A stretch of DNA of 64,000 bases, from NCBI GenBank assembly GCA_050257975.1, contig JBLMXY010000058.1:10274-74273 (forward strand), in the 5' to 3' direction. The position numbers and the translations under genes were made by a program. Below the pieces are notes generated by a model that was not told the origin of the DNA, searched no databases, and saw only the letters and a list, made by a program, of their open reading frames with translations. The DNA is from Acidobacteriota bacterium (GTDB lineage Bacteria > Acidobacteriota > Thermoanaerobaculia > UBA5066 > Gp7-AA6). Positions 1-64,000 of this stretch are shown one piece after another (position 1 is the first letter of the stretch; each line of letters starts with the position of its first letter).

Positions 1-1218
1 CAGGACCGTGGCGCCGAGGTAGGTCTCGCTTCTCTCGACCCTCAGATTGAGCGAGTCCACGTCGAAATTCTTCGTCAGGAAGGCGCGGGAGAGGACCTCG
101 CGGGTCGAGGTCAGTGAAAACGACCGCTCGAAGTCCTGAAAGTACTCGGCGTCGGAATAGTCGTGGATCGAGACGACGCCGCGCATTCCCCAGGGCAGGT
201 CCTCCGAGGCGTGGTCGAGCCGGATCTTCCAGCGATTGCGGGTACGAGTCGTGAGCACGCCCGGTTGTCCGCTGGGAAGCGTGCAGAAGGCTCCGGTCTC
301 CCCTTCCGAGAGGGGAACGCAGGTCGTCGCCTCCGTGTCGCGGGCGAAGTAGCCCTGGAAGATCCCGGCGGACTCCCGCGAAGGGACCCACCGGAACTCC
401 TCGCCCAGGCCAACGGTCCCCTTGGAGAAGAGGTCGACCTGTGTCGTGAGATCCGTGGACTGGCCCGTCACCCAGTAGTGGGTCAGCCCCAGATAGGCGC
501 CACGCCTTTGCGTCAGGCCGATCCCGGGCACCAGCATCCCCGAGACGCGCCCCTCCTTCGTCGGCCAGATCAGGTAGGGAGAGTAGAGGAGCGGAACCTC
601 CCGCGCGCGGAAGTTGACGTCGCGCATCCGGGCATAGTCGTCGAGCGTGACGGTCGCCTCGGACATGCGGAACGACCAGTCGGGGCGCGGCACGTTGCAG
701 GCGGTGAAGAGCCCGTGGTGGACGCGGTAGGTCGCTTCGCCGATCTTGTCGATCGAATCCGCCACGATGTGGTAGCTCGGCGGCAGGTTCGCCGTGGCGG
801 CTTCGATCGTGCCGGTCTTGGATTCCAGGTCGAAGACGGCGCGCTCTCCGGCCAGGCGCGTGGGCCCCTGGTCGATGACCACGTGCCCCTCGAGGGTCGC
901 GGTCTTCGACGCGAAGTCGTAGCGCGCCCGGTCCGCGGCGATCTTGACGTCCTGGTACTCGATCCGGACTTCCTCGCTGCCTTCCCAGAAGACGTCCTTC
1001 TCGTAGTGGACGGGGTTCTTCGTGTAGAGCCGGACCTCTCCCCCCTTCTCCGGAGGGCGAAACTTGATCTGGAAGTTGACCCGGGTGCGGAAGCGGGACT
1101 CGAAGGGATCGGGTTGATCGACGCTCTGCTGGGCGAGAACGCGCGGGGCGAGAAGGAAGAGGGCCAGAAGAAGACGCGGGTCGGTGGGCGCAAAACGGCG
1201 GATCGTGTCGCGTCTCAC
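1..1218 (-). CDS. lptD: LPS-assembly outer-membrane protein LptD (OstA-like N-domain + LptD barrel); C-terminus lies beyond the window start
   Basis: Not in the ORF track because it runs off the window edge. Manual minus-strand translation from GTG at 1218-1216 gives VRRDTIRRFAPTDPRLLLALFLLAPRVLAQQ (signal-like). This is followed by an OstA-type stretch VRIEYQDVKIAADRARYDFASKTATLEGHVVIDQGPTRLAGERAVFDLESKTGT and the LptD-typical HHGLFTACNVPRPDWSFRMSEATVTLDDYARMRDVNFRAREVPLLYSPYLIWP. The frame stays open to position 1. Confidence 0.7.
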   Translation of the reverse strand, partial: MRRDTIRRFAPTDPRLLLALFLLAPRVLAQQSVDQPDPFESRFRTRVNFQIKFRPPEKGGEVRLYTKNPVHYEKDVFWEGSEEVRIEYQDVKIAADRARYDFASKTATLEGHVVIDQGPTRLAGERAVFDLESKTGTIEAATANLPPSYHIVADSIDKIGEATYRVHHGLFTACNVPRPDWSFRMSEATVTLDDYARMRDVNFRAREVPLLYSPYLIWPTKEGRVSGMLVPGIGLTQRRGAYLGLTHYWVTGQSTDLTTQVDLFSKGTVGLGEEFRWVPSRESAGIFQGYFARDTEATTCVPLSEGETGAFCTLPSGQPGVLTTRTRNRWKIRLDHASEDLPWGMRGVVSIHDYSDAEYFQDFERSFSLTSTREVLSRAFLTKNFDVDSLNLRVERSETYLGATVL

Positions 1219-1256
1219 CGAGCACCTATGACCTGGGCCCTACCACCTCTTGCTCC

Positions 1257-1916
1257 TCAAATCTCCATCGTCCGCAGGGCCGGCGACACCCGGAAGGCCG
1301 CCTCCGTCTTCGCGCGAACTTCTTCGACGCCGACCCCGGGCGCCGTCTCCACGAGATCGAGGCCCTGCCCCCCGGGCAGAACGTCGAAGACGCAGAGATC
1401 CGTGATGATCCGGTGGACGCAGCGACGGCCCGTCAGGGGCAGCGTGCAGCGCTTGAGCACCTTGGAGGCTCCGGCCCGGTTGGTGTGCTCCATCGTCACG
1501 ACGAGCCGGCGGGCGCCCGCGACCAGGTCCATGGCGCCGCCCATGCCCTTGACCATCTTGCCGGGGATCATGTAGTTGGCGATCGACCCCTCCTCGTCCA
1601 CCTCCATCGCGCCCAGGACCGAGAGGTCGACATGCCCTCCCCGGATCATGACGAAGGAGTCCGCCGAGGAGAAATACGAAGCGCCCGGCCTCACCGTCAC
1701 GGTTTCCTTGCCGGCATTGATCAGGTCCGCGTCGAGCTCGGCTTCGGTCGGATAGGGGCCCAGCCCGAGGATGCCGTTTTCCGACTGGAGGACGACTTCC
1801 ATGCCGGCGGGGATGTGGTTGGCGATCTGCGTCGGCATTCCGATGCCGAGGTTCACCGTGTAGCCGTCGCGCAGCTCCTTGACCGCCCTCCGGATGATCC
1901 CCTCGCGGTCGAGCAT
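1257..1916 (-). CDS. scoB: 3-oxoacid CoA-transferase, subunit B
   Basis: ORF 1257..2003 trimmed to the ATG at 1916 ([15 protein letters not shown]...). Family-typical [10 protein letters not shown] and [17 protein letters not shown] motifs. The start overlaps the scoA stop (TAATG). Confidence 0.9.
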
Positions 1917-2608
1917 TACTTGCGGACCGTCCGTCTCTCGATGCGCTTCTCGCGCGGCGCGACGACGACCCGGTTCACGAAGACTCCGGGAGTGTGGATG
2001 CACTCGGGGTCCAGATCGCCCGCCTCGACGAGCTGCTCGACCTCCGCGATCGAGATCTTCCCCGCCGTCGCGGCCAGCGGATTGAAGTTGCGCGCCGCCT
2101 TACGGTAGACGAGGTTCCCGAGACGGTCGGCTTTCCAGGCGGCGACCATCGAGAAGTCACCGACGATCCCGCGCTCGAGCACGAAGTCCCGGCCGTCGAA
2201 CTCCTTGATCTCCTTGCCCTGGGCGACCAGGGTCCCGACCCCCGTGGGGGTGTAGAAGCCCGGAATGCCGGCCCCGCCGGCGCGCATGCGCTCGGCGAGC
2301 GTGCCCTGCGGAACCAGCTCCACCTCGAGCTCGCCCGAGAGGAACTGCCGTTCGAACTCGGCGTTCTCTCCGACGTAGGAAGAGACCATTTTCCGGATCT
2401 GGCGCGTGCGCAGGAGAAGGCCCAGACCCCAGTCGTCCACGCCGCAGTTGTTCGAGACGACCGTGAGCCCCTTGACGCCGCGGCGAACGAGGGCCGCGAT
2501 CAGGTTCTCGGGGATCCCGCAGAGACCGAATCCTCCCACGACGAGCGTCGCGCCGTCGGCCACGTCGGCCACGGCCGCGTCGGCGCCCGCGACGACCTTG
2601 TTGATCAT
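1916..2608 (-). CDS. scoA: 3-oxoacid CoA-transferase, subunit A
   Basis: C-terminal 230 aa of ORF 1916..3424, starting at ATG 2608 ([37 protein letters not shown]...). The upstream part of that ORF is Arg-rich artefact overlapping the thiolase gene. Confidence 0.9.
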
Positions 2609-2688
2609 CGCTTTGGATGATAAACCACCCGTCCGGCGGGGCGGCGGACTCGGCGTCCGCCGCGGCGATCCGCGGAACCCGGGACCGG

Positions 2689-3867
2689 CTACGCCGTCTC
2701 GACGAGCATCGCGGTCGCCTCGCCGCCGCCGATGCAAATCGCGGCGATGCCGCGCTTGCCCCCGCCGTGCCGCAACGCGTGGATCAGGGTCGTCAGAATC
2801 CGCGCGCCGGAGGCTCCGATCGGGTGGCCGAGCGCCACGGCGCCGCCGCGGACGTTGACGCGCGCGGGATCGAGAGACAGCTCGCGGATGGCCGCCATCG
2901 CGACCGCGGCGAATGCTTCGTTGATCTCCCAGAGGTCGATGTCGGAGACCGCGAGACCGGTCTTCTCCAGAAGCTTTCGAATCGCGCCGACCGGCGCGGT
3001 CGTGAACCACTCGGGCGCCTGCGCCACGCCCGTGTAGGCGAGGATGCGCGCAATGGGCGCGTGTCCCTTCTGGCGGGCCCGCTCCTCCGTCGAGACGACG
3101 AGGGCCGCCGCCCCGTCGTTGATCTTCGAGGAGTTGGCGGCGGTCACCGATCCGTCCTTCTGGAAGGCCGGCTTCAGGGTCGGCATCTTGTCGAGGGGAG
3201 CCGCGAAGGGCTCCTCGTCCTTGTCGATCTTCTCGGCGTCGCCTTTCTTGCGCGGGACTTCCACGGAAACGATCTCCTGCCCCGAAAGGCAGCGGCTCGA
3301 GGCGTCCTGGGCGCGCCGGTACGACTCCAGGGCGAAGGCGTCCTGCTCCTCGCGCGTGAACTTGTACTTTCCGACGCACAGCTCGGCGCAGTTGCCCATG
3401 TGGACGTCCTTGTAGGGGTCCCACAGCCCGTCCTTGATCATGGAGTCGATCAGCTGGGCGTTGCCCATCCGGTAGCCCGTGCGGCCGCGATCAAGCAGGT
3501 AGGGGGCGTTGGACATCGACTCCATTCCCCCCGCGACCGCCATCTCGTACTCCCCCGCCTGGATCGCGTTGGCGACGTCCATGACGGCTCGCATGCCGGA
3601 GCCGCAGACCTTGTGGACCGTCACGCAGGGAACGCTGTCCGGGATTCCCGCCGCGAGGGCGGCCTGCCGGGCGGGGGCCTGCCCCTGCCCCGCCTGCAAA
3701 ACGTTGCCCATCACCACCTGCTCGATCTCGGGCGGCGCGGTGCCGGCTCGCTCGAGCGCTCCCCGGATGGCCGCCGCGCCGAGGGCGTGGGCGGGCAGGG
3801 AGGAAAGCTTTCCGAGGAAGGAACCGATCGGGGTGCGGGCGGCGGAGAGGACGACGATGTTCTTCAT
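2689..3867 (-). CDS. acetyl-CoA C-acetyltransferase (thiolase II)
   Basis: 392 aa, [21 protein letters not shown]..., active-site regions [12 protein letters not shown] and [21 protein letters not shown]...[13 protein letters not shown]. Head of a thiolase-scoAB operon. Confidence 0.92.
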
Positions 3868-4051
3868 GACGTCCCGATTCTAACCCCCGGGCCCCCGGCC
3901 GTCTTCCCCGTGCCCGCCCGGCGGGGAAATTGGGCCGGGCCCAGCGCGCGGCCCGGGCAATCCCTTTCCCGTCTTCACCTTGCGCGGACCCCGCCCCGGC
4001 CCGACGGATCCCCGCTTTGCGCCCGGCCGGACCGCCGCTACTCTGTTGCCG

Positions 4052-4456
4052 ATGCGCATTCTGGCGGTCGACTTCGGAGAGAAGCGAATCGGGCTCGCGA
4101 CCTCGGACGCCTCGGGTCAGATCGCAACCCCGCGCCGCACCCTCCGGCGGCGCGATGACGCCACGGCGGCGGAAGAGATCGCTCGGTTCTGCCGGGAGGA
4201 GGAGGTCGAGGCGGTCGTCTTCGGCCTGCCCCGCTCGCCCGAAGGCGTCGAGTCGCCCTTTGCGGCCCGGATCCGCTCCTTCGCGCGAAAGTTCGGGTCC
4301 CGGAGCAGCCTGCCCGTCGAATTCCACGAGGAGACACTGACCTCGCGCGAGGCGGAAAGCCGCCTGCCCGCGGGCGCCTCCCCGGAGGAGGTGGATCGCG
4401 CCGCCGCCGCTCTCCTCCTCGAGGACTTCCTCCGGCACGGAAAGGCCCTGCGATGA
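4052..4456 (+). CDS. ruvX: Holliday-junction resolvase-like nuclease YqgF/RuvX
   Basis: ORF 3980..4456 trimmed to ATG 4052 (MRILAVDFGEKRIGLATSD...VVFGLPRSPEG...). The stop overlaps the mltG start (ATGA). Confidence 0.85.
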   Translation: MRILAVDFGEKRIGLATSDASGQIATPRRTLRRRDDATAAEEIARFCREEEVEAVVFGLPRSPEGVESPFAARIRSFARKFGSRSSLPVEFHEETLTSREAESRLPAGASPEEVDRAAAALLLEDFLRHGKALR

Positions 4457-5517
4457 GCGCCGGCAAGCGGCTCGCGCGCCTGGTGCTGCTGCTCGTGCTT
4501 CTCGCCATTGCCGTGGCGCTCTGGTTCGCCAACCAGCTCCAGCGCCCGGAGGCGGTCCCCGGCCCTCCCGCGCAGGTCCTGCTCTACTTTCCTCCGGGCA
4601 CGCCGACCAGCGAGATCTTTCGGCGCCTGGCGGCCGAAGGCGTCATCGGCAACGCTCGCCTGGCCGAGATCTACTACCGGGTTCGCGCGGGCGCGACACC
4701 CCTCCAGGCCGGCGAGTACCGGTTCGATCGTCCGATGTCCATCGACGAGATCATCCGGCGAATGGGCCAGGGGGACGTCGTCCAGCACAAGATCGTCGTC
4801 CCGGAAGGCCTTACCTCGGAGGAGACCTTTCGCCTCTTCCTCGACCAGGGTATCGGCACGCCCGAGGCTTTTCGCCGGGCGCTGGCCGATACCTCCCTTC
4901 TGCCCGGGCTCGCGCAGGGGGCGCCCGACCTGGAGGGCTTTCTCTTCCCCGACACGTACCGGGTGACCAAGTCGACCTCCGCGCGGCACGTCGTCGAGCG
5001 GATGGCCTGGCAGTTCCGGGAGCACTTCGCGCCGCAGTTGCGGGAGCGCGCTCGGGCCCTGGGCCTGACGCCGCGGCAGGCGGTGACGCTCGCGTCGATC
5101 GTCGAGAAGGAGACGTGGCTGCCCCGCGAAGCGCCCGTGGTGGCCGGCGTCTACTTGAACCGCCTCGACCGCGGGATGCGGCTGCAGGCCGACCCGACCG
5201 TCATGTACGCGTTGAAGCGCGACGGCCGGTGGACGGGCCTCCTGCACCGATCGGACTACAACTACGAATCGCCCTACAACACCTACCTCTACGCCGGGCT
5301 CCCGCCGGGTCCGATCTGCAACCCGGGTCTGGCGGCGCTGACCGCGGCCGTGACGCCCTCGCGAACCGAGTTTCTGTACTTCGTCGCCGACGCCAGCGGC
5401 GGACACACGTTCTCCCGGACGTTCGAGCAGCACCTCCAGGCGATCGCCACGAATCGCCGGCAGCGCGCGGAGGCGGCCGCCGCCGGCGAGGAAACCCCGG
5501 TCCCGTCGGCCAATTGA
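4453..5517 (+). CDS. mltG: endolytic murein transglycosylase MltG (YceG family)
   Basis: N-terminal TM helix (LVLLLVLLAIAVALWF). YceG motifs PEGLTSEE, ASIVEKE, VYLNRLDRGMRLQADPTVMY, YNTYLYAGLPPGPICNPG. Confidence 0.9.
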   Translation: MSAGKRLARLVLLLVLLAIAVALWFANQLQRPEAVPGPPAQVLLYFPPGTPTSEIFRRLAAEGVIGNARLAEIYYRVRAGATPLQAGEYRFDRPMSIDEIIRRMGQGDVVQHKIVVPEGLTSEETFRLFLDQGIGTPEAFRRALADTSLLPGLAQGAPDLEGFLFPDTYRVTKSTSARHVVERMAWQFREHFAPQLRERARALGLTPRQAVTLASIVEKETWLPREAPVVAGVYLNRLDRGMRLQADPTVMYALKRDGRWTGLLHRSDYNYESPYNTYLYAGLPPGPICNPGLAALTAAVTPSRTEFLYFVADASGGHTFSRTFEQHLQAIATNRRQRAEAAAAGEETPVPSAN

Positions 5518-5626
5518 CGGGCCCCACCCGTTGCGGCCTTGACCGCAGCCCCTCCGGGACCGACAATCAGGGAGACTTCCAGGGAGTTCGAAATTTGAAC
5601 GCTTCTGCCAGGGCGTCTTCCGGCCC

Positions 5627-7390
5627 ATGCCCGTAGACGAGGCGCTGCCGCGCCGCTTCGGCTCGTACATCCTCACCGCAAGCCTCGGCGAGGACGCGCT
5701 CGGGCGCGTCTTCCGGGCGCTGCGAAGCGCTCCGGAGCGGGGCTTCGTCCGTCTGCGGATCCTGGAGTCTCCGGAGATCTCGGAGGACGCGGTCATCGAC
5801 GCGATCCAGGAGAACGGGGAGATTCATTCCTTCCTGAAGAACCCGGCGATCGCGCGCGGCGTCCAGATGGACTCGGTCGAGGGAGTCCCCTTCCTCGCCT
5901 GGAACGAAGAGAGCGGCCGCACGCTGGACGCGCTGCTGGCCAGGGCCCCGACCCTGCAGGGGCGAATCCCGCTCGAGCACTCGTTGCTGATCGCCGAGAA
6001 GATCGCCACGGCCCTGGACCACGCCTACAACACGACGATCGAGGGAGAGCGCACGCTGCACGGGCTGGTATGGCCGGGCTTCGTTTCGCTGACCGACGAC
6101 GGCGAAACGTGCCTGACGGGGTTCGGCCTCGCGCCCGGGCTGCTCGCTTCGCGCGGCCGGCCGCGGTTTGCCAGGGAGATCGCGCCGTATCTGGCGCCCG
6201 AGGAGCGGGCCGAGGGAAAGATCGGCAAGAATTCCGACGTCTACTCGGTCGGCGTCATTCTCTTCGAGCTGCTGACCGGTCGCCTTCCCGCGCCCGGCGG
6301 TCCCGTCGCCGACCTTTTTTCCGTCGCGCGAGGCCCCTCTCCGCTGCCTCCGGAAGTCACGGCGGTGCTCAAGATGTGCCTTTCCGACGCGGCCTCGCGC
6401 TATCAATCGACCGGCGAGCTGCGGCGGGAGCTGGGCAAGCTGCTCTTCTCGGGACCGTATTCGCCATCGACGTTCAACCTCGCCTACTTCCTGAACAATC
6501 TCTTCGCTCCCGAGATCGAGGCGGAGACGCGGGCCCGGGAAAAGGAAGCGGCGCTCGAACTCTCGGCGTTCCCGGAGGCTCCGGCCGCCCCAGCGGCGCC
6601 CGGGCACGAGGCCGCACCGCTCCGGCCGCAGCCTCCCCGAGCCGCGCCGCCATCCAGGGGCCCGACTCCCACGACGGCGCCGAAGTTCCTCGCCGAACCG
6701 GAGACACGCCGGAAAGCGCCGGTGGCGGTCATCGGGGGCGTTCTGCTGGCCGCAGCGGCGGCGGGAACGTGGCTCGTGATTTCGAGGCGCCAGCCTCCGC
6801 CCCCGCCCGCCATTCCCACTCCGCAGCCGACCGCCGTCGTCGTCCCGACCGCCGTTCCGCAGTCCGGTCCCTCCACGGCCGCGATGAACGCCGTCGAGTT
6901 CAAGGAGGAGGTGTCGCGGCGGGTCTCCGAGGAGATGAAGAAGCTCGAAGAGGAGGCGCAGCGTCAGAAAGAGGCCGCCGAGGCCGAAAGGCTCGCCGTG
7001 CTCGCCACCACGGCGACGGCGGTCGCCGCCGCCTCGCCGACGCCGCTGCCGACCGTCGTCGTCGTGGCGCAGCTGCCCGAGCCGACGAGCCCCCCGCCGC
7101 CGACGGCCACGCCGGTGCCGGCGCACGAGATTCCTCCGGCCATCCTGAAGGTCGTCAAGCCTCTCTACCCTCCCGTCGCGCTGCAGGCCCGCGTGGGCGG
7201 CCTCGTGATCCTGAGGGTGCTCGTGTCCGAGACGGGCGAGCCCCTCGACATCGAGGTCGTGCGGCCCGGCAAGGCGGGGCTGACGGAGGCGGCGGTCGCC
7301 GCCGTCAAGAAATGGACCTTCACGCCAGCGCGCAAGGGCGACGCCCCCGTCCGCGCCTGGACGACCGTTCCGATTCCCTTCCAGCCCTGA
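5627..7390 (+). CDS. protein-kinase-like (probably catalytically dead) domain - Pro-rich linker - TM helix - TonB C-terminal domain fusion
   Basis: The N-terminal ~270 aa has the kinase C-lobe signature (APEERAEGKIGKNSDVYSVGVILFELLTGRLP). However, HRDLKP is replaced by LHGLVWPGF, DFG by GFG, and the Gly-loop is degenerate. A TM helix follows (VAVIGGVLLAAAAAGTWLVI). The C-terminal ~85 aa is TonB_C-like (PPAILKVVKPLYPPVALQARVGGLVILRVLVSETGEPLDIEVVRPGKAGLTEAAVAAVKKWTFTPA). Confidence 0.7.
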   Translation: MPVDEALPRRFGSYILTASLGEDALGRVFRALRSAPERGFVRLRILESPEISEDAVIDAIQENGEIHSFLKNPAIARGVQMDSVEGVPFLAWNEESGRTLDALLARAPTLQGRIPLEHSLLIAEKIATALDHAYNTTIEGERTLHGLVWPGFVSLTDDGETCLTGFGLAPGLLASRGRPRFAREIAPYLAPEERAEGKIGKNSDVYSVGVILFELLTGRLPAPGGPVADLFSVARGPSPLPPEVTAVLKMCLSDAASRYQSTGELRRELGKLLFSGPYSPSTFNLAYFLNNLFAPEIEAETRAREKEAALELSAFPEAPAAPAAPGHEAAPLRPQPPRAAPPSRGPTPTTAPKFLAEPETRRKAPVAVIGGVLLAAAAAGTWLVISRRQPPPPPAIPTPQPTAVVVPTAVPQSGPSTAAMNAVEFKEEVSRRVSEEMKKLEEEAQRQKEAAEAERLAVLATTATAVAAASPTPLPTVVVVAQLPEPTSPPPPTATPVPAHEIPPAILKVVKPLYPPVALQARVGGLVILRVLVSETGEPLDIEVVRPGKAGLTEAAVAAVKKWTFTPARKGDAPVRAWTTVPIPFQP

Positions 7391-7391
7391 G

Positions 7392-7451
7392 CAGGGGTCA
7401 AGATTCAGGGGTCAGGGGTCAGAGAGGCGCCCCTCGGACACCGGACGCCGG
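7392..7451. repeat. tandem heptanucleotide repeats between convergent gene ends: CAGGGGT-type units followed by GGACRCC units
   Basis: Read directly: CAGGGGT CAAGATT CAGGGGT CAGGGGT CAGAGAG ... GGACACC GGACGCC GG. The array starts 2 nt after the stop codon at 7388-7390. Confidence 0.75.
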
Positions 7452-7455
7452 CCCG

Positions 7456-8604
7456 TTACTTCTTCGCGTAATCGATCGTCCTGATCTTCGGAAAGAGCGT
7501 GCGCAGGTAGTCTTCCATCACCTTGTCCTCGAGCCAGGTGATCTCCGTCCCGTCCACGAAGTACGTGGGGGTCGAGTTGACGCCGAGGCGGTAGCCCTCC
7601 TCCATGTCGCGGGCCACGCGCGCGAAGCTGTCGTCGCGAAGATAGCAGGACAGGAAGTCCGCGGAGCTGACTCCCTCGGCCTCGGCCGTGGTCACGGCGA
7701 GCTGGTCGATGCCGCCGACCGTCATGGACTCCTGCCCGTTGTAAACCAGCTGCTTGAACCGGAACATGGGGGCGGCGCCCGCGAAGCGGAAGATGCAGTC
7801 GGCGGCGGAGGCGGCCTTCATGGCCCAGACGTGGGCCAGCCAGAGGGGAAAGAACTTGTAGTGCCTTCGCGCGGAAACGACGCCCGCGTTGGCCTCCAGG
7901 AGCCTGTCCATCTGCTGGCCGCGAAACTTGCAGTATCCGCATTCCATGTCCGCGTACTCGACGATGTTGACCCGCGCGTCCGCGGGACCCGAGACCCGCC
8001 CGGCCGATAAGTCGATCATGCGGCGCCGCTCGGCCCGGGGGTCTTCGGCGTAGTCGAAGAGCGTGCCCTGCAGAAAGGCGCGGCCGTCGGGCGTCACGTA
8101 GCCGGACAAGCGCACCCTCCCGTATCCCGTCTGGCAGGAGACCAGCACGCCCTTGAGCCCGGCCTTGTCGCGCTCGGGCGCCAGGGCGGCGATCGCCGGC
8201 GTGTGGAAGAGGTTGGTCAGGTAGGTCGTGAGCCAGCCCAGGTCGTCGCTCGTGCGCACCGGCCTCGGATCCCGGTTTGGAAGCGTATCCCCGCCGAAGA
8301 ACCACTTCCCGTCCTCCGAAACGAAGACGACCCGGTCGCCGTTCAACTTGGCGTAGCGCCCCGTCCGGTGCGCCTTGTACGCGTGGTAGCCGGGCACGCT
8401 CTTCTCGTTGGTCCTCGAGATCGTCAGACGCGTCTCCGGATCGAACGGCAGGTACTTCAGCAGGTAGGCCTCGAGCGCCTTGTCCGCCGCGTTGGCGGGC
8501 GCCGCGGCGGGCGCCCTGGCCGGCGGCGGGGCGGGAGTCTGCCCCGCGGCGTGCATGCCCGAAAGCAGGGCGCAGAGTCCGAGAACCGTCGTTCGACTTT
8601 TCAT
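7456..8604 (-). CDS. secreted DsbA-family thioredoxin-fold protein (CxxC = CGYC) with N-terminal extra domain
   Basis: Signal peptide MKSRTTVLGLCALLSGMHAAGQ. Thioredoxin motif VEYADMECGYCKF. C-terminal GVNSTPTYFVDG typical of the DsbA family. Confidence 0.75.
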   Translation of the reverse strand: MKSRTTVLGLCALLSGMHAAGQTPAPPPARAPAAAPANAADKALEAYLLKYLPFDPETRLTISRTNEKSVPGYHAYKAHRTGRYAKLNGDRVVFVSEDGKWFFGGDTLPNRDPRPVRTSDDLGWLTTYLTNLFHTPAIAALAPERDKAGLKGVLVSCQTGYGRVRLSGYVTPDGRAFLQGTLFDYAEDPRAERRRMIDLSAGRVSGPADARVNIVEYADMECGYCKFRGQQMDRLLEANAGVVSARRHYKFFPLWLAHVWAMKAASAADCIFRFAGAAPMFRFKQLVYNGQESMTVGGIDQLAVTTAEAEGVSSADFLSCYLRDDSFARVARDMEEGYRLGVNSTPTYFVDGTEITWLEDKVMEDYLRTLFPKIRTIDYAKK

Positions 8605-8656
8605 TTCGCTCCTATTCTGACGAGGCCATGCGGCGGGTCCGCGCGCCTCGCGAAGT

Positions 8657-10687
8657 TCACGATCCCGGCGGCGCCTTTTCGCCGCGCAGCATCTTCAAGG
8701 ACTGGACCACGCCGGGCTGATCGGGCCGGATCGAGAGGGAGCGCTCGAAGAGCGCGATCGCCTCCCGCGTCCGGCCGAGGCACGTGTGGAAGAGGCCGAG
8801 AGCGTTGAAGGTGTCCGGGTCGTTCGTCGTCGTCGAGAAGGCGGCCAGAGCCGCCTCGGCTCCGGCGCAATCCTTCCCTCGGAACCGCGCGAGCGCGAGG
8901 TCGCGGGCGAGGCGCTCGCTCTTCGGATACTGTCGCGCGCCCCGCTCGAGCAACTGCCGTTCGGCGCCGGCATGGCCGTCCACGCGGTAGAGGCCGGCCC
9001 AACTGGCGACGGTCCCCTCCGGGTCCGCGTGACCCGCCGCGAGCGCGCGGAAGAGCCAGTCCTCCGCCTTCCCGAACTGATTCTGGTCGCGATAGAGCAC
9101 CGCGAGATTGAACATCGGCGAATGATAGTCGGGCCGCAGGGCGAGCGACTTCTCGAAGGCCTCCCGGGCTCGCGCGAGGTCCTTTCGCGTCTCCCGCTCG
9201 AAGAGCCCGAGGTTATTCCACGCCCCTTCCGTCATGCCGGGAACGTCTCCCCCGGTGGGCTCGAGCGGCCGCGCCTCGCTGCCCGAGAGGTACCCCAGGG
9301 CGAGCAGCTTCTTGGCGTACTCGCTCGCCTGTTCCGCCGTCATGGGCTGCGAGGCGACGCGCCGCACCGCCACGCTGCCGAAGAGATCCTTGCGGCCGGC
9401 GGCCGGAAGCCGCCCGAAAGCCGAGGCGACGGGCCGGCCCGCCATCCGGGTGTCCGCCGGCAGATCCAGCAGGGCGAGGACCGTCGGCGCGATGTCGAAG
9501 ATGCTCGCGCGGCCCCGCTCCGCCGCGCGGCGCACGCCTCTTCCCCAGAAGGCGTAGACGCCTTCCGGGCGATGCCAGAACGCGGCCGTCGACCAGTTCA
9601 GAGAGGAGCGCTCGCACGGACGGTCGGTTCCCCACTTGAACCCGTGATCGGAGTGCACGACGAGCGTGGCCCCGTCCTCCTCCGCGCGGCGCATCCACTG
9701 ACCCAGCATCCGGTCGATCACGCCGTAGTAGGCATCCACGGCGCGGGAGAAGCGGCGGGAGTCTTCCTCGGAGACGCAGGACAGGCGGGGCGGGACGAAG
9801 GAGGCGAACACATGGCCGATTTCGTCGGTGCCCTCCAGGTAGAGCGCCATCAGATCCGGGTGGTTCCGGTCGTAGAGGTCGCGCCCGATTCGCTGGTAGA
9901 CGCGCGTCGCTGCGAGGATGCGCGCCAGAGCGACGACGGGGTTCTCCATTCCGGCTCCGGAGGAGAGCGCACGGGAGATCTCCGCCTCGGGCATGTCGAG
10001 AAACGCCGAGAGGTCGCCTGCGCCGACCTGCCCGTCGCGCGCCACGACCTGCGCGACACCCGGCTCGAGGCTGGCGGGATACGCGACGCCGGAAAGGGGC
10101 AGCCTCTCGAAGAGGATCGGGCTCGCATGGTCGGACACGAAGAAGCCATCCACCTCCTCGGCCGGATGCGTGGCCCACCAGCCCACGACCCCGACGCGGC
10201 GGCCCGCCGCCGACGCCAGGTTCCAGACCGCCGGGACGGCGCGCGAGCGCCCGGAGATCGGGACTTTCTGTCCCGTCTTCGGGTCGACCTCCTGGAAGTC
10301 GAGAACGCGGTGGATGTCGGGTCCGACGCCGGTCGCCGCCGACGCCCAGAGCACCGGCGAGAGGATCGGAACGAAGCTCGCGAGATTGCCGGACGACCCC
10401 TCGGACACGAGGCGCTTCCAGTTGGGCATCTTTCCCTCGGCCGAGAGCCGGTCGAGCAGCTCCCAGTCGAGCCCGTCGAGGCCGATCCAAATGACGGGAG
10501 CCCTTCCTCCGGAGGGCCGCGGCGTCCTCGCCACGTCGGCCGCATCGACCGAGGGGGCCGACGCCACGGCTGGAGCCTGCGCGGCCGGCGACGGGGCCTC
10601 CGGCTTGCGGCAGGAAGGAATCCCCGCTGCGAGCGCCGCGAGAGCCAGCGTGACGAGAGTTCCGCGCGCCCGGGACCGCCGGATCAC
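8657..10687 (-). CDS. alkaline-phosphatase-superfamily (type I phosphodiesterase/nucleotide pyrophosphatase-like) protein with C-terminal TPR repeats, probably lipoprotein
   Basis: ORF 8657..11065 trimmed to GTG 10687 ([26 protein letters not shown], lipobox-like). Motifs PVIWIGLDGLDWELLD and LVVHSDHGF. The C-terminal ~230 aa are TPR-like. The upstream part of the track ORF overlaps the preceding gene and is Arg/Ser-rich. Confidence 0.7.
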   Translation of the reverse strand: MIRRSRARGTLVTLALAALAAGIPSCRKPEAPSPAAQAPAVASAPSVDAADVARTPRPSGGRAPVIWIGLDGLDWELLDRLSAEGKMPNWKRLVSEGSSGNLASFVPILSPVLWASAATGVGPDIHRVLDFQEVDPKTGQKVPISGRSRAVPAVWNLASAAGRRVGVVGWWATHPAEEVDGFFVSDHASPILFERLPLSGVAYPASLEPGVAQVVARDGQVGAGDLSAFLDMPEAEISRALSSGAGMENPVVALARILAATRVYQRIGRDLYDRNHPDLMALYLEGTDEIGHVFASFVPPRLSCVSEEDSRRFSRAVDAYYGVIDRMLGQWMRRAEEDGATLVVHSDHGFKWGTDRPCERSSLNWSTAAFWHRPEGVYAFWGRGVRRAAERGRASIFDIAPTVLALLDLPADTRMAGRPVASAFGRLPAAGRKDLFGSVAVRRVASQPMTAEQASEYAKKLLALGYLSGSEARPLEPTGGDVPGMTEGAWNNLGLFERETRKDLARAREAFEKSLALRPDYHSPMFNLAVLYRDQNQFGKAEDWLFRALAAGHADPEGTVASWAGLYRVDGHAGAERQLLERGARQYPKSERLARDLALARFRGKDCAGAEAALAAFSTTTNDPDTFNALGLFHTCLGRTREAIALFERSLSIRPDQPGVVQSLKMLRGEKAPPGS

Positions 10688-10697
10688 TGACCGTCTC

Positions 10698-11780
10698 TCA
10701 ATGGCCCGCAGCGGGCGAGCCGGATCTCTCGAAGAGGTAGCTCTCGAGGAGCCCCGACTCGCCCGACACCAGCGTCCCTTCGTGCACGAAGGTCGGGGTC
10801 GTGGAGATCCCGAGGCGCATCGCGAGGTGAATGTCCGCCAGGACCCGGCCGCGCGCCCGCCCGCTCTGGATCTCATCCCGATAACGCGCCGCGACGCCGG
10901 ACGACTCGGCCACGTCGGCGGCGAGATCCCGGCACCCGGTCTCCGTGAGGCTTCCCGCGCGAGCGAAGACCAGGTCGCGATACTTCGCGTAGAGGCCGGC
11001 GTCGAGCGCCCCGAGCGCCGACGCCGACTCCGCCGCCGCGAACGCCCAGGGATGGTTCTTGACAAGGGGCAGGAAGCGCGCCTCGACGAAGCCGCCGCGC
11101 CGCGCGACGGCCGCCTCGACTTCGGGCGCCCGGGCCCGGCAGCGCTCGCACTGGAAGTCGAGAAACTCCGTCACCGCGAAGCCGCCCGATCCCAGGCGCA
11201 CGCCGGGCCGCTCGGAGAGAAGCCGCTGGCGGAAATCTCGGGGCCCCTCGGAAAGCGGATGAAACTCCCCGATCGCGAGGACGGAGCCGTCGCGGGACAC
11301 GAACCCCTCGCATTCGAGCACCGCGTCGGCGCGCTCGCGAATCGCGATCCGCAGGCTCTCGAGCGTCCCGCGCGACGAGCCCGTCATCGTCACGCGGACC
11401 GGCAAGCCGAAGGCCTCCGCGAGCGAGGCCTGGATGTTCGGCAGATCCGCCCGCGCGTCGAAAGGTCGCCGGGCGGCGCGGCGGGCCGGGTCTCCGAAGA
11501 CGTCGCCGACGAGGATCTCCCTGCGGACGGGATCGACCAGGACGGCGTTGGATTCCTGATGGAAGCGGGAGCCGGAGCGGCGCTCGACGCGGTACGCCTC
11601 GAAGCCGGGCTGGGCGATCTCGGGCATCTCCGAGACGGAGACGGCGCCGCCTTGAACGTAGGAGTACCACTCCTCGAAGTAGCGTCCCACCCTTTCGCGC
11701 AGGTCCGATCCGGCGCCGGCCGAGGCGCCCGCCACGGCAAGCATCAAGAGAATCAGCAGGATACGCGGCGCCCGACGCAC
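10698..11780 (-). CDS. secreted DsbA-family thioredoxin-fold protein (CxxC = CERC), paralogous in architecture to 7456..8604
   Basis: Signal peptide MRRAPRILLILLMLAVAGASAGAG. EFLDFQCERCRA. C-terminal GISTTPTFVHEG. Confidence 0.7.
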   Translation of the reverse strand: MRRAPRILLILLMLAVAGASAGAGSDLRERVGRYFEEWYSYVQGGAVSVSEMPEIAQPGFEAYRVERRSGSRFHQESNAVLVDPVRREILVGDVFGDPARRAARRPFDARADLPNIQASLAEAFGLPVRVTMTGSSRGTLESLRIAIRERADAVLECEGFVSRDGSVLAIGEFHPLSEGPRDFRQRLLSERPGVRLGSGGFAVTEFLDFQCERCRARAPEVEAAVARRGGFVEARFLPLVKNHPWAFAAAESASALGALDAGLYAKYRDLVFARAGSLTETGCRDLAADVAESSGVAARYRDEIQSGRARGRVLADIHLAMRLGISTTPTFVHEGTLVSGESGLLESYLFERSGSPAAGH

Positions 11781-11873
11781 GGCGCCAACGTTAACACGGC
11801 GTCATCCGGCGCGATTCCGCCCGGGTGCGGCCGGCCTGCGCCGCTTCGCCCCGACGGCGGTGGCGTCAGCGGG

Positions 11874-12947
11874 CTAGGCTCTCTTCGCGAGCGCCTTGGC
11901 GCGCTCGAGCGCGGAGAGAACGTCGCTCTCCCGCTGCAACACGTTCTTGCCGTATCCCTGCTTGGTGACGAACTCGAAGTCGAGCTCCTGGTTCGGAATC
12001 TCCTTGGGCAGGTTCGCGCGCAGGTAGTGCCACGCCTCGATCCAATTGGAGGACGCATCCAGGATCGAGGTTCCCGGTCCGCTCACCTGGTTCTGGCGCG
12101 CGGCGCGGTCGGTGTTCGAGCCGCCCATCTGCTCCGAGGCGCGGATCTCGGACGGCGAGTACCGAGAGAGGCCGCTGGCGTCGGCCGCATCCTCGCCGGT
12201 CTTCAAGGGACGCCGGCCGCTGTAGGTGGGCGGACCCATCAAGACGAAGACCATCCCGCGGTCGGTGAGGCTCCCCCGAACCTCGTCCTGCGCCAAACGC
12301 GCGTCGGCGAAAGCGACGCGCTTGTCGAACTCCTCTCGGAACTCGTTTTCGGGAGTGTCGGGCCGGGGGTCGCGCGCCCGCCAGAAGTTCGCGATGAGCT
12401 CGGAGCGCGAGACGGGGTTGACAGCATCCAGGTACGCCCGCCTCTCGTCGGGCGTCAGGAGCCAGCGCACGGGGCCGTCCGCCCAGTCATCGCGCGAGCT
12501 TTCGTCGGCGTGCCCCGCCGGCGGGACGAAAGCGCGGTAGGCCGTCGCGAGCGCGCCGGTCTCCTCGGGCCGATTCACGCCGGGACGATTGGCGAGACTC
12601 TTGCGCGCGGCTTCGAGCGCGGCGATCACGGACTTGGGATAGAGCGCCGGATCGATCTGAATGCCCGGCTGCAGAGTCAGGAAGGTCTCGAACTGCTCCT
12701 GCGCCTCCCCCGCTTTTCCCATCGCGGCGAGGCAAGCGCCCCGGTAGAAGAGCAGGCCGGGCAGAAGGGCCGCGCGCTGATTCTCGATGCCGGGTTTCGC
12801 GCTTTCCGCGTCGAGCTCTGCGAGCGTCGCGAGCGCGTCCCCGTAGGCGGCCAGCTTGAATTGCGACTTCGCCTTCTGGAAGAGCTCGGGAAGTGTCGCC
12901 GCCGCGAGGAACACGGACAGGAGGAGAGGCAGGAGCGAGGACACCAT
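11874..12947 (-). CDS. GWxTD-domain-like secreted protein with N-terminal TPR-like region
   Basis: ORF 11874..12992. I prefer ATG 12947 (MVSSLLPLLLSVFLAAA signal) because a terminator hairpin occupies 12985-13015. Contains RGSLTDRGMVFVLMGPP, resembling the GWxTD signature (family recalled from memory). Confidence 0.6.
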   Translation of the reverse strand: MVSSLLPLLLSVFLAAATLPELFQKAKSQFKLAAYGDALATLAELDAESAKPGIENQRAALLPGLLFYRGACLAAMGKAGEAQEQFETFLTLQPGIQIDPALYPKSVIAALEAARKSLANRPGVNRPEETGALATAYRAFVPPAGHADESSRDDWADGPVRWLLTPDERRAYLDAVNPVSRSELIANFWRARDPRPDTPENEFREEFDKRVAFADARLAQDEVRGSLTDRGMVFVLMGPPTYSGRRPLKTGEDAADASGLSRYSPSEIRASEQMGGSNTDRAARQNQVSGPGTSILDASSNWIEAWHYLRANLPKEIPNQELDFEFVTKQGYGKNVLQRESDVLSALERAKALAKRA

Positions 12948-12984
12948 GGCGACCTCCGCCGTCAATCTACGGCCGGATCCTCCG

Positions 12985-13015
12985 GAAAACAACAGGGGGG
13001 GCCACCCGCCCCCCC
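12985..13015 (-). terminator. rho-independent terminator after the TonB-dependent receptor gene
   Basis: Minus strand reads GGGGGGG-CGGGTGG-CCCCCCC followed by TGTTGTTTTCC, 29 nt after the stop at 13044. Confidence 0.7.
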
Positions 13016-13043
13016 TCTCGGAACCGATCCAACGAGTCCCCCG

Positions 13044-16000
13044 TTAGAAGGAGACTTTGAGCGCGAAGCGGAAGAGCCGGGGATCCTGGCGCGACGTGGC
13101 CAGGCCGTAGTTGGCGTTGTTCTTCTCGTTGCAGTGATTGCCGATCGGGTCGGCGTTCTGCGCCGCCGTGCAGGGAGCGAGAAACAGATTGTTGTACTGA
13201 TCCGGTGTCTTCGGGTAGTTGGCGCCCTGCGAGATCTGCCAGTTGTTGTCCACGTTCGTGATGATCTGGCGGTTGAGCAGATTGAACGCATAGGCCTGAA
13301 GCGACACGGTCGCCGGGCCGATCTGGATCGGGTACGAGAGTGAGAGATTCATCTCGTACTGCGTCGGCAGGCGTCCGGCCGAGCCGTTGGGCACGAGGCT
13401 CGTCTGCGCGATGTAGAACTGGTTGAAGTAACCGTACACCGACTGCGGCGGGCCGGACTGGACGTAGCCCTGGAACCCGATCGCGAGCTTGATCGGCGTG
13501 ATGTAGGTCGTGTCGAGGCGGAAGTTGACCGGCCGGTCGAGGTAGAGCTTGCCGTACCGGTTGCGCAGGAACGAGTTGTAGTCGAAGTCGGCCGTGATGC
13601 CAGGGTCGGTCTGCACATAGTCCTGCTTCACGCCGCCGTCGTAGTTGCCGCGCAGCGACGAGTACACGAAGGAGGCCTGGGCCCAGAACTTGTCTCCGAT
13701 GGTCTTACGCGCCACGAGCTCGATGCCCCTGTACAGGCGGCGGGCCCGCGTGATCGTGCCCTGGGGCAGCAACGCGTTGATCGGCTTGATGCCGCACTCG
13801 TAGGCGTTGCCGTCGAGTCCGTTGCACCCCGTGAAGTCGCCGGTCGCGAACTGGCCCGTGCCGCCCGGATTGGTGATCACGCAGGTGTTGCCGTTGTTCT
13901 CGGGCGCGGACGAGTCGGCGTCGCAACGATCCTCGACGGCGCGGCCGAACCGGCGGTACTCGCCCTTGATGCCGATCGAGAAGGTCGGGTCGAGCAGCGC
14001 CTCGAAACCGACGTTGAACTCGTCCTGATAGATGCCCTTCATGCCCGCGTCGTGCGGCTCGGCGAAGATGCCGCCCTGCGTGTGCGCGGTCTCGTGGCCG
14101 ATGACGTTCGGATCCTGTGCGACGTCCGCGGCGGTCGTGCCGGGGTTGAAGTTGTAGGTGGCCACGAAGAGCTGCTGGCCGTAGGAACGGACGTTCAGGT
14201 CCGTCGGCAGCGCGTAGTAGAACTTGCCGCCAAAGGCGTAGATCTTCATCGATCCGTTGTTCTTCGGGTCCCAGACGATGCCGACGCGCGGCTGCCACTC
14301 GTTTTTCAAGTCGATGACGGACTCGCCGGCGAAATTCTTGAGGTTCTCGTTGTCCCAGCGCAGTCCCGCGTTGATCGTCAGGCCCGGCAGCACCTTCCAG
14401 GAATCCTGAAGAAAGGCGCTGTAATTGATCGTGTTCGGGTTGACGACGTTGTCCACGGGCGTGAAGTCGTCGGGGCCGGCGGCCCAGAAATTGTGTGCGT
14501 AGTACGTCTGTCCGTATTCGTTGTATTGCTGGACGTACTGCTTGCCGCTGATGTTGGTGATGGCGGTCGTCTTGCCGTTCTGCCAGTCGCCCCCGATCTT
14601 CATCTCGTGGTTACCGGCATACAGTGACATATCGCCGCGTGCCTGCCAGCGCGACGAATGGTTGTTGCGGATGTACCCCGAGATCGAGCCGAAGCCGCCG
14701 GACGCGGAGTTGGGCTCGACCGGCTGATCGCAGGGATCCGTCGGCGTCCCTCCCGCGCAAGTCCAATCCTCGAAACGCACGCCGGCGCCGGCACCGGCCG
14801 GGATGGTCTCGTACTTGTCGTAGTGGCGCGAGCCCTGGAGCGAGAGCAGGCCCGTCGAGCCGAAGAGCTGGTTGAGACGCACGCCGTAGTCCGTGCCGCC
14901 GATCTTGAGGTCGGAGCCCCACGTGCTCTCATCCGGGCTCACGATCGGCACCGGATAGTAGCTGTGCGTCGGATCCGAGGCCGCGGCGCCCGTGACCTTC
15001 GACGGATCCGCAAAGACCGTGCCGACGAGCGTGGTGCCGGTCGCGAGGTTCCAGGTCAGCTTGCCGGAGTAGAGGTTGTCGGTCGAGTCCGCCGGAAACT
15101 TGTCGTTGGCGGAGACGAGCGCGCTGTCGTTGTAGCGCGAGATGTCCGTCGGCTTGGAAACGTGGTCATAGGCGAAGAAGAACCACAGCCGGTCCTTGAC
15201 GATGCGGCCGCCGAAATCGGCGCCGAAGTCCGTCCGGTTGTAGCCGTTGATCCGCATGCCCTGAAAGTAGTCTTGGGACGTGATCTTCTGGTCCGCGCGG
15301 AGGCCGAACGAGTCGTAGTAGACGAAGCCGTCGCCGTGGAACTCGTTGCCCCCCGACTTCGTGATGACGTTGATGACACCGCCGAGCGCCCGGCCGTATT
15401 CGGCCTGGTAGCCGCCGGTCTTGATCTCGACTTCCTGGATGAACTCGCCGTTGATGGCCTTTCCCTGGAAGCCGCGGATGACGTTGGTCGTGTTGACGCC
15501 GTCGATGATGAACTGGTTCTCGACGGAGGTCGAGCCGTAAACGGTGAGCGAGAGAGCCCTTCCCTGCGTATCCCCCTGGTCCTGATTGACCCCGGGGTTG
15601 GAGCGGATGATCTCGGCGTAGTTTCTCCCGAGCGGAAGCTTCTCGATGACCTTCGCGCTGTAGTTCGTCCCGCCGGTCGTGGAGGTCGTGTCCACCATCG
15701 GCGCCTCACCCGTGACGACCACGGCCTCCTTGGCCGTCATCGAGAGCTGCAGGTTCACCGTCGCCGTGGCGTCCAGCGCGACGGTGGTGTTCTTCTCGAC
15801 GCTGCCCAACCCCGCCAGAGACGCGGTGACCTTGTACGTCCCGGGCGGAAGGCTGACGAATCGATATCGGCCGTCGCTTCCCGTCACCGCGGTTCGAGTG
15901 CCTTGCAGGTTCGGGCTCGAAGCCTCAACCGTGACACCGGGAAGCGGCGCTCCGTTCTGATCCAGTACGGTGCCCTCGATCCTCCCGGTCGTCTGGGCGG

Positions 16001-16070
16001 AAAGCGAAGGGACGACCAGGAGCAGAAGCAGGGACGCCGCGACCAACTGGAGATACCGGGCGGTCTTCAT
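13044..16070 (-). CDS. TonB-dependent outer-membrane receptor with N-terminal carboxypeptidase-regulatory-like domain
   Basis: ORF 13044..16109 trimmed to MKTARYLQLVAASLLLLLVVPSLSAQ. CarboxypepD_reg-like GRIEGTVLDQNGAPLPGVTVEASS...GRYRFVSLPPGTYKV. Plug and barrel sequence. Terminal aromatic residue (...RFALKVSF). Confidence 0.85.
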   Translation of the reverse strand: MKTARYLQLVAASLLLLLVVPSLSAQTTGRIEGTVLDQNGAPLPGVTVEASSPNLQGTRTAVTGSDGRYRFVSLPPGTYKVTASLAGLGSVEKNTTVALDATATVNLQLSMTAKEAVVVTGEAPMVDTTSTTGGTNYSAKVIEKLPLGRNYAEIIRSNPGVNQDQGDTQGRALSLTVYGSTSVENQFIIDGVNTTNVIRGFQGKAINGEFIQEVEIKTGGYQAEYGRALGGVINVITKSGGNEFHGDGFVYYDSFGLRADQKITSQDYFQGMRINGYNRTDFGADFGGRIVKDRLWFFFAYDHVSKPTDISRYNDSALVSANDKFPADSTDNLYSGKLTWNLATGTTLVGTVFADPSKVTGAAASDPTHSYYPVPIVSPDESTWGSDLKIGGTDYGVRLNQLFGSTGLLSLQGSRHYDKYETIPAGAGAGVRFEDWTCAGGTPTDPCDQPVEPNSASGGFGSISGYIRNNHSSRWQARGDMSLYAGNHEMKIGGDWQNGKTTAITNISGKQYVQQYNEYGQTYYAHNFWAAGPDDFTPVDNVVNPNTINYSAFLQDSWKVLPGLTINAGLRWDNENLKNFAGESVIDLKNEWQPRVGIVWDPKNNGSMKIYAFGGKFYYALPTDLNVRSYGQQLFVATYNFNPGTTAADVAQDPNVIGHETAHTQGGIFAEPHDAGMKGIYQDEFNVGFEALLDPTFSIGIKGEYRRFGRAVEDRCDADSSAPENNGNTCVITNPGGTGQFATGDFTGCNGLDGNAYECGIKPINALLPQGTITRARRLYRGIELVARKTIGDKFWAQASFVYSSLRGNYDGGVKQDYVQTDPGITADFDYNSFLRNRYGKLYLDRPVNFRLDTTYITPIKLAIGFQGYVQSGPPQSVYGYFNQFYIAQTSLVPNGSAGRLPTQYEMNLSLSYPIQIGPATVSLQAYAFNLLNRQIITNVDNNWQISQGANYPKTPDQYNNLFLAPCTAAQNADPIGNHCNEKNNANYGLATSRQDPRLFRFALKVSF

Positions 16071-16280
16071 ACCCACCTCCTCAAGTAATCTCAGAGAGCC
16101 GTCCCCCATGAGAAAACAGCCCCCCTCGAATCAGAAAAGACTCCTGCTCCTCCCAGCAGAGCAATGCCACTGCCAGAAATTGGCTAACTCTCGAACGGCG
16201 TAAGTTATTAACTGGTAACGAGAATTCTATGGAAGTGAGAGGACCACCCGGTCAGAAGCTAGATTATTTTGAAGTTCAGT

Positions 16281-16811
16281 TCATGAATTTGGAGAAAAAT
16301 GAATAACGAGCATCAGCGCTCGTCCTTCGACTGTTTCCCCGGCGGAAACGACGCAACGGGCAACCACGCCGCCCGAAGTGGCCCGGATCTCGTTTTGCAT
16401 CTTCATGGCTTCCAGCACGATCAGGACCTGGCCTTCTTCCACCCGTTGCCCTTCCGCGACGCGGACTTCCAGCACCCGGCCCGGCATGAGGGCCCGGATC
16501 TCTTCCTCGCCCGACTCGGAGTCCGAGGCTCCCGCGTGTGACAGGCGGTCCGTCAGGGGATCGGCCAGCTGCACCCGGCGCGAGCCGTCCATGGTGACGA
16601 CCTCGACCTGGCCCGGCTCGCCCGAGACCACACGGCCGCACCACTGCCGGCCGTCCGGAAAGAGCAGAGACAGCCGCCCGTCCGGAAGCTCTGCCATGGA
16701 CACCCATTCGGTCTGTCCCGCTCGGGTCAGCCGCCAGGAGTCCCCGTCTCCTTCGATGTGGATTTCCTCCGGTTCGCCGTCGCCACGAAAGACGAACTCT
16801 CTTCGACGCAT
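16281..16811 (-). CDS. biotinyl/lipoyl-domain carrier protein (BCCP-like) of the acyl-CoA carboxylase
   Basis: ORF 16281..16997 trimmed to ATG 16811 (MRRREFVFRGDG...). C-terminal biotinylation motif VLIVLEAMKMQNEIRA. Confidence 0.75.
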   Translation of the reverse strand: MRRREFVFRGDGEPEEIHIEGDGDSWRLTRAGQTEWVSMAELPDGRLSLLFPDGRQWCGRVVSGEPGQVEVVTMDGSRRVQLADPLTDRLSHAGASDSESGEEEIRALMPGRVLEVRVAEGQRVEEGQVLIVLEAMKMQNEIRATSGGVVARCVVSAGETVEGRALMLVIHFSPNS

Positions 16812-16822
16812 ATTCCGCCTGC

Positions 16823-18301
16823 CTACCGCAACATCTCGCGCCGCGCAGTCTGGCGCCAGACCGAGGAGCGCGCCGTCGCGCTCGCGGGACCGGCACCCTC
16901 GCGCGCCGCGGCGAGCCCGACGGCGGCCAGCATCACGTCCTCGGGCCGGACCGTGTCGGGCGCCAGCAACCCGTCCCCGAGACGGCGATCGAGCCACTGG
17001 ACGTCGAAGAGGCCCCGTTGAAACTCCGCGTCGTCAACGAGGGCTCGAAAGAGCGGCAGAGTCGTCGCCACGCCCGAGATCTCGTATTCGGCAAGCGCCC
17101 GCGAGAGCCGCGCGATCGCCGCCGCACGGTCCACCCCGTGGACGATCAGCTTGCCGAGCATCGGATCATAGTCGATCGGAACGGTGCCTCCCGATTCCAC
17201 GCCCATGTCGTTGCGCACGCCCGGCCCTCCGGGAAGCCGCAGAGCGCGGATCGTGCCGGGCGAGGGAGCAAAGCCCCGAGCCGGATCTTCCGCATAGATG
17301 CGGCACTCGATCGCGTGCCCCCGGGGAGAGAGGTCTCGGAACCCGAGCGGCTCGCCCAGAGCGATCCGGATCATCTCCGCCGCCAGGTCGACGCCCCAGA
17401 CCTCCTCGGTGACGGGGTGCTCGACCTGGAGCCGCGTGTTGACTTCCAGAAAGTAGAAGGAGCCGTCCGGCGCGAGCAGGAACTCGATCGTTCCGCAGGA
17501 AACGTAGCCGACGGCCTCGGCCGCCCGCAGGGCCGCCGCGAGCAGCCTCTCGCGCAGGGCCGCGCCCACGGCCTGCGACGGGCATTCCTCGACGACCTTC
17601 TGGTGGCGGCGCTGCAGGCTGCACTCGCGCTCCCCGACCGCGAGCAGGTTTCCGCGCGCGTCCCCGATGACCTGCACCTCCACGTGCCGGGGCCCCTCGA
17701 TCAGTTTCTCGGCATAGACCGCGCCGTCGCCGAAGTACGCCTTCGCCTCCGCCGACACGCGCTCGAAGGCCTCCGCGACCTCCGTCTCGGCGTCCACGCG
17801 GCGCATTCCCTTGCCGCCGCCCCCGGCGGAAGCCTTCAGCAGTATGGGAAACCCGCTCCGGCGGCCGAACTCTTCGAGCTCCCGCGCGCTGCCCGCCGGA
17901 CGCAGCGTTCCCGGCACGACGGGAACGCCGGCCGCTTCCATGAGCCGCCGGCTCTCCGTCTTCGAGCCCATCGCCTCGATCGTCTCGGGAGTGGGTCCAA
18001 CGAAGAGGAACCCGGCCTCGACGCATGCCCGGGCGAAGTGGGCGTTCTCGGCGAGGAACCCGTAGCCCGGATGGATCAGCCGCGCGCCAGTCCGCCGGGC
18101 CGCTTCGAGCAGGGCCGGAACCCACAGGTAGCTGTCCCGGGCGGGCGCCGGGCCCAGGCGCACCGCTTCGTCGGCCATCGCGACGTGCGGCGCGGTCCGG
18201 TCGGCATCGGAGAACACGGCGACGGTCCGCAGCCCGAGCTCGCGGCAGGCGCGGAAGATGCGGACCGCGATTTCGCCGCGGTTGGCCACGAGCAGCTTCA
18301 C
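16823..18301 (-). CDS. accC: biotin carboxylase subunit of an acyl-CoA carboxylase
   Basis: C-terminal 492 aa of ORF 16823..19576, starting at GTG 18301 (VKLLVANRGEIAVRIFRACRELG...). ATP-grasp motifs GGGGKGMRRV and IEFLLAPDGSFYFLEVNTRLQVEHPVTE. GTGA overlap with the upstream gene stop. Confidence 0.9.
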   Translation of the reverse strand: MKLLVANRGEIAVRIFRACRELGLRTVAVFSDADRTAPHVAMADEAVRLGPAPARDSYLWVPALLEAARRTGARLIHPGYGFLAENAHFARACVEAGFLFVGPTPETIEAMGSKTESRRLMEAAGVPVVPGTLRPAGSARELEEFGRRSGFPILLKASAGGGGKGMRRVDAETEVAEAFERVSAEAKAYFGDGAVYAEKLIEGPRHVEVQVIGDARGNLLAVGERECSLQRRHQKVVEECPSQAVGAALRERLLAAALRAAEAVGYVSCGTIEFLLAPDGSFYFLEVNTRLQVEHPVTEEVWGVDLAAEMIRIALGEPLGFRDLSPRGHAIECRIYAEDPARGFAPSPGTIRALRLPGGPGVRNDMGVESGGTVPIDYDPMLGKLIVHGVDRAAAIARLSRALAEYEISGVATTLPLFRALVDDAEFQRGLFDVQWLDRRLGDGLLAPDTVRPEDVMLAAVGLAAAREGAGPASATARSSVWRQTARREMLR

Positions 18302-19515
18302 GGGCCGGCTGGCTCCTCGAGCCGCAGGCGCATCGACCCGAAGTCGATCGTGACGCGGAAATGAAGCAGGGCCGACGATCCCAGGACTCCGTCCTCCAGT
18401 GTCTCTTCGGTCTCGGCGACAACCATATCCCGGAATCGGAGGCGCCGGCCGTCGACGGCGACCAGGATGCGGCCGACCTTGCCCCACGCGACGCGGGACT
18501 TGCCGATCCCCTCGACCCGCTTCGGGAAGAGGCCCGTCGCGGTGCGCAGCCCGAGGCGCTGGACGCCGCCCGAGGTGAGCATCGTCAGCTCGCTTCCCGA
18601 GTCGAGGAGAAACAGGGTCCAGGGCGAGCCGTCGACCGACACGCGGGCCATCACCTTGCCGCGGGAGAAGAAGAGGTTCTGCTCGGGGTCGGGGCGAAAG
18701 GCCCGCTCCGGAATCCGCGTCAGCGCCAGGCGGCGGCGGCCGTAGTCGACCTCGATCGAGAAATCCTTCAGCAGGTGGAGCCCGAGCACCATCGAGATCG
18801 GCAGGGGCCCGCGCGCCGTCTCGAACGACAGCGCGTCGTCGGGCATGACCATCACGGGCACGGTCGATAGCTCCGCCCCGGCGAGCGACAGCCGGCGAAC
18901 CTGGGCGAAGGTCAGCGGGATCGGCTTCTGGTGCAGGCCTCGACCGTAGGCTTCCGAATCGGCGATTTCCTCGAGGCCGGCCTCGCGCGCGAAAGATCGC
19001 GTCACGATGCAATACGACGCGCCGGTGTCGAGGATCGCGGTCACCGGCTTGCCGTTGACCAGAACGGGCACCTGGATGAGGTCGTAGAGCCCCGTCTGGA
19101 ATCCGGTCTCCAGGCGTTGTCCGAACGACGGGCCGGCATAGAGATCGGCTCCGGACAGGCTCTCCAGAAAGCGGATGAAGCCGGGAGACAGGGAGAGTCC
19201 CATCCGGACCGCCTCGGCCGCGTGACGGGCGGCCTGCCGGAAGTCGTCGGCCAGGACCAGGGCCTGTGCCAGCGTCCACTCGGCCTCCGCGCGCGCGGGA
19301 CCGGCCGCCGACCCGGCGATCGCCGCTTCGAGCGCCCGGCGCGCGCCCGCGAGGTCCCCTCGCGAAAAGAGCGCCCGGCCGTAGAGCACGAGATTGGCGG
19401 CGCTCTCGCGCTCCGGGGCGGGCAGGCGCTCCAGGTAACCGATGACCTCGAGAAAGCGGCCGCGCCCGAGCTCCGCCTCGACGTTGAACGCCGTGACCGC
19501 GGGCCCGGGTGGCAC
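18298..19515 (-). CDS. retropepsin-like aspartyl protease (two pseudo-repeat Asp domains, DTGAS and DSGSE) with N-terminal TPR-like region; probable lipoprotein whose true start may lie upstream
   Basis: 405-aa ORF starting at GTG 19515, with VNGKPVTAILDTGASYCIV and WTLFLLDSGSELTML. In-frame upstream codons (to 19614) encode ...PAPRRALLLAALWSAAC..., a lipoprotein-type signal, but without an ATG/GTG/TTG codon. Confidence 0.65.
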   Translation of the reverse strand: MPPGPAVTAFNVEAELGRGRFLEVIGYLERLPAPERESAANLVLYGRALFSRGDLAGARRALEAAIAGSAAGPARAEAEWTLAQALVLADDFRQAARHAAEAVRMGLSLSPGFIRFLESLSGADLYAGPSFGQRLETGFQTGLYDLIQVPVLVNGKPVTAILDTGASYCIVTRSFAREAGLEEIADSEAYGRGLHQKPIPLTFAQVRRLSLAGAELSTVPVMVMPDDALSFETARGPLPISMVLGLHLLKDFSIEVDYGRRRLALTRIPERAFRPDPEQNLFFSRGKVMARVSVDGSPWTLFLLDSGSELTMLTSGGVQRLGLRTATGLFPKRVEGIGKSRVAWGKVGRILVAVDGRRLRFRDMVVAETEETLEDGVLGSSALLHFRVTIDFGSMRLRLEEPAGP

Positions 19516-19615
19516 CGCGCCCGGAGGCAGGGTCTCGATCGTGACCGACGGCGAGGTCGCGCACGCCGCCGACCACAGGGCGGCGAGCAGGAGTGCTCGG
19601 CGCGGCGCCGGGATA

Positions 19616-21151
19616 TTAGAGCGGAATGTTCCCGTGTTTCTTGGCAGGCAGCTGCGTCCTCTTCGACTCGAGAAGCCTGAAGGCCGTGATCAGCTTCTCG
19701 CGCGTCTCGGACGGCTCGATGATCTCGTCGAGATAGCCGCGGCTGGCGGCCACGTACGGGTTGGCGAAATTTTCGACGTACTCGGCCACTCGCGAGGCTC
19801 GCGCTTCGGCCGAGTCCCCTTCGCGGCGATAGAGGATGTTCACGGCTCCTTCCGGGCCCATCACGGCCACCTCGGCCGTCGGGTAGGCGAAGTTGAAATC
19901 GGTCGCGATGTCCTTGGAGAGCATGACGCAGTAGGCGCCGCCGTAGGCCTTTCGCGTGATGACGCTGACCTTGGGCACGGTCGCCTCGGCGAAGGCGAAG
20001 AGGAGCTTCGCCCCGTGGCGAATGATGCCCCCGTACTCCTGCTGCGTGCCGGGCAGGAATCCCGGAACGTCTTCGAAAACGAGCAGCGGAATGTTGAAGG
20101 CGTCACAGAACCGCACGAAGCGCGCCCCCTTGACCGAGGCGTCGATGTCGAGAACCCCCGCCAGGTGCATCGGCTGGTTGGCGACCACGCCCACCGGGCG
20201 CCCGCCGAGGCGAACGAAGCCCACGAGCAGGTTGCGGGCGAACTCGGCGTGCACCTCGAAGAAGCGCCCCTCGTCGGCGACCTTCCGCACGACCTCTCCC
20301 ATGTCGTAGGGCCGGTTCGGCTCCTCCGGGATGAGGCCGTTCAACTCGCGCGGGTCCCCCGGGGCGTCCCGCGCCTCGCGGATCGGCGGGTCGTCCAGAT
20401 TGTTCGAAGGCAGGTACGAGAGCAGCTCGCGGATGGCGGCCAGCACGGCCGCGTCGTCCCTCCGGACGAAGTGCGCCACGCCGGAGACCGCCGAATGCGT
20501 GCGGGCGCCTCCCAGGTCCTCCTTGGTGACCTCCTCGTGGGTCACCGTCCGGATCACGTCGGGGCCCGTCACGAAAAGGTAGGAGGTCTTCTCGGTCATG
20601 AACACGAAATCGGTGATCGCCGGCGAATAGACGGCGCCGCCCGCGCACGGCCCGAGGATCGCGGAGATCTGCGGGACGACGCCCGAGGCCCGCGTGTTGC
20701 GAAGGAAGACCTTCGAGTAGCCGGCGAGCGAGACGACCCCCTCCTGGATGCGCGCCCCTCCCGAGTCGTTCAGGCCGATGATCGGCGCGCCGTTCTGAAC
20801 CGCCAGGTCCATGACCTTGCAGATCTTGCCCGCGTTCGTCTCGGAGAGCGAACCGCCGAAGACCGTGAAATCCTGGGCGAAGACGTACACCGGCCTTCCG
20901 TCGATGGTTCCGGCGCCGCAGACGACCCCGTCGCCCGGGATCTGGTTTTTCTCCATCCCGAAGTCGCGGCTCCGGTGCACGACGAAGGGATCGACCTCGA
21001 AGAAGGAGCCCGGATCGAGCAGCAGGGCGATTCGCTCGCGGGCGGCGAGCTTTCCCTCGGCGTGCTGGCGCTCGACGCGGTCGCGCCCGCCGCCCTGCAG
21101 GCTCCTTTCGCGGAGCGCCTCGAGGTGAGCGATGCGTTTTTCGAGAGTCAT
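19616..21151 (-). CDS. acyl-CoA carboxylase carboxyltransferase subunit (PccB / methylmalonyl-CoA carboxyltransferase-like)
   Basis: ORF 19616..21223 trimmed to ATG 21151 ([22 protein letters not shown]...). Family-typical [28 protein letters not shown] and [13 protein letters not shown]. Confidence 0.92.
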
Positions 21152-21158
21152 GGAAAAG

Positions 21159-21242
21159 CCGGTGCCCGGTGTCAGGTTCGCGGTGCCCGGGTCGCAAGCC
21201 CGACGGCTTCGGACACCGAGCACCGGACACCGGACACCGTCA
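21159..21242. repeat. inverted arrays of tandem heptamers (CCGGTGY x5 ... GGACACC x4) forming a long imperfect palindrome
   Basis: Phase-7 reading: CCGGTGC CCGGTGT CAGGTTC GCGGTGC CCGGGTC | GCAAGCC CGACGGC TTC | GGACACC GAGCACC GGACACC GGACACC G. There is a central mini-hairpin AAGCC-CGAC-GGCTT. The array fills the gap between the stop at 21240 and the next start at 21151. Confidence 0.8.
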
Positions 21243-21518
21243 CAATACGATTCCCCGCTGCTCCGCGAGCTTGCGGCGGATCCGGCGGAACAGCTCCTGG
21301 CCGTCCACGCGGCCCGAGGCGATCTCGCCGCGGGCCGCCTCCATCATGCGGCGCGCCTCGTCGTCGATGGTGCGCTCCTTTTCCGCCTCGTCGGCGAGCG
21401 CGCCGAGCACGGCCTGGCGCAGCGCCCCCGGCGCGCGCTCCTCGAAGAGCTTCCGCGCGGCAATGCCCCGCGCCGCCCGAACGGCGATGAACTCCTTCTT
21501 CAGGTCCGACAGGCTCAT
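21240..21518 (-). CDS. small conserved hypothetical protein (possibly DUF507-like; family call tentative)
   Basis: 92-aa ORF with normal, non-Arg-biased composition: [27 protein letters not shown]...[18 protein letters not shown]. Divergent from tldD. Confidence 0.5.
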
Positions 21519-21623
21519 CGGGCGGATGTTATTACAGGCCCCCTACCCCGGCCCTCTCCCGCCGGGAGAGGGAGCGGGCCCCTCACCCCGGGCGAAGAGC
21601 GTCTCCCCCATAATGCCCCTCCC

Positions 21624-22952
21624 ATGGACCTCGACTCCTCCGCCGTCACGCGCTGGCTCGAGCCGCTCGCCCGGGAGCCCGGCGAGATCACGGATGTCTT
21701 CGTCGAGCGCCGCCGCGAGACGATCCTCACGCTGCGGGACGGCGAGGTCGTCGGGTCGCAGGTGGCCTCGACCGAGGCGCTCTCGGCGCGCTGGCAGCGC
21801 GGCGGACAGCAGCGGCTCGCCGCCGTATCGCGCGCGGACGAGGCGGGCCTGCGCGATGCGCTTCGGGAGCTGCGGGCCGCGCTCGGCCGCGCCCCGCTGC
21901 CGATCCGCACGGGCAGGCGCCCTGCCGAAGCGGAAGACCCGCCTCCCTCCGCGGAGCGCTGGAGGAAGCGCCTCGCCGCGATGCTCGCCCGGCAGGCGCC
22001 GCGCCACCGCTTGCGCTGGAGGCTCCTGGAGCTGACGCGGGACGTGTTCCCGGCCCGAGGCCCGCACGTCACCCACACGCGAAGGCTGGTCTCGCTCGAA
22101 GGAAGCTTCACCGCGGCCTCCCGGCGCGGCGACGAGACGCGCGCCTTCTCCTTTCATGGCCCCGAGTCCGACACGCTTCCCGACGAACTGAAGGCCTGGC
22201 TCGTCCGAGCCGGGGAGCCGCGGGAGGCTCCCGTCCCGTGTCCCGAAGGAGAGACCGACGCGGTTCTCGCGGGCGGCTCGGCGGCGGTTCTCTTCCACGA
22301 GATTCTCTCGCATCCCCTCGAAGCGGGCGCCACCTCCCCCCTCTCCGGACTGGCGGACGCGCGCGTGGCGGTGCCGGAGCTCGAGGTGCGCGATGACGCC
22401 GGCCGCCTGGATCTTTTCGGGGGCTACGAGTGCGACGACGAAGGCGTGCGCCCGCGGCCGGTCAAGCTGCTCGACACCGGCCGTCTCGCGGGGCGGCTGA
22501 CGACCCGCTCGACGGCGGCGCGGATGGGGCGCGAAGGGTCCAACGGCCACGGCCGGCGCGCCGAAGCGGCCGACGCCCCCCTGCCGCGCGGCTCGAACAC
22601 CGTGGTCGCCGCCGGGAGCGTGACGCGCGAGGAGATGGCCCGGCGCCTCGGCAACGGGATCTGGATCCAGGACTTCGACGCCGGCTCGGTCGAGCTCGCA
22701 AGCGGCGGCTTCCGCCTGCGCTTTCCACGAGCCCGGCGCATCCGCCGCGGCCGGCTCTCCGACGAGCTCGGCCCGGGTCTTCTCGCGGGAGAGGTCCTGC
22801 AGACTCTGCGGCGCGTCGAATCGGGCCTCGGCCGCGAGTCGCACCCCTACCGCGCGCTCGGCTGGTGCTCGCGCGGGGGCCAGGTCGTCGCCGTGCAGGG
22901 CGAGGCACCCGACGTCCTGATCCGGGGTCTGGCGGTGCGGGCGCAGACATGA
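21624..22952 (+). CDS. tldD: TldD/PmbA-family metalloprotease (TldD-like)
   Basis: ORF 21132..22952 trimmed to ATG 21624 (MDLDSSAVTRWLEPLA...). Contains LFHEILSHPLEA (HExxxH-type site of TldD), NGHGRR and RGSNTVV. Confidence 0.8.
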   Translation: MDLDSSAVTRWLEPLAREPGEITDVFVERRRETILTLRDGEVVGSQVASTEALSARWQRGGQQRLAAVSRADEAGLRDALRELRAALGRAPLPIRTGRRPAEAEDPPPSAERWRKRLAAMLARQAPRHRLRWRLLELTRDVFPARGPHVTHTRRLVSLEGSFTAASRRGDETRAFSFHGPESDTLPDELKAWLVRAGEPREAPVPCPEGETDAVLAGGSAAVLFHEILSHPLEAGATSPLSGLADARVAVPELEVRDDAGRLDLFGGYECDDEGVRPRPVKLLDTGRLAGRLTTRSTAARMGREGSNGHGRRAEAADAPLPRGSNTVVAAGSVTREEMARRLGNGIWIQDFDAGSVELASGGFRLRFPRARRIRRGRLSDELGPGLLAGEVLQTLRRVESGLGRESHPYRALGWCSRGGQVVAVQGEAPDVLIRGLAVRAQT

Positions 22953-24199
22953 CCGGGCCGGCAGTCCCGGAGCTGCTCGAAGCGCGCGCGCCCGGTGCCT
23001 GGGAGCTCTACCGCAAGGAGGGCGCCTCGCGCGAGATCGTGCACTCCGGCGCCGAGCGCTGCGAATCGGCGCGCCGCGAGGAGGGGCTCGCCGCGCGCTG
23101 GTGGGACCCGGCGCCGCGCTTTGCCGCAGCCGGCAGCGAGGCCGAGCTCGCGCGCATCCTGCCGATGGCTGCCGAGGCGCTCGCCTCCCCGGGGGAGGCG
23201 CCGCAATGGCCCTCGGGAGCCGCGCGAACTCCGGAACAGGCCGCCGCGCTCGATCCGCCTCCCGATCTCTTCGAAGAGCTCGCCCGTCTCGTGTCGGCGG
23301 AATCGCGCGGGGAAGCCAGCTTGAGGCACCTCTCGGTCCGCCGCGGCCGGAGCGTCGAGCGGGTCGTCAACGCCGGAGGGCTCGACGTCGCCTGGGCGAG
23401 CGAGGCCTTGACCGGTTTTGCCGAGGCCGTCGGTCGGCGCGGGGCGCGGGCCTGCGAGGCGCGCACGCTCTTTCGCTGGGAAGGCGAGCCCGACCTGGCC
23501 GGCCTTGCCCGAAGGCTATCCGACCGGGCGACGCTCCCGCTCTGCGACCGGGCTTCGCCGGTCGATCGGGGCGAGTGGCTGCTCGACGTCTCGGTCGGCG
23601 CGGCGCTGCTTGCGGGGCTCGCCCCGCTGTTTGCCGGCGACGGGCACCCGCCCTGGGCCGCGCGCGGGAAGCTCCTGCCGGCGGAGATCTCGATCGTGGA
23701 CGACGCCACCCGGGACGCTCCGTTCGACGGGGAAGGTACAAAATCTCACCGCGTGGTCGTCGTGTCGGGCGGCGCGCTGCGCGCGCGCCTCCATGATCTT
23801 GCCTCCGCGCGCCGCGCCGGCGCGGCTTCGACGGGCCACGGCGTTCGCCGGTCCTACCGGACTCCGCCGGTGCGCGCCGCACGCCGGATCTTCTTCGAGA
23901 CCGAGCGCCCGGTGCCTCCGCGAGAGCTGCTGGCGTCCGTGCGCCGCGGCCTGTTCGCTTCCGCGCTGACCGCGCCGCTCTTCTGCGATCTCGAGAAGGA
24001 CCGCTACGAGGCGCAGTTCACCGGGATCGCGGTCGTGGCCGGGCGGGCGCAAGGGCCGGTGGCCGAGGCCCGGGTGCGGGGCCGGCTCTCGGAGCTGCTG
24101 CGCCGCATCGCCGCCCTCTGCCCGGACCCCGGATCCTTTCCGATGCCCGACCCGGTCGGCGGCGCGACCCTGCTGGTCGAGCGCGTTTCCTTCGAGTAA
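22949..24199 (+). CDS. TldD/PmbA-family protein (PmbA-like partner, divergent)
   Basis: ORF 22430..24199 trimmed to ATG 22949 (MTGPAVPELLEARAPGAWELYRKEG...), in ATGA overlap with the tldD stop. C-terminal STGHGVRRSYRTPP and GATLLVERVSFE resemble the PmbA family. Confidence 0.65.
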   Translation: MTGPAVPELLEARAPGAWELYRKEGASREIVHSGAERCESARREEGLAARWWDPAPRFAAAGSEAELARILPMAAEALASPGEAPQWPSGAARTPEQAAALDPPPDLFEELARLVSAESRGEASLRHLSVRRGRSVERVVNAGGLDVAWASEALTGFAEAVGRRGARACEARTLFRWEGEPDLAGLARRLSDRATLPLCDRASPVDRGEWLLDVSVGAALLAGLAPLFAGDGHPPWAARGKLLPAEISIVDDATRDAPFDGEGTKSHRVVVVSGGALRARLHDLASARRAGAASTGHGVRRSYRTPPVRAARRIFFETERPVPPRELLASVRRGLFASALTAPLFCDLEKDRYEAQFTGIAVVAGRAQGPVAEARVRGRLSELLRRIAALCPDPGSFPMPDPVGGATLLVERVSFE

Positions 24200-24214
24200 C
24201 GCCGGGCGGGCGCT

Positions 24215-25081
24215 CTACCCTTCCGGTTCCGGTTCGGGCGTCGGGACGGCTTCGGCGGGAACCGGAGTCGGCTCGGGAGGGACGGGCCGTGGCGCAAGAT
24301 CATGGCGGCCCGACCGCCCGGGGCGCGGGGTGGGCATCGGCGGCGCGCGGTTGCCGATCGGCGGAGCCGTCCGGCGAGTCTCGATCGTCTGCGGCCCGGA
24401 TTCTTCCACCACCTCGCTCGAATCGAGCATCCGGTCGACCGGCACGGGACGGAATCGGGCGACATCGACGTAGCCGGCATCGTGCGAAAGCGCCGACCGC
24501 GCGACGTCCCGATCGTAGTTGACGAGCGAAGCCCGGTCCATCAACCGGGATTCCACGACGAGCGGGTTGGTCCGCGGGTCGCGCAGGGCCGCGTCGATGC
24601 GGATGGCCTTGGCGTACTCCGCGACCGCTTCGTCGTTTCTCCCCTGCCTCTCGTAAAGGAGCCCGAGGCGAAAGTGCGCGGGAGGAAAGCCCCGGCGCCG
24701 GTCGATCGCCTCGCGATAGGCGGAGACGGCGGCCCGGATCCGCCCTTCGGTTTCCTCCATCATGCCGAGGTTGTAGGCGGCCAGAAAGAAATGCGGATCG
24801 AGCTCCAGCGCCTTGCGATACTCCGCGCGGGCCTCCTTGGGAAACCGGCGCTCGGCGAGCAGATTGCCGAAATCGTTGCGCAGCTCCGCGGAGGTGGGGT
24901 TCTCGGCGACCCGTTTCTCCTGGGCGAGCAGCTTCTCGTCCAGCGGATCGCCCGGGACCAGGAATTGGTGAAAGAAAGGCTCGCCGGATTTCGCGTCGCC
25001 CTTCTGGGCTCCGCCGACGGGCCCGGCCAGCAGAAGAAGCGCCGCCGCGACCACCGCCCCCCGGCCCCCGAGATGTGTCAT
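24215..25081 (-). CDS. secreted TPR-repeat protein with Pro-rich C-terminus
   Basis: Signal MTHLGGRGAVVAAALLLLAGPVGGA. TPR-like repeats (AEYRKALELDPHFFLAAYNLG, SAYREAIDRRRGFPPAHFRLGLLY, AEYAKAIRID). ATGA overlap with the upstream gene. Confidence 0.7.
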   Translation of the reverse strand: MTHLGGRGAVVAAALLLLAGPVGGAQKGDAKSGEPFFHQFLVPGDPLDEKLLAQEKRVAENPTSAELRNDFGNLLAERRFPKEARAEYRKALELDPHFFLAAYNLGMMEETEGRIRAAVSAYREAIDRRRGFPPAHFRLGLLYERQGRNDEAVAEYAKAIRIDAALRDPRTNPLVVESRLMDRASLVNYDRDVARSALSHDAGYVDVARFRPVPVDRMLDSSEVVEESGPQTIETRRTAPPIGNRAPPMPTPRPGRSGRHDLAPRPVPPEPTPVPAEAVPTPEPEPEG

Positions 25082-25707
25082 TTCTTGCCTCCCGGGGGGG
25101 CGTCCCCCTCGGCCGGGCCGCGCCTGGCGATGAGCTTGACTCTCCCCTCGCGTTCCGCGACCTCGAACACGACGTCCTCCGTTCCGAGGCGCTCCTTCAG
25201 GCGCGCCCGCTCGCGGGCGAGGCTCTGGGCGAACTTCTGGAAGTCGTAGCCCTCGACGCTCTCGCCGCGAGCCTTTCGAGCGCCCAGGTACGTTTCGAAG
25301 AGCTGTCGGTCGGCGCCCGCGGAAACCCCCGGACGTTCTACGGAACCGGAGCCGGCCGCGTTTGGGGCGTTGCCCGGTGCGGAGCCGACGGGGCCCGCCG
25401 CGTGCGGCCTATCCGCGCCCGGGACGAAATGCCCGTAGAGCCCCGGGCGCCTCCCCGACTCCTTCTCGCCCTGGAGGCGCTCCCAGCGCTCCGTCAGGGT
25501 CGTGTAGCGCCCCTGCAGGGTCGCGAATCGGTAGCGTTCGGCCGCCGCGTCGAGGGAGACGCCTGAAAGGCGCCGGATCATCTGCTCGACGTGCTTGCGG
25601 CTCTCGACGGGAGGCTTCGTGGCCGTGCCGTAGAGAAAGGCGTCGTACTCGGCGCCAAGCCGCCGGATCGCCTCCTCCAGCACCTCCAGCTCCCGATCCC
25701 AGGCCAC
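25078..25707 (-). CDS. hypothetical protein (soluble, coiled-coil-like N-terminus)
   Basis: 209-aa ORF, MAWDRELEVLEEAIRRLGAEYDAFLYGTATKPP...EGYDFQKFAQSLARERARLKERLGTEDVVFEVAEREGRVKLIARR. Protein-like composition. First gene of a 2-gene operon with the TPR protein. Confidence 0.6.
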   Translation of the reverse strand: MAWDRELEVLEEAIRRLGAEYDAFLYGTATKPPVESRKHVEQMIRRLSGVSLDAAAERYRFATLQGRYTTLTERWERLQGEKESGRRPGLYGHFVPGADRPHAAGPVGSAPGNAPNAAGSGSVERPGVSAGADRQLFETYLGARKARGESVEGYDFQKFAQSLARERARLKERLGTEDVVFEVAEREGRVKLIARRGPAEGDAPPGGKK

Positions 25708-25805
25708 GGAACTATAGTAAGGGACGTGAGGCGCAGGGCGACAGGAGGGAGGCCGGTCTGAGCCCGCGGACGACCGAGGCGCCCGCGCCTGCCCGCCCGC
25801 CTTCG

Positions 25806-27116
25806 ATGGATTCGCTGCTCGGCTCGGAGGCGGCCGCCGAGGCTCTCCGGCTCTACGGCCGGGAGGCTCTCAAGGAGGAGTTGCGCCGGATGATGGCGCA
25901 GGGGGCGACGCGCCCCGAGGAGCTGCTCGCCGCGGCCCGAACGGCGCTCGCGCGGCGGTTCGCCCCGACGCTCTCGCGCGCGATCAACGCGACCGGCGTT
26001 CTCCTGCACACCAATCTGGGCCGGGCGCCGCTTTCCGCCGGGGCCCGCGAAGCAATGCTCGAGGCCTCGCGCGGTTATTCGACGCTCGAGTACGACGTCG
26101 AAACCGGCGAGCGCGGCAAGCGCCAGGATCACGTGCGCGCGCTCGCGCGCGACCTCTTCCGGGTGGACGACGCGCTGGCGGTCAACAACAACGCCGCGGC
26201 GCTGCTTCTCGCCTTGAACGCGCTTGCCCGAAACCGAGGCGTTCTCGTCTCGCGCGGAGAGCTCGTCGCCATCGGCGGCTCCTTCAAGATCCCCGAGATC
26301 CTGGAGGCCTCGGGCGCGAGGCTCCTCGAGGTCGGCACCACCAACCGCACGACGATCGAGGACTACCGCCGCGCGCTCTCCGGGGATGTCGCGATGGTCC
26401 TGACGGTTCATCCCTCCAACTACGAGATCCGCGGATACACGGCGCGCCCGGCCCCCGAACAGGTGGCGGCGCTCGCGAAGGAGGCCCGCCTGGTCTGGCT
26501 GCACGACCAGGGAACCGGCTGCGTCGAGCCGCTCGACGAGTTCGGCGTTCCCGGCGAGCCGACCGTGGCGCGCTGTCTGGCAGACGGCGCCGACCTGGTC
26601 ACTTTCTCGGGGGACAAGCTCCTCTGCGGCCCGCAGGCGGGCCTGGTGGTCGGAAAGGCGGATCGGATCGCGGTCCTCGCCGCTTCTCCCGTGGCGCGCG
26701 CCGTGCGGCCCGACAAACTGACTCTGGCGGCGCTCGCGGCGACACTCGCGGCCTGGAAGCGCGGCTCGTGGCGAGACTTCCCGGTCTACCGCGCCGCCGG
26801 CCGGCCTCTCGAGGAGCTCGAGCGGCGCGGCGCGGCGCTGGCCGAGGGTGCCGCCGCGATTCCGGAGCTCTCCGTCACGGTCGAGCCCAGCCTGGCGCTC
26901 TTCGGCGGAGGGACGAGCCCCGAGAAGCGCTTCGCGTCCCGGGCGCTGACGCTCTCCCACGCGCGCCTCTCCGCCGACGAGCTCGCCTCGAAGCTGCGGC
27001 GACGCCCGACGCCGGTCGTGGGCCGAGCCGAGCAGGGACGCCTGTGGCTCGACCTGCGCTCGGTCGCGCCCGAGGAGGACGCCGAGATTGCCGCCGCTCT
27101 CGCGGAGCTGCGATAA
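25806..27116 (+). CDS. selA: L-seryl-tRNA(Sec) selenium transferase
   Basis: ORF 25362..27116 trimmed to ATG 25806 (MDSLLGSEAAAEALRLYG...). SelA-typical INATGVLLHTNLGRAPL, VNNNAAALLLAL, ELVAIGGSFKIPEI, VTFSGDKLLCGPQAG (PLP lysine). Confidence 0.88.
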   Translation: MDSLLGSEAAAEALRLYGREALKEELRRMMAQGATRPEELLAAARTALARRFAPTLSRAINATGVLLHTNLGRAPLSAGAREAMLEASRGYSTLEYDVETGERGKRQDHVRALARDLFRVDDALAVNNNAAALLLALNALARNRGVLVSRGELVAIGGSFKIPEILEASGARLLEVGTTNRTTIEDYRRALSGDVAMVLTVHPSNYEIRGYTARPAPEQVAALAKEARLVWLHDQGTGCVEPLDEFGVPGEPTVARCLADGADLVTFSGDKLLCGPQAGLVVGKADRIAVLAASPVARAVRPDKLTLAALAATLAAWKRGSWRDFPVYRAAGRPLEELERRGAALAEGAAAIPELSVTVEPSLALFGGGTSPEKRFASRALTLSHARLSADELASKLRRRPTPVVGRAEQGRLWLDLRSVAPEEDAEIAAALAELR

Positions 27117-27123
27117 TCCGCGC

Positions 27124-27330
27124 GTGACCGCGCGCCGCCGGCTTCTCGCCCTCGCGCTCGCCGCCGCCGTCGCGGCGCCCCTGGCCGGCGCGGGCGCCTG
27201 CCGCAAGAAACCCCCGGAGGGCAAGGCCCCGCCCGGCTTCGAGCGCCGGCCCTACACGCCGATCGCGCCGCCTCCCACCCGGACGCTGAAGCCCGGAGAG
27301 CCGACACCGCTGCCGAGGCTTCCCGAGTAG
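27124..27330 (+). CDS. small Pro-rich lipoprotein (hypothetical)
   Basis: ORF 27088..27330. GTG 27124 gives VTARRRLLALALAAAVAAPLAGAGAC (lipobox LAGAGAC). Short and low-complexity, so weakly supported. Confidence 0.35.
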   Translation: MTARRRLLALALAAAVAAPLAGAGACRKKPPEGKAPPGFERRPYTPIAPPPTRTLKPGEPTPLPRLPE

Positions 27331-27379
27331 GCCTCGCGCTCCGGCGGTCGAGAGGGATCCGCCCGTCGCGCTCGAGGGC

Positions 27380-38037: not shown

Positions 38038-38567
38038 TGCCACGCCGTCGGCGTCACGACCTCGACCCGGCCTCCCGAGGTCGTGCGGATCGTGATCTGG
38101 TTCATGCGCGTCGAGCCCACCGGCCCCTCCACCGTAATGACGGCCGGAGTCGGGTTCGTGAAGTTGGCCAGACGGCCGTCGCCCCCGAAAGTCACCGTCC
38201 CGCCGGGAGACGCGGGGGTCGCGACGAACTGGGCGGCCTTGCCGGGCAGCACCAGCTGCTGCGGGACCGGCGTGGGCGTCGGCGCCGGGGGGTTCGGCTC
38301 GATCGTCGTAAACTCGATCGGCGGAGTGACCGAGGCGATCACGACGCTGACCTGCTGATTCCGGCGCACCGCCTTCATGCGCGCGGCGAGAAGCGTCGTC
38401 TGGATCTCGCGCGCGGCGCTCTTGATCTGGTTGCGCTGATGGAGCTTGATGAACCACGGTGTGGCGATCAGCGCCATCATCGCCATCAAGGCGAGGACGA
38501 TCATCAACTCGACGAGGGAGAACCCTCGCCGTCCCGCGGATACACAAGTCCGGAGCATTGGGCACAA
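38034..38567 (-). CDS. fimT: GspH/FimT-family minor pilin (FimT/FimU-like), first gene of the minor-pilin operon
   Basis: Prepilin motif RRGFSLVELMIVLALMAMMALIATPWF followed by a GspH-like segment (QIKSAAREIQTTLLAARMKAVRRNQ). The start may be the second Met at 38558. Confidence 0.75.
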   Translation of the reverse strand: MCPMLRTCVSAGRRGFSLVELMIVLALMAMMALIATPWFIKLHQRNQIKSAAREIQTTLLAARMKAVRRNQQVSVVIASVTPPIEFTTIEPNPPAPTPTPVPQQLVLPGKAAQFVATPASPGGTVTFGGDGRLANFTNPTPAVITVEGPVGSTRMNQITIRTTSGGRVEVVTPTAWQ

Positions 38568-38788
38568 GACAGAGCGATTCCTGTGCCCGCGTGCACGATC
38601 GAGAGAAGCCCTTTGAAATCAGCGGGATTCGAAACGAGGATCGGTCTCGATGCCCGGTCTGACGCCGATTTCGTTACGTTCGGTAACGCACGCAGGATCG
38701 GATTTCGCCCGGCGGCCGAAGCGTTCTGGGCAGGATCCCGCGACCGGCAGCCGCGCGCCGAGGGCGCTACACTGTTCACAACATATCC

Positions 38789-41269
38789 ATGTGGAAGGCA
38801 CGAGGGATTCTCGCGGCGGAGACGCGCGCGCTGCTCGCCCGGCTCAAGGCGCGCGGCTGGAAAGGGGAAGGCGAGCGGGAGGACCTGCTCCGCCGCCTCG
38901 CGGAGGCCAAGGACCTCGAACCCGAGGACGTCGCGTGGATGGCGACCGAGACGGACCCGGCGGTGCGGCAGGCCGGCCTCGCCCTGCTCAAGCGCTTCCC
39001 CTACGAGCGATCGGCGGCGGCTCTCTTCCCGATGCTCGCGACGCGCTCGGAGGCGCTGCTGCGCGCGGCGATGCAGGCCCTGGAAGCGCTGGCCGGAGCG
39101 TCGTTTCCGGAAAAGATGCTCGGGTACCTCGAGCACCGCGATCCCGCGGTCGTCAACGCGGCGCTCGAGTACGCGCGCAAGAACCCTTCCGACCGCTACC
39201 TGCCCGGCATCGCCAGGGCCCTGCATTCTTCCTCGGCGCCGATCCGTCGCAAGGCCTTCGGCATCGTCGAGGGCGTCGCGTCGCCGCGGGCCGCGACGCT
39301 CGCCCTGCGCACGCTCGAGGACGATGACGAGGAGCTCCGCTTTCGGGCCATCCAGGTCATCGCGAAGTTCCCCGACGAGTCGCACATCGGCCCGCTGCTC
39401 AAGCGCTGCCGCAACGACACGGCCCGTATCCAGGAGGCGGCCCTGGGCGCGCTCACCCCGCTGCTCGCGCGCGCGGACGACCGGTTCAACCGGGAGGTCC
39501 TTCCGCTGCTTTCTGACAACAATCCGAAGGTGCGGCAGCTCGCGGTCAAGATCCTCCAACGCCAGTCCCCAGAGAAAGTCGCCGAAGGCTTCCTGCATGC
39601 CTTTCAGGGCTCCTTCGGAATCGTGCGCGAGCGCGGCATCGAGGCGCTCGGAGCATTCGGCCCGGAGTTCATCCGGGCCTTCCTCGCCCACGACCGGGAC
39701 CCGGACGAGGGAATCGCCGGCCTCGCCTCGGCGATCGCGGTGACCGTGCGCTCCCCCGAGGCCATCCCGCACTGCGTCCGTTACCTGAAGGGGGAGGACT
39801 TCTGGATGCGGGACCGCGCGGCGCAGGCGCTGGCCGAGATCCGCCAGCCGGCCACTCTGCCCCACCTGGTCGCGATGCTCGAGGATCCCGAGTCGAATCT
39901 CTCCGCGGCCAACGCGCTCGGCGTGTGGGGTGCCGGAGAGGCGCTGCCGCCGCTGCTGGCCGCGTACAAGAAGGGCGGCGCCGATCTGCGGCTCGAGATC
40001 CTGGACGCCTTCGCCCGCATCGCGGACCCCCGCGTGGGCCCTCTGCTCGACTCGATCGTGAAGGCGGATCCCGACCCGATCGTCCGCTCCAAGGCGGCGC
40101 GCCTTTCCGCGGCGAAGGCCGGCGGCGCGGCGGCGCTTTCCGCCGCCCCTCCGGCGGCCAGGGAGTTCGCGCCCGTCGATTTCAAGGCCAACCCGAAGCC
40201 CTCGCTCGCCGATCTGCTGCGGCACGCCCGGGCGACCGAGGCTTCGGACCTGCATCTGGCCACGGGAACCCTGCCGCACGTGCGGATCAACGGCGTCCTG
40301 ACGCCGCTGCCGATGCCGGAGGTGACGGCGGAGCAGATGCAGGGGTGGATCACGCCGATCCTCACGCCGGACCGGCGCAAGCGCCTGGAGGCGGAGCGGC
40401 AGCTCGACTTCTGCCACAAGGATCCGGAGCTCGGGCGGTTTCGAACGAACGTCTTCTTCCAGCGCAAGGGGGCCAACGCGGTCTTCCGCGTCATTCCGCT
40501 CGAGGTGCCGACCGTCGCCGAGATCGAGCTGCCCGAGAGCCTCTGGGACCTGACCAACTACTCCCAGGGCCTCGTGCTCGTGACGGGCTCCTCGGGCTGC
40601 GGCAAGACGACCACGCTGGCGGCGCTGATCGACCGGATCAACCAGAGCCGCCCCCTGCACATCCTGACCATCGAGGACCCGATCGAGTACGTCCACCGGG
40701 GAAAGGAGGCGCTCGTCAACCAGCGGGAGGTGCCGTCGCACACCCGCTCCTTCGCCCGGGCGCTGCGGCAGGCGCTTCGCGAAGACCCCGACGTCATTCT
40801 CGTGGGAGAAATGCGGGACCTCGAGACCATCTCGCTCGCCATCACGGCCTCCGAGACAGGGCACCTCGTCTTCGCGACGCTGCACACGACGACCGCCGCC
40901 ACGACCGTGGACCGGGTCATCAACTCCTTCCCTCCGGACCAGCAGGGACAGATCCGCATGATGATCGCCGACTCCCTCAGGGCGGTCGTCTCGCAGGTCC
41001 TGCTGCCCCGACGGGACGGCTCGGGGCGCGTGGCCGCCTTCGAAATCCTGCGCAACACCGCCAACGTCGCCGGACTGATCCGCGAGGGGAAGACCTTCCA
41101 GATCCCGACGGCGATCCAGACCGGGGTCTCGGCGGGGATGATCACGATGGACGGCGCCCTGCTCCAGCTCGTCCAGAACGGCGCGATCGATCCGAGAGTC
41201 GGCTTCGACCACGCGCAGCGCAAGGAGGCCTTCGAGGCGCTGCTCGAAGACTCGGGGAGCGCCGCGTGA
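38789..41269 (+). CDS. PilT-family hexameric ATPase fused to a ~475-aa N-terminal HEAT/armadillo-like repeat domain
   Basis: The C-terminal ~345 aa carries all PilT boxes: Walker A GSSGCGKTT, Asp box ILTIEDPIEYVH, Walker B DPDVILVGEMRD, His box TGHLVFATLHTT, and LIREGKTFQI. The N-terminus has recurrent HEAT-like units (DPAVRQAGLALL, SAPIRRKAFGIV, DEELRFRAIQVI, NPKVRQLAVKIL, DFWMRDRAAQALAEI, DPIVRSKAARL). Confidence 0.85.
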   Translation: MWKARGILAAETRALLARLKARGWKGEGEREDLLRRLAEAKDLEPEDVAWMATETDPAVRQAGLALLKRFPYERSAAALFPMLATRSEALLRAAMQALEALAGASFPEKMLGYLEHRDPAVVNAALEYARKNPSDRYLPGIARALHSSSAPIRRKAFGIVEGVASPRAATLALRTLEDDDEELRFRAIQVIAKFPDESHIGPLLKRCRNDTARIQEAALGALTPLLARADDRFNREVLPLLSDNNPKVRQLAVKILQRQSPEKVAEGFLHAFQGSFGIVRERGIEALGAFGPEFIRAFLAHDRDPDEGIAGLASAIAVTVRSPEAIPHCVRYLKGEDFWMRDRAAQALAEIRQPATLPHLVAMLEDPESNLSAANALGVWGAGEALPPLLAAYKKGGADLRLEILDAFARIADPRVGPLLDSIVKADPDPIVRSKAARLSAAKAGGAAALSAAPPAAREFAPVDFKANPKPSLADLLRHARATEASDLHLATGTLPHVRINGVLTPLPMPEVTAEQMQGWITPILTPDRRKRLEAERQLDFCHKDPELGRFRTNVFFQRKGANAVFRVIPLEVPTVAEIELPESLWDLTNYSQGLVLVTGSSGCGKTTTLAALIDRINQSRPLHILTIEDPIEYVHRGKEALVNQREVPSHTRSFARALRQALREDPDVILVGEMRDLETISLAITASETGHLVFATLHTTTAATTVDRVINSFPPDQQGQIRMMIADSLRAVVSQVLLPRRDGSGRVAAFEILRNTANVAGLIREGKTFQIPTAIQTGVSAGMITMDGALLQLVQNGAIDPRVGFDHAQRKEAFEALLEDSGSAA

Positions 41270-42399
41270 GCGGGTCCCAGGGCCGCCGCGCGCACCGCAT
41301 CGACCGGTTCCTGTCGATCCTGCCGACGTCCAACGGCTCCGACCTCCACCTGGCGGTGGGCTCCCCTCCCATCGTCCGGCTGGACGGCGAGCTCCAGCGC
41401 AGCCGCTTCCGCGCGCTGACCGAGGGGGACTTCGAGAACCTCGTCCGGCCGATCACGCCGGCGCCCCTGTGGGAGGCATACGCGGAGAGCGGCGACGTGG
41501 ACTTCGCCTACCAGATGGGCAGTGAAGGGCGCTTCCGCGTCAACCTGTTCCGGCAGGAGAAGGGCGGCGGCGCGGTCTTCCGCCTGATCCCCTCGCGCAT
41601 CCCCACCTGCGAAGAGCTGGGCCTGCCGGCGCCGATCTCCGCGCTCTACGCGGCCGAGCGGGGCCTGGTGCTCGTGACCGGCCCGACCGGAAGCGGCAAG
41701 TCCACGACACTCGCGGGCATCCTGGATCGGATCAACAAGCGCCTTCCGTACCACATCGTGACGATCGAGGACCCGATCGAGTTCGTCCACGCCAACGACC
41801 GGTCCCTCTTCACCCAGCGTGAGATCGGGCCCGACGTCCCGACGTTCGCCGAGGGAGTCCGCGCCGCGATTCGCGAAGATCCCGACTGCTTGCTGGTGGG
41901 CGAGATGCGCGACCTGGAGACGATGCGGATGGCGCTGACGGCGGCCGAAACGGGACTGCTCGTGTTCGCGACCCTCCACACGAACTCCGCCGCGAAGGCC
42001 GTCGATCGCATCATCGACGCCTTCCCCGCCGCCGAGCAGGAGCAGATCCGGACGGTCCTGGCGGAGGTCCTGCGCGCCGTCGTCGCGCAGCAGCTGCTCC
42101 GAAAGAAGGAGCGAGGGAGGACGGCGGCTTTCGAGATCCTGCTCGGCTCGACCGCGCTGTCCAACGCGATTCGCGAGGGCAAGACCGGAATGATCAACAA
42201 CCAGATCCAGACGGGGCGCGCCAAGGGGATGATCGCGATGGATCAGTCGCTCGCCGAGCTCCTGCGCGCCGGGACCGTCGCCCCGGAGGAGGCCCTCGAC
42301 TGCGCGTTCGACAAGGATTCCCTCAAGACGCTCATCGCGACCCTGCCGAAGGAGCCGCGGCGGGAGCCGGCGGCCGCGCCGAAGGAAGCCTCAGGATGA
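41266..42399 (+). CDS. pilT: twitching-motility ATPase PilT (canonical length)
   Basis: Part of ORF 39925..42399 from GTG 41266 (GTGA overlap with the upstream stop). Motifs SDLHLAVGSPPIVRLDG, GPTGSGKSTTLA, IVTIEDPIEFVH, DPDCLLVGEMRD, TGLLVFATLHTNSA, AIREGKTGMI. Confidence 0.92.
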   Translation: MSGSQGRRAHRIDRFLSILPTSNGSDLHLAVGSPPIVRLDGELQRSRFRALTEGDFENLVRPITPAPLWEAYAESGDVDFAYQMGSEGRFRVNLFRQEKGGGAVFRLIPSRIPTCEELGLPAPISALYAAERGLVLVTGPTGSGKSTTLAGILDRINKRLPYHIVTIEDPIEFVHANDRSLFTQREIGPDVPTFAEGVRAAIREDPDCLLVGEMRDLETMRMALTAAETGLLVFATLHTNSAAKAVDRIIDAFPAAEQEQIRTVLAEVLRAVVAQQLLRKKERGRTAAFEILLGSTALSNAIREGKTGMINNQIQTGRAKGMIAMDQSLAELLRAGTVAPEEALDCAFDKDSLKTLIATLPKEPRREPAAAPKEASG

Positions 42400-44161
42400 A
42401 GAAGGAGCCGCCGCCGGGGCGCGCCGACACCTCGACGGTGCCGCCGTGCAGGTCGGCGATCCGCCCCACGATGGCCAGTCCGAAGCCCGCGCCGTCGGGC
42501 TTGGTCGAGTAGAACGGCATGAAGATCTTCTCCCTCTGAGCCGGATCGACGCCGGCGCCCCGGTCCCCGACGGACAGCGCGAGCTCCTCCCCGCCGACCC
42601 GACCCTCGAGCACGATGGCCTCCCCGGCGGCCCGCTGCGCGACCGGAGTCGCCTGCACGGCGTTGCGCAGCAGGTTGACCAGCGCGCGGCGCAGAAGCAC
42701 CGCCGACCCGCGAACCTCCGGGAATTCGCCCCGGCGGGCGACCGGCACGCCGGGAAACGCCCCTTCGATCTCGCGCACGGCCGCGTCCACGACGCCCTCG
42801 AGCGGGACGGCCTCGGGCGAAAAGCCCTCCGGCCGCGCGAAGAGCAGGAAGTCGCTCGTCACCCGGCTCATCTCCTGCGCCTCGCGGCGGATCGCCTTCA
42901 GGTGCTCGACCGCGCGCTCCGGGTGCCGCAGCGCCAGGTCGGCATAGCCGTCGATCGCGGCGGCCGCGTTTCGAAATTCGTGGGCGGCGCCCGCGGAGAC
43001 TTCTCCCAGGTCGGCGAGATGGCGCGCGAGCGCCACGCGCGCCTCGAGCCGCCGCACCTCCGACAGGTCGGTGAAGAGGGCGAGCACGCCGAGGAAGCGT
43101 CCGTCGGCCCCCATCGCCGCCGTCGCCGTGACGCCGAGCACGCGCTCCTCGCCCTGCCGGACCCAGCGCGCCTCGCGCCGCTCGAGGGTCTCGCGCTCGC
43201 GCAGGGCCCGGGCCACCAGCTCCCGAAGCTCCGGGATGTCCGCCAGGAGCCTCTCGAACGGCTCTCCCCGCGCCTCGCGCGAGAGCGCGAGGATCTCCCG
43301 GCCGGCCTCGTTCAGCTCGACGACGGTCCCCTGCGGATCGAGCGACAGGAGACCGGTGGGAAGGTTTCGCGCGAGCGTGCGCGCGGCGGTCTCGAGATCG
43401 TCGGCTCGCTCCTTCTCGAGGCGTGCGAGGCGATGGAGCTCGCGCTCCTTCTCCGAGAGGGATGCGATCGTCGACTCGAACCGCGCGATCAGGAACTCGC
43501 GCTCGTCGCCGACGGCCTTCTCGCCGCCGGCCACCGCGCCCGCGGTCTCGAGCATCCGATCGTAGGGCGCGAGCAGCGACTTGAGGTACAGGCCCGCCAG
43601 CACGACGAGCGCCGCCCCGGCCACGGGCACGAGGATCGTCATCAAGAGGGCCAGCCAACGCAGCGTCGCGCCCGGGCCGGGCTCGAGCGCGAGCAGGTAG
43701 GTGCGCCTGCCGTCCGAGAGGGCGGCGAGCAGCAGCGCCGGCCGCCGCTTCCACTGGTAGGACACGCGGCCGGGGGGCGGCCTCTCGACCGAAAGGACGA
43801 GCGGCGCCTGGAAGCCGTGGCCCGAGCTCTGCACGCGGCGCCCCCGCTCGTCGTAGACGCCGACGAACACGACGTCCGGCTCGAGAACGGCGCGCTCGAT
43901 CGACTCCGCCGCGGCTTCGGGGGCCGGCGGGAGCGACAGGCGCCGCAGCAGCTCTCCCGCGCGCCGCTCGGTGACGAGCTCGCCCCAGGCCACCGCGTTG
44001 CGGAAGAAGAGGAGCGTGATGAAGTTGACGAAGAGGATCAGCAGCAGCGCGATCCAGAGGAAGAGCCGGGATTCGCGGCGGAAGGAGCGCGGGACCTGTC
44101 CTCCGTTGCCGGAGGAAGACTCCGCGCGATCCGGCTCGGCCGCGTTCTCTGGGCTGGGCAT
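42332..44161 (-). CDS. membrane sensor histidine kinase (2 TM + PAS-like + HisKA + HATPase; PilS/NtrB-like)
   Basis: ORF 42332..44779 trimmed to ATG 44161 (MPSPENAAEP...). TM helices LFLWIALLLILFVNFITLLFF and LALLMTILVPVAGAALVVLAGLYL. H-box EVSAGAAHEFRNAAAAI. N/G boxes LLRNAVQA, DRGAGVDP, GAGFGLAIV. Confidence 0.85.
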   Translation of the reverse strand: MPSPENAAEPDRAESSSGNGGQVPRSFRRESRLFLWIALLLILFVNFITLLFFRNAVAWGELVTERRAGELLRRLSLPPAPEAAAESIERAVLEPDVVFVGVYDERGRRVQSSGHGFQAPLVLSVERPPPGRVSYQWKRRPALLLAALSDGRRTYLLALEPGPGATLRWLALLMTILVPVAGAALVVLAGLYLKSLLAPYDRMLETAGAVAGGEKAVGDEREFLIARFESTIASLSEKERELHRLARLEKERADDLETAARTLARNLPTGLLSLDPQGTVVELNEAGREILALSREARGEPFERLLADIPELRELVARALRERETLERREARWVRQGEERVLGVTATAAMGADGRFLGVLALFTDLSEVRRLEARVALARHLADLGEVSAGAAHEFRNAAAAIDGYADLALRHPERAVEHLKAIRREAQEMSRVTSDFLLFARPEGFSPEAVPLEGVVDAAVREIEGAFPGVPVARRGEFPEVRGSAVLLRRALVNLLRNAVQATPVAQRAAGEAIVLEGRVGGEELALSVGDRGAGVDPAQREKIFMPFYSTKPDGAGFGLAIVGRIADLHGGTVEVSARPGGGSFFILRLPSARPPAPAAAPSAGSR

Positions 44162-44251
44162 GGCTCTCGATGGGTCCGTGCTACATTGTAAGAAGAGGTC
44201 AGGGTTACGCGACTCCCGAATCTGGCAGGCGGGGCGATCGCCGCGGTTCTC

Positions 44252-44797
44252 TTGCTGCCCGCCCGGGCGGCGTCGGGCCAGAGCCTGCCCGTGGCGGTGG
44301 GACAGGAGCACGAGCAGGCCGTCGCCGCGCTCAAGGCCAAAGGGATCGATTTCCACGAGGAAACGGCCGGCACGGGCAAGCGAATCACCTACGGCGCCGC
44401 GGGCGAGTCGGTGACGCTCGACTTCACGATGTGGCCCGGGGACTCGAACGCGCCGGCGTCCTCCTGGGAGTCCGCCGACACGTCCAACAAGCGGCTCCTG
44501 CTGACGCACATTCTCGACGTCGCCCCGGGATCCGAGGCCCGCCGCGACTGGGTGCGCACCTTCGAAAAGGAGGGCGGTCACTGGGCCTACCTCTCGGAGA
44601 AGGCGATGGCGCAGCGGCCCGCCGCACAGCGCGCGCGATACCCGGTCGTGGCGTTTCTCCAGTGGCCGGGCTCTTCCGGCTCCTTCCCCGTGACGTTTCT
44701 CTTCCAGGCCGCGCGGCCCGCCGGCACGCCTCCCGGAAAGGAGACGACCGCCCTCGAGGTCTTCCTCGAGAATCCGCACAAGCCGCGCCTGTTCTGA
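44252..44797 (+). CDS. hypothetical protein (possibly secreted)
   Basis: 181-aa ORF starting at TTG 44252. Protein-like composition (KAKGIDFHEETAGTGKRITYGAAGESVTLDFTMWPGD...). Upstream in-frame codons read ...AIAAVLL, suggesting a signal peptide truncated by the start-codon call. Confidence 0.45.
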   Translation: MLPARAASGQSLPVAVGQEHEQAVAALKAKGIDFHEETAGTGKRITYGAAGESVTLDFTMWPGDSNAPASSWESADTSNKRLLLTHILDVAPGSEARRDWVRTFEKEGGHWAYLSEKAMAQRPAAQRARYPVVAFLQWPGSSGSFPVTFLFQAARPAGTPPGKETTALEVFLENPHKPRLF

Positions 44798-44847
44798 TCA
44801 CGCCCCCCCCCGCCGGCCGCTCCTCCCGCAAGGCCGTCCCGGCCGCG

Positions 44848-46185
44848 ATGGTCGCCGCGGGACTCCTCTCCGCGGCGGCGGGCCCCGGAGGGCCCGGCCC
44901 GTCGATCCGGCCCGAGCGGCGGATGACCGTCGCCCTGACCGGCGACACGATCGTGACCCGCCCCCTCTCGGGTCACTCCGAGCCGGAGTACCTCGCGCTG
45001 CTCAACCTGCTGCGCGGCGCCGATGCGGCCTTCACGAACCTCGAAACTCTCTTCCACGACTTCGAGGGGCCCGCGACGGCCGCCATGCCCGCGCTGCGCT
45101 CGGACCCGAAGCTCGCGCGGGAGCTGGCCTGGGCGGGCTTCGATCTGGTCGCGCGCGCCAACAACCATGCCTGGGACTACGGGACCGCGGGATGGCGCGA
45201 GACGGGCCGCCACGTCGTCGGCGCCGGGCTCGTCGCCGCGGGAACCGGCGGGAGCCTCGCCGAGGCGCGCCGGGCCGGAATCTTCCGCGGTCCGGCGGGA
45301 AGCGTCGCGCTCGTCTCGGCCACCTCGACGTTTCCGGAGGACGCGCGAGCCGGAAACCCGCGCGGCCGGATTCCGGCGCGGCCGGGGGTCAATCCGCTGC
45401 GATTGGCGACCACCTACGTCGTGTCGCCGGGCCAGCTCGAGGCGCTGCGCGCGATGGCGCGCGATCTCGGCCAGAGACCGCCCGCCGAGGGGGACCGCCT
45501 GGACCTGGGAGGCCTGCGCTTTGCGGCCGGCGAGAAGCCCGGGGTCTCCGTCGTGGCCGACGCCCGAGACCTCGAAGCGATCGCCGCGGAGGTGCGCCGG
45601 GTCGGCGCGGTCGCGGATCACACGATCGTCTCGCTCCACTGCCACGAGGCCGCCGCCGGCGGCCGCGAGTCCGCGCCCGAGTTCTTCGTGGCGTTCGCCC
45701 ACGCGATGATCGACGCCGGCGCGGACGCCGTCGTGGGACACGGCCCCCACGTCCTGCGCGGCATCGAGCTGTATCGGGGACGCCCGATTCTCTACGGCCT
45801 CGGAAACTTTCTCTTCGAGTACGAGACGGTGAGCGAGCTGCCCGCCGACGATTACGAGAACGTGGATCTCCCCGCGACGGCGAAACCGGACGACTTCTTC
45901 GACCGGTACGATCAGGGCGGCGCGCGCGGCTACCCGGCCGACGCCGAGGTCTGGGAGTCCGCGGTCGCCCTCGCTCGCTGGAACGGGAAGCGGCTCGAGG
46001 CGCTGGAGCTCTACCCGATCTCGCTCGGCTTCGGCCTTCCCCGTCGCGAGCGCGGCCGGCCCGTTCTCGCGGGGCCGGACCTCTCCCGGAAGATCCTCGA
46101 GCGCCTGGCCCGCCTTTCGGAGCCCTTCGGAACGAAGATCCGGTTGGTCGAGGGGGTCGGAAGGATCGTCCTTCCGCCGGACTAG
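44848..46185 (+). CDS. CapA/PGA_cap-family metallophosphoesterase-like protein
   Basis: ORF 44170..46185 trimmed to ATG 44848. Motifs VALTGDTIVTRP, ADAAFTNLE, ARANNHAWDYG, ADAVVGHGPHVLRGIELYRGRPILYGLGNFLF. Confidence 0.8.
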   Translation: MVAAGLLSAAAGPGGPGPSIRPERRMTVALTGDTIVTRPLSGHSEPEYLALLNLLRGADAAFTNLETLFHDFEGPATAAMPALRSDPKLARELAWAGFDLVARANNHAWDYGTAGWRETGRHVVGAGLVAAGTGGSLAEARRAGIFRGPAGSVALVSATSTFPEDARAGNPRGRIPARPGVNPLRLATTYVVSPGQLEALRAMARDLGQRPPAEGDRLDLGGLRFAAGEKPGVSVVADARDLEAIAAEVRRVGAVADHTIVSLHCHEAAAGGRESAPEFFVAFAHAMIDAGADAVVGHGPHVLRGIELYRGRPILYGLGNFLFEYETVSELPADDYENVDLPATAKPDDFFDRYDQGGARGYPADAEVWESAVALARWNGKRLEALELYPISLGFGLPRRERGRPVLAGPDLSRKILERLARLSEPFGTKIRLVEGVGRIVLPPD

Positions 46186-46267
46186 GACCCGCGCCGACCG
46201 CGTTCCCGAGGCACGCGGCAGCGGCCGGGCTCGTTACCTCCCGCGGACGACCCTTCTCGCGAGGCGG

Positions 46268-46507
46268 TTATCTTCCGCTGACGTCGAGCGCCTCGGCCCG
46301 GAAGGCGATCGTGGCGTCGCAGCCGGCGCAGAGCACCTCCGGCCCGACCGACAGACGGTCCACCTCGAGGCGGAGCACCGCGAAGCAACGCGGGCACTCC
46401 ACTTCGACCATTCCCTCCCGTTCGAAGGGAAGCTTGTCGTCCGCCCCGCGGCGCGCCGAACGGCCGCGGGCAAAGGCGTCGAAGGAAACCACGTTGTCTC
46501 GGTTCAC
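46268..46507 (-). CDS. small zinc-ribbon-like protein (two CxxC pairs)
   Basis: 79 aa with GTG start, CPRC ... CAGC. GTGA overlap with the upstream small membrane-protein gene. Confidence 0.4.
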   Translation of the reverse strand: MNRDNVVSFDAFARGRSARRGADDKLPFEREGMVEVECPRCFAVLRLEVDRLSVGPEVLCAGCDATIAFRAEALDVSGR

Positions 46508-46809
46508 TGCTCCTCCTGTCGGTAGGGCCGGCCTTCGAAATCCTTCGTCGGATCGATCGGCTCGGCGAGTGAAAGCGAAGCCTTCCGCCTGCGCGTGCCG
46601 CGCACCGCGAGCACCGCGCCGCCGAGGAAGAGAACGCCTCCGGCGGCGAGCAAACTCGCCACCGCGGCGCGCAACGGCTTCGGAGCGGTCGAGAGGTCCC
46701 CTCCGGAGCCCACCAGCGTCCCGCCCAGAAAGATGAGCACCAGGGACACCAGCAGGGGGTTGCGCCGGCGGTCGCGGGCGGAGGACGGCTGGGACCAGAC
46801 GAGCTTCAC
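46504..46809 (-). CDS. small membrane protein (2 predicted TM helices)
   Basis: Last 101 codons of ORF 46504..48291 from GTG 46809: VKLVWSQPSSARDRRRNPLLVSLVLIFLGGTLVG...AAVASLLAAGGVLFLGGAVLAV... The rest of that track ORF is antisense to the M28 peptidase gene. Confidence 0.4.
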   Translation of the reverse strand: MKLVWSQPSSARDRRRNPLLVSLVLIFLGGTLVGSGGDLSTAPKPLRAAVASLLAAGGVLFLGGAVLAVRGTRRRKASLSLAEPIDPTKDFEGRPYRQEEQ

Positions 46810-46992
46810 TTCCGGAGCCCCCTGGGAACCAGGCCGGACGGCCCGAGAGGATCGCGAAGCGCCGCGTTCGGAGCGAACTCGTGCACGAAGCCCCCCTCCG
46901 AAACGTCTGGAGCCTGGCCCGCGCCGGCCCCCTGTCAACGCTCTGATTTTATTCGAGAAAGACCCGGCAGGCAATTGATTTATCCTCCGCCG

Positions 46993-49230
46993 ATGCACTT
47001 GCGAACCAGGCTCGCCGCCGCCGCGCTCGCCGGTTTTTCTCTCTTGTCCGCGTCCGACGCCTCCTCGCGCGAGAGCGCGCCCGACCCGGCCGCGTGGGAG
47101 GCGGCGCTGCGCGCGATTCCGGATCCGGCGCGCATCCGCGAAGCGAACCGCTCTCTGTCGGCCGAGCCGCATCACCTCGGGTCGCCCTACGGCGCGCGCA
47201 ACGCGCGCTGGATCCTGGAAAGATTCCGTGAATACGGCCTCGAGGCCTCGATCGAGACCTTCCACGTGCTCTTCCCGACGCCCCGTCAGCGGCTGCTCGA
47301 GCTCGTCGAGCCCGTGAGGTTCCGCGCCTCCCTCGCCGAGCCGCCCGTCCCGGGAGATCCGACCTCGGGGCAAACGAGCCTGCAGCTTCCGAGCTACAAC
47401 GCCTACTCGATCGACGGAGACGTGACCGCTCCTCTCGTCTACGTCAACTTCGGCGTGCCGGCCGACTACGAGCGGCTGGCGTCGCTCGGCATCGACGTGA
47501 AGGGAAAGATCGTCATCGCCCGGTACCTCGGAAGCTGGCGCGGCATCAAGCCGAAGGTCGCGGCCGAGCACGGCGCGGTCGGCTGCATCATTTACTCCGA
47601 CCCGCACGAAGACGGCTACTTCGAGGGGGACACTTACCCGAAGGGACCGCTGCGGCCCGAGCAGGGAGTGCAGCGCGGGAGTGTCGCGGACATGCCTCTC
47701 TACTCCGGGGACCCGCTGACTCCCGGTGTGGGCGCCACGAAGGCCGCCTCGAGCTTCGACCTGAAGGACGCCCGGACGCTGACGAAGATCCCGGTCCTGC
47801 CGATCTCCTACTCGGACGCGCGGCCCCTGCTCACGGCACTGGGCGGGCCGGTGGCGCCGGCGGACTGGCGCGGGGCGCTTCCTCTCACCTACCACGTCGG
47901 TCCCGGCCCGGCGAAGGTCCACCTGAAGGTCGCCTTCGACTGGAAGATCGTCGACGCCAACGACGTGATCGCCCGCATCCCGGGCTCGACCTTTCCCGAC
48001 GAGTGGGTCATCCACGGCAATCACCACGACGCCTGGGTCAACGGGTCGCAGGATCCGGTCAGCGGGATGTCCGCGCTTCTCGAGGAGGCGCGCGCGCTCG
48101 GCGAGCTCGTCAAGAAGGGATGGCGGCCGAAGCGGACGATCCTGCTCTGCGCCTGGGACGGCGAGGAGGAAGGTCTCTTCGGATCGACCGAGTGGGCCGA
48201 GACGCACGCGGAGGAGCTGCGGCGCAAGGCCGTCGTCTACATCAACACCGACTCGAACGGGCGCGGATTCCTTTCGGCCGGCGGCTCGCACCTGCTCGAG
48301 CCTTTCGTCAACGCCGTGGCCGAGGCGATCACCGACCCGGAGAAGAAGATCCCGGTCGCCCTGCGCCTGCGCGACAAGATGATCGCGGAGGCCAAATCAG
48401 CCGAGACGCGAAAGGAGCTTCGCGACCGCAGGGCGTTCCGGATCGAAGCCCTGGGGTCCGGCTCGGACTTCACGCCGTTCCTGCAGCACCTCGGCATCGC
48501 CTCGCTGAATCTCGGCTACGGAAGCGAAGGCGCCGACGGCGGCGTCTACCACTCGATCTACGACGACTTCGCCTGGTACACGCGCTTTTCCGACACCGAC
48601 TTCGCCTACGGACGGGCGCTCGCCCAGACGATCGGCACCGCGGTGCTGCGCCTGGCGGACGCCGACCTGCTGCCCTTCGATCCCGTCGCGCTTTCCGACG
48701 CCATCGCGCAGTACGTGAAGGAGGTGCGGGAGCTCGCCGCCGAGAAGCGCGAGGCGTCCGAGGAGCGGTCGATCCAGATCGACGAGGGAGTGCCGCAGGC
48801 GGTGGCGGACCCGCGCGAGCCGTTCGTGCCGCCCCAGAAGGAGGAGGCCGTCCCCTTCTTCGACTTCTCTCCCCTCGAGAACGCGTCCGCGGCCCTGGCC
48901 CGGGCCGCGAAGGAATGTCAGGAAGCGATCTCGGCCTCCGGCTCGAGCGCGTCGGCCGACCGCGCGCGCGTCGCCCGCGTCAACGCGGCCCTGCGCGGGA
49001 TCGAGGGCGCTCTGACGCGCGAGGAAGGCCTGCCCGGCCGGCCCTGGTACCGGCACTACGTCTACGCTCCCGGGTTCTACACGGGTTACTCCGTCAAGAC
49101 GTTGCCTGCCGTTCGCGAGGCGATCGAACAGAAGCAGTGGAGCAGCGTGAACCGGCAGATCGCCGCCACGGCGGAGGCGCTCGCCAGAGCCGCGGCGAAG
49201 GTGAACGAGGCGACGGCTGCCCTGAAGTGA
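46993..49230 (+). CDS. M28-family peptidase of the glutamate carboxypeptidase II / transferrin-receptor-like type (PA domain + M28 + dimerisation domain)
   Basis: ORF 46975..49230. Signal MHLRTRLAAAALAGFSLLSA. Motifs GKIVIARYLGSWRGIKPKVAAEHGAVGCIIYSDP, HGNHHDAWVNGSQDPVSG, CAWDGEEEGLFGSTEW, GSGSDFTPFL, YHSIYD. Confidence 0.88.
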   Translation: MHLRTRLAAAALAGFSLLSASDASSRESAPDPAAWEAALRAIPDPARIREANRSLSAEPHHLGSPYGARNARWILERFREYGLEASIETFHVLFPTPRQRLLELVEPVRFRASLAEPPVPGDPTSGQTSLQLPSYNAYSIDGDVTAPLVYVNFGVPADYERLASLGIDVKGKIVIARYLGSWRGIKPKVAAEHGAVGCIIYSDPHEDGYFEGDTYPKGPLRPEQGVQRGSVADMPLYSGDPLTPGVGATKAASSFDLKDARTLTKIPVLPISYSDARPLLTALGGPVAPADWRGALPLTYHVGPGPAKVHLKVAFDWKIVDANDVIARIPGSTFPDEWVIHGNHHDAWVNGSQDPVSGMSALLEEARALGELVKKGWRPKRTILLCAWDGEEEGLFGSTEWAETHAEELRRKAVVYINTDSNGRGFLSAGGSHLLEPFVNAVAEAITDPEKKIPVALRLRDKMIAEAKSAETRKELRDRRAFRIEALGSGSDFTPFLQHLGIASLNLGYGSEGADGGVYHSIYDDFAWYTRFSDTDFAYGRALAQTIGTAVLRLADADLLPFDPVALSDAIAQYVKEVRELAAEKREASEERSIQIDEGVPQAVADPREPFVPPQKEEAVPFFDFSPLENASAALARAAKECQEAISASGSSASADRARVARVNAALRGIEGALTREEGLPGRPWYRHYVYAPGFYTGYSVKTLPAVREAIEQKQWSSVNRQIAATAEALARAAAKVNEATAALK

Positions 49231-49238
49231 GCCGCTGT

Positions 49239-49300
49239 TGGGTGATCGGTGCTCGGCGTCCGGCCTTCCCGAGCACCGGACGCCGAACACCGGACACCGG
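49239..49300. repeat. inverted arrays of tandem heptamers (TSGGYGY x4 ... GRRCRCC x4) forming a hairpin between convergent genes
   Basis: TGGGTGA TCGGTGC TCGGCGT CCGGCCT ... GAGCACC GGACGCC GAACACC GGACACC GG. The left arm GGTGATCGGTGCTCGGCGTCCGG is complementary to CCGGACGCCGAACACCGGACACC at 19 of 23 positions by eye. Confidence 0.8.
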
Positions 49301-49807
49301 CTACGGCGCCACCTTCCCCGCTCGCACCTTCTCGTAGATTTCCTGGCTGTCGGTCCTGCCTTGCGCGACGGCGCAGGTGCCGTCGCAGCGGGCGGTGACC
49401 TCGCCCGCGCCGTCCGTGATCTCGGCCGCGGCGAAGATCAGGTTCATTCCGGGGCGCACGAGGCGAGCCTCGGCCGCGACACGGGAGCCCCGGGTGGGGC
49501 GAAAGAAGGTCATCGCCAGATTGACCGTGGCCGACCGCGTTTCGGGGCGAGTCAACCAGCCGACCGTGCCGATCACCAGATCGAAGAGGCCCGCCAGCAC
49601 GACCCCGTTGACCGCGTCGGTCCCCATGCCGCCTCGATGAAACGGCAGCACCGGGTCGATCACGGCGCGCACGCGGTCGATCCGAGTGAACTCGAGGCGC
49701 GCTCCGAGGTGCTTCATCGGGGGGCCGGCGTTCCAGATGTCGGCCAGCCTGCCAAGCGCCTCGAGCGTCCCGTAGGCCGGGGAGAAGGGCTTGCCCTCGA
49801 GGCTCAT
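49301..49807 (-). CDS. PaaI/hotdog-fold thioesterase
   Basis: 168 aa. PFHRGGMGTDAVNGVVLAGLFDLVIG and AEARLVRPGMNLIFAAAEITDGAGEVTA are typical of the 4HBT/PaaI family. Confidence 0.75.
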   Translation of the reverse strand: MSLEGKPFSPAYGTLEALGRLADIWNAGPPMKHLGARLEFTRIDRVRAVIDPVLPFHRGGMGTDAVNGVVLAGLFDLVIGTVGWLTRPETRSATVNLAMTFFRPTRGSRVAAEARLVRPGMNLIFAAAEITDGAGEVTARCDGTCAVAQGRTDSQEIYEKVRAGKVAP

Positions 49808-49879
49808 CGGCCGGAATTCTCTCCCGGGAGCCTTCGTCCTCCAAGGAAACCGGACAGCGCCACCCCCGAGTTTGCTAGG

Positions 49880-50320
49880 ATGCGCGCCTCAAACGACGAC
49901 GATAAGGAGTCTCTCGTGGCAAGACGCAGAAGGACGGCCCTTCCCAAGATCACGGCGGAGCAGGCGCAGCAGGCGCTTCACATCATGGTGCAGGACGGCC
50001 GCATCGCCGTCCGCGACGTTTCCAAGGCGCTCGCGCGGCGGGAGAAGCTCGTCCGAGAGCTGCGAAGCCGCCTCTCGGCCCTCGGCGACGACGTCGCGGG
50101 AGCCGTCAATCGCGCAGTTCCAGGGAAGACCCGCAGGGCGCTCCGCCGCGGCGCGCGCAAGGCGATCACGGAGGCGCAGCGCACGGCGCGCCGGGCTCAG
50201 GGCCAGTACCTGGCTGCGATCCGCAGGCTCTCCAAGGCCTCTCGCGCGAAGGTCCGGGAGGTCCGCAAGAGCTCGGGCGTCAAGGCCGCGATCGCCGCCG
50301 CCAAGAAGCTCGCCTCTTAG
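49880..50320 (+). CDS. small basic hypothetical protein (Lys/Arg/Ala-rich C-terminus, possibly nucleic-acid binding)
   Basis: ORF 49238..50320 trimmed to ATG 49880 (MRASNDDDKESLVARRRRTALPKITAEQAQQALHIMVQDGRIAV...KSSGVKAAIAAAKKLAS). Confidence 0.5.
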   Translation: MRASNDDDKESLVARRRRTALPKITAEQAQQALHIMVQDGRIAVRDVSKALARREKLVRELRSRLSALGDDVAGAVNRAVPGKTRRALRRGARKAITEAQRTARRAQGQYLAAIRRLSKASRAKVREVRKSSGVKAAIAAAKKLAS

Positions 50321-50541
50321 GGTTCGAGAGCCCGCGGATTCTCTCGAGCGGGCCCGAGAGTGCCTTCTGACCGGAGGCCGGGCGCTCTCTCCTTGAGCTC
50401 TTCCACCAGATGGAGGACAGAGAGCAAGCGCTTGCAACTGTAGATGGAGGACTTCTCATCGGGCGTCAGACGTCCAGAACACCTCGTCCAGACGCGGATC
50501 GTTCGCGGGCGACCGCGCCGCGATTCCCCGCAGCTGCTAAG

Positions 50542-51432
50542 ATGCCTTCCAAAGACCTCAGAGTGCCTGTTGCCAACGATCCGCCGCTCTCGCACGGACA
50601 GCGTCTGCGCGAAGAGGTCGAGCGTCGTCAGACGCTGCCCTTCATCGGGGTCTACGACGCCTATTCCGCGTCTCTCGCGGCGCGGCAGTTCAACGCGCTG
50701 TTCTTGAGCGGCTTCAGCTTTTCGGCCAGCTACTACGGGCTGCCCGACGAGGGGTACATCGCGTGGCCGGACGTGGCGCAGTGCGCCCAGCGGATCCGGG
50801 CGGTCTTGCCCGAAGCGCACCTGCTCGTTGACATGGATGACGGATACGGAGACGCCGGAGTGGCGGCGCACGCCGCGGCAACGCTCGAGGCCGCCGGGGC
50901 CTCGGGCGTCGTCTTCGAGGACCAGCTTCGGCCCAAGAAGTGCGGCCACCTGGATGGAAAGCAGGTCGTCGAGCTCGAGACCTACCTCGACAAGCTCGAT
51001 CGGGTGCTTTCCGCCCGGAGCGACTTGTTCGTCGTCGCGCGAACGGACGCCACCGCTCCGGAGGAGCGGCTTCGGCGCTCCGCGGCGTTCGACCGCGCGG
51101 GCGCGGACGCGATTCTCGTCGACGGAATCGAAGACCTCGCCTTCCTCCGCGAGCTGCGGAGCCGGGTGAAAGCGCCGGTCGCCTTCAACCAGATTGCCGG
51201 CGGAAAGTCTCCGTCCCGCAGCTGGACCGAGCTGCGCGAGGCCGGGGTCTCCATCGTCATCTACAGCACCCCGTGCCTCTTCGCCGCTCATCAGGCAATC
51301 GATCAGGCGCTCGGCGACCTGGGGCGCGAGGACGGCCGCCTCCAGGACCCCGTGCCTCCGCGGGTGGGCCTCTCGGCCGCGAACGATCATCTCCACGCAA
51401 ACCTCGCCGGGCGATCCCGGGGACGGTCGTAG
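50542..51432 (+). CDS. isocitrate lyase / PEP mutase superfamily enzyme (lyase-type KKCGH motif)
   Basis: ORF 50410..51432 trimmed to ATG 50542. Motifs FIGVYDAYSA, DMDDGYGD, VVFEDQLRPKKCGHLDGKQVV, VVARTDA, ADAILVDG. Confidence 0.85.
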   Translation: MPSKDLRVPVANDPPLSHGQRLREEVERRQTLPFIGVYDAYSASLAARQFNALFLSGFSFSASYYGLPDEGYIAWPDVAQCAQRIRAVLPEAHLLVDMDDGYGDAGVAAHAAATLEAAGASGVVFEDQLRPKKCGHLDGKQVVELETYLDKLDRVLSARSDLFVVARTDATAPEERLRRSAAFDRAGADAILVDGIEDLAFLRELRSRVKAPVAFNQIAGGKSPSRSWTELREAGVSIVIYSTPCLFAAHQAIDQALGDLGREDGRLQDPVPPRVGLSAANDHLHANLAGRSRGRS

Positions 51433-51455
51433 CGCGGGCCGCATTTCATCGCTCC

Positions 51456-52982
51456 ATGTTTCTCGCGCCGAGCCCGGGTCCTCTGTCGGAACCGCTCACC
51501 GGGCGCCGCTGGGATCCGGCGCAGATCGAGAGCCAGGTTGCGCGGCGGGCCGCCGCGTTTCGCGCGCGCGGGGTCGCTCCCGGGGAGCGGGTCTTTCTGG
51601 GCTTCGGCAACCGGCTCGAGTTCTTCGGAGACCTGCTCGCGATCTGGCGCATCGGGGCATGCGCGGTCCCGCTCGATGCGCGGCTGACGCCGTTCGAGAT
51701 CGAGACGCTGGCTCAGGCGGCCAGACCAGGAGCGTACGTCGCTCCCGGCGAACTCGACGCGCGGCTCGCCGCGGCCCTTCGCGGCCTCGGCGCCGTGCTG
51801 TTCGACTCTCTCGAAGTCGGAGATCTCTCGAGTTCCGAGCCGGGCGCCGCTGGCGCGTTTTCCCTGGAAGACGACGCGCTCATCCTTTTCACGTCGGGAA
51901 CCACGGGGAACCCCAAGGGGGTGGTCCACACCCACCGCACGTTGCGGGCCCGCTGGGTCACCCTGCGGCAGAGCCTCGGGCTCGAGAAGCACCGGCGGTC
52001 GCTCTGCCTGCTTCCGACCCACTTCGGCCACGGACTCATCTGTAACTCCCTCTTCCCCTGGCTTTCGGGCCAGGAGCTGTTCATCCTTCCTCCCTTCTCC
52101 TCCGAGGTCGTCATGCACCTGGGCGAGATCGTCGACGAGAACGGCATCACCTTTCTTTCCTCGGTCCCCTCGGTCTGGCGGCTTGCGCTCAAGCTCGCGC
52201 GGCCGCCTCGCGCGGGGTCGCTCGAGCGCGTGTTCGTGGGCTCCGCGCCGCTTTCCGCCCACCTCTGGCGGCAGATCCAGGAGTGGTCCGGCACCCGCGA
52301 GGTCTGCAACGCCTACGGCATCACGGAGACTGGAAGCTGGACGGCCGGAACGACGATTCCGGACTTCGAGCCGGAGGACGGACTGATCGGCGTTCCCTGG
52401 GGCGCGGTCGTGGCCGTCACCAGGGGCGGCGCCGTCGAGGAGCCGCCCGGGATCGGGGCTCCGGCCGGGCCGGGTGACACGGGATTCGTCTGGCTCAACA
52501 CGCCGGCTCTCATGAAGGGCTACCTCGGCCGGGACGACCTGACCGCCCGAAGCGTGCGCGCCGGATGGTTCCTCACCGGGGACCTCGGCTACCTCGACGC
52601 CCGCGGTCACCTGTACCTGCGAGGCCGCGTGCGGGACGAGATCAACAAGGGAGGCGCCAAGATCTATCCTGCCGACATCGAGTCGGTCGCCGAACGGTTC
52701 GCCGGTGTGGCCGACTGCTGCTGCTTTCCCATCGAGGATCCCCTCTACGGACAGAACGTGGCCCTCGCCCTCGTGATGCCCGGACAAACGCCCGCCAGCA
52801 TCCGGGGCCTACACGCCTGGCTCAAGAGGCACCTGGCCGAGCACCAGATGCCGGTGCGCTGGTACCGGTTGGACGAGCTGCCGCGAACCTCGCGGGGCAA
52901 GATCAATCGGGACCAGATCGCCGCCGCCTGCCAGGGCCTCTCGCCGCTGGATCTGCGAGCGATTCTGGCCGCGGCTCCATGA
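51456..52982 (+). CDS. adenylate-forming enzyme (AMP-dependent synthetase/ligase, DltA-like position)
   Basis: ORF 50940..52982 trimmed to ATG 51456. Motifs ILFTSGTTGNPKGVVHTH, NAYGITETG, GDLGYLDARGHLYLRGRVRDEINKGGAKIYPADIE, PRTSRGKINR. Confidence 0.88.
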   Translation: MFLAPSPGPLSEPLTGRRWDPAQIESQVARRAAAFRARGVAPGERVFLGFGNRLEFFGDLLAIWRIGACAVPLDARLTPFEIETLAQAARPGAYVAPGELDARLAAALRGLGAVLFDSLEVGDLSSSEPGAAGAFSLEDDALILFTSGTTGNPKGVVHTHRTLRARWVTLRQSLGLEKHRRSLCLLPTHFGHGLICNSLFPWLSGQELFILPPFSSEVVMHLGEIVDENGITFLSSVPSVWRLALKLARPPRAGSLERVFVGSAPLSAHLWRQIQEWSGTREVCNAYGITETGSWTAGTTIPDFEPEDGLIGVPWGAVVAVTRGGAVEEPPGIGAPAGPGDTGFVWLNTPALMKGYLGRDDLTARSVRAGWFLTGDLGYLDARGHLYLRGRVRDEINKGGAKIYPADIESVAERFAGVADCCCFPIEDPLYGQNVALALVMPGQTPASIRGLHAWLKRHLAEHQMPVRWYRLDELPRTSRGKINRDQIAAACQGLSPLDLRAILAAAP

Positions 52983-53233
52983 GCCGCGCCGGCAACCGGG
53001 AGCGCCTGCTCCGTTTTCTGGACGGCATCCGCCGGCCGGACCGGCGGCTTTCGGAGATCGAAGAGGGTGAGAACCTCGTGCAATCGGGCCTGATCGATTC
53101 GCTCGCCCTGCTCGAGATCGTCTCGTTTCTCGAATCGGAGTTCGGCGTCGATTTCTCCTCCACTGGCCTCGATCCCGGACGCCTGACGACGATCCCCAGC
53201 ATCCTCGACCTGATCGAAACCGAGACGGGATGA
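52979..53233 (+). CDS. acyl/aminoacyl carrier protein (phosphopantetheine site in LIDSLALLE; DltC-like position)
   Basis: Last 84 codons of ORF 52565..53233 from ATG 52979 (ATGA overlap with the ligase stop): ...NLVQSGLIDSLALLEIVSFLESEFGVDF... Confidence 0.8.
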   Translation: MSRAGNRERLLRFLDGIRRPDRRLSEIEEGENLVQSGLIDSLALLEIVSFLESEFGVDFSSTGLDPGRLTTIPSILDLIETETG

Positions 53234-54696
53234 CGGCGCCGACGGGGCTTCGCCGAATCCTCTCGTGGCACGAAGACCCCTGGCTCCAGGCACGGGCCGC
53301 GACGACTCTCGGCCGTTTCACCGTGTGGTGCGCGGCGGCGGGACTCCTGCCGGACAAATGGCGGCTCCCCGTCCTGCCGTTTCTGGCGCTCGCTCAGTTC
53401 TTCCCGGGCAGGCGCATCGAACTCCTGGCGATCGGATCGCTCTGGGTTCTCTTCGACCGCCTCCCATTATCGGTTCGGGCGCTCGGGCCGGTCCGGGCGC
53501 TGCCGGGAATGCTCCTCGTCCTGGCGGTCCCGGCGACGGTGTTCCTCGCCGCCCGAAGTTTCGGCAGGCTGCCGCCCTGGGTTCGGCGGTATCCCGACGT
53601 GATCCTGCATGTCCTGCTCTGGGGGGGCGCCGGACTGGCGTACGCGCTTCCGGCGGCCGTTGCCCTCCGCCCGGGCTCGCTCCCATGGGTCCTCGTTCGG
53701 AGCCTGCAACGGCTGCTCCCCTTCCTCGTCTGGCGATGCGGCTATGTGATGCTCTCCGGAAAGCGGGGCACGGCGCAGAAGAGCCGATTCCGCGATCACC
53801 TCTTCTACTGCCTTCCTCTCTGGGGCGGGACCCTGACTCCCTTCGGGAAGGGATACGACTATCTCCGGCAAAACCGCGCGGAGGCTCGCGATCAGATCGC
53901 GGCGGCGCAACTGTCCGGGGTCAAGCTCCTCGCGCTGTCCTGGATCTGGACCGGAGCGGGCATGCTGCTTGCCGCGGCGGTCTTCGGGAAGCCGGCCGGC
54001 CCGTTGAGCGCCCTTCTGGGCGAGCGGCATCTTGCGGTGCCGCGCCTCGCCGAGGCGATCGCCGCGGGAGGCGCGCTGCCACTGACCCTGACGACGCGCT
54101 GGGCCGCCGTCGTCTGCGAGCTGCTCTTCCGGACCGCGGAGCTGGCGGCGTCGGGGCACGTCATCATCGGGATCCTGCGTCTCTTCGGATTCCGCGTCTT
54201 CCGCAACACCTACAAGCCCCTGCTCGCGGCCTCGCTCGTAGACTTCTGGAATCGCTTCTACTATTACTTCAAGGAGCTCCTGGTCGAGTTCTTCTTCTTC
54301 CCTGTCTACGTCAGCTCATTCAAGCGCCATCCGCGTCTGCGCATCTTCGCCGCCACGATGGCGGCCGCGGCATTCGGCAACCTCTACTTTCACCTCCTGC
54401 GGGACTTCGGGCAGATGCTCCTCGTGCCTCGCGAGGTCGCCGCCTCGCGCGTGGGAAGCCGTCTCTTCTACTCGGTTCTTCTCGGCGTCGGCATCTTCGT
54501 CTCGATGCTGCGCGAACGCCGGAGGCGGGGAGGCGCGGCGCGGCCGCGCGGCGTGTGGCCGGCGCTCGGACGCATCCGCGCGATCGCGGGAGTCTGGCTC
54601 TTCTATTCCTTGATCCGCGTCTGGAGCGTCGAGCCGGTCTCGCTCGGCTTCTGGCAGCGAAGCCGCTTCTTCCTGTCGCTCTGGGGGCTGACGTGA
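53230..54696 (+). CDS. polytopic MBOAT-like membrane protein (DltB/AlgI-like position), with the canonical His replaced
   Basis: 488 aa with many hydrophobic segments. The segment GHVIIGILRLFGFRVFRNTYKPLLAASLVDFWNRFYYYFKELLVEFFFFPVY parallels the MBOAT core (...G..lpeNF..P..a.s..eFWrRWH.sL..w.rdY.Y.P), but RWH reads RFY. ATGA overlap with the carrier-protein stop. Confidence 0.65.
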   Translation: MTAPTGLRRILSWHEDPWLQARAATTLGRFTVWCAAAGLLPDKWRLPVLPFLALAQFFPGRRIELLAIGSLWVLFDRLPLSVRALGPVRALPGMLLVLAVPATVFLAARSFGRLPPWVRRYPDVILHVLLWGGAGLAYALPAAVALRPGSLPWVLVRSLQRLLPFLVWRCGYVMLSGKRGTAQKSRFRDHLFYCLPLWGGTLTPFGKGYDYLRQNRAEARDQIAAAQLSGVKLLALSWIWTGAGMLLAAAVFGKPAGPLSALLGERHLAVPRLAEAIAAGGALPLTLTTRWAAVVCELLFRTAELAASGHVIIGILRLFGFRVFRNTYKPLLAASLVDFWNRFYYYFKELLVEFFFFPVYVSSFKRHPRLRIFAATMAAAAFGNLYFHLLRDFGQMLLVPREVAASRVGSRLFYSVLLGVGIFVSMLRERRRRGGAARPRGVWPALGRIRAIAGVWLFYSLIRVWSVEPVSLGFWQRSRFFLSLWGLT

Positions 54697-54743
54697 GCGC
54701 CCGCTGATACCGAGAAGGCGCAAACGGCGCGCCGTCCTCACCC

Positions 54744-57401
54744 CTATCTCGAAACGAGAGACGGCCAGTTCATGAGGACCGAGATGGGTGCCGGCTCCGG
54801 GGAGCCGACGTCGATCAGGAACCGCTCTCCATCGGAAGCCACATCCCAGTCGCGGATGACGCCCTCGACGTGGAAGAGCGCCACCGGCGCTCCGGGCGCC
54901 TCCCTGCTCCCGGCGGCGAACGATACCGCCATCACCGCGCCGTCGAGCGCAACGTAGTACAGCTCGCGGCCGTCCCGGCGCCAGCGCGGCAGCGCGCCGC
55001 CTCCGACGGAGACGCGGACCTTCTTGCCCGAGCCGAGCCGCGGGACGACGTAGACCTCCCGCTCTCCGGACTCGTCGGAGATGTAGGCGATCGATTGCCC
55101 GTCGGGCGAAAAGCGCGCCCCCCTCTCTCGAAACCGGGTCGCCGCGACCGTCGCGGGCTTCTGCTCGCCGGAAAGCGGCAGCAGCAGGAGGTTCTCGTCC
55201 ACCTGCGAGTAATACTCCGTGTACACGAGAGACTTGCCGTCCGGGGAGACGTCTTCCGGCTGCTGAACGCCGGGAGCGGCGTAAACGGGAGTCTGCAACC
55301 CGGGCGCTCCGACCGACAGCCGGAAGACGTCGGGCGCGCCGTTCGCGTCGGACCGATAGTAGAGCATTCGCCCGTCCGGAGACCAGACAGGATTCTTTTC
55401 GTCGACGGCGTCGAAGGTCAGCCGCACGGAGACGTTCCGTGCGAGGTCGCGCAGCCAGAGGTCGCGGGTCCCTGTCTTGGGATCCTCGATCTGTAGGGCG
55501 ATCGAGCGGTTGTCCGGCGACAGGCGGACCCCGCTCACGGGAGAGGAAGAATCGATGGTCTCGAGCCGCTTTCCGTTCCGGGAAAACCACGCAACCCGCG
55601 CGGGCCTCGCCCCAGTCTCGTACGCAACCGAGCCTGGTGACGCCGAGAAACCGGCGTTGGCAGGCCCGTAGAACGAGTAGATGCCGTCGGCCAGCGCTAC
55701 GGCTTCTCCTCGCAGCACGAGCCGGGCGGGATCGAAGGGCTGAGCCAGAAGGGTTCCTTGCCGCACATACACCAGGAAGCCGGGCTCCACGTACTCGACG
55801 CGCGACTCGAATGGTCCGATGACCGTCGAGGCCTCCTTCGGATCGAGCGAGCCGACCCGAAGCTCGTGACCGGGGGGAGCCTCGGCGGCTCGGCGAATGG
55901 CGAGGTGGAGGAAGTGCCGTCCGTCGGGAAGGAACTGCGGCCAGAACAGCGCGGTTTCGCCCTTCGCGAGATCGGTCTTGAGGAGAAGTTCGGGCTCTCC
56001 GCCGGCGGCATTGACGCGCCAGATGCCGGAACGCTTGCCCGCGAACTGGGCGAACAGGATCACTCCCTGGCGACTCCACGCGGGCACGCACGCGACGGGC
56101 GCCTCGCAGATGACCTGCGGCGGGCCCCCGGAAGCTTCCATCTTCTTGATCTTCCCGTCGGCAAAGAAACCCAGAAAACGGCCGTCCGGCGACCAGAACG
56201 GGGATGTCGCGCCCTCGGTATTTTCGAGCGGTCTCGCGTCCAACGTGTCGAGCCGGCGCAGGTAGAGACGGTCGCCGCCCGGGCCCCTGCCAACGAAGGC
56301 GAGCCTCTGCCCGTCGGGAGCCAGGGCGATCCTCGTTTCCACCTCGGCTGACAGGAATGCGACGTTCTCGGGCAGGACGACCGAGAACCGCACCGGCCTG
56401 GGCGGGGCTGTCGGAGCGCGCCGTGCCACGATCGTCACGCCGAGGGCCAGGGCGAGCGCGCCGGCAAAGAGCCATGGCGCCACCCGAAACCACGGACGGC
56501 GTGCGGCCGCGACCGAGCGCGGCTGCGCCCCGCTCGCCTCGAAGAGGCGATCTCGCAGATTGGCGAGGTCTCGCGCCAGGTCCCGTGTCGAGGCGTAGCG
56601 GTCCTCGGCACTCTTGGCGAGGCAGCGCTCGACGATCCAGCGCAGCGGCGCCGGGGCGAGAGCGTTGTGCTCCTCGATCGGCGCCGGCTCATCCCGGATG
56701 ATCGCCGACAGGGTTTCGGGCGCGCTGCCGCGCGCGAAGGCCCGGCGGCCCGTTGCGAGCTCGTAGAGAATGGCTCCGAAAGCGAACTGGTCCGACCGAT
56801 AATCGAGCGGCTTGCCGAGGGCTTGCTCCGGCGACATGTACCCGACCGTTCCCATCACGATGCCCGGATGCGTCTCGCCGGACACCGTCGGCGCCTGCGT
56901 GGCCCCGCTCGGGTCCTCGGGCTGGGTCAGCTTGGCGAGGCCGAAGTCGAGGATCTTGACGAAGCCGTCTCCAGACACCATCACGTTTTCTGGCTTGAGG
57001 TCGCGATGCACGATTCCCGCGGCGTGAGCCTTCGCCAGGCCGTCGGCCACCTGCGCGGCGATTCCGAGCACGCGCCGGATCGGTGGCGGGCCATCGGTGA
57101 GGATCTCGCGCAGCGTCTGCCCGGACACCAGCTCCATGGCGATGAAGGCGGCGCCGTCGGCCTGCCCGACGTCGTGGATCATGACGATGTTGGGGTGGTT
57201 GAGCGAGGAGGCCGCCCGCGCCTCCTTCTCGAATCGTTTCAGACGCTGCGGATCGGAAGACACGTCAGAAGGCAGGACCTTGACCGCGACATCGCGCTGC
57301 AGGCGGGTATCCCGTGCCCGGTAGACCTCCCCCATCCCCCCGGCGCCCAGGACGGACAGCACCTCGTACGGACCAAGCCTGGCCCCAATCGGAAGGGTCA
57401 T
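54744..57401 (-). CDS. Ser/Thr protein kinase - TM helix - TolB-like (PD40/WD40-like) beta-propeller (STK1)
   Basis: ORF 54744..58439 trimmed to ATG 57401 ([31 protein letters not shown]...). Motifs [36 protein letters not shown] helix WLFAGALALALGVTIV. C-terminal repeated FSPDG/WSPDG propeller motifs. Confidence 0.88.
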   Translation of the reverse strand: MTLPIGARLGPYEVLSVLGAGGMGEVYRARDTRLQRDVAVKVLPSDVSSDPQRLKRFEKEARAASSLNHPNIVMIHDVGQADGAAFIAMELVSGQTLREILTDGPPPIRRVLGIAAQVADGLAKAHAAGIVHRDLKPENVMVSGDGFVKILDFGLAKLTQPEDPSGATQAPTVSGETHPGIVMGTVGYMSPEQALGKPLDYRSDQFAFGAILYELATGRRAFARGSAPETLSAIIRDEPAPIEEHNALAPAPLRWIVERCLAKSAEDRYASTRDLARDLANLRDRLFEASGAQPRSVAAARRPWFRVAPWLFAGALALALGVTIVARRAPTAPPRPVRFSVVLPENVAFLSAEVETRIALAPDGQRLAFVGRGPGGDRLYLRRLDTLDARPLENTEGATSPFWSPDGRFLGFFADGKIKKMEASGGPPQVICEAPVACVPAWSRQGVILFAQFAGKRSGIWRVNAAGGEPELLLKTDLAKGETALFWPQFLPDGRHFLHLAIRRAAEAPPGHELRVGSLDPKEASTVIGPFESRVEYVEPGFLVYVRQGTLLAQPFDPARLVLRGEAVALADGIYSFYGPANAGFSASPGSVAYETGARPARVAWFSRNGKRLETIDSSSPVSGVRLSPDNRSIALQIEDPKTGTRDLWLRDLARNVSVRLTFDAVDEKNPVWSPDGRMLYYRSDANGAPDVFRLSVGAPGLQTPVYAAPGVQQPEDVSPDGKSLVYTEYYSQVDENLLLLPLSGEQKPATVAATRFRERGARFSPDGQSIAYISDESGEREVYVVPRLGSGKKVRVSVGGGALPRWRRDGRELYYVALDGAVMAVSFAAGSREAPGAPVALFHVEGVIRDWDVASDGERFLIDVGSPEPAPISVLMNWPSLVSR

Positions 57402-57646
57402 CGTCGTTCGCGGCGCGACGAAGTTTCGCGAAGTAACCGAGCGAGACGACTCGCGCCGCGGGAGCCGGAGCGCGGCGAGAAGATCAGGGCCGCGGTCGAG
57501 TCCGCATCCGGACGAGCCGTGGCCCGGCGCCCGAAGGGCGGATCTTCGAGCGAGCGAAGGCGACGGTAGACTTCCCCCATTCCGCCCGCGCCGAGTGGCG
57601 AGAGGATTTCGTAGGGCCCAAGGCGGCTGCCCGCGGGGAGAGCCAT
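57398..57646 (-). other. upstream ORF made of a relic kinase N-terminus (28 codons incl. [10 protein letters not shown]) read into the conserved element; its stop overlaps the STK1 start (ATGA)
   Basis: Track ORF 57398..57646: [28 protein letters not shown]|RLRSLEDPPFGRR... The first 28 aa parallel the STK1 N-terminus [28 protein letters not shown]. The remainder has no kinase similarity. Confidence 0.6.
57402..57567 (-). ncRNA. conserved hairpin-rich non-coding element, copy A (candidate structured leader RNA or miniature inverted-repeat element)
   Basis: 166 nt, differing at 5 positions from copy B (63332..63497) by manual alignment. The substitutions are non-synonymous in both open frames. 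The ends are complementary (CGTCG-CC-TTCGC ... GCGAA-CGACG). Internal hairpins include CGCCC-TTC-GGGCG and GTCCG-GATG-CGGAC. Confidence 0.55.
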
Positions 57647-57669
57647 CGGATTTGGCCAATTGTATGGGC

Positions 57670-57705
57670 AAAGGAAAAGCCCGGAGCCCGCGGAAGGCTC
57701 CGGGC
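57670..57705 (-). terminator. rho-independent terminator after the ABC-operon secreted-protein gene
   Basis: Minus strand reads GCCCGGAGCC-TTCCGCG-GGCTCCGGGC followed by TTTTCCTTT, 26 nt after the stop at 57731. Confidence 0.7.
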
Positions 57706-57730
57706 GCGCGGGAAGAGAGAGAAAGGCGGC

Positions 57731-58702
57731 CTACTTGTCGCGGTGGGCTCGGGCCTCGGCCGAGAGCGACCGGATCAGGTCTCCCGGCAGCTTGCCCGAG
57801 ATCGTGACGCCCTCGTCGTCGCGCGAGACCTGGAACTTCCGGATCACGGCCACCAGCTGCGGCGACTTCTCCTGCGCCGCCAGGCGCCAGGCCGCCGTCA
57901 GGCCGCGCAGGGCGTCCTCGAGCAGGCCTCGCGTCTCCTCGTCGGAGGACAGGCCCGTGGCCTTGACGGCGAGCGCGTCGGACTCGACCGTCGCCTCCAT
58001 CGCGAGGAGCGAGACGGACCGAAGCGCCGAAACGACGCCCGCCGCGGGCCCGTCGCCCCCGTGCAGCGACGCCGCGGCGCGGCGGGACTTCTCGACGTCG
58101 ACGAGGACCCAGGCGGTCGCCGCGGGGTCCACGCGATGGAGCTCGCGGCCAAGGCCCTTGCCCGAGGAGAAGCCCGTTCCGCCGGCGGCGCGGTCCGAGA
58201 GCGCCGCGATGACGGCGGGCTCGCTTCCGGCGACGACGAGGTGGGAGTTCACGAAGGCGACGGATCCCTGCCCGCGCTCGCCGTGAGATTCGTCCTTCAG
58301 AAGAAAGTAATCCCCGACGTTTGCAGATTTTCGAATCGCGCCGCGCTTGCCGACCGCCGCGGCGAGCCGGGCCGGATCGAAGCGCCCCTCGAAGAAGACG
58401 AGCGACCGTCCCCGCCCCTGGTCGGAGGAGGTCGTGCACGCCACGACCGCGTCCACGTCCTCGCGAAGGTTCAAGCCCGCCTCCGCCAGGAAGCGGCCGC
58501 CCTCGCCGTCGGAGCTCAACTTGTCGGCCTCTTCGAACACCCGCAGCTGGAAGGGATTCGAGCGCAAATCCGCGACCCGCACGAATCCGACGGTCGTCGC
58601 GTTCTCCGGCACGAGCGAGAGGGCGCCGCCGGACGCGGCCGCCGCCGGGGCGGCGAGCAGCGCGAGGACCGGCAGCGCGAGCAGAGCTTTCTTCATCATC
58701 AT
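57731..58702 (-). CDS. secreted hypothetical protein, third gene of the ABC-2 operon
   Basis: ORF 57731..58909 trimmed to the ATG triplet run at 58702 (MMMKKALLALPVLALLAAPAAAASG signal). TGATG overlap with the permease stop. Confidence 0.6.
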   Translation of the reverse strand: MMMKKALLALPVLALLAAPAAAASGGALSLVPENATTVGFVRVADLRSNPFQLRVFEEADKLSSDGEGGRFLAEAGLNLREDVDAVVACTTSSDQGRGRSLVFFEGRFDPARLAAAVGKRGAIRKSANVGDYFLLKDESHGERGQGSVAFVNSHLVVAGSEPAVIAALSDRAAGGTGFSSGKGLGRELHRVDPAATAWVLVDVEKSRRAAASLHGGDGPAAGVVSALRSVSLLAMEATVESDALAVKATGLSSDEETRGLLEDALRGLTAAWRLAAQEKSPQLVAVIRKFQVSRDDEGVTISGKLPGDLIRSLSAEARAHRDK

Positions 58703-59556
58703 CAGAAGTCCTTTCTCCGAAAGAGGAAGCTCGAGAGTCCCAGACAAGCGACGCCGAAGGCTCCGGTCGTGGCGAACGTCATCCAGTTGAGGCCCTGGCT
58801 CAGGCGACCCGGCGCGTGCCCCGCCGCGACGAAGGCGACGACCGCCTGCCCGAGCTCGGCGGTCTTCGGCAGGATCCAGTAGAGGGCGTGGACGACCGTG
58901 GCCTGCCACTCCTTCGAGACGGCCGCGGCGATGCGTTCATGCTGTGCGAGGAGTGCCGCGAAGAAGAAGACGCCGTAGGTCGACATGATCGAAACCCCCG
59001 TCGAGGAGGTGACGACACCGACGAGGAAGGCGAAGGCGAGAAGCGCCGCGATCGCGAACAGGATCACGCCGCCTCCGAGCAGGAAGCGGGGATGCACCAC
59101 CTTCGTCTTCCAGATCAGGATCGCCCAGATCGAACCGATCAGGTACACGAGGTTGGCCGCCGCGAGCAGCAGCCCCGCCGCGTAGCGCGAGAGAAGGAGC
59201 GAGACTCGCCCGACGGGGCGCGACAGGTAAAGGTCCACGGTGCCCTTCTCCTGCATTCGCGGCACCAGGTGAGACGTCGCGAAGACGGCGAGGAAGGTGC
59301 CGACGAGGTAAAGAAAGGCGGAGAAGCCCGACTCGAAGCCGAGGACGAGCTTGTCGAGGTCGACCCGGCTGCCCGGCAGGTCCACCGAGCGGCCGAAGAG
59401 CCTGGCGCCCGCCAGCGCGCCGTCCACGATGTCGAGGTTCACGGCGAAGGCGAAGATCAGGATGAAGAGCGTCGAGAGCGCGAAATAGGCGGCGAGCGTC
59501 CAGCGCGCCGCGGCTTCCCGGAAGACGTCCTCGATCGAAGCGGCGAAGGCCTTCAC
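58702..59556 (-). CDS. ABC-2-type transporter permease
   Basis: 284 aa with about 6 hydrophobic segments (LAAYFALSTLFILIFAFAV, FLYLVGTFLAVFA, LLLAAANLVYLIGSIWAILIW, GGVILFAIAALLAFAFLVGVV ...). Lies immediately after the ATPase gene. Confidence 0.72.
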   Translation of the reverse strand: MKAFAASIEDVFREAAARWTLAAYFALSTLFILIFAFAVNLDIVDGALAGARLFGRSVDLPGSRVDLDKLVLGFESGFSAFLYLVGTFLAVFATSHLVPRMQEKGTVDLYLSRPVGRVSLLLSRYAAGLLLAAANLVYLIGSIWAILIWKTKVVHPRFLLGGGVILFAIAALLAFAFLVGVVTSSTGVSIMSTYGVFFFAALLAQHERIAAAVSKEWQATVVHALYWILPKTAELGQAVVAFVAAGHAPGRLSQGLNWMTFATTGAFGVACLGLSSFLFRRKDF

Positions 59557-59557
59557 G

Positions 59558-60508
59558 TCAATTCACCTTGTCTTCGGATTCCGGGCCGGGCTGCACGAGA
59601 TCGACGAAGACGTCTTCGAGCGTCGAGCGGTCGGGCGCGAGCTCCTTCAACGCCCGACCCTCCGCCCGAAGCCGGTCCACCAGGGCGTTGACGTGCGCGA
59701 GGTCGCGCACCGAGAGCACCAGATGGCCGTTGACGCGCTCGACGCCCGCGCCGGTCGCGCGAAAGGCTTCGAGCAGGCGGTCGTCCACCGACTCGGCCAC
59801 CATGCGATAGCGCGCCTCCTGGCGGGTCAGTTCCTCGATCGGACCTTGCCGCACGACGCGCCCCTTGCGGAGGATGGCGACGCGGTTGCAGGTCTGCTCG
59901 ATCTCCGACAGCAGATGCGAGTTGAGAAGGATCGCGCGGCCGCGCGCGGCCTCCTCGCGCAAGAGGTCGCGGATCTCGCGCCGCCCGACCGGATCGACGC
60001 CGTCGGTCGGCTCGTCGAGCAACAGCACGTCCGGATCGTGCACGAGCGCGGCGGCAAGGCCCAGCCGCTGGACCATTCCCTTGGAGAACTTCCTGACGCG
60101 CACATCCGCCCAGTCGGAAAGGCGCACCCGGGCGAGAAGCTCCTCCGTCCGCCGTCGAATCTCGGCCCGGGTCATCCCCGACATCCTTCCGAAGACCGAG
60201 AGCGTCGCCCTCGCCGTGAGATAGCCGGGGAACCGGTGCCCTTCGGGCAGATACCCCACGCGCCGGCGGCTCTCCGGCCTTCCCACGGGGATCCCGAAGA
60301 GCGTCGCCTCGCCCGAGGTCGCATGCGTGAGCCCGAGCAGGATCTTGACCGCGGTCGTCTTTCCAGCGCCGTTGGGGCCCAGCAGGCCAAAGATCTCACC
60401 CGGCTCGACTTGAAGGGACACGCCGTCCAGGGCGAGCACGGAGGTTCCCCCGAAGCGGGACCGGTACCGCTTGGTCAGCGCCGAGACGGAGATCGCACTT
60501 CCACTCAT
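59558..60508 (-). CDS. ABC transporter ATP-binding protein
   Basis: Walker A GPNGAGKTT, Q-loop, signature FSKGMVQRLGLA, Walker B VLLLDEPTDGVD. Confidence 0.92.
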   Translation of the reverse strand: MSGSAISVSALTKRYRSRFGGTSVLALDGVSLQVEPGEIFGLLGPNGAGKTTAVKILLGLTHATSGEATLFGIPVGRPESRRRVGYLPEGHRFPGYLTARATLSVFGRMSGMTRAEIRRRTEELLARVRLSDWADVRVRKFSKGMVQRLGLAAALVHDPDVLLLDEPTDGVDPVGRREIRDLLREEAARGRAILLNSHLLSEIEQTCNRVAILRKGRVVRQGPIEELTRQEARYRMVAESVDDRLLEAFRATGAGVERVNGHLVLSVRDLAHVNALVDRLRAEGRALKELAPDRSTLEDVFVDLVQPGPESEDKVN

Positions 60509-60600
60509 TACCCGTCAATACGGAGAAAAGAGGCTCGATGTTCCTGGCCCGGCGCCGTCACAAACGCCGAGCCGTCGCATATCTCGGCACCCGCGTCCTT

Positions 60601-60767
60601 TCCGCTCGCGGCGCGAGGAGTCTCCCGAGGTAATCGAGGGAGGAGCCTCGCGCCGCGGGAGCGAGCGCGAAGCGAGAGATCAGGCGAGCGGTCGAGGCCG
60701 CAACCGGCCGAGCCGCTTGCCGGTGCGCCCCGCGGGCGCAGGTCCCGAGCGTAGCGCGAGCGACGGT
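60601..60767 (-). ncRNA. conserved hairpin-rich element, diverged copy C, between the STK2 stop and the ABC operon
   Basis: 167 nt, same block order as copies A/B (ACCGTCGC..., TCGnCCGGnTGCGGnCTCGACCGC, CCTGATCT, GCTCCCGCGGCGCGAG, TCGCGCCGCGA). Its first base is the A of the STK2 TGA stop. Helices are kept by compensatory changes. Confidence 0.5.
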
Positions 60768-63331
60768 CAGCGCAGCCCTGTCACGACGAAGAGAGTCGAG
60801 AGCTGCCGCATGATGCTGTAGGCGTACGTCTTCCCGTCCGGCGTCAGGCCGATCGTGTCGATCCCATCGGTGCCCGTCGGATCGGACGGCCCGATCGCGG
60901 CGAGCTTTTCCTGCCGGCCGGTCTCGACATCAAGCCGCCAGATCTCGACGCCCGGGGGCTTCTCCTTGCGCAGGAAGAGCGCCCGGCCGCTCGCGTCCCA
61001 GCGAAGGACGTCGATGACGTCCGGGCCGATCCCGGGAATGGGACGCGGCTCGCCGCCCGCCACAGGATAGAAGAGCCACTTGTGGTCGCGGGTGTTGAGC
61101 AGAGCCGTCTTGCCGTCCGGCGATATCGGGCCGCCGATGCCGAAATTCTCCGGGCCGAACGGGCGGGGCGCGCCTCCCGAGAGATCCTGGACATACATGC
61201 GATAGGGCCTGTCGCCCGATCGAGCCTGAAACAAGAACTGCTTGCTATCGTGTGTCCAGACGAGACCGGGCGCGTATCGCATGCCCTCCATCCGGAATTC
61301 CTTCGACTGTCCGGCGCCCGTCGGAATCAGGAACAACCGATCGGGCGTCGTTCCCGGCTCCGCGATGACCCATTTGCCGTCCGGCGAGAGCGCGAGCGGC
61401 TTCCCGTCGCCCAGGCGCGTCGCGGCCGAGCCATCCGTCCGGCGAAGGTAGATCGATCCCCGCGCGCCGCCTCCTCGGCCCCCCTCCTCGAGGAGGACCG
61501 TGTTCCCATCCTCGGAGAAATCCACGACGCGGGAGAAGTCGAGCCAGGAGAGGTTGGTCTCCGCCGAGCCGACTCGGCCGTACATCGTGGACTCGTGCCA
61601 GTCGTCGACCCGGAGAAGCACGCGGCCGTCTGCGGCGATGTCCTGGACGAGCGTGACGCCGGGAGGCCGCGCGACGACACGAGTCTTTCCCGAGGAGGGC
61701 GACACCGCGCAGAGCATCAGCACGCTCCCGGGCTCGGTGTCCCTCGGGGAGAACCAGATCTCGCCGGTCCGCGGGTGCCAGGCGAGGCCCGCAGCGAAGC
61801 CCCAGCCGGAGCTGACCGTGCGCTTCCTGCCCGTCGCGACGTCGAAGACGACGACCGAGGACGCCTCGTTCGCTCCCCGGAACCTCTCGATCGCGGCGAT
61901 CTCACGGCCGTCGGGCGAAAAGCGGGGAAAATACAGCGCCGCCTGCTCCGCCGGCGCGCCGAGGACCTTGCCGATCGGGAACTCCAGCTTCCCGCGATTG
62001 ATCACGGCGAGCCGCCGGCCGTCCGGCGACCAGTCGGCGAAACGGGTCCCTTCGAGGATCTCGCGCGGCGCACCGCCGGTGAGCGACGCCTCTGCGAGCG
62101 TGAGCGCGTCGCCGCGCAAGAGTCCCACAGCGAGTTTCCCCGAGGAGGAAATCGCGGAGAGGAATGCGTTCGGAAGCGGCAGGGCGGCCGTCTCCGCGCT
62201 GTCCGCTCGGGTCGAGTAGAGCTGAGGCGGCTTGCCCTCCCACTGCGCCGCATAGACGATGGTCTGCCCGTCGGGTGCAAAGCGCGCCTGGTCCATCGTC
62301 CCGCGGCGATACGTGACCGCGCGATAATCGGCGACGGGCGCCGGTCCCCTTCGCGTCGCGAGGACCCCGATCCCGACTCCGGCGGCGAGGGCGAGAACAA
62401 TCGCTGCGAGCCACCTCGAGGGGAGGCGGCGCGGCAGCGTTGCCGCGAACGCCCCGGACGCGCTCGCTTCGGAGATGCCGTCCTTCAACCTCGCGAGGTC
62501 GCGCGAGAGATCCCGCGTCGCGGCGTAGCGTTCGTCGGGATCCTTGGCGAGGCACCGCTCGACGATCCAGCGAAGCGGCACGGGCGTCGACGGCATCGCG
62601 GTCGCGAGGGACTCCGGCTCCTCCCGGAGGATCGCCGTCATCGTCTCCGGCCCGGTCGCCCGCGCGAAGGCCTTCTTGCCCGTCACCATCTCGTAGAGCA
62701 TCGAGCCGAACGAGAACTGGTCCGACCGGAAGTCGAGCGGCTTGCCGAGCGTCTGCTCGGGCGACATATACGACACCGTCCCCACCACCATGCCCGGCTC
62801 GGTCCCGCCCGAGACCGTCGCCACCTGCGTGCCGCCGCTCGAATCCTCCGGCTGAGTCAGCTTGGCCAGCCCGAAGTCCAGGATCTTGGCGAAGCCATCC
62901 CGGGTCACCATGACGTTCTCGGGCTTCAGGTCCCGGTGCACGATGCCGGCGTCGTGCGCCTTGGCGAGCCCTTCGGCCACCTGGGCGGCGACGGCTAGGA
63001 GCTTCTTCTGCGCGAGCGGGCCCTCCGCAAGCATCTGCCGGAGAGTGACGCCCTCGACGAGCTCCATCGCAATGTAAGACGTGGCGCCGGAAGAGCCGAT
63101 GTCGTAGACCGTGACGATGTTGGGGTGGTTGAGAGAGGAGGCCGATTGCGCCTCCTTCTCGAACCGGCGCAGCCGCCGCGCGTCCGCCGAGAGCGCCTCC
63201 GGGAGAACCTTGACCGCGACCACGCGCCCGAGCCGCGTGTCCCGCGCCCGGTACACTTCCCCCATCCCTCCGGCGCCCAGGACGGACAGAACCTCGTACG
63301 GACCGAGCCTGGTCCCGATGGAGAGGGTCAT
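60767..63331 (-). CDS. Ser/Thr protein kinase - TM helix - TolB-like beta-propeller (STK2, paralog of STK1)
   Basis: ORF 60767..63601 trimmed to ATG 63331 ([31 protein letters not shown]...). Motifs [30 protein letters not shown] helix [18 protein letters not shown]. Propeller motifs FAPDG, WSPDG, FSPDG, LSPDG. Confidence 0.88.
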
Positions 63332-63576
63332 CGTCGTTCGCGGCGCGACGAAGCTTCGCGAAGTAACCGAGCGAAACGACTCGCGCCGCGGGAGCCGGAG
63401 CGCGGCGAGAAGATCAGGGCCGCGGCCGAGTCCGCATCCGGACGAGCCGCGGCCCGGCGCCCGAAGGGCGGATCTTCGAGCGAACGAAGGCGACGGTAGA
63501 CTTCTCCCATCCCCCCGGCGCCGAGCGGCGCCAGGAGCTCGTAGGGACGGGGCCGGCTCCCGGCGGCTGATGTCAT
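63328..63576 (-). other. upstream ORF with relic kinase N-terminus preceding STK2; stop overlaps the STK2 start (ATGA)
   Basis: Track ORF 63328..63576: [28 protein letters not shown]|RLRSLEDPPFGRR... Same architecture as 57398..57646. Confidence 0.6.
63332..63497 (-). ncRNA. conserved hairpin-rich non-coding element, copy B
   Basis: 161 of 166 positions identical to copy A, at the same position relative to the kinase start and exactly 5930 nt away. Confidence 0.55.
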
Positions 63577-63716
63577 GGAAGTTGCTCAATTCTATGGGCA
63601 AAGGGGAAGCGAACCACGACAGCTGTTTCTCCCCGAAGGGACCGCGATTCCCGGCCGGAGCGCTGCCGAGAGCTAAACTCCTATTCAGGTCTGGTCTCTC
63701 AGACTACAATAGTCAT

Positions 63717-64000
63717 CATGAAACGCGCTTCGATCTCGGAGCTGAAGGCATCGCTCTCCGCCTATCTCTCGGTCGTCAAGAAGGGAGACGAGGTCCTGGT
63801 CACGGATCGTGGAAGGCCCGTCGCGCGCCTGGTCCCCGCTGCGGACTCGGAGACCGCGAGCGACCGCGTGCGCCGGCTCGCCCGTGAGGGGATCGTCCGC
63901 CCCGCCTCCGGGAGGCTCCCCCGGATCCTTCTCGAGCCGTCCCCAGCGGAGGACTCGGAAGGCAGGGTCCTGGCGAGTCTGCTCGAAGAAAGGCGCGCCG
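63717..64000 (+). CDS. Phd/YefM-family type II antitoxin (runs to or past the window end)
   Basis: Not in the track (edge). Manual translation from ATG 63717: MKRASISELKASLSAYLSVVKKGDEVLVTDRGRPVARLVPAADSE..., the canonical Phd/YefM N-terminus. The frame is still open at 64000. Confidence 0.7.

What the first reader, a model, noticed from the sequence alone, without database searches (positions are those of the whole stretch)
60601..60767. Third, diverged copy of the element heads the ABC-2 operon and keeps its helices through compensatory changes
A 167-nt stretch starts with the A of the STK2 stop codon (TGACCGTCGC...) and ends about 92 nt before the ABC ATPase start. It has the same block order as copies A/B but only about two-thirds identity by eye. 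Shared blocks are ACCGTCGC, TCG-CCGG-TGCGG-CTCGACCGC, CCTGATCT, GCTCCCGCGGCGCGAG and TCGCGCCGCGA. Where the sequence differs, pairing is preserved. GTCCG-GATG-CGGAC (A/B) becomes GGCCG-GTTG-CGGCC (C), a U-A to G-C swap. The terminal helix TTCGC/GCGAA becomes CTCGCG/CGCGAG. The hairpin CGCCC-TTC-GGGCG becomes TGCGCCC-GCG-GGGCGCA. Same strand, same length, and location in a 5' leader all argue for a functional RNA fold rather than a decaying duplicate.
Basis: seen in the sequence. Interest (0 to 1): 0.75.

Follow-up and report, generated by a model that had tools for sequence, protein, structure and literature searches.

The report
Structured interspersed repeat behind stop codons
The 167-nt stretch is a real, well-folded element, but it is one copy of a previously undescribed repeat scattered through Thermoanaerobaculia genomes, usually sitting flush against the end of the gene upstream, and it is not a control leader made for the ABC-2 operon.

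Summary
Copy C (60601-60767, minus strand) starts at the STK2 stop codon, ends 92 nt before the ABC ATPase start, and is 67% identical to copies A and B. On 41 consensus pairs it keeps 8 by double changes.

A pattern scan of reference genomes, followed by HMM and covariance-model searches, found about 100 further copies in 68 loci. All but one of these loci are labelled Acidobacteriota or Thermoanaerobaculia. Covariation is strong: 97.4% of cells pair against 85.4% in shuffles, and 26 pairs carry double changes (0 of 500 shuffles reach this).

The family-level context argues against a dedicated 5' leader:
- Copies lie beside unrelated genes. The 5' end abuts the stop codon of a co-oriented upstream gene, or a tRNA 3' end. 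The 3' side shows no fixed relation to downstream genes.
- A syntenic relative (L123) has no copy, and a closer one (L124) has 1.7 tandem copies at the same spot.
- C resembles copies in other genomes (79-82%) more than A or B.

G-U wobble is no commoner than A-C, so RNA versus single-stranded DNA is unresolved. There is no Rfam, plasmid, phage or literature match.

The best reading is a new non-autonomous structured repeat of the MITE/REP class. Its mobilisation and its RNA role are inferred, not shown.

The parts
60601..60767 (-). Copy C of the repeat. Position 60767 is the variable first model position and is also the last base of the STK2 stop. The conserved core CCGTCGC... starts at 60766.
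   Evidence: 149.9 bits, full-length model match
60661..60761 (-). Domain I of copy C. Long-range helices H1 (60761-60760 / 60662-60661) and H2 (60755-60754 / 60668-60667) and helix H3 (60746-60741 / 60681-60676) enclose hairpin H4 (60740-60737 / 60727-60724) and the long stem H5, which carries the GGCCG-GTTG-CGGCC tip (60721-60707 / 60698-60683).
   Evidence: consensus structure and covariation
60607..60657 (-). Domain II of copy C: a near-invariant 10-bp stem CGCGGCGCGA/TCGCGCCGCG (H6) with an inner stem H7 and a variable tip. The tip is expanded by about 60 nt in some family members.
60767..60769 (-). STK2 stop codon TGA, directly abutting the element core.
   Evidence: The C-terminus ...LFVVTGLR* is native, as shown by comparison with L068 and L074.
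60767..63331 (-). STK2, a Ser/Thr kinase with PD40 beta-propeller repeats. It is the upstream gene whose end copy C abuts.
60509..60600 (-). 92-nt spacer between copy C and the ABC ATPase start. It contains the block TCCGTATTGACGGG (60524-60511), which is also kept in the relative that lacks the element.
58702..60508 (-). ABC ATPase (59558-60508) and ABC-2 permease (58702-59556), downstream of copy C.
57402..57567 (-). Copy A, in the STK1 leader.
63332..63497 (-). Copy B, in the STK2 leader. It is 97% identical to A.
57398..57646 (-). 82-codon upstream ORF A. It consists of a kinase N-terminal fragment ([28 protein letters not shown]) that then reads through copy A. Its TGA overlaps the STK1 ATG (ATGA).
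63328..63576 (-). 82-codon upstream ORF B, with the same architecture in front of STK2.
57319..57571 (-). The 245-nt unit (copy A plus a second kinase N-terminus) bounded by direct repeats GTCTACCG (57571-57564 and 57326-57319). A and B are 85-100% identical inside the unit and 80% or less outside. The paralogous unit lies 5930 nt upstream at 63249-63501.
   Evidence: (D5). The empty site is in L123.

Best explanation
Copy C belongs to a previously undescribed family of interspersed repeats confined, as far as sampled, to Thermoanaerobaculia (Acidobacteriota). The repeat is about 165 nt, GC-rich and multi-helix.

Shown:
- The family has many copies per genome, beside unrelated genes, as single copies, tandem arrays, inverted pairs and partial copies.
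- Presence differs between syntenic genomes.
- The two-domain fold is kept by compensatory change between subfamilies.
- The 5' end typically lies 0-1 nt after the stop codon of a co-oriented upstream gene, or 0-3 nt after a tRNA 3' end.

Inferred:
- It is a non-autonomous mobile element of the MITE/REP class, moved in trans by an unidentified enzyme that recognises the fold.
- It prefers A/T-containing spots, which in a 70% GC genome are largely stop codons. Selection then keeps only insertions that leave the stop intact, and this also fixes the orientation.
- Copy C was inserted behind STK2 in this lineage. It is co-transcribed as a stable structure in the STK2 3' trailer or intercistronic region, with at most incidental, polar effects on the ABC-2 operon.
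- Copies A and B are a derived state. A 245-nt unit (repeat plus kinase 5' coding segment) has spread between kinase paralogues through homology in the conserved N-terminus. This left the original start as an upstream ORF that is translationally coupled (ATGA) to the kinase.
For: Family and distribution: the genome scan plus nhmmer gave 105 hits in 68 of 120 loci, all but one labelled Acidobacteriota or Thermoanaerobaculia. The other pattern hits lack the element. cmsearch gave 97 matches, 74 of them above 100 bits.

Copy number and arrangement: at least 19 copies lie in the sampled loci of one MAG (L031, L040, L072, L086, L087, L098). Tandem arrays and inverted pairs occur.

Neighbours are unrelated and no transposase recurs.

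Structure.

5' junction: 25 of 74 copies have TAA, TAG or TGA ending at model position 1, and 9 more have it 1 nt upstream. Upstream coding sequence is co-oriented in 34 copies against 4. In tandem-gene contexts 33 copies are sense and 7 antisense, and 32 of 57 co-oriented upstream genes end at distance 0, whereas the 3' end abuts nothing. tRNA ends are shown.

DNA-level target preference: copies away from genes often have T/A-rich 5' flanks. An inverted partial copy in L087 abuts a TAA that is the complement of a promoter -10 box.

Presence and absence: L123 is syntenic and empty. L124 has 1.7 copies at the C site. Different subfamilies sit behind orthologous genes.

Origin of C: it is closer to foreign copies than to A/B.

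The 245-nt unit.
Against: - No terminal inverted repeat is supported by covariation, and no target-site duplication was found.
- No autonomous parent or linked transposase was seen.
- In-frame stops are about twice as frequent at the junction as a plain 'any TAA/TAG/TGA in the intergenic space' model predicts (21 observed against 11.5 expected of 51, p about 2e-4).
- tRNA ends (CCA) are not A/T-rich, so target preference plus selection may not be the whole story.
- Conservation is spread over the whole element rather than confined to the ends. One orthologous pair keeps the element better than its flanks (94.6% against 87% and 80%). Both points hint at a host-level function.
- The sample was ascertained with a pattern inside the element, and gene calls rest on a GC3 heuristic.
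Confidence: 0.6

Rival explanations
1. Host 3'-end RNA module. The fold acts in the transcript of the upstream gene as a terminator-like, 3'-protecting, processing or termination-sensing structure. A ribosome stopping at the stop codon would melt its first 12 nt or so. Its position flush with stop codons and tRNA ends would then be selected, and the spread between loci would be secondary.
For: Sense orientation and zero-distance abutment at the 5' end only. Direct adjacency to tRNA-Lys and tRNA-Pro 3' ends. In-frame stops exceed the triplet-target null model. Conservation is distributed along the element, and one orthologous pair is better conserved than its flanks. In kinase leaders, an upstream ORF reads through the element and stops at ATGA or GTGA on the kinase start in 7 of 8 cases. 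From my own knowledge, REP elements within 15 nt of a stop codon in E. coli were reported to stall terminating ribosomes.
Against: No U-tract follows either hairpin. G-U is not favoured over A-C, so resident copies show no RNA signature. The forward strand is pyrimidine-rich in its unpaired parts. A syntenic relative does without the element. About 40 of 74 copies are not flush with a gene.
Confidence: 0.2
2. Cis-regulatory 5' leader (riboswitch- or attenuator-like) that controls the ABC-2 operon and the kinases.
For: A conserved fold with covariation. Copy C lies 92 nt upstream of the ABC start on the same strand. Copies A and B, and similar copies elsewhere, lie directly in front of kinase starts.
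Against: Downstream genes are unrelated. In 21 of 54 classified cases the downstream gene is convergent, and distances range from 0 to 735 nt. The anchor is the upstream gene end. The orthologous operon in L123 lacks the element but keeps its own proximal upstream block. Tandem arrays of up to 5 copies do not fit a sensor.
Confidence: 0.08
3. RNA-mediated (retroposon-like) element. The element RNA is released at its exact 5' end from the co-transcript, by self-cleavage or by a host RNase. Its cDNA then becomes joined to the 3' ends of other RNAs (tRNA-CCA, truncated mRNAs) by template switching, and the product recombines into the genome.
For: A sharply defined 5' end with variable 3' extensions. 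5' junctions to tRNA 3' ends and to tRNA fragments covering exactly positions 49-76. Junctions at several points inside kinase N-termini, each followed by a complete N-terminus. A cDNA with two homology arms would produce this arrangement.
Against: No reverse transcriptase or ribozyme was identified. No Rfam ribozyme matches. The L087 junction at a non-coding TAA and the T/A-rich flanks point to a DNA target. The tRNA fragments can be explained by a separate small insertion into the tRNA. The kinase units can be explained by ordinary homologous recombination.
Confidence: 0.07
4. Chance resemblance or alignment artefact of GC-rich sequence.
For: The window is 69.6% GC. Single-sequence folding z-scores on the gene strand are modest (-2.0 to -4.0).
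Against: nhmmer E-values range from 1e-13 to 1e-50. CM scores exceed 100 bits for 74 copies. Both shuffle and slide controls fail to reach the observed covariation.
Confidence: 0.01

Closest known systems
Bacterial MITEs that are co-transcribed with neighbouring genes (Neisseria Correia elements, enterobacterial ERIC/IRU); comparison from my own knowledge
   Same: 100-170 nt, non-coding and highly structured. Dozens of copies lie beside unrelated genes, with insertion polymorphism between relatives. Correia elements prefer A/T targets (TA).
   Different: No supported terminal inverted repeats and no target-site duplication. The fold is multi-branched, with conservation along its whole length. 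There is a strong sense bias and flush contact with stop codons.
REP/BIME/REPIN elements and RAYT transposases, including CGTC- and GTAG-tagged REPs (PMC3733652)
   Same: Extragenic palindromic repeats at gene 3' ends that form dimers and clusters. The CGTC class also lacks a linked transposase. The element starts with C-CGTC-GC.
   Different: REPs are single hairpins of 20-40 nt with stems of 5-13 bp (PMC3733652, read). This element is 165 nt with seven helices, and no flanking RAYT gene was seen.
IS200/IS605-derived miniature elements (PATEs); comparison from my own knowledge
   Same: No inverted terminal repeats and no duplication. The two ends differ and each has a hairpin nearby. Insertion is oriented, next to a short A/T-containing motif on the 5' side. 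The structure would act in one DNA strand.
   Different: The 5' flank motif is weak (T 49%, A 51%, A 51%). No TnpA was identified. tRNA-CCA junctions do not fit a single target motif.
Mycobacterial interspersed repetitive units (MIRUs); comparison from my own knowledge
   Same: Intergenic repeats in operons, in the sense orientation and often in tandem arrays. Their small reading frames overlap the stop and start codons of the neighbouring genes. The parallel here is ATGA or GTGA coupling in kinase leaders, and arrays with periods of 203-226 nt.
   Different: MIRUs are 40-100 bp, and no comparable conserved fold is known for them. Most copies of this element follow a stop codon and are not translated.
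Integron attC sites; comparison from my own knowledge
   Same: A structured, strand-specific site that begins at or within the stop codon of the preceding ORF, in the sense orientation.
   Different: attC is a single imperfect hairpin with RYYYAAC/GTTRRRY cores and little sequence conservation, and it occurs in cassette arrays. None of these features is seen here.

Membership tests
Any Rfam 15 family (riboswitches, ribozymes, Acido-1, Acido-Lenti-1, HEARO, IS605-orfB and others) | A covariance-model match at or near the gathering score | tested here: not met
   No match at gathering thresholds in the window. No match overlapping any copy at E<=5 in 56800-64000.
MITE (classical) | Small, non-coding, multi-copy, with insertion polymorphism | tested here: met
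   About 100 copies in 68 loci. L123 is empty and L124 is filled at the C site.
MITE (classical) | Terminal inverted repeats | tested here: not met
   The only end complementarity (CCGT / A.CGG) pairs in 66.9% of cells, against 66.0% in shuffles, with no covariation.
MITE (classical) | Target-site duplication | tested here: not met
   No consistent direct repeat flanks the copies. TA at both ends appears in only one subfamily.
MITE (classical) | An autonomous parent IS with the same ends | tested here: inconclusive
   No split copies flank an ORF, and no transposase recurs in the 8-kb loci. Whole genomes could not be scanned.
REP/REPIN | A single palindrome of 20-40 nt (or an inverted doublet) with a GTAG or CGTC tag and a linked RAYT | tested here: not met
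   165 nt with seven helices. Definition taken from PMC3733652.
IS200/IS605-type miniature element | No TIR or TSD, hairpins near both ends, and a conserved 4-5-nt target on the 5' side | tested here: inconclusive
   The absence of TIR and TSD and the presence of end-proximal hairpins are met. The 5' flank motif is only about 50% T-A-A.
IS200/IS605-type miniature element | A Y1 (HUH) transposase in the same genomes | not tested
Intrinsic terminator | A GC-rich hairpin followed by a U-tract | tested here: not met
   The 3' hairpin is followed by A(A/C/G)C..., with no T run. The scan finds no terminator in any copy.
Cis-regulatory leader or riboswitch | A constant position upstream of a coherent set of downstream genes | tested here: not met
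   Downstream genes are unrelated, convergent in 21 of 54 cases, and 0-735 nt away.
Structured functional RNA in general | Covariation, with G-U tolerated over A-C on the transcribed strand | tested here: inconclusive
   Covariation is strong. G-U against A-C is 17 against 21 outside one helix whose register is ambiguous. The reverse complement folds better in 72 of 72 copies, but this tracks purine content.
MIRU-like coupling repeat | A reading frame through the repeat whose ends overlap the stop and start codons of the neighbouring genes | tested here: inconclusive
   Met in kinase leaders: ATGA or GTGA in window A and B, L007, both L068 copies, L074 and L122. Not met for the majority of copies, which follow a stop codon.
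Integron attC | A single imperfect hairpin with R''/R' core sites, in cassette arrays | tested here: not met
   The fold is multi-branched with conserved sequence, and the neighbours are housekeeping genes.

The most novel reading that the evidence does not exclude
The element is a bacterial SINE-like or otherwise end-seeking mobile element, and its insertion point is set by the 3' end of a gene product rather than by a DNA motif. The product end would be the stop codon of an mRNA or the CCA end of a tRNA. One route would be release of the element RNA at its exact 5' boundary, followed by cDNA template switching onto RNA 3' ends. The chimeric cDNA would then recombine into the genome through homology. 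That would also explain the kinase-fragment / element / full-kinase units.
Probability: 0.07. Interest if true: 0.9.

Novelty: new variant of a known kind. Interest (0 to 1): 0.55.

Why it matters
If correct, this is a new, abundant, strongly structured repeat family in a poorly studied class of soil bacteria. Three practical consequences follow.

1. It is a likely source of annotation error. Gene callers could extend ORFs through it, and 82-codon 'genes' appear in kinase leaders.
2. It reshapes gene starts. The 245-nt unit turns the original kinase start into a coupled upstream ORF, and recombination between its direct repeats could remove it again.
3. Its flush contact with stop codons and tRNA ends, without inverted repeats or duplications, does not match any mobilisation mechanism I could assign. 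It is therefore a tractable case for finding a new target-choice rule or a host 3'-end function.

For the scan itself, the lesson is that the 'third diverged copy' is an independent insertion of a family member. It is not evidence for a regulon linking the kinases and the ABC-2 transporter.

Tried and rejected
- **Rfam** at gathering and permissive thresholds gave nothing.
- **Viral contig scan** with the hairpin pattern gave one unrelated hairpin.
- **Plasmid and phage blastn** gave no match.
- **Literature searches** for Acidobacteria MITEs, for REP elements near stop codons and for Thermoanaerobaculia repeats found nothing that describes this element. The CGTC/GTAG REP paper describes much smaller hairpins.
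- **Strand assignment by G-U against A-C** was rejected as evidence. The apparent excess (82 against 23) comes from one inner helix with an ambiguous register, and without it the count is 17 against 21.
- **Strand assignment by folding energy.** The reverse complement is more stable in 72 of 72 copies, but the forward strand is pyrimidine-rich in unpaired columns, so this is a composition effect.
- **Terminal closing helix or TIR**: no support.
- **TA, TNA or YTAR target duplications** were looked for by eye in sorted 3' flanks and are not consistent.
- **Truncated copies as ends of an autonomous element.** They turned out to be full copies with an expanded tip of domain II, or plain partial copies.
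- **Recurrent neighbouring gene or transposase**: none.
- **Protein-coding reading of the element** was rejected as a general explanation. Most copies follow a stop codon, copy C enters the element in a different frame from A/B, and the variation is pairwise-compensatory.

Full report
**1. The observation**

The element lies on the minus strand. Read 5'->3' it runs 60767->60601. Its first base is the last base of the STK2 stop codon (TGA, 60769-60767). Its last conserved bases (…TCGCGCCGCGAGCGGA) end 92 nt before the ATG of the ABC ATPase at 60508.

Pfam confirms the neighbouring genes:
- STK2 (60767-63331) and STK1 (54744-57401) are Pkinase + PD40 proteins.
- 59558-60508 is an ABC ATPase.
- 58702-59556 is an ABC-2 permease.

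Copies A (57567->57402) and B (63497->63332) align with C in the same block order and share the quoted invariant blocks. An HMM built from the three copies finds only these three in the 64-kb window, with E-values of 5e-38 to 6e-50. C is 67.5% and 66.9% identical to A and B.

**2. A large family, not a local triplet**

I scanned one genome per species with two blocks shared by A, B and C (CCTGATC N15-25 CCCGCGGCGCGAG). All but one of those loci are labelled Acidobacteriota or Thermoanaerobaculia. The other pattern hits, from other phyla, carry no element.

A covariance model built from 65 non-redundant copies recovers 97 matches in the first 100 sources, 74 of them above 100 bits. Single MAGs contribute many loci. 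The six sampled loci of one MAG hold at least 19 copies.

The copies occur in several arrangements:
- Tandem arrays: L076 has 5 copies with a period of 214 nt, L113 has 3 with a period of 203, and L072 has 4 with a period of 226. These are ordinary tandem duplications that include 40-60 nt of 3' flank.
- Convergent pairs (L009, L023, L090, L105).
- Partial copies.
- Copies with a tip of the 3' hairpin expanded by about 60 nt.

The best hits of the window's ABC ATPase are named Thermoanaerobaculia, so the window belongs to this class.

There is no Rfam match, no plasmid or phage match, and no description in the searchable literature.

**3. The fold is real**

RNAalifold on 65 copies predicts 41 pairs in seven helices, and 26 pairs have sequences in which both sides changed while pairing is kept. 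The architecture has two domains:
- Domain I is closed by two short long-range helices and a GGGATC/GATCCC helix.
- Domain II is a near-invariant 10-bp stem with an inner stem and a variable tip.

The controls are clear:

| Measure | Observed | Shuffled | Shuffles reaching observed |
|---|---|---|---|
| Cells forming a standard pair | 97.4% | 85.4% | 0/500 |
| Pairs with a change on both sides | 26 | 14.3 | 0/500 |
| Covariation score | 0.305 | 0.094 | 0/500 |

Sliding the 3' partners by 1-3 columns gives 30-45% pairing and covariation scores of 0.03-0.07.

The third, a 'terminal helix', overlaps the invariant 3' stem, and a closing helix between the two ends has no support (66.9% paired against 66.0% shuffled).

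**4. Which strand folds, and as what**

This could not be settled.
- In the consensus helices G-U outnumbers A-C by 82 to 23. But 65 of those G-U cells come from the inner 3' stem, whose register is ambiguous. In copy C that stem is a clean CUCCC/GGGAG helix. Without it the count is 17 against 21.
- The helices are almost purely Watson-Crick, and many switches are GC<->CG.
- The reverse complement is more stable in 72 of 72 copies, by 8.6 kcal/mol on average. However, the gene-sense strand is pyrimidine-rich in unpaired columns (C 2571, T 1416, G 1465, A 712), which by itself favours the complement in the energy model.

The structure is therefore under selection in the lineages that give rise to new copies. 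Resident copies show no RNA-specific signature, and single-stranded DNA is as good a candidate as RNA.

**5. Where the copies sit**

Model position 1 is variable (A 38, G 15, C 12, T 9), while positions 2-8 (CCGTCGC or ACGTCGC) are nearly invariant. The core therefore starts at position 2.

Stop codons at the 5' junction:
- In 25 of 74 full-length copies the three bases ending at position 1 are TAA, TAG or TGA. In 9 more the stop lies one base further upstream.
- A GC3-based coding test shows the 150 nt upstream to be coding on the same strand in 34 copies and on the other strand in 4.
- With a wider scan, tandem-gene contexts give 33 sense against 7 antisense. Of 57 co-oriented upstream genes, 32 end at distance 0 from the element. 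The element's 3' end abuts nothing in particular.
- The stop is the native one. STK2 ends …LFVVTGLR*, like …LFVVEGLK* in front of an element in L068 and …VVEGLE* without an element in L074.

tRNA ends at the 5' junction:
- The element directly follows tRNA-Lys in L084 (0 nt) and tRNA-Pro in L055 (2 nt).
- In L039, L031 and L029 it follows a tRNA-Ala 3' fragment (positions 49-76) that lies 140-190 nt downstream of the intact tRNA.

Other context:
- Neighbouring genes are unrelated (uvrA-like, hflX-like, ABC permeases, kinases and others), and no transposase recurs.
- Copies away from genes often have T/A-rich 5' flanks (…TTTTA|, …TTTTT|, …ATTATA|).
- An inverted partial copy in L087 abuts a TAA that is the complement of a kinase promoter's TTACAAT.

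This points to a DNA-level preference for A/T-containing spots, which in a 70% GC genome are largely stop codons. A null model in which every TAA, TAG or TGA in the intergenic space is equally likely predicts 11.5 flush copies out of 51, whereas 21 are seen (p about 2e-4). Target preference plus selection explains much of the pattern, but perhaps not all of it, and it does not explain the tRNA-CCA junctions.

**6. The ABC-2 locus itself**

I looked up orthologues of the ABC ATPase in their contigs.
- **L123** (86% amino-acid identity, on a 4.28-Mb contig) has the same order kinase-kinase-ABC-permease-ORF-kinase. It has no element anywhere in 10 kb.
- **L124** (95% identity) has one full and one partial tandem copy, starting exactly at the upstream gene's stop.
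- **L122** (84%) has none in front of the ABC gene.

The block TCCGTATTGACGGG, just upstream of the ABC start, is kept with and without the element. Copy C is closer to copies in other genomes (79-82%) than to A or B.

C is thus a lineage-specific insertion of another subfamily behind STK2. The operon's own proximal signals lie downstream of it. Whether STK2 and the ABC genes are co-transcribed through the element is unknown.

**7. Copies A and B, and the kinase leaders**

In A and B the element lies between two kinase N-termini. The layout is:
- a promoter-like TACAAT or TAGAAT;
- about 15 nt further on, an ATG and a 28-codon kinase N-terminus ending …GEVYR;
- the element;
- a second ATG with a full kinase.

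The first ORF (82 codons) reads through the element and stops at a TGA that overlaps the kinase ATG (ATGA).

L123 shows the empty state: TAGAAT, then ATG, then an uninterrupted N-terminus running on past GEVYRARD. The inserted segment is 245 nt (the element plus an 82-nt N-terminal coding segment) and is bounded by GTCTACCG direct repeats.

A and B are 95-100% identical across the element and 85-92% across the next 80 nt. They are only 37-82% identical upstream and 55-90% (mostly 80% or less) downstream. The 245-nt unit has therefore been exchanged recently between STK1 and STK2.

The same architecture recurs in L007, L026, L068 (twice), L074 and L122, with junctions at different points of the N-terminus. 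The fragment-to-N-terminus identity ranges from about 70% to about 94%. In 7 of 8 cases the upstream ORF ends at ATGA or GTGA on the kinase start. In L026 everything is one open frame.

The simplest reading, which is an inference, is spread by homologous recombination in the highly conserved kinase 5' coding region. The direct repeats would allow loss of the unit again. How the first such junction arose is open; candidates are an adjacent deletion from an upstream tandem kinase or a cDNA route.

**8. What it is and how it probably works**

Shown: a new family of structured interspersed repeats, specific to one bacterial class, with insertion polymorphism and with 5' ends flush with gene ends.

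Inferred: a non-autonomous mobile element whose fold is the substrate of an unidentified trans-acting enzyme. It lands at A/T-containing sites and survives where it leaves the stop codon intact. It then rides in the 3' trailer of the upstream gene.

It differs from classical MITEs (no inverted repeats, no duplication), from REPs (size, complexity), from attC sites and from intrinsic terminators. It shares individual traits with IS200/IS605-type miniature elements and with MIRUs.

A host function at RNA 3' ends is the main rival. A dedicated ABC-2 leader is unlikely. An RNA-mediated, end-seeking mechanism is the most novel reading that is not excluded.

**9. Caveats**
- The family was ascertained with a pattern inside the element, so those two blocks are invariant by construction.
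- Copies are not independent, because they include arrays, orthologues and paralogues.
- Coding calls use a GC3 heuristic.
- MAG contigs can be mis-binned. The single 'Alphaproteobacteria' locus, L092, is probably such a case.

Noticed in passing
window 57319-57646 and 63249-63576 (minus strand): Each kinase gene is preceded by its own original start, which has become an 82-codon upstream ORF. That ORF runs through the repeat and ends at ATGA on the kinase start. The 245-nt inserted unit is bounded by GTCTACCG direct repeats, and A and B are far more similar inside it than in the flanks.
   Followed up: yes
L039 3815-4069; L031 7099-6857 (minus strand); L029: An intact tRNA-Ala is followed by about 140-190 nt that contain an inverted copy of its T-arm. 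A direct copy of tRNA positions 49-76 comes next, and then the repeat. This looks like a separate small insertion into the tRNA 3' end. Each fragment matches its own genome's tRNA.
   Followed up: partly
L072 (~6420-6470 and repeats), L087, L098, L040: A second small palindromic repeat, AACCCTCACCCCGCCCTCTCCCTCGGGGAGAGGG(G/A)GA, lies just 3' of several copies. Different repeat families therefore cluster in the same intergenic spots.
   Followed up: no
L090, L023, L105: A tail-to-tail pair of elements, together with the ~80 nt between them, is conserved (87-91%) while the outer flanks are unrelated (58-62%). The pair behaves as a composite unit.
   Followed up: partly
L123 ~4440-4475: The kinase-ABC intergenic region of the element-free relative contains a remnant of a kinase C-terminus (…STLFVVSGLK*) that resembles the STK2 end. 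This suggests a deletion of a tandem kinase there.
   Followed up: no
L082, downstream of 4087 (minus strand): The element is followed by at least eight tandem copies of the heptamer CTTAGAC.
   Followed up: no
window 33655-34600: A long run of degenerate 6/18/36-nt periodic repeats (GTCGGCGTGTTGGACGGCGTGAACGTCCGC…), presumably a repetitive coding region.
   Followed up: no
window 40567-40696 and 41661-41790: A 130-nt direct repeat at 76% identity, with copies 1094 nt apart.
   Followed up: no
window 57679-57705 (minus strand): A clean terminator-like hairpin with a T-run lies between the unannotated 392-codon ORF (57731-58909) and the STK1 promoter-like TACAAT. STK1 therefore probably starts its own transcript.
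   Followed up: no
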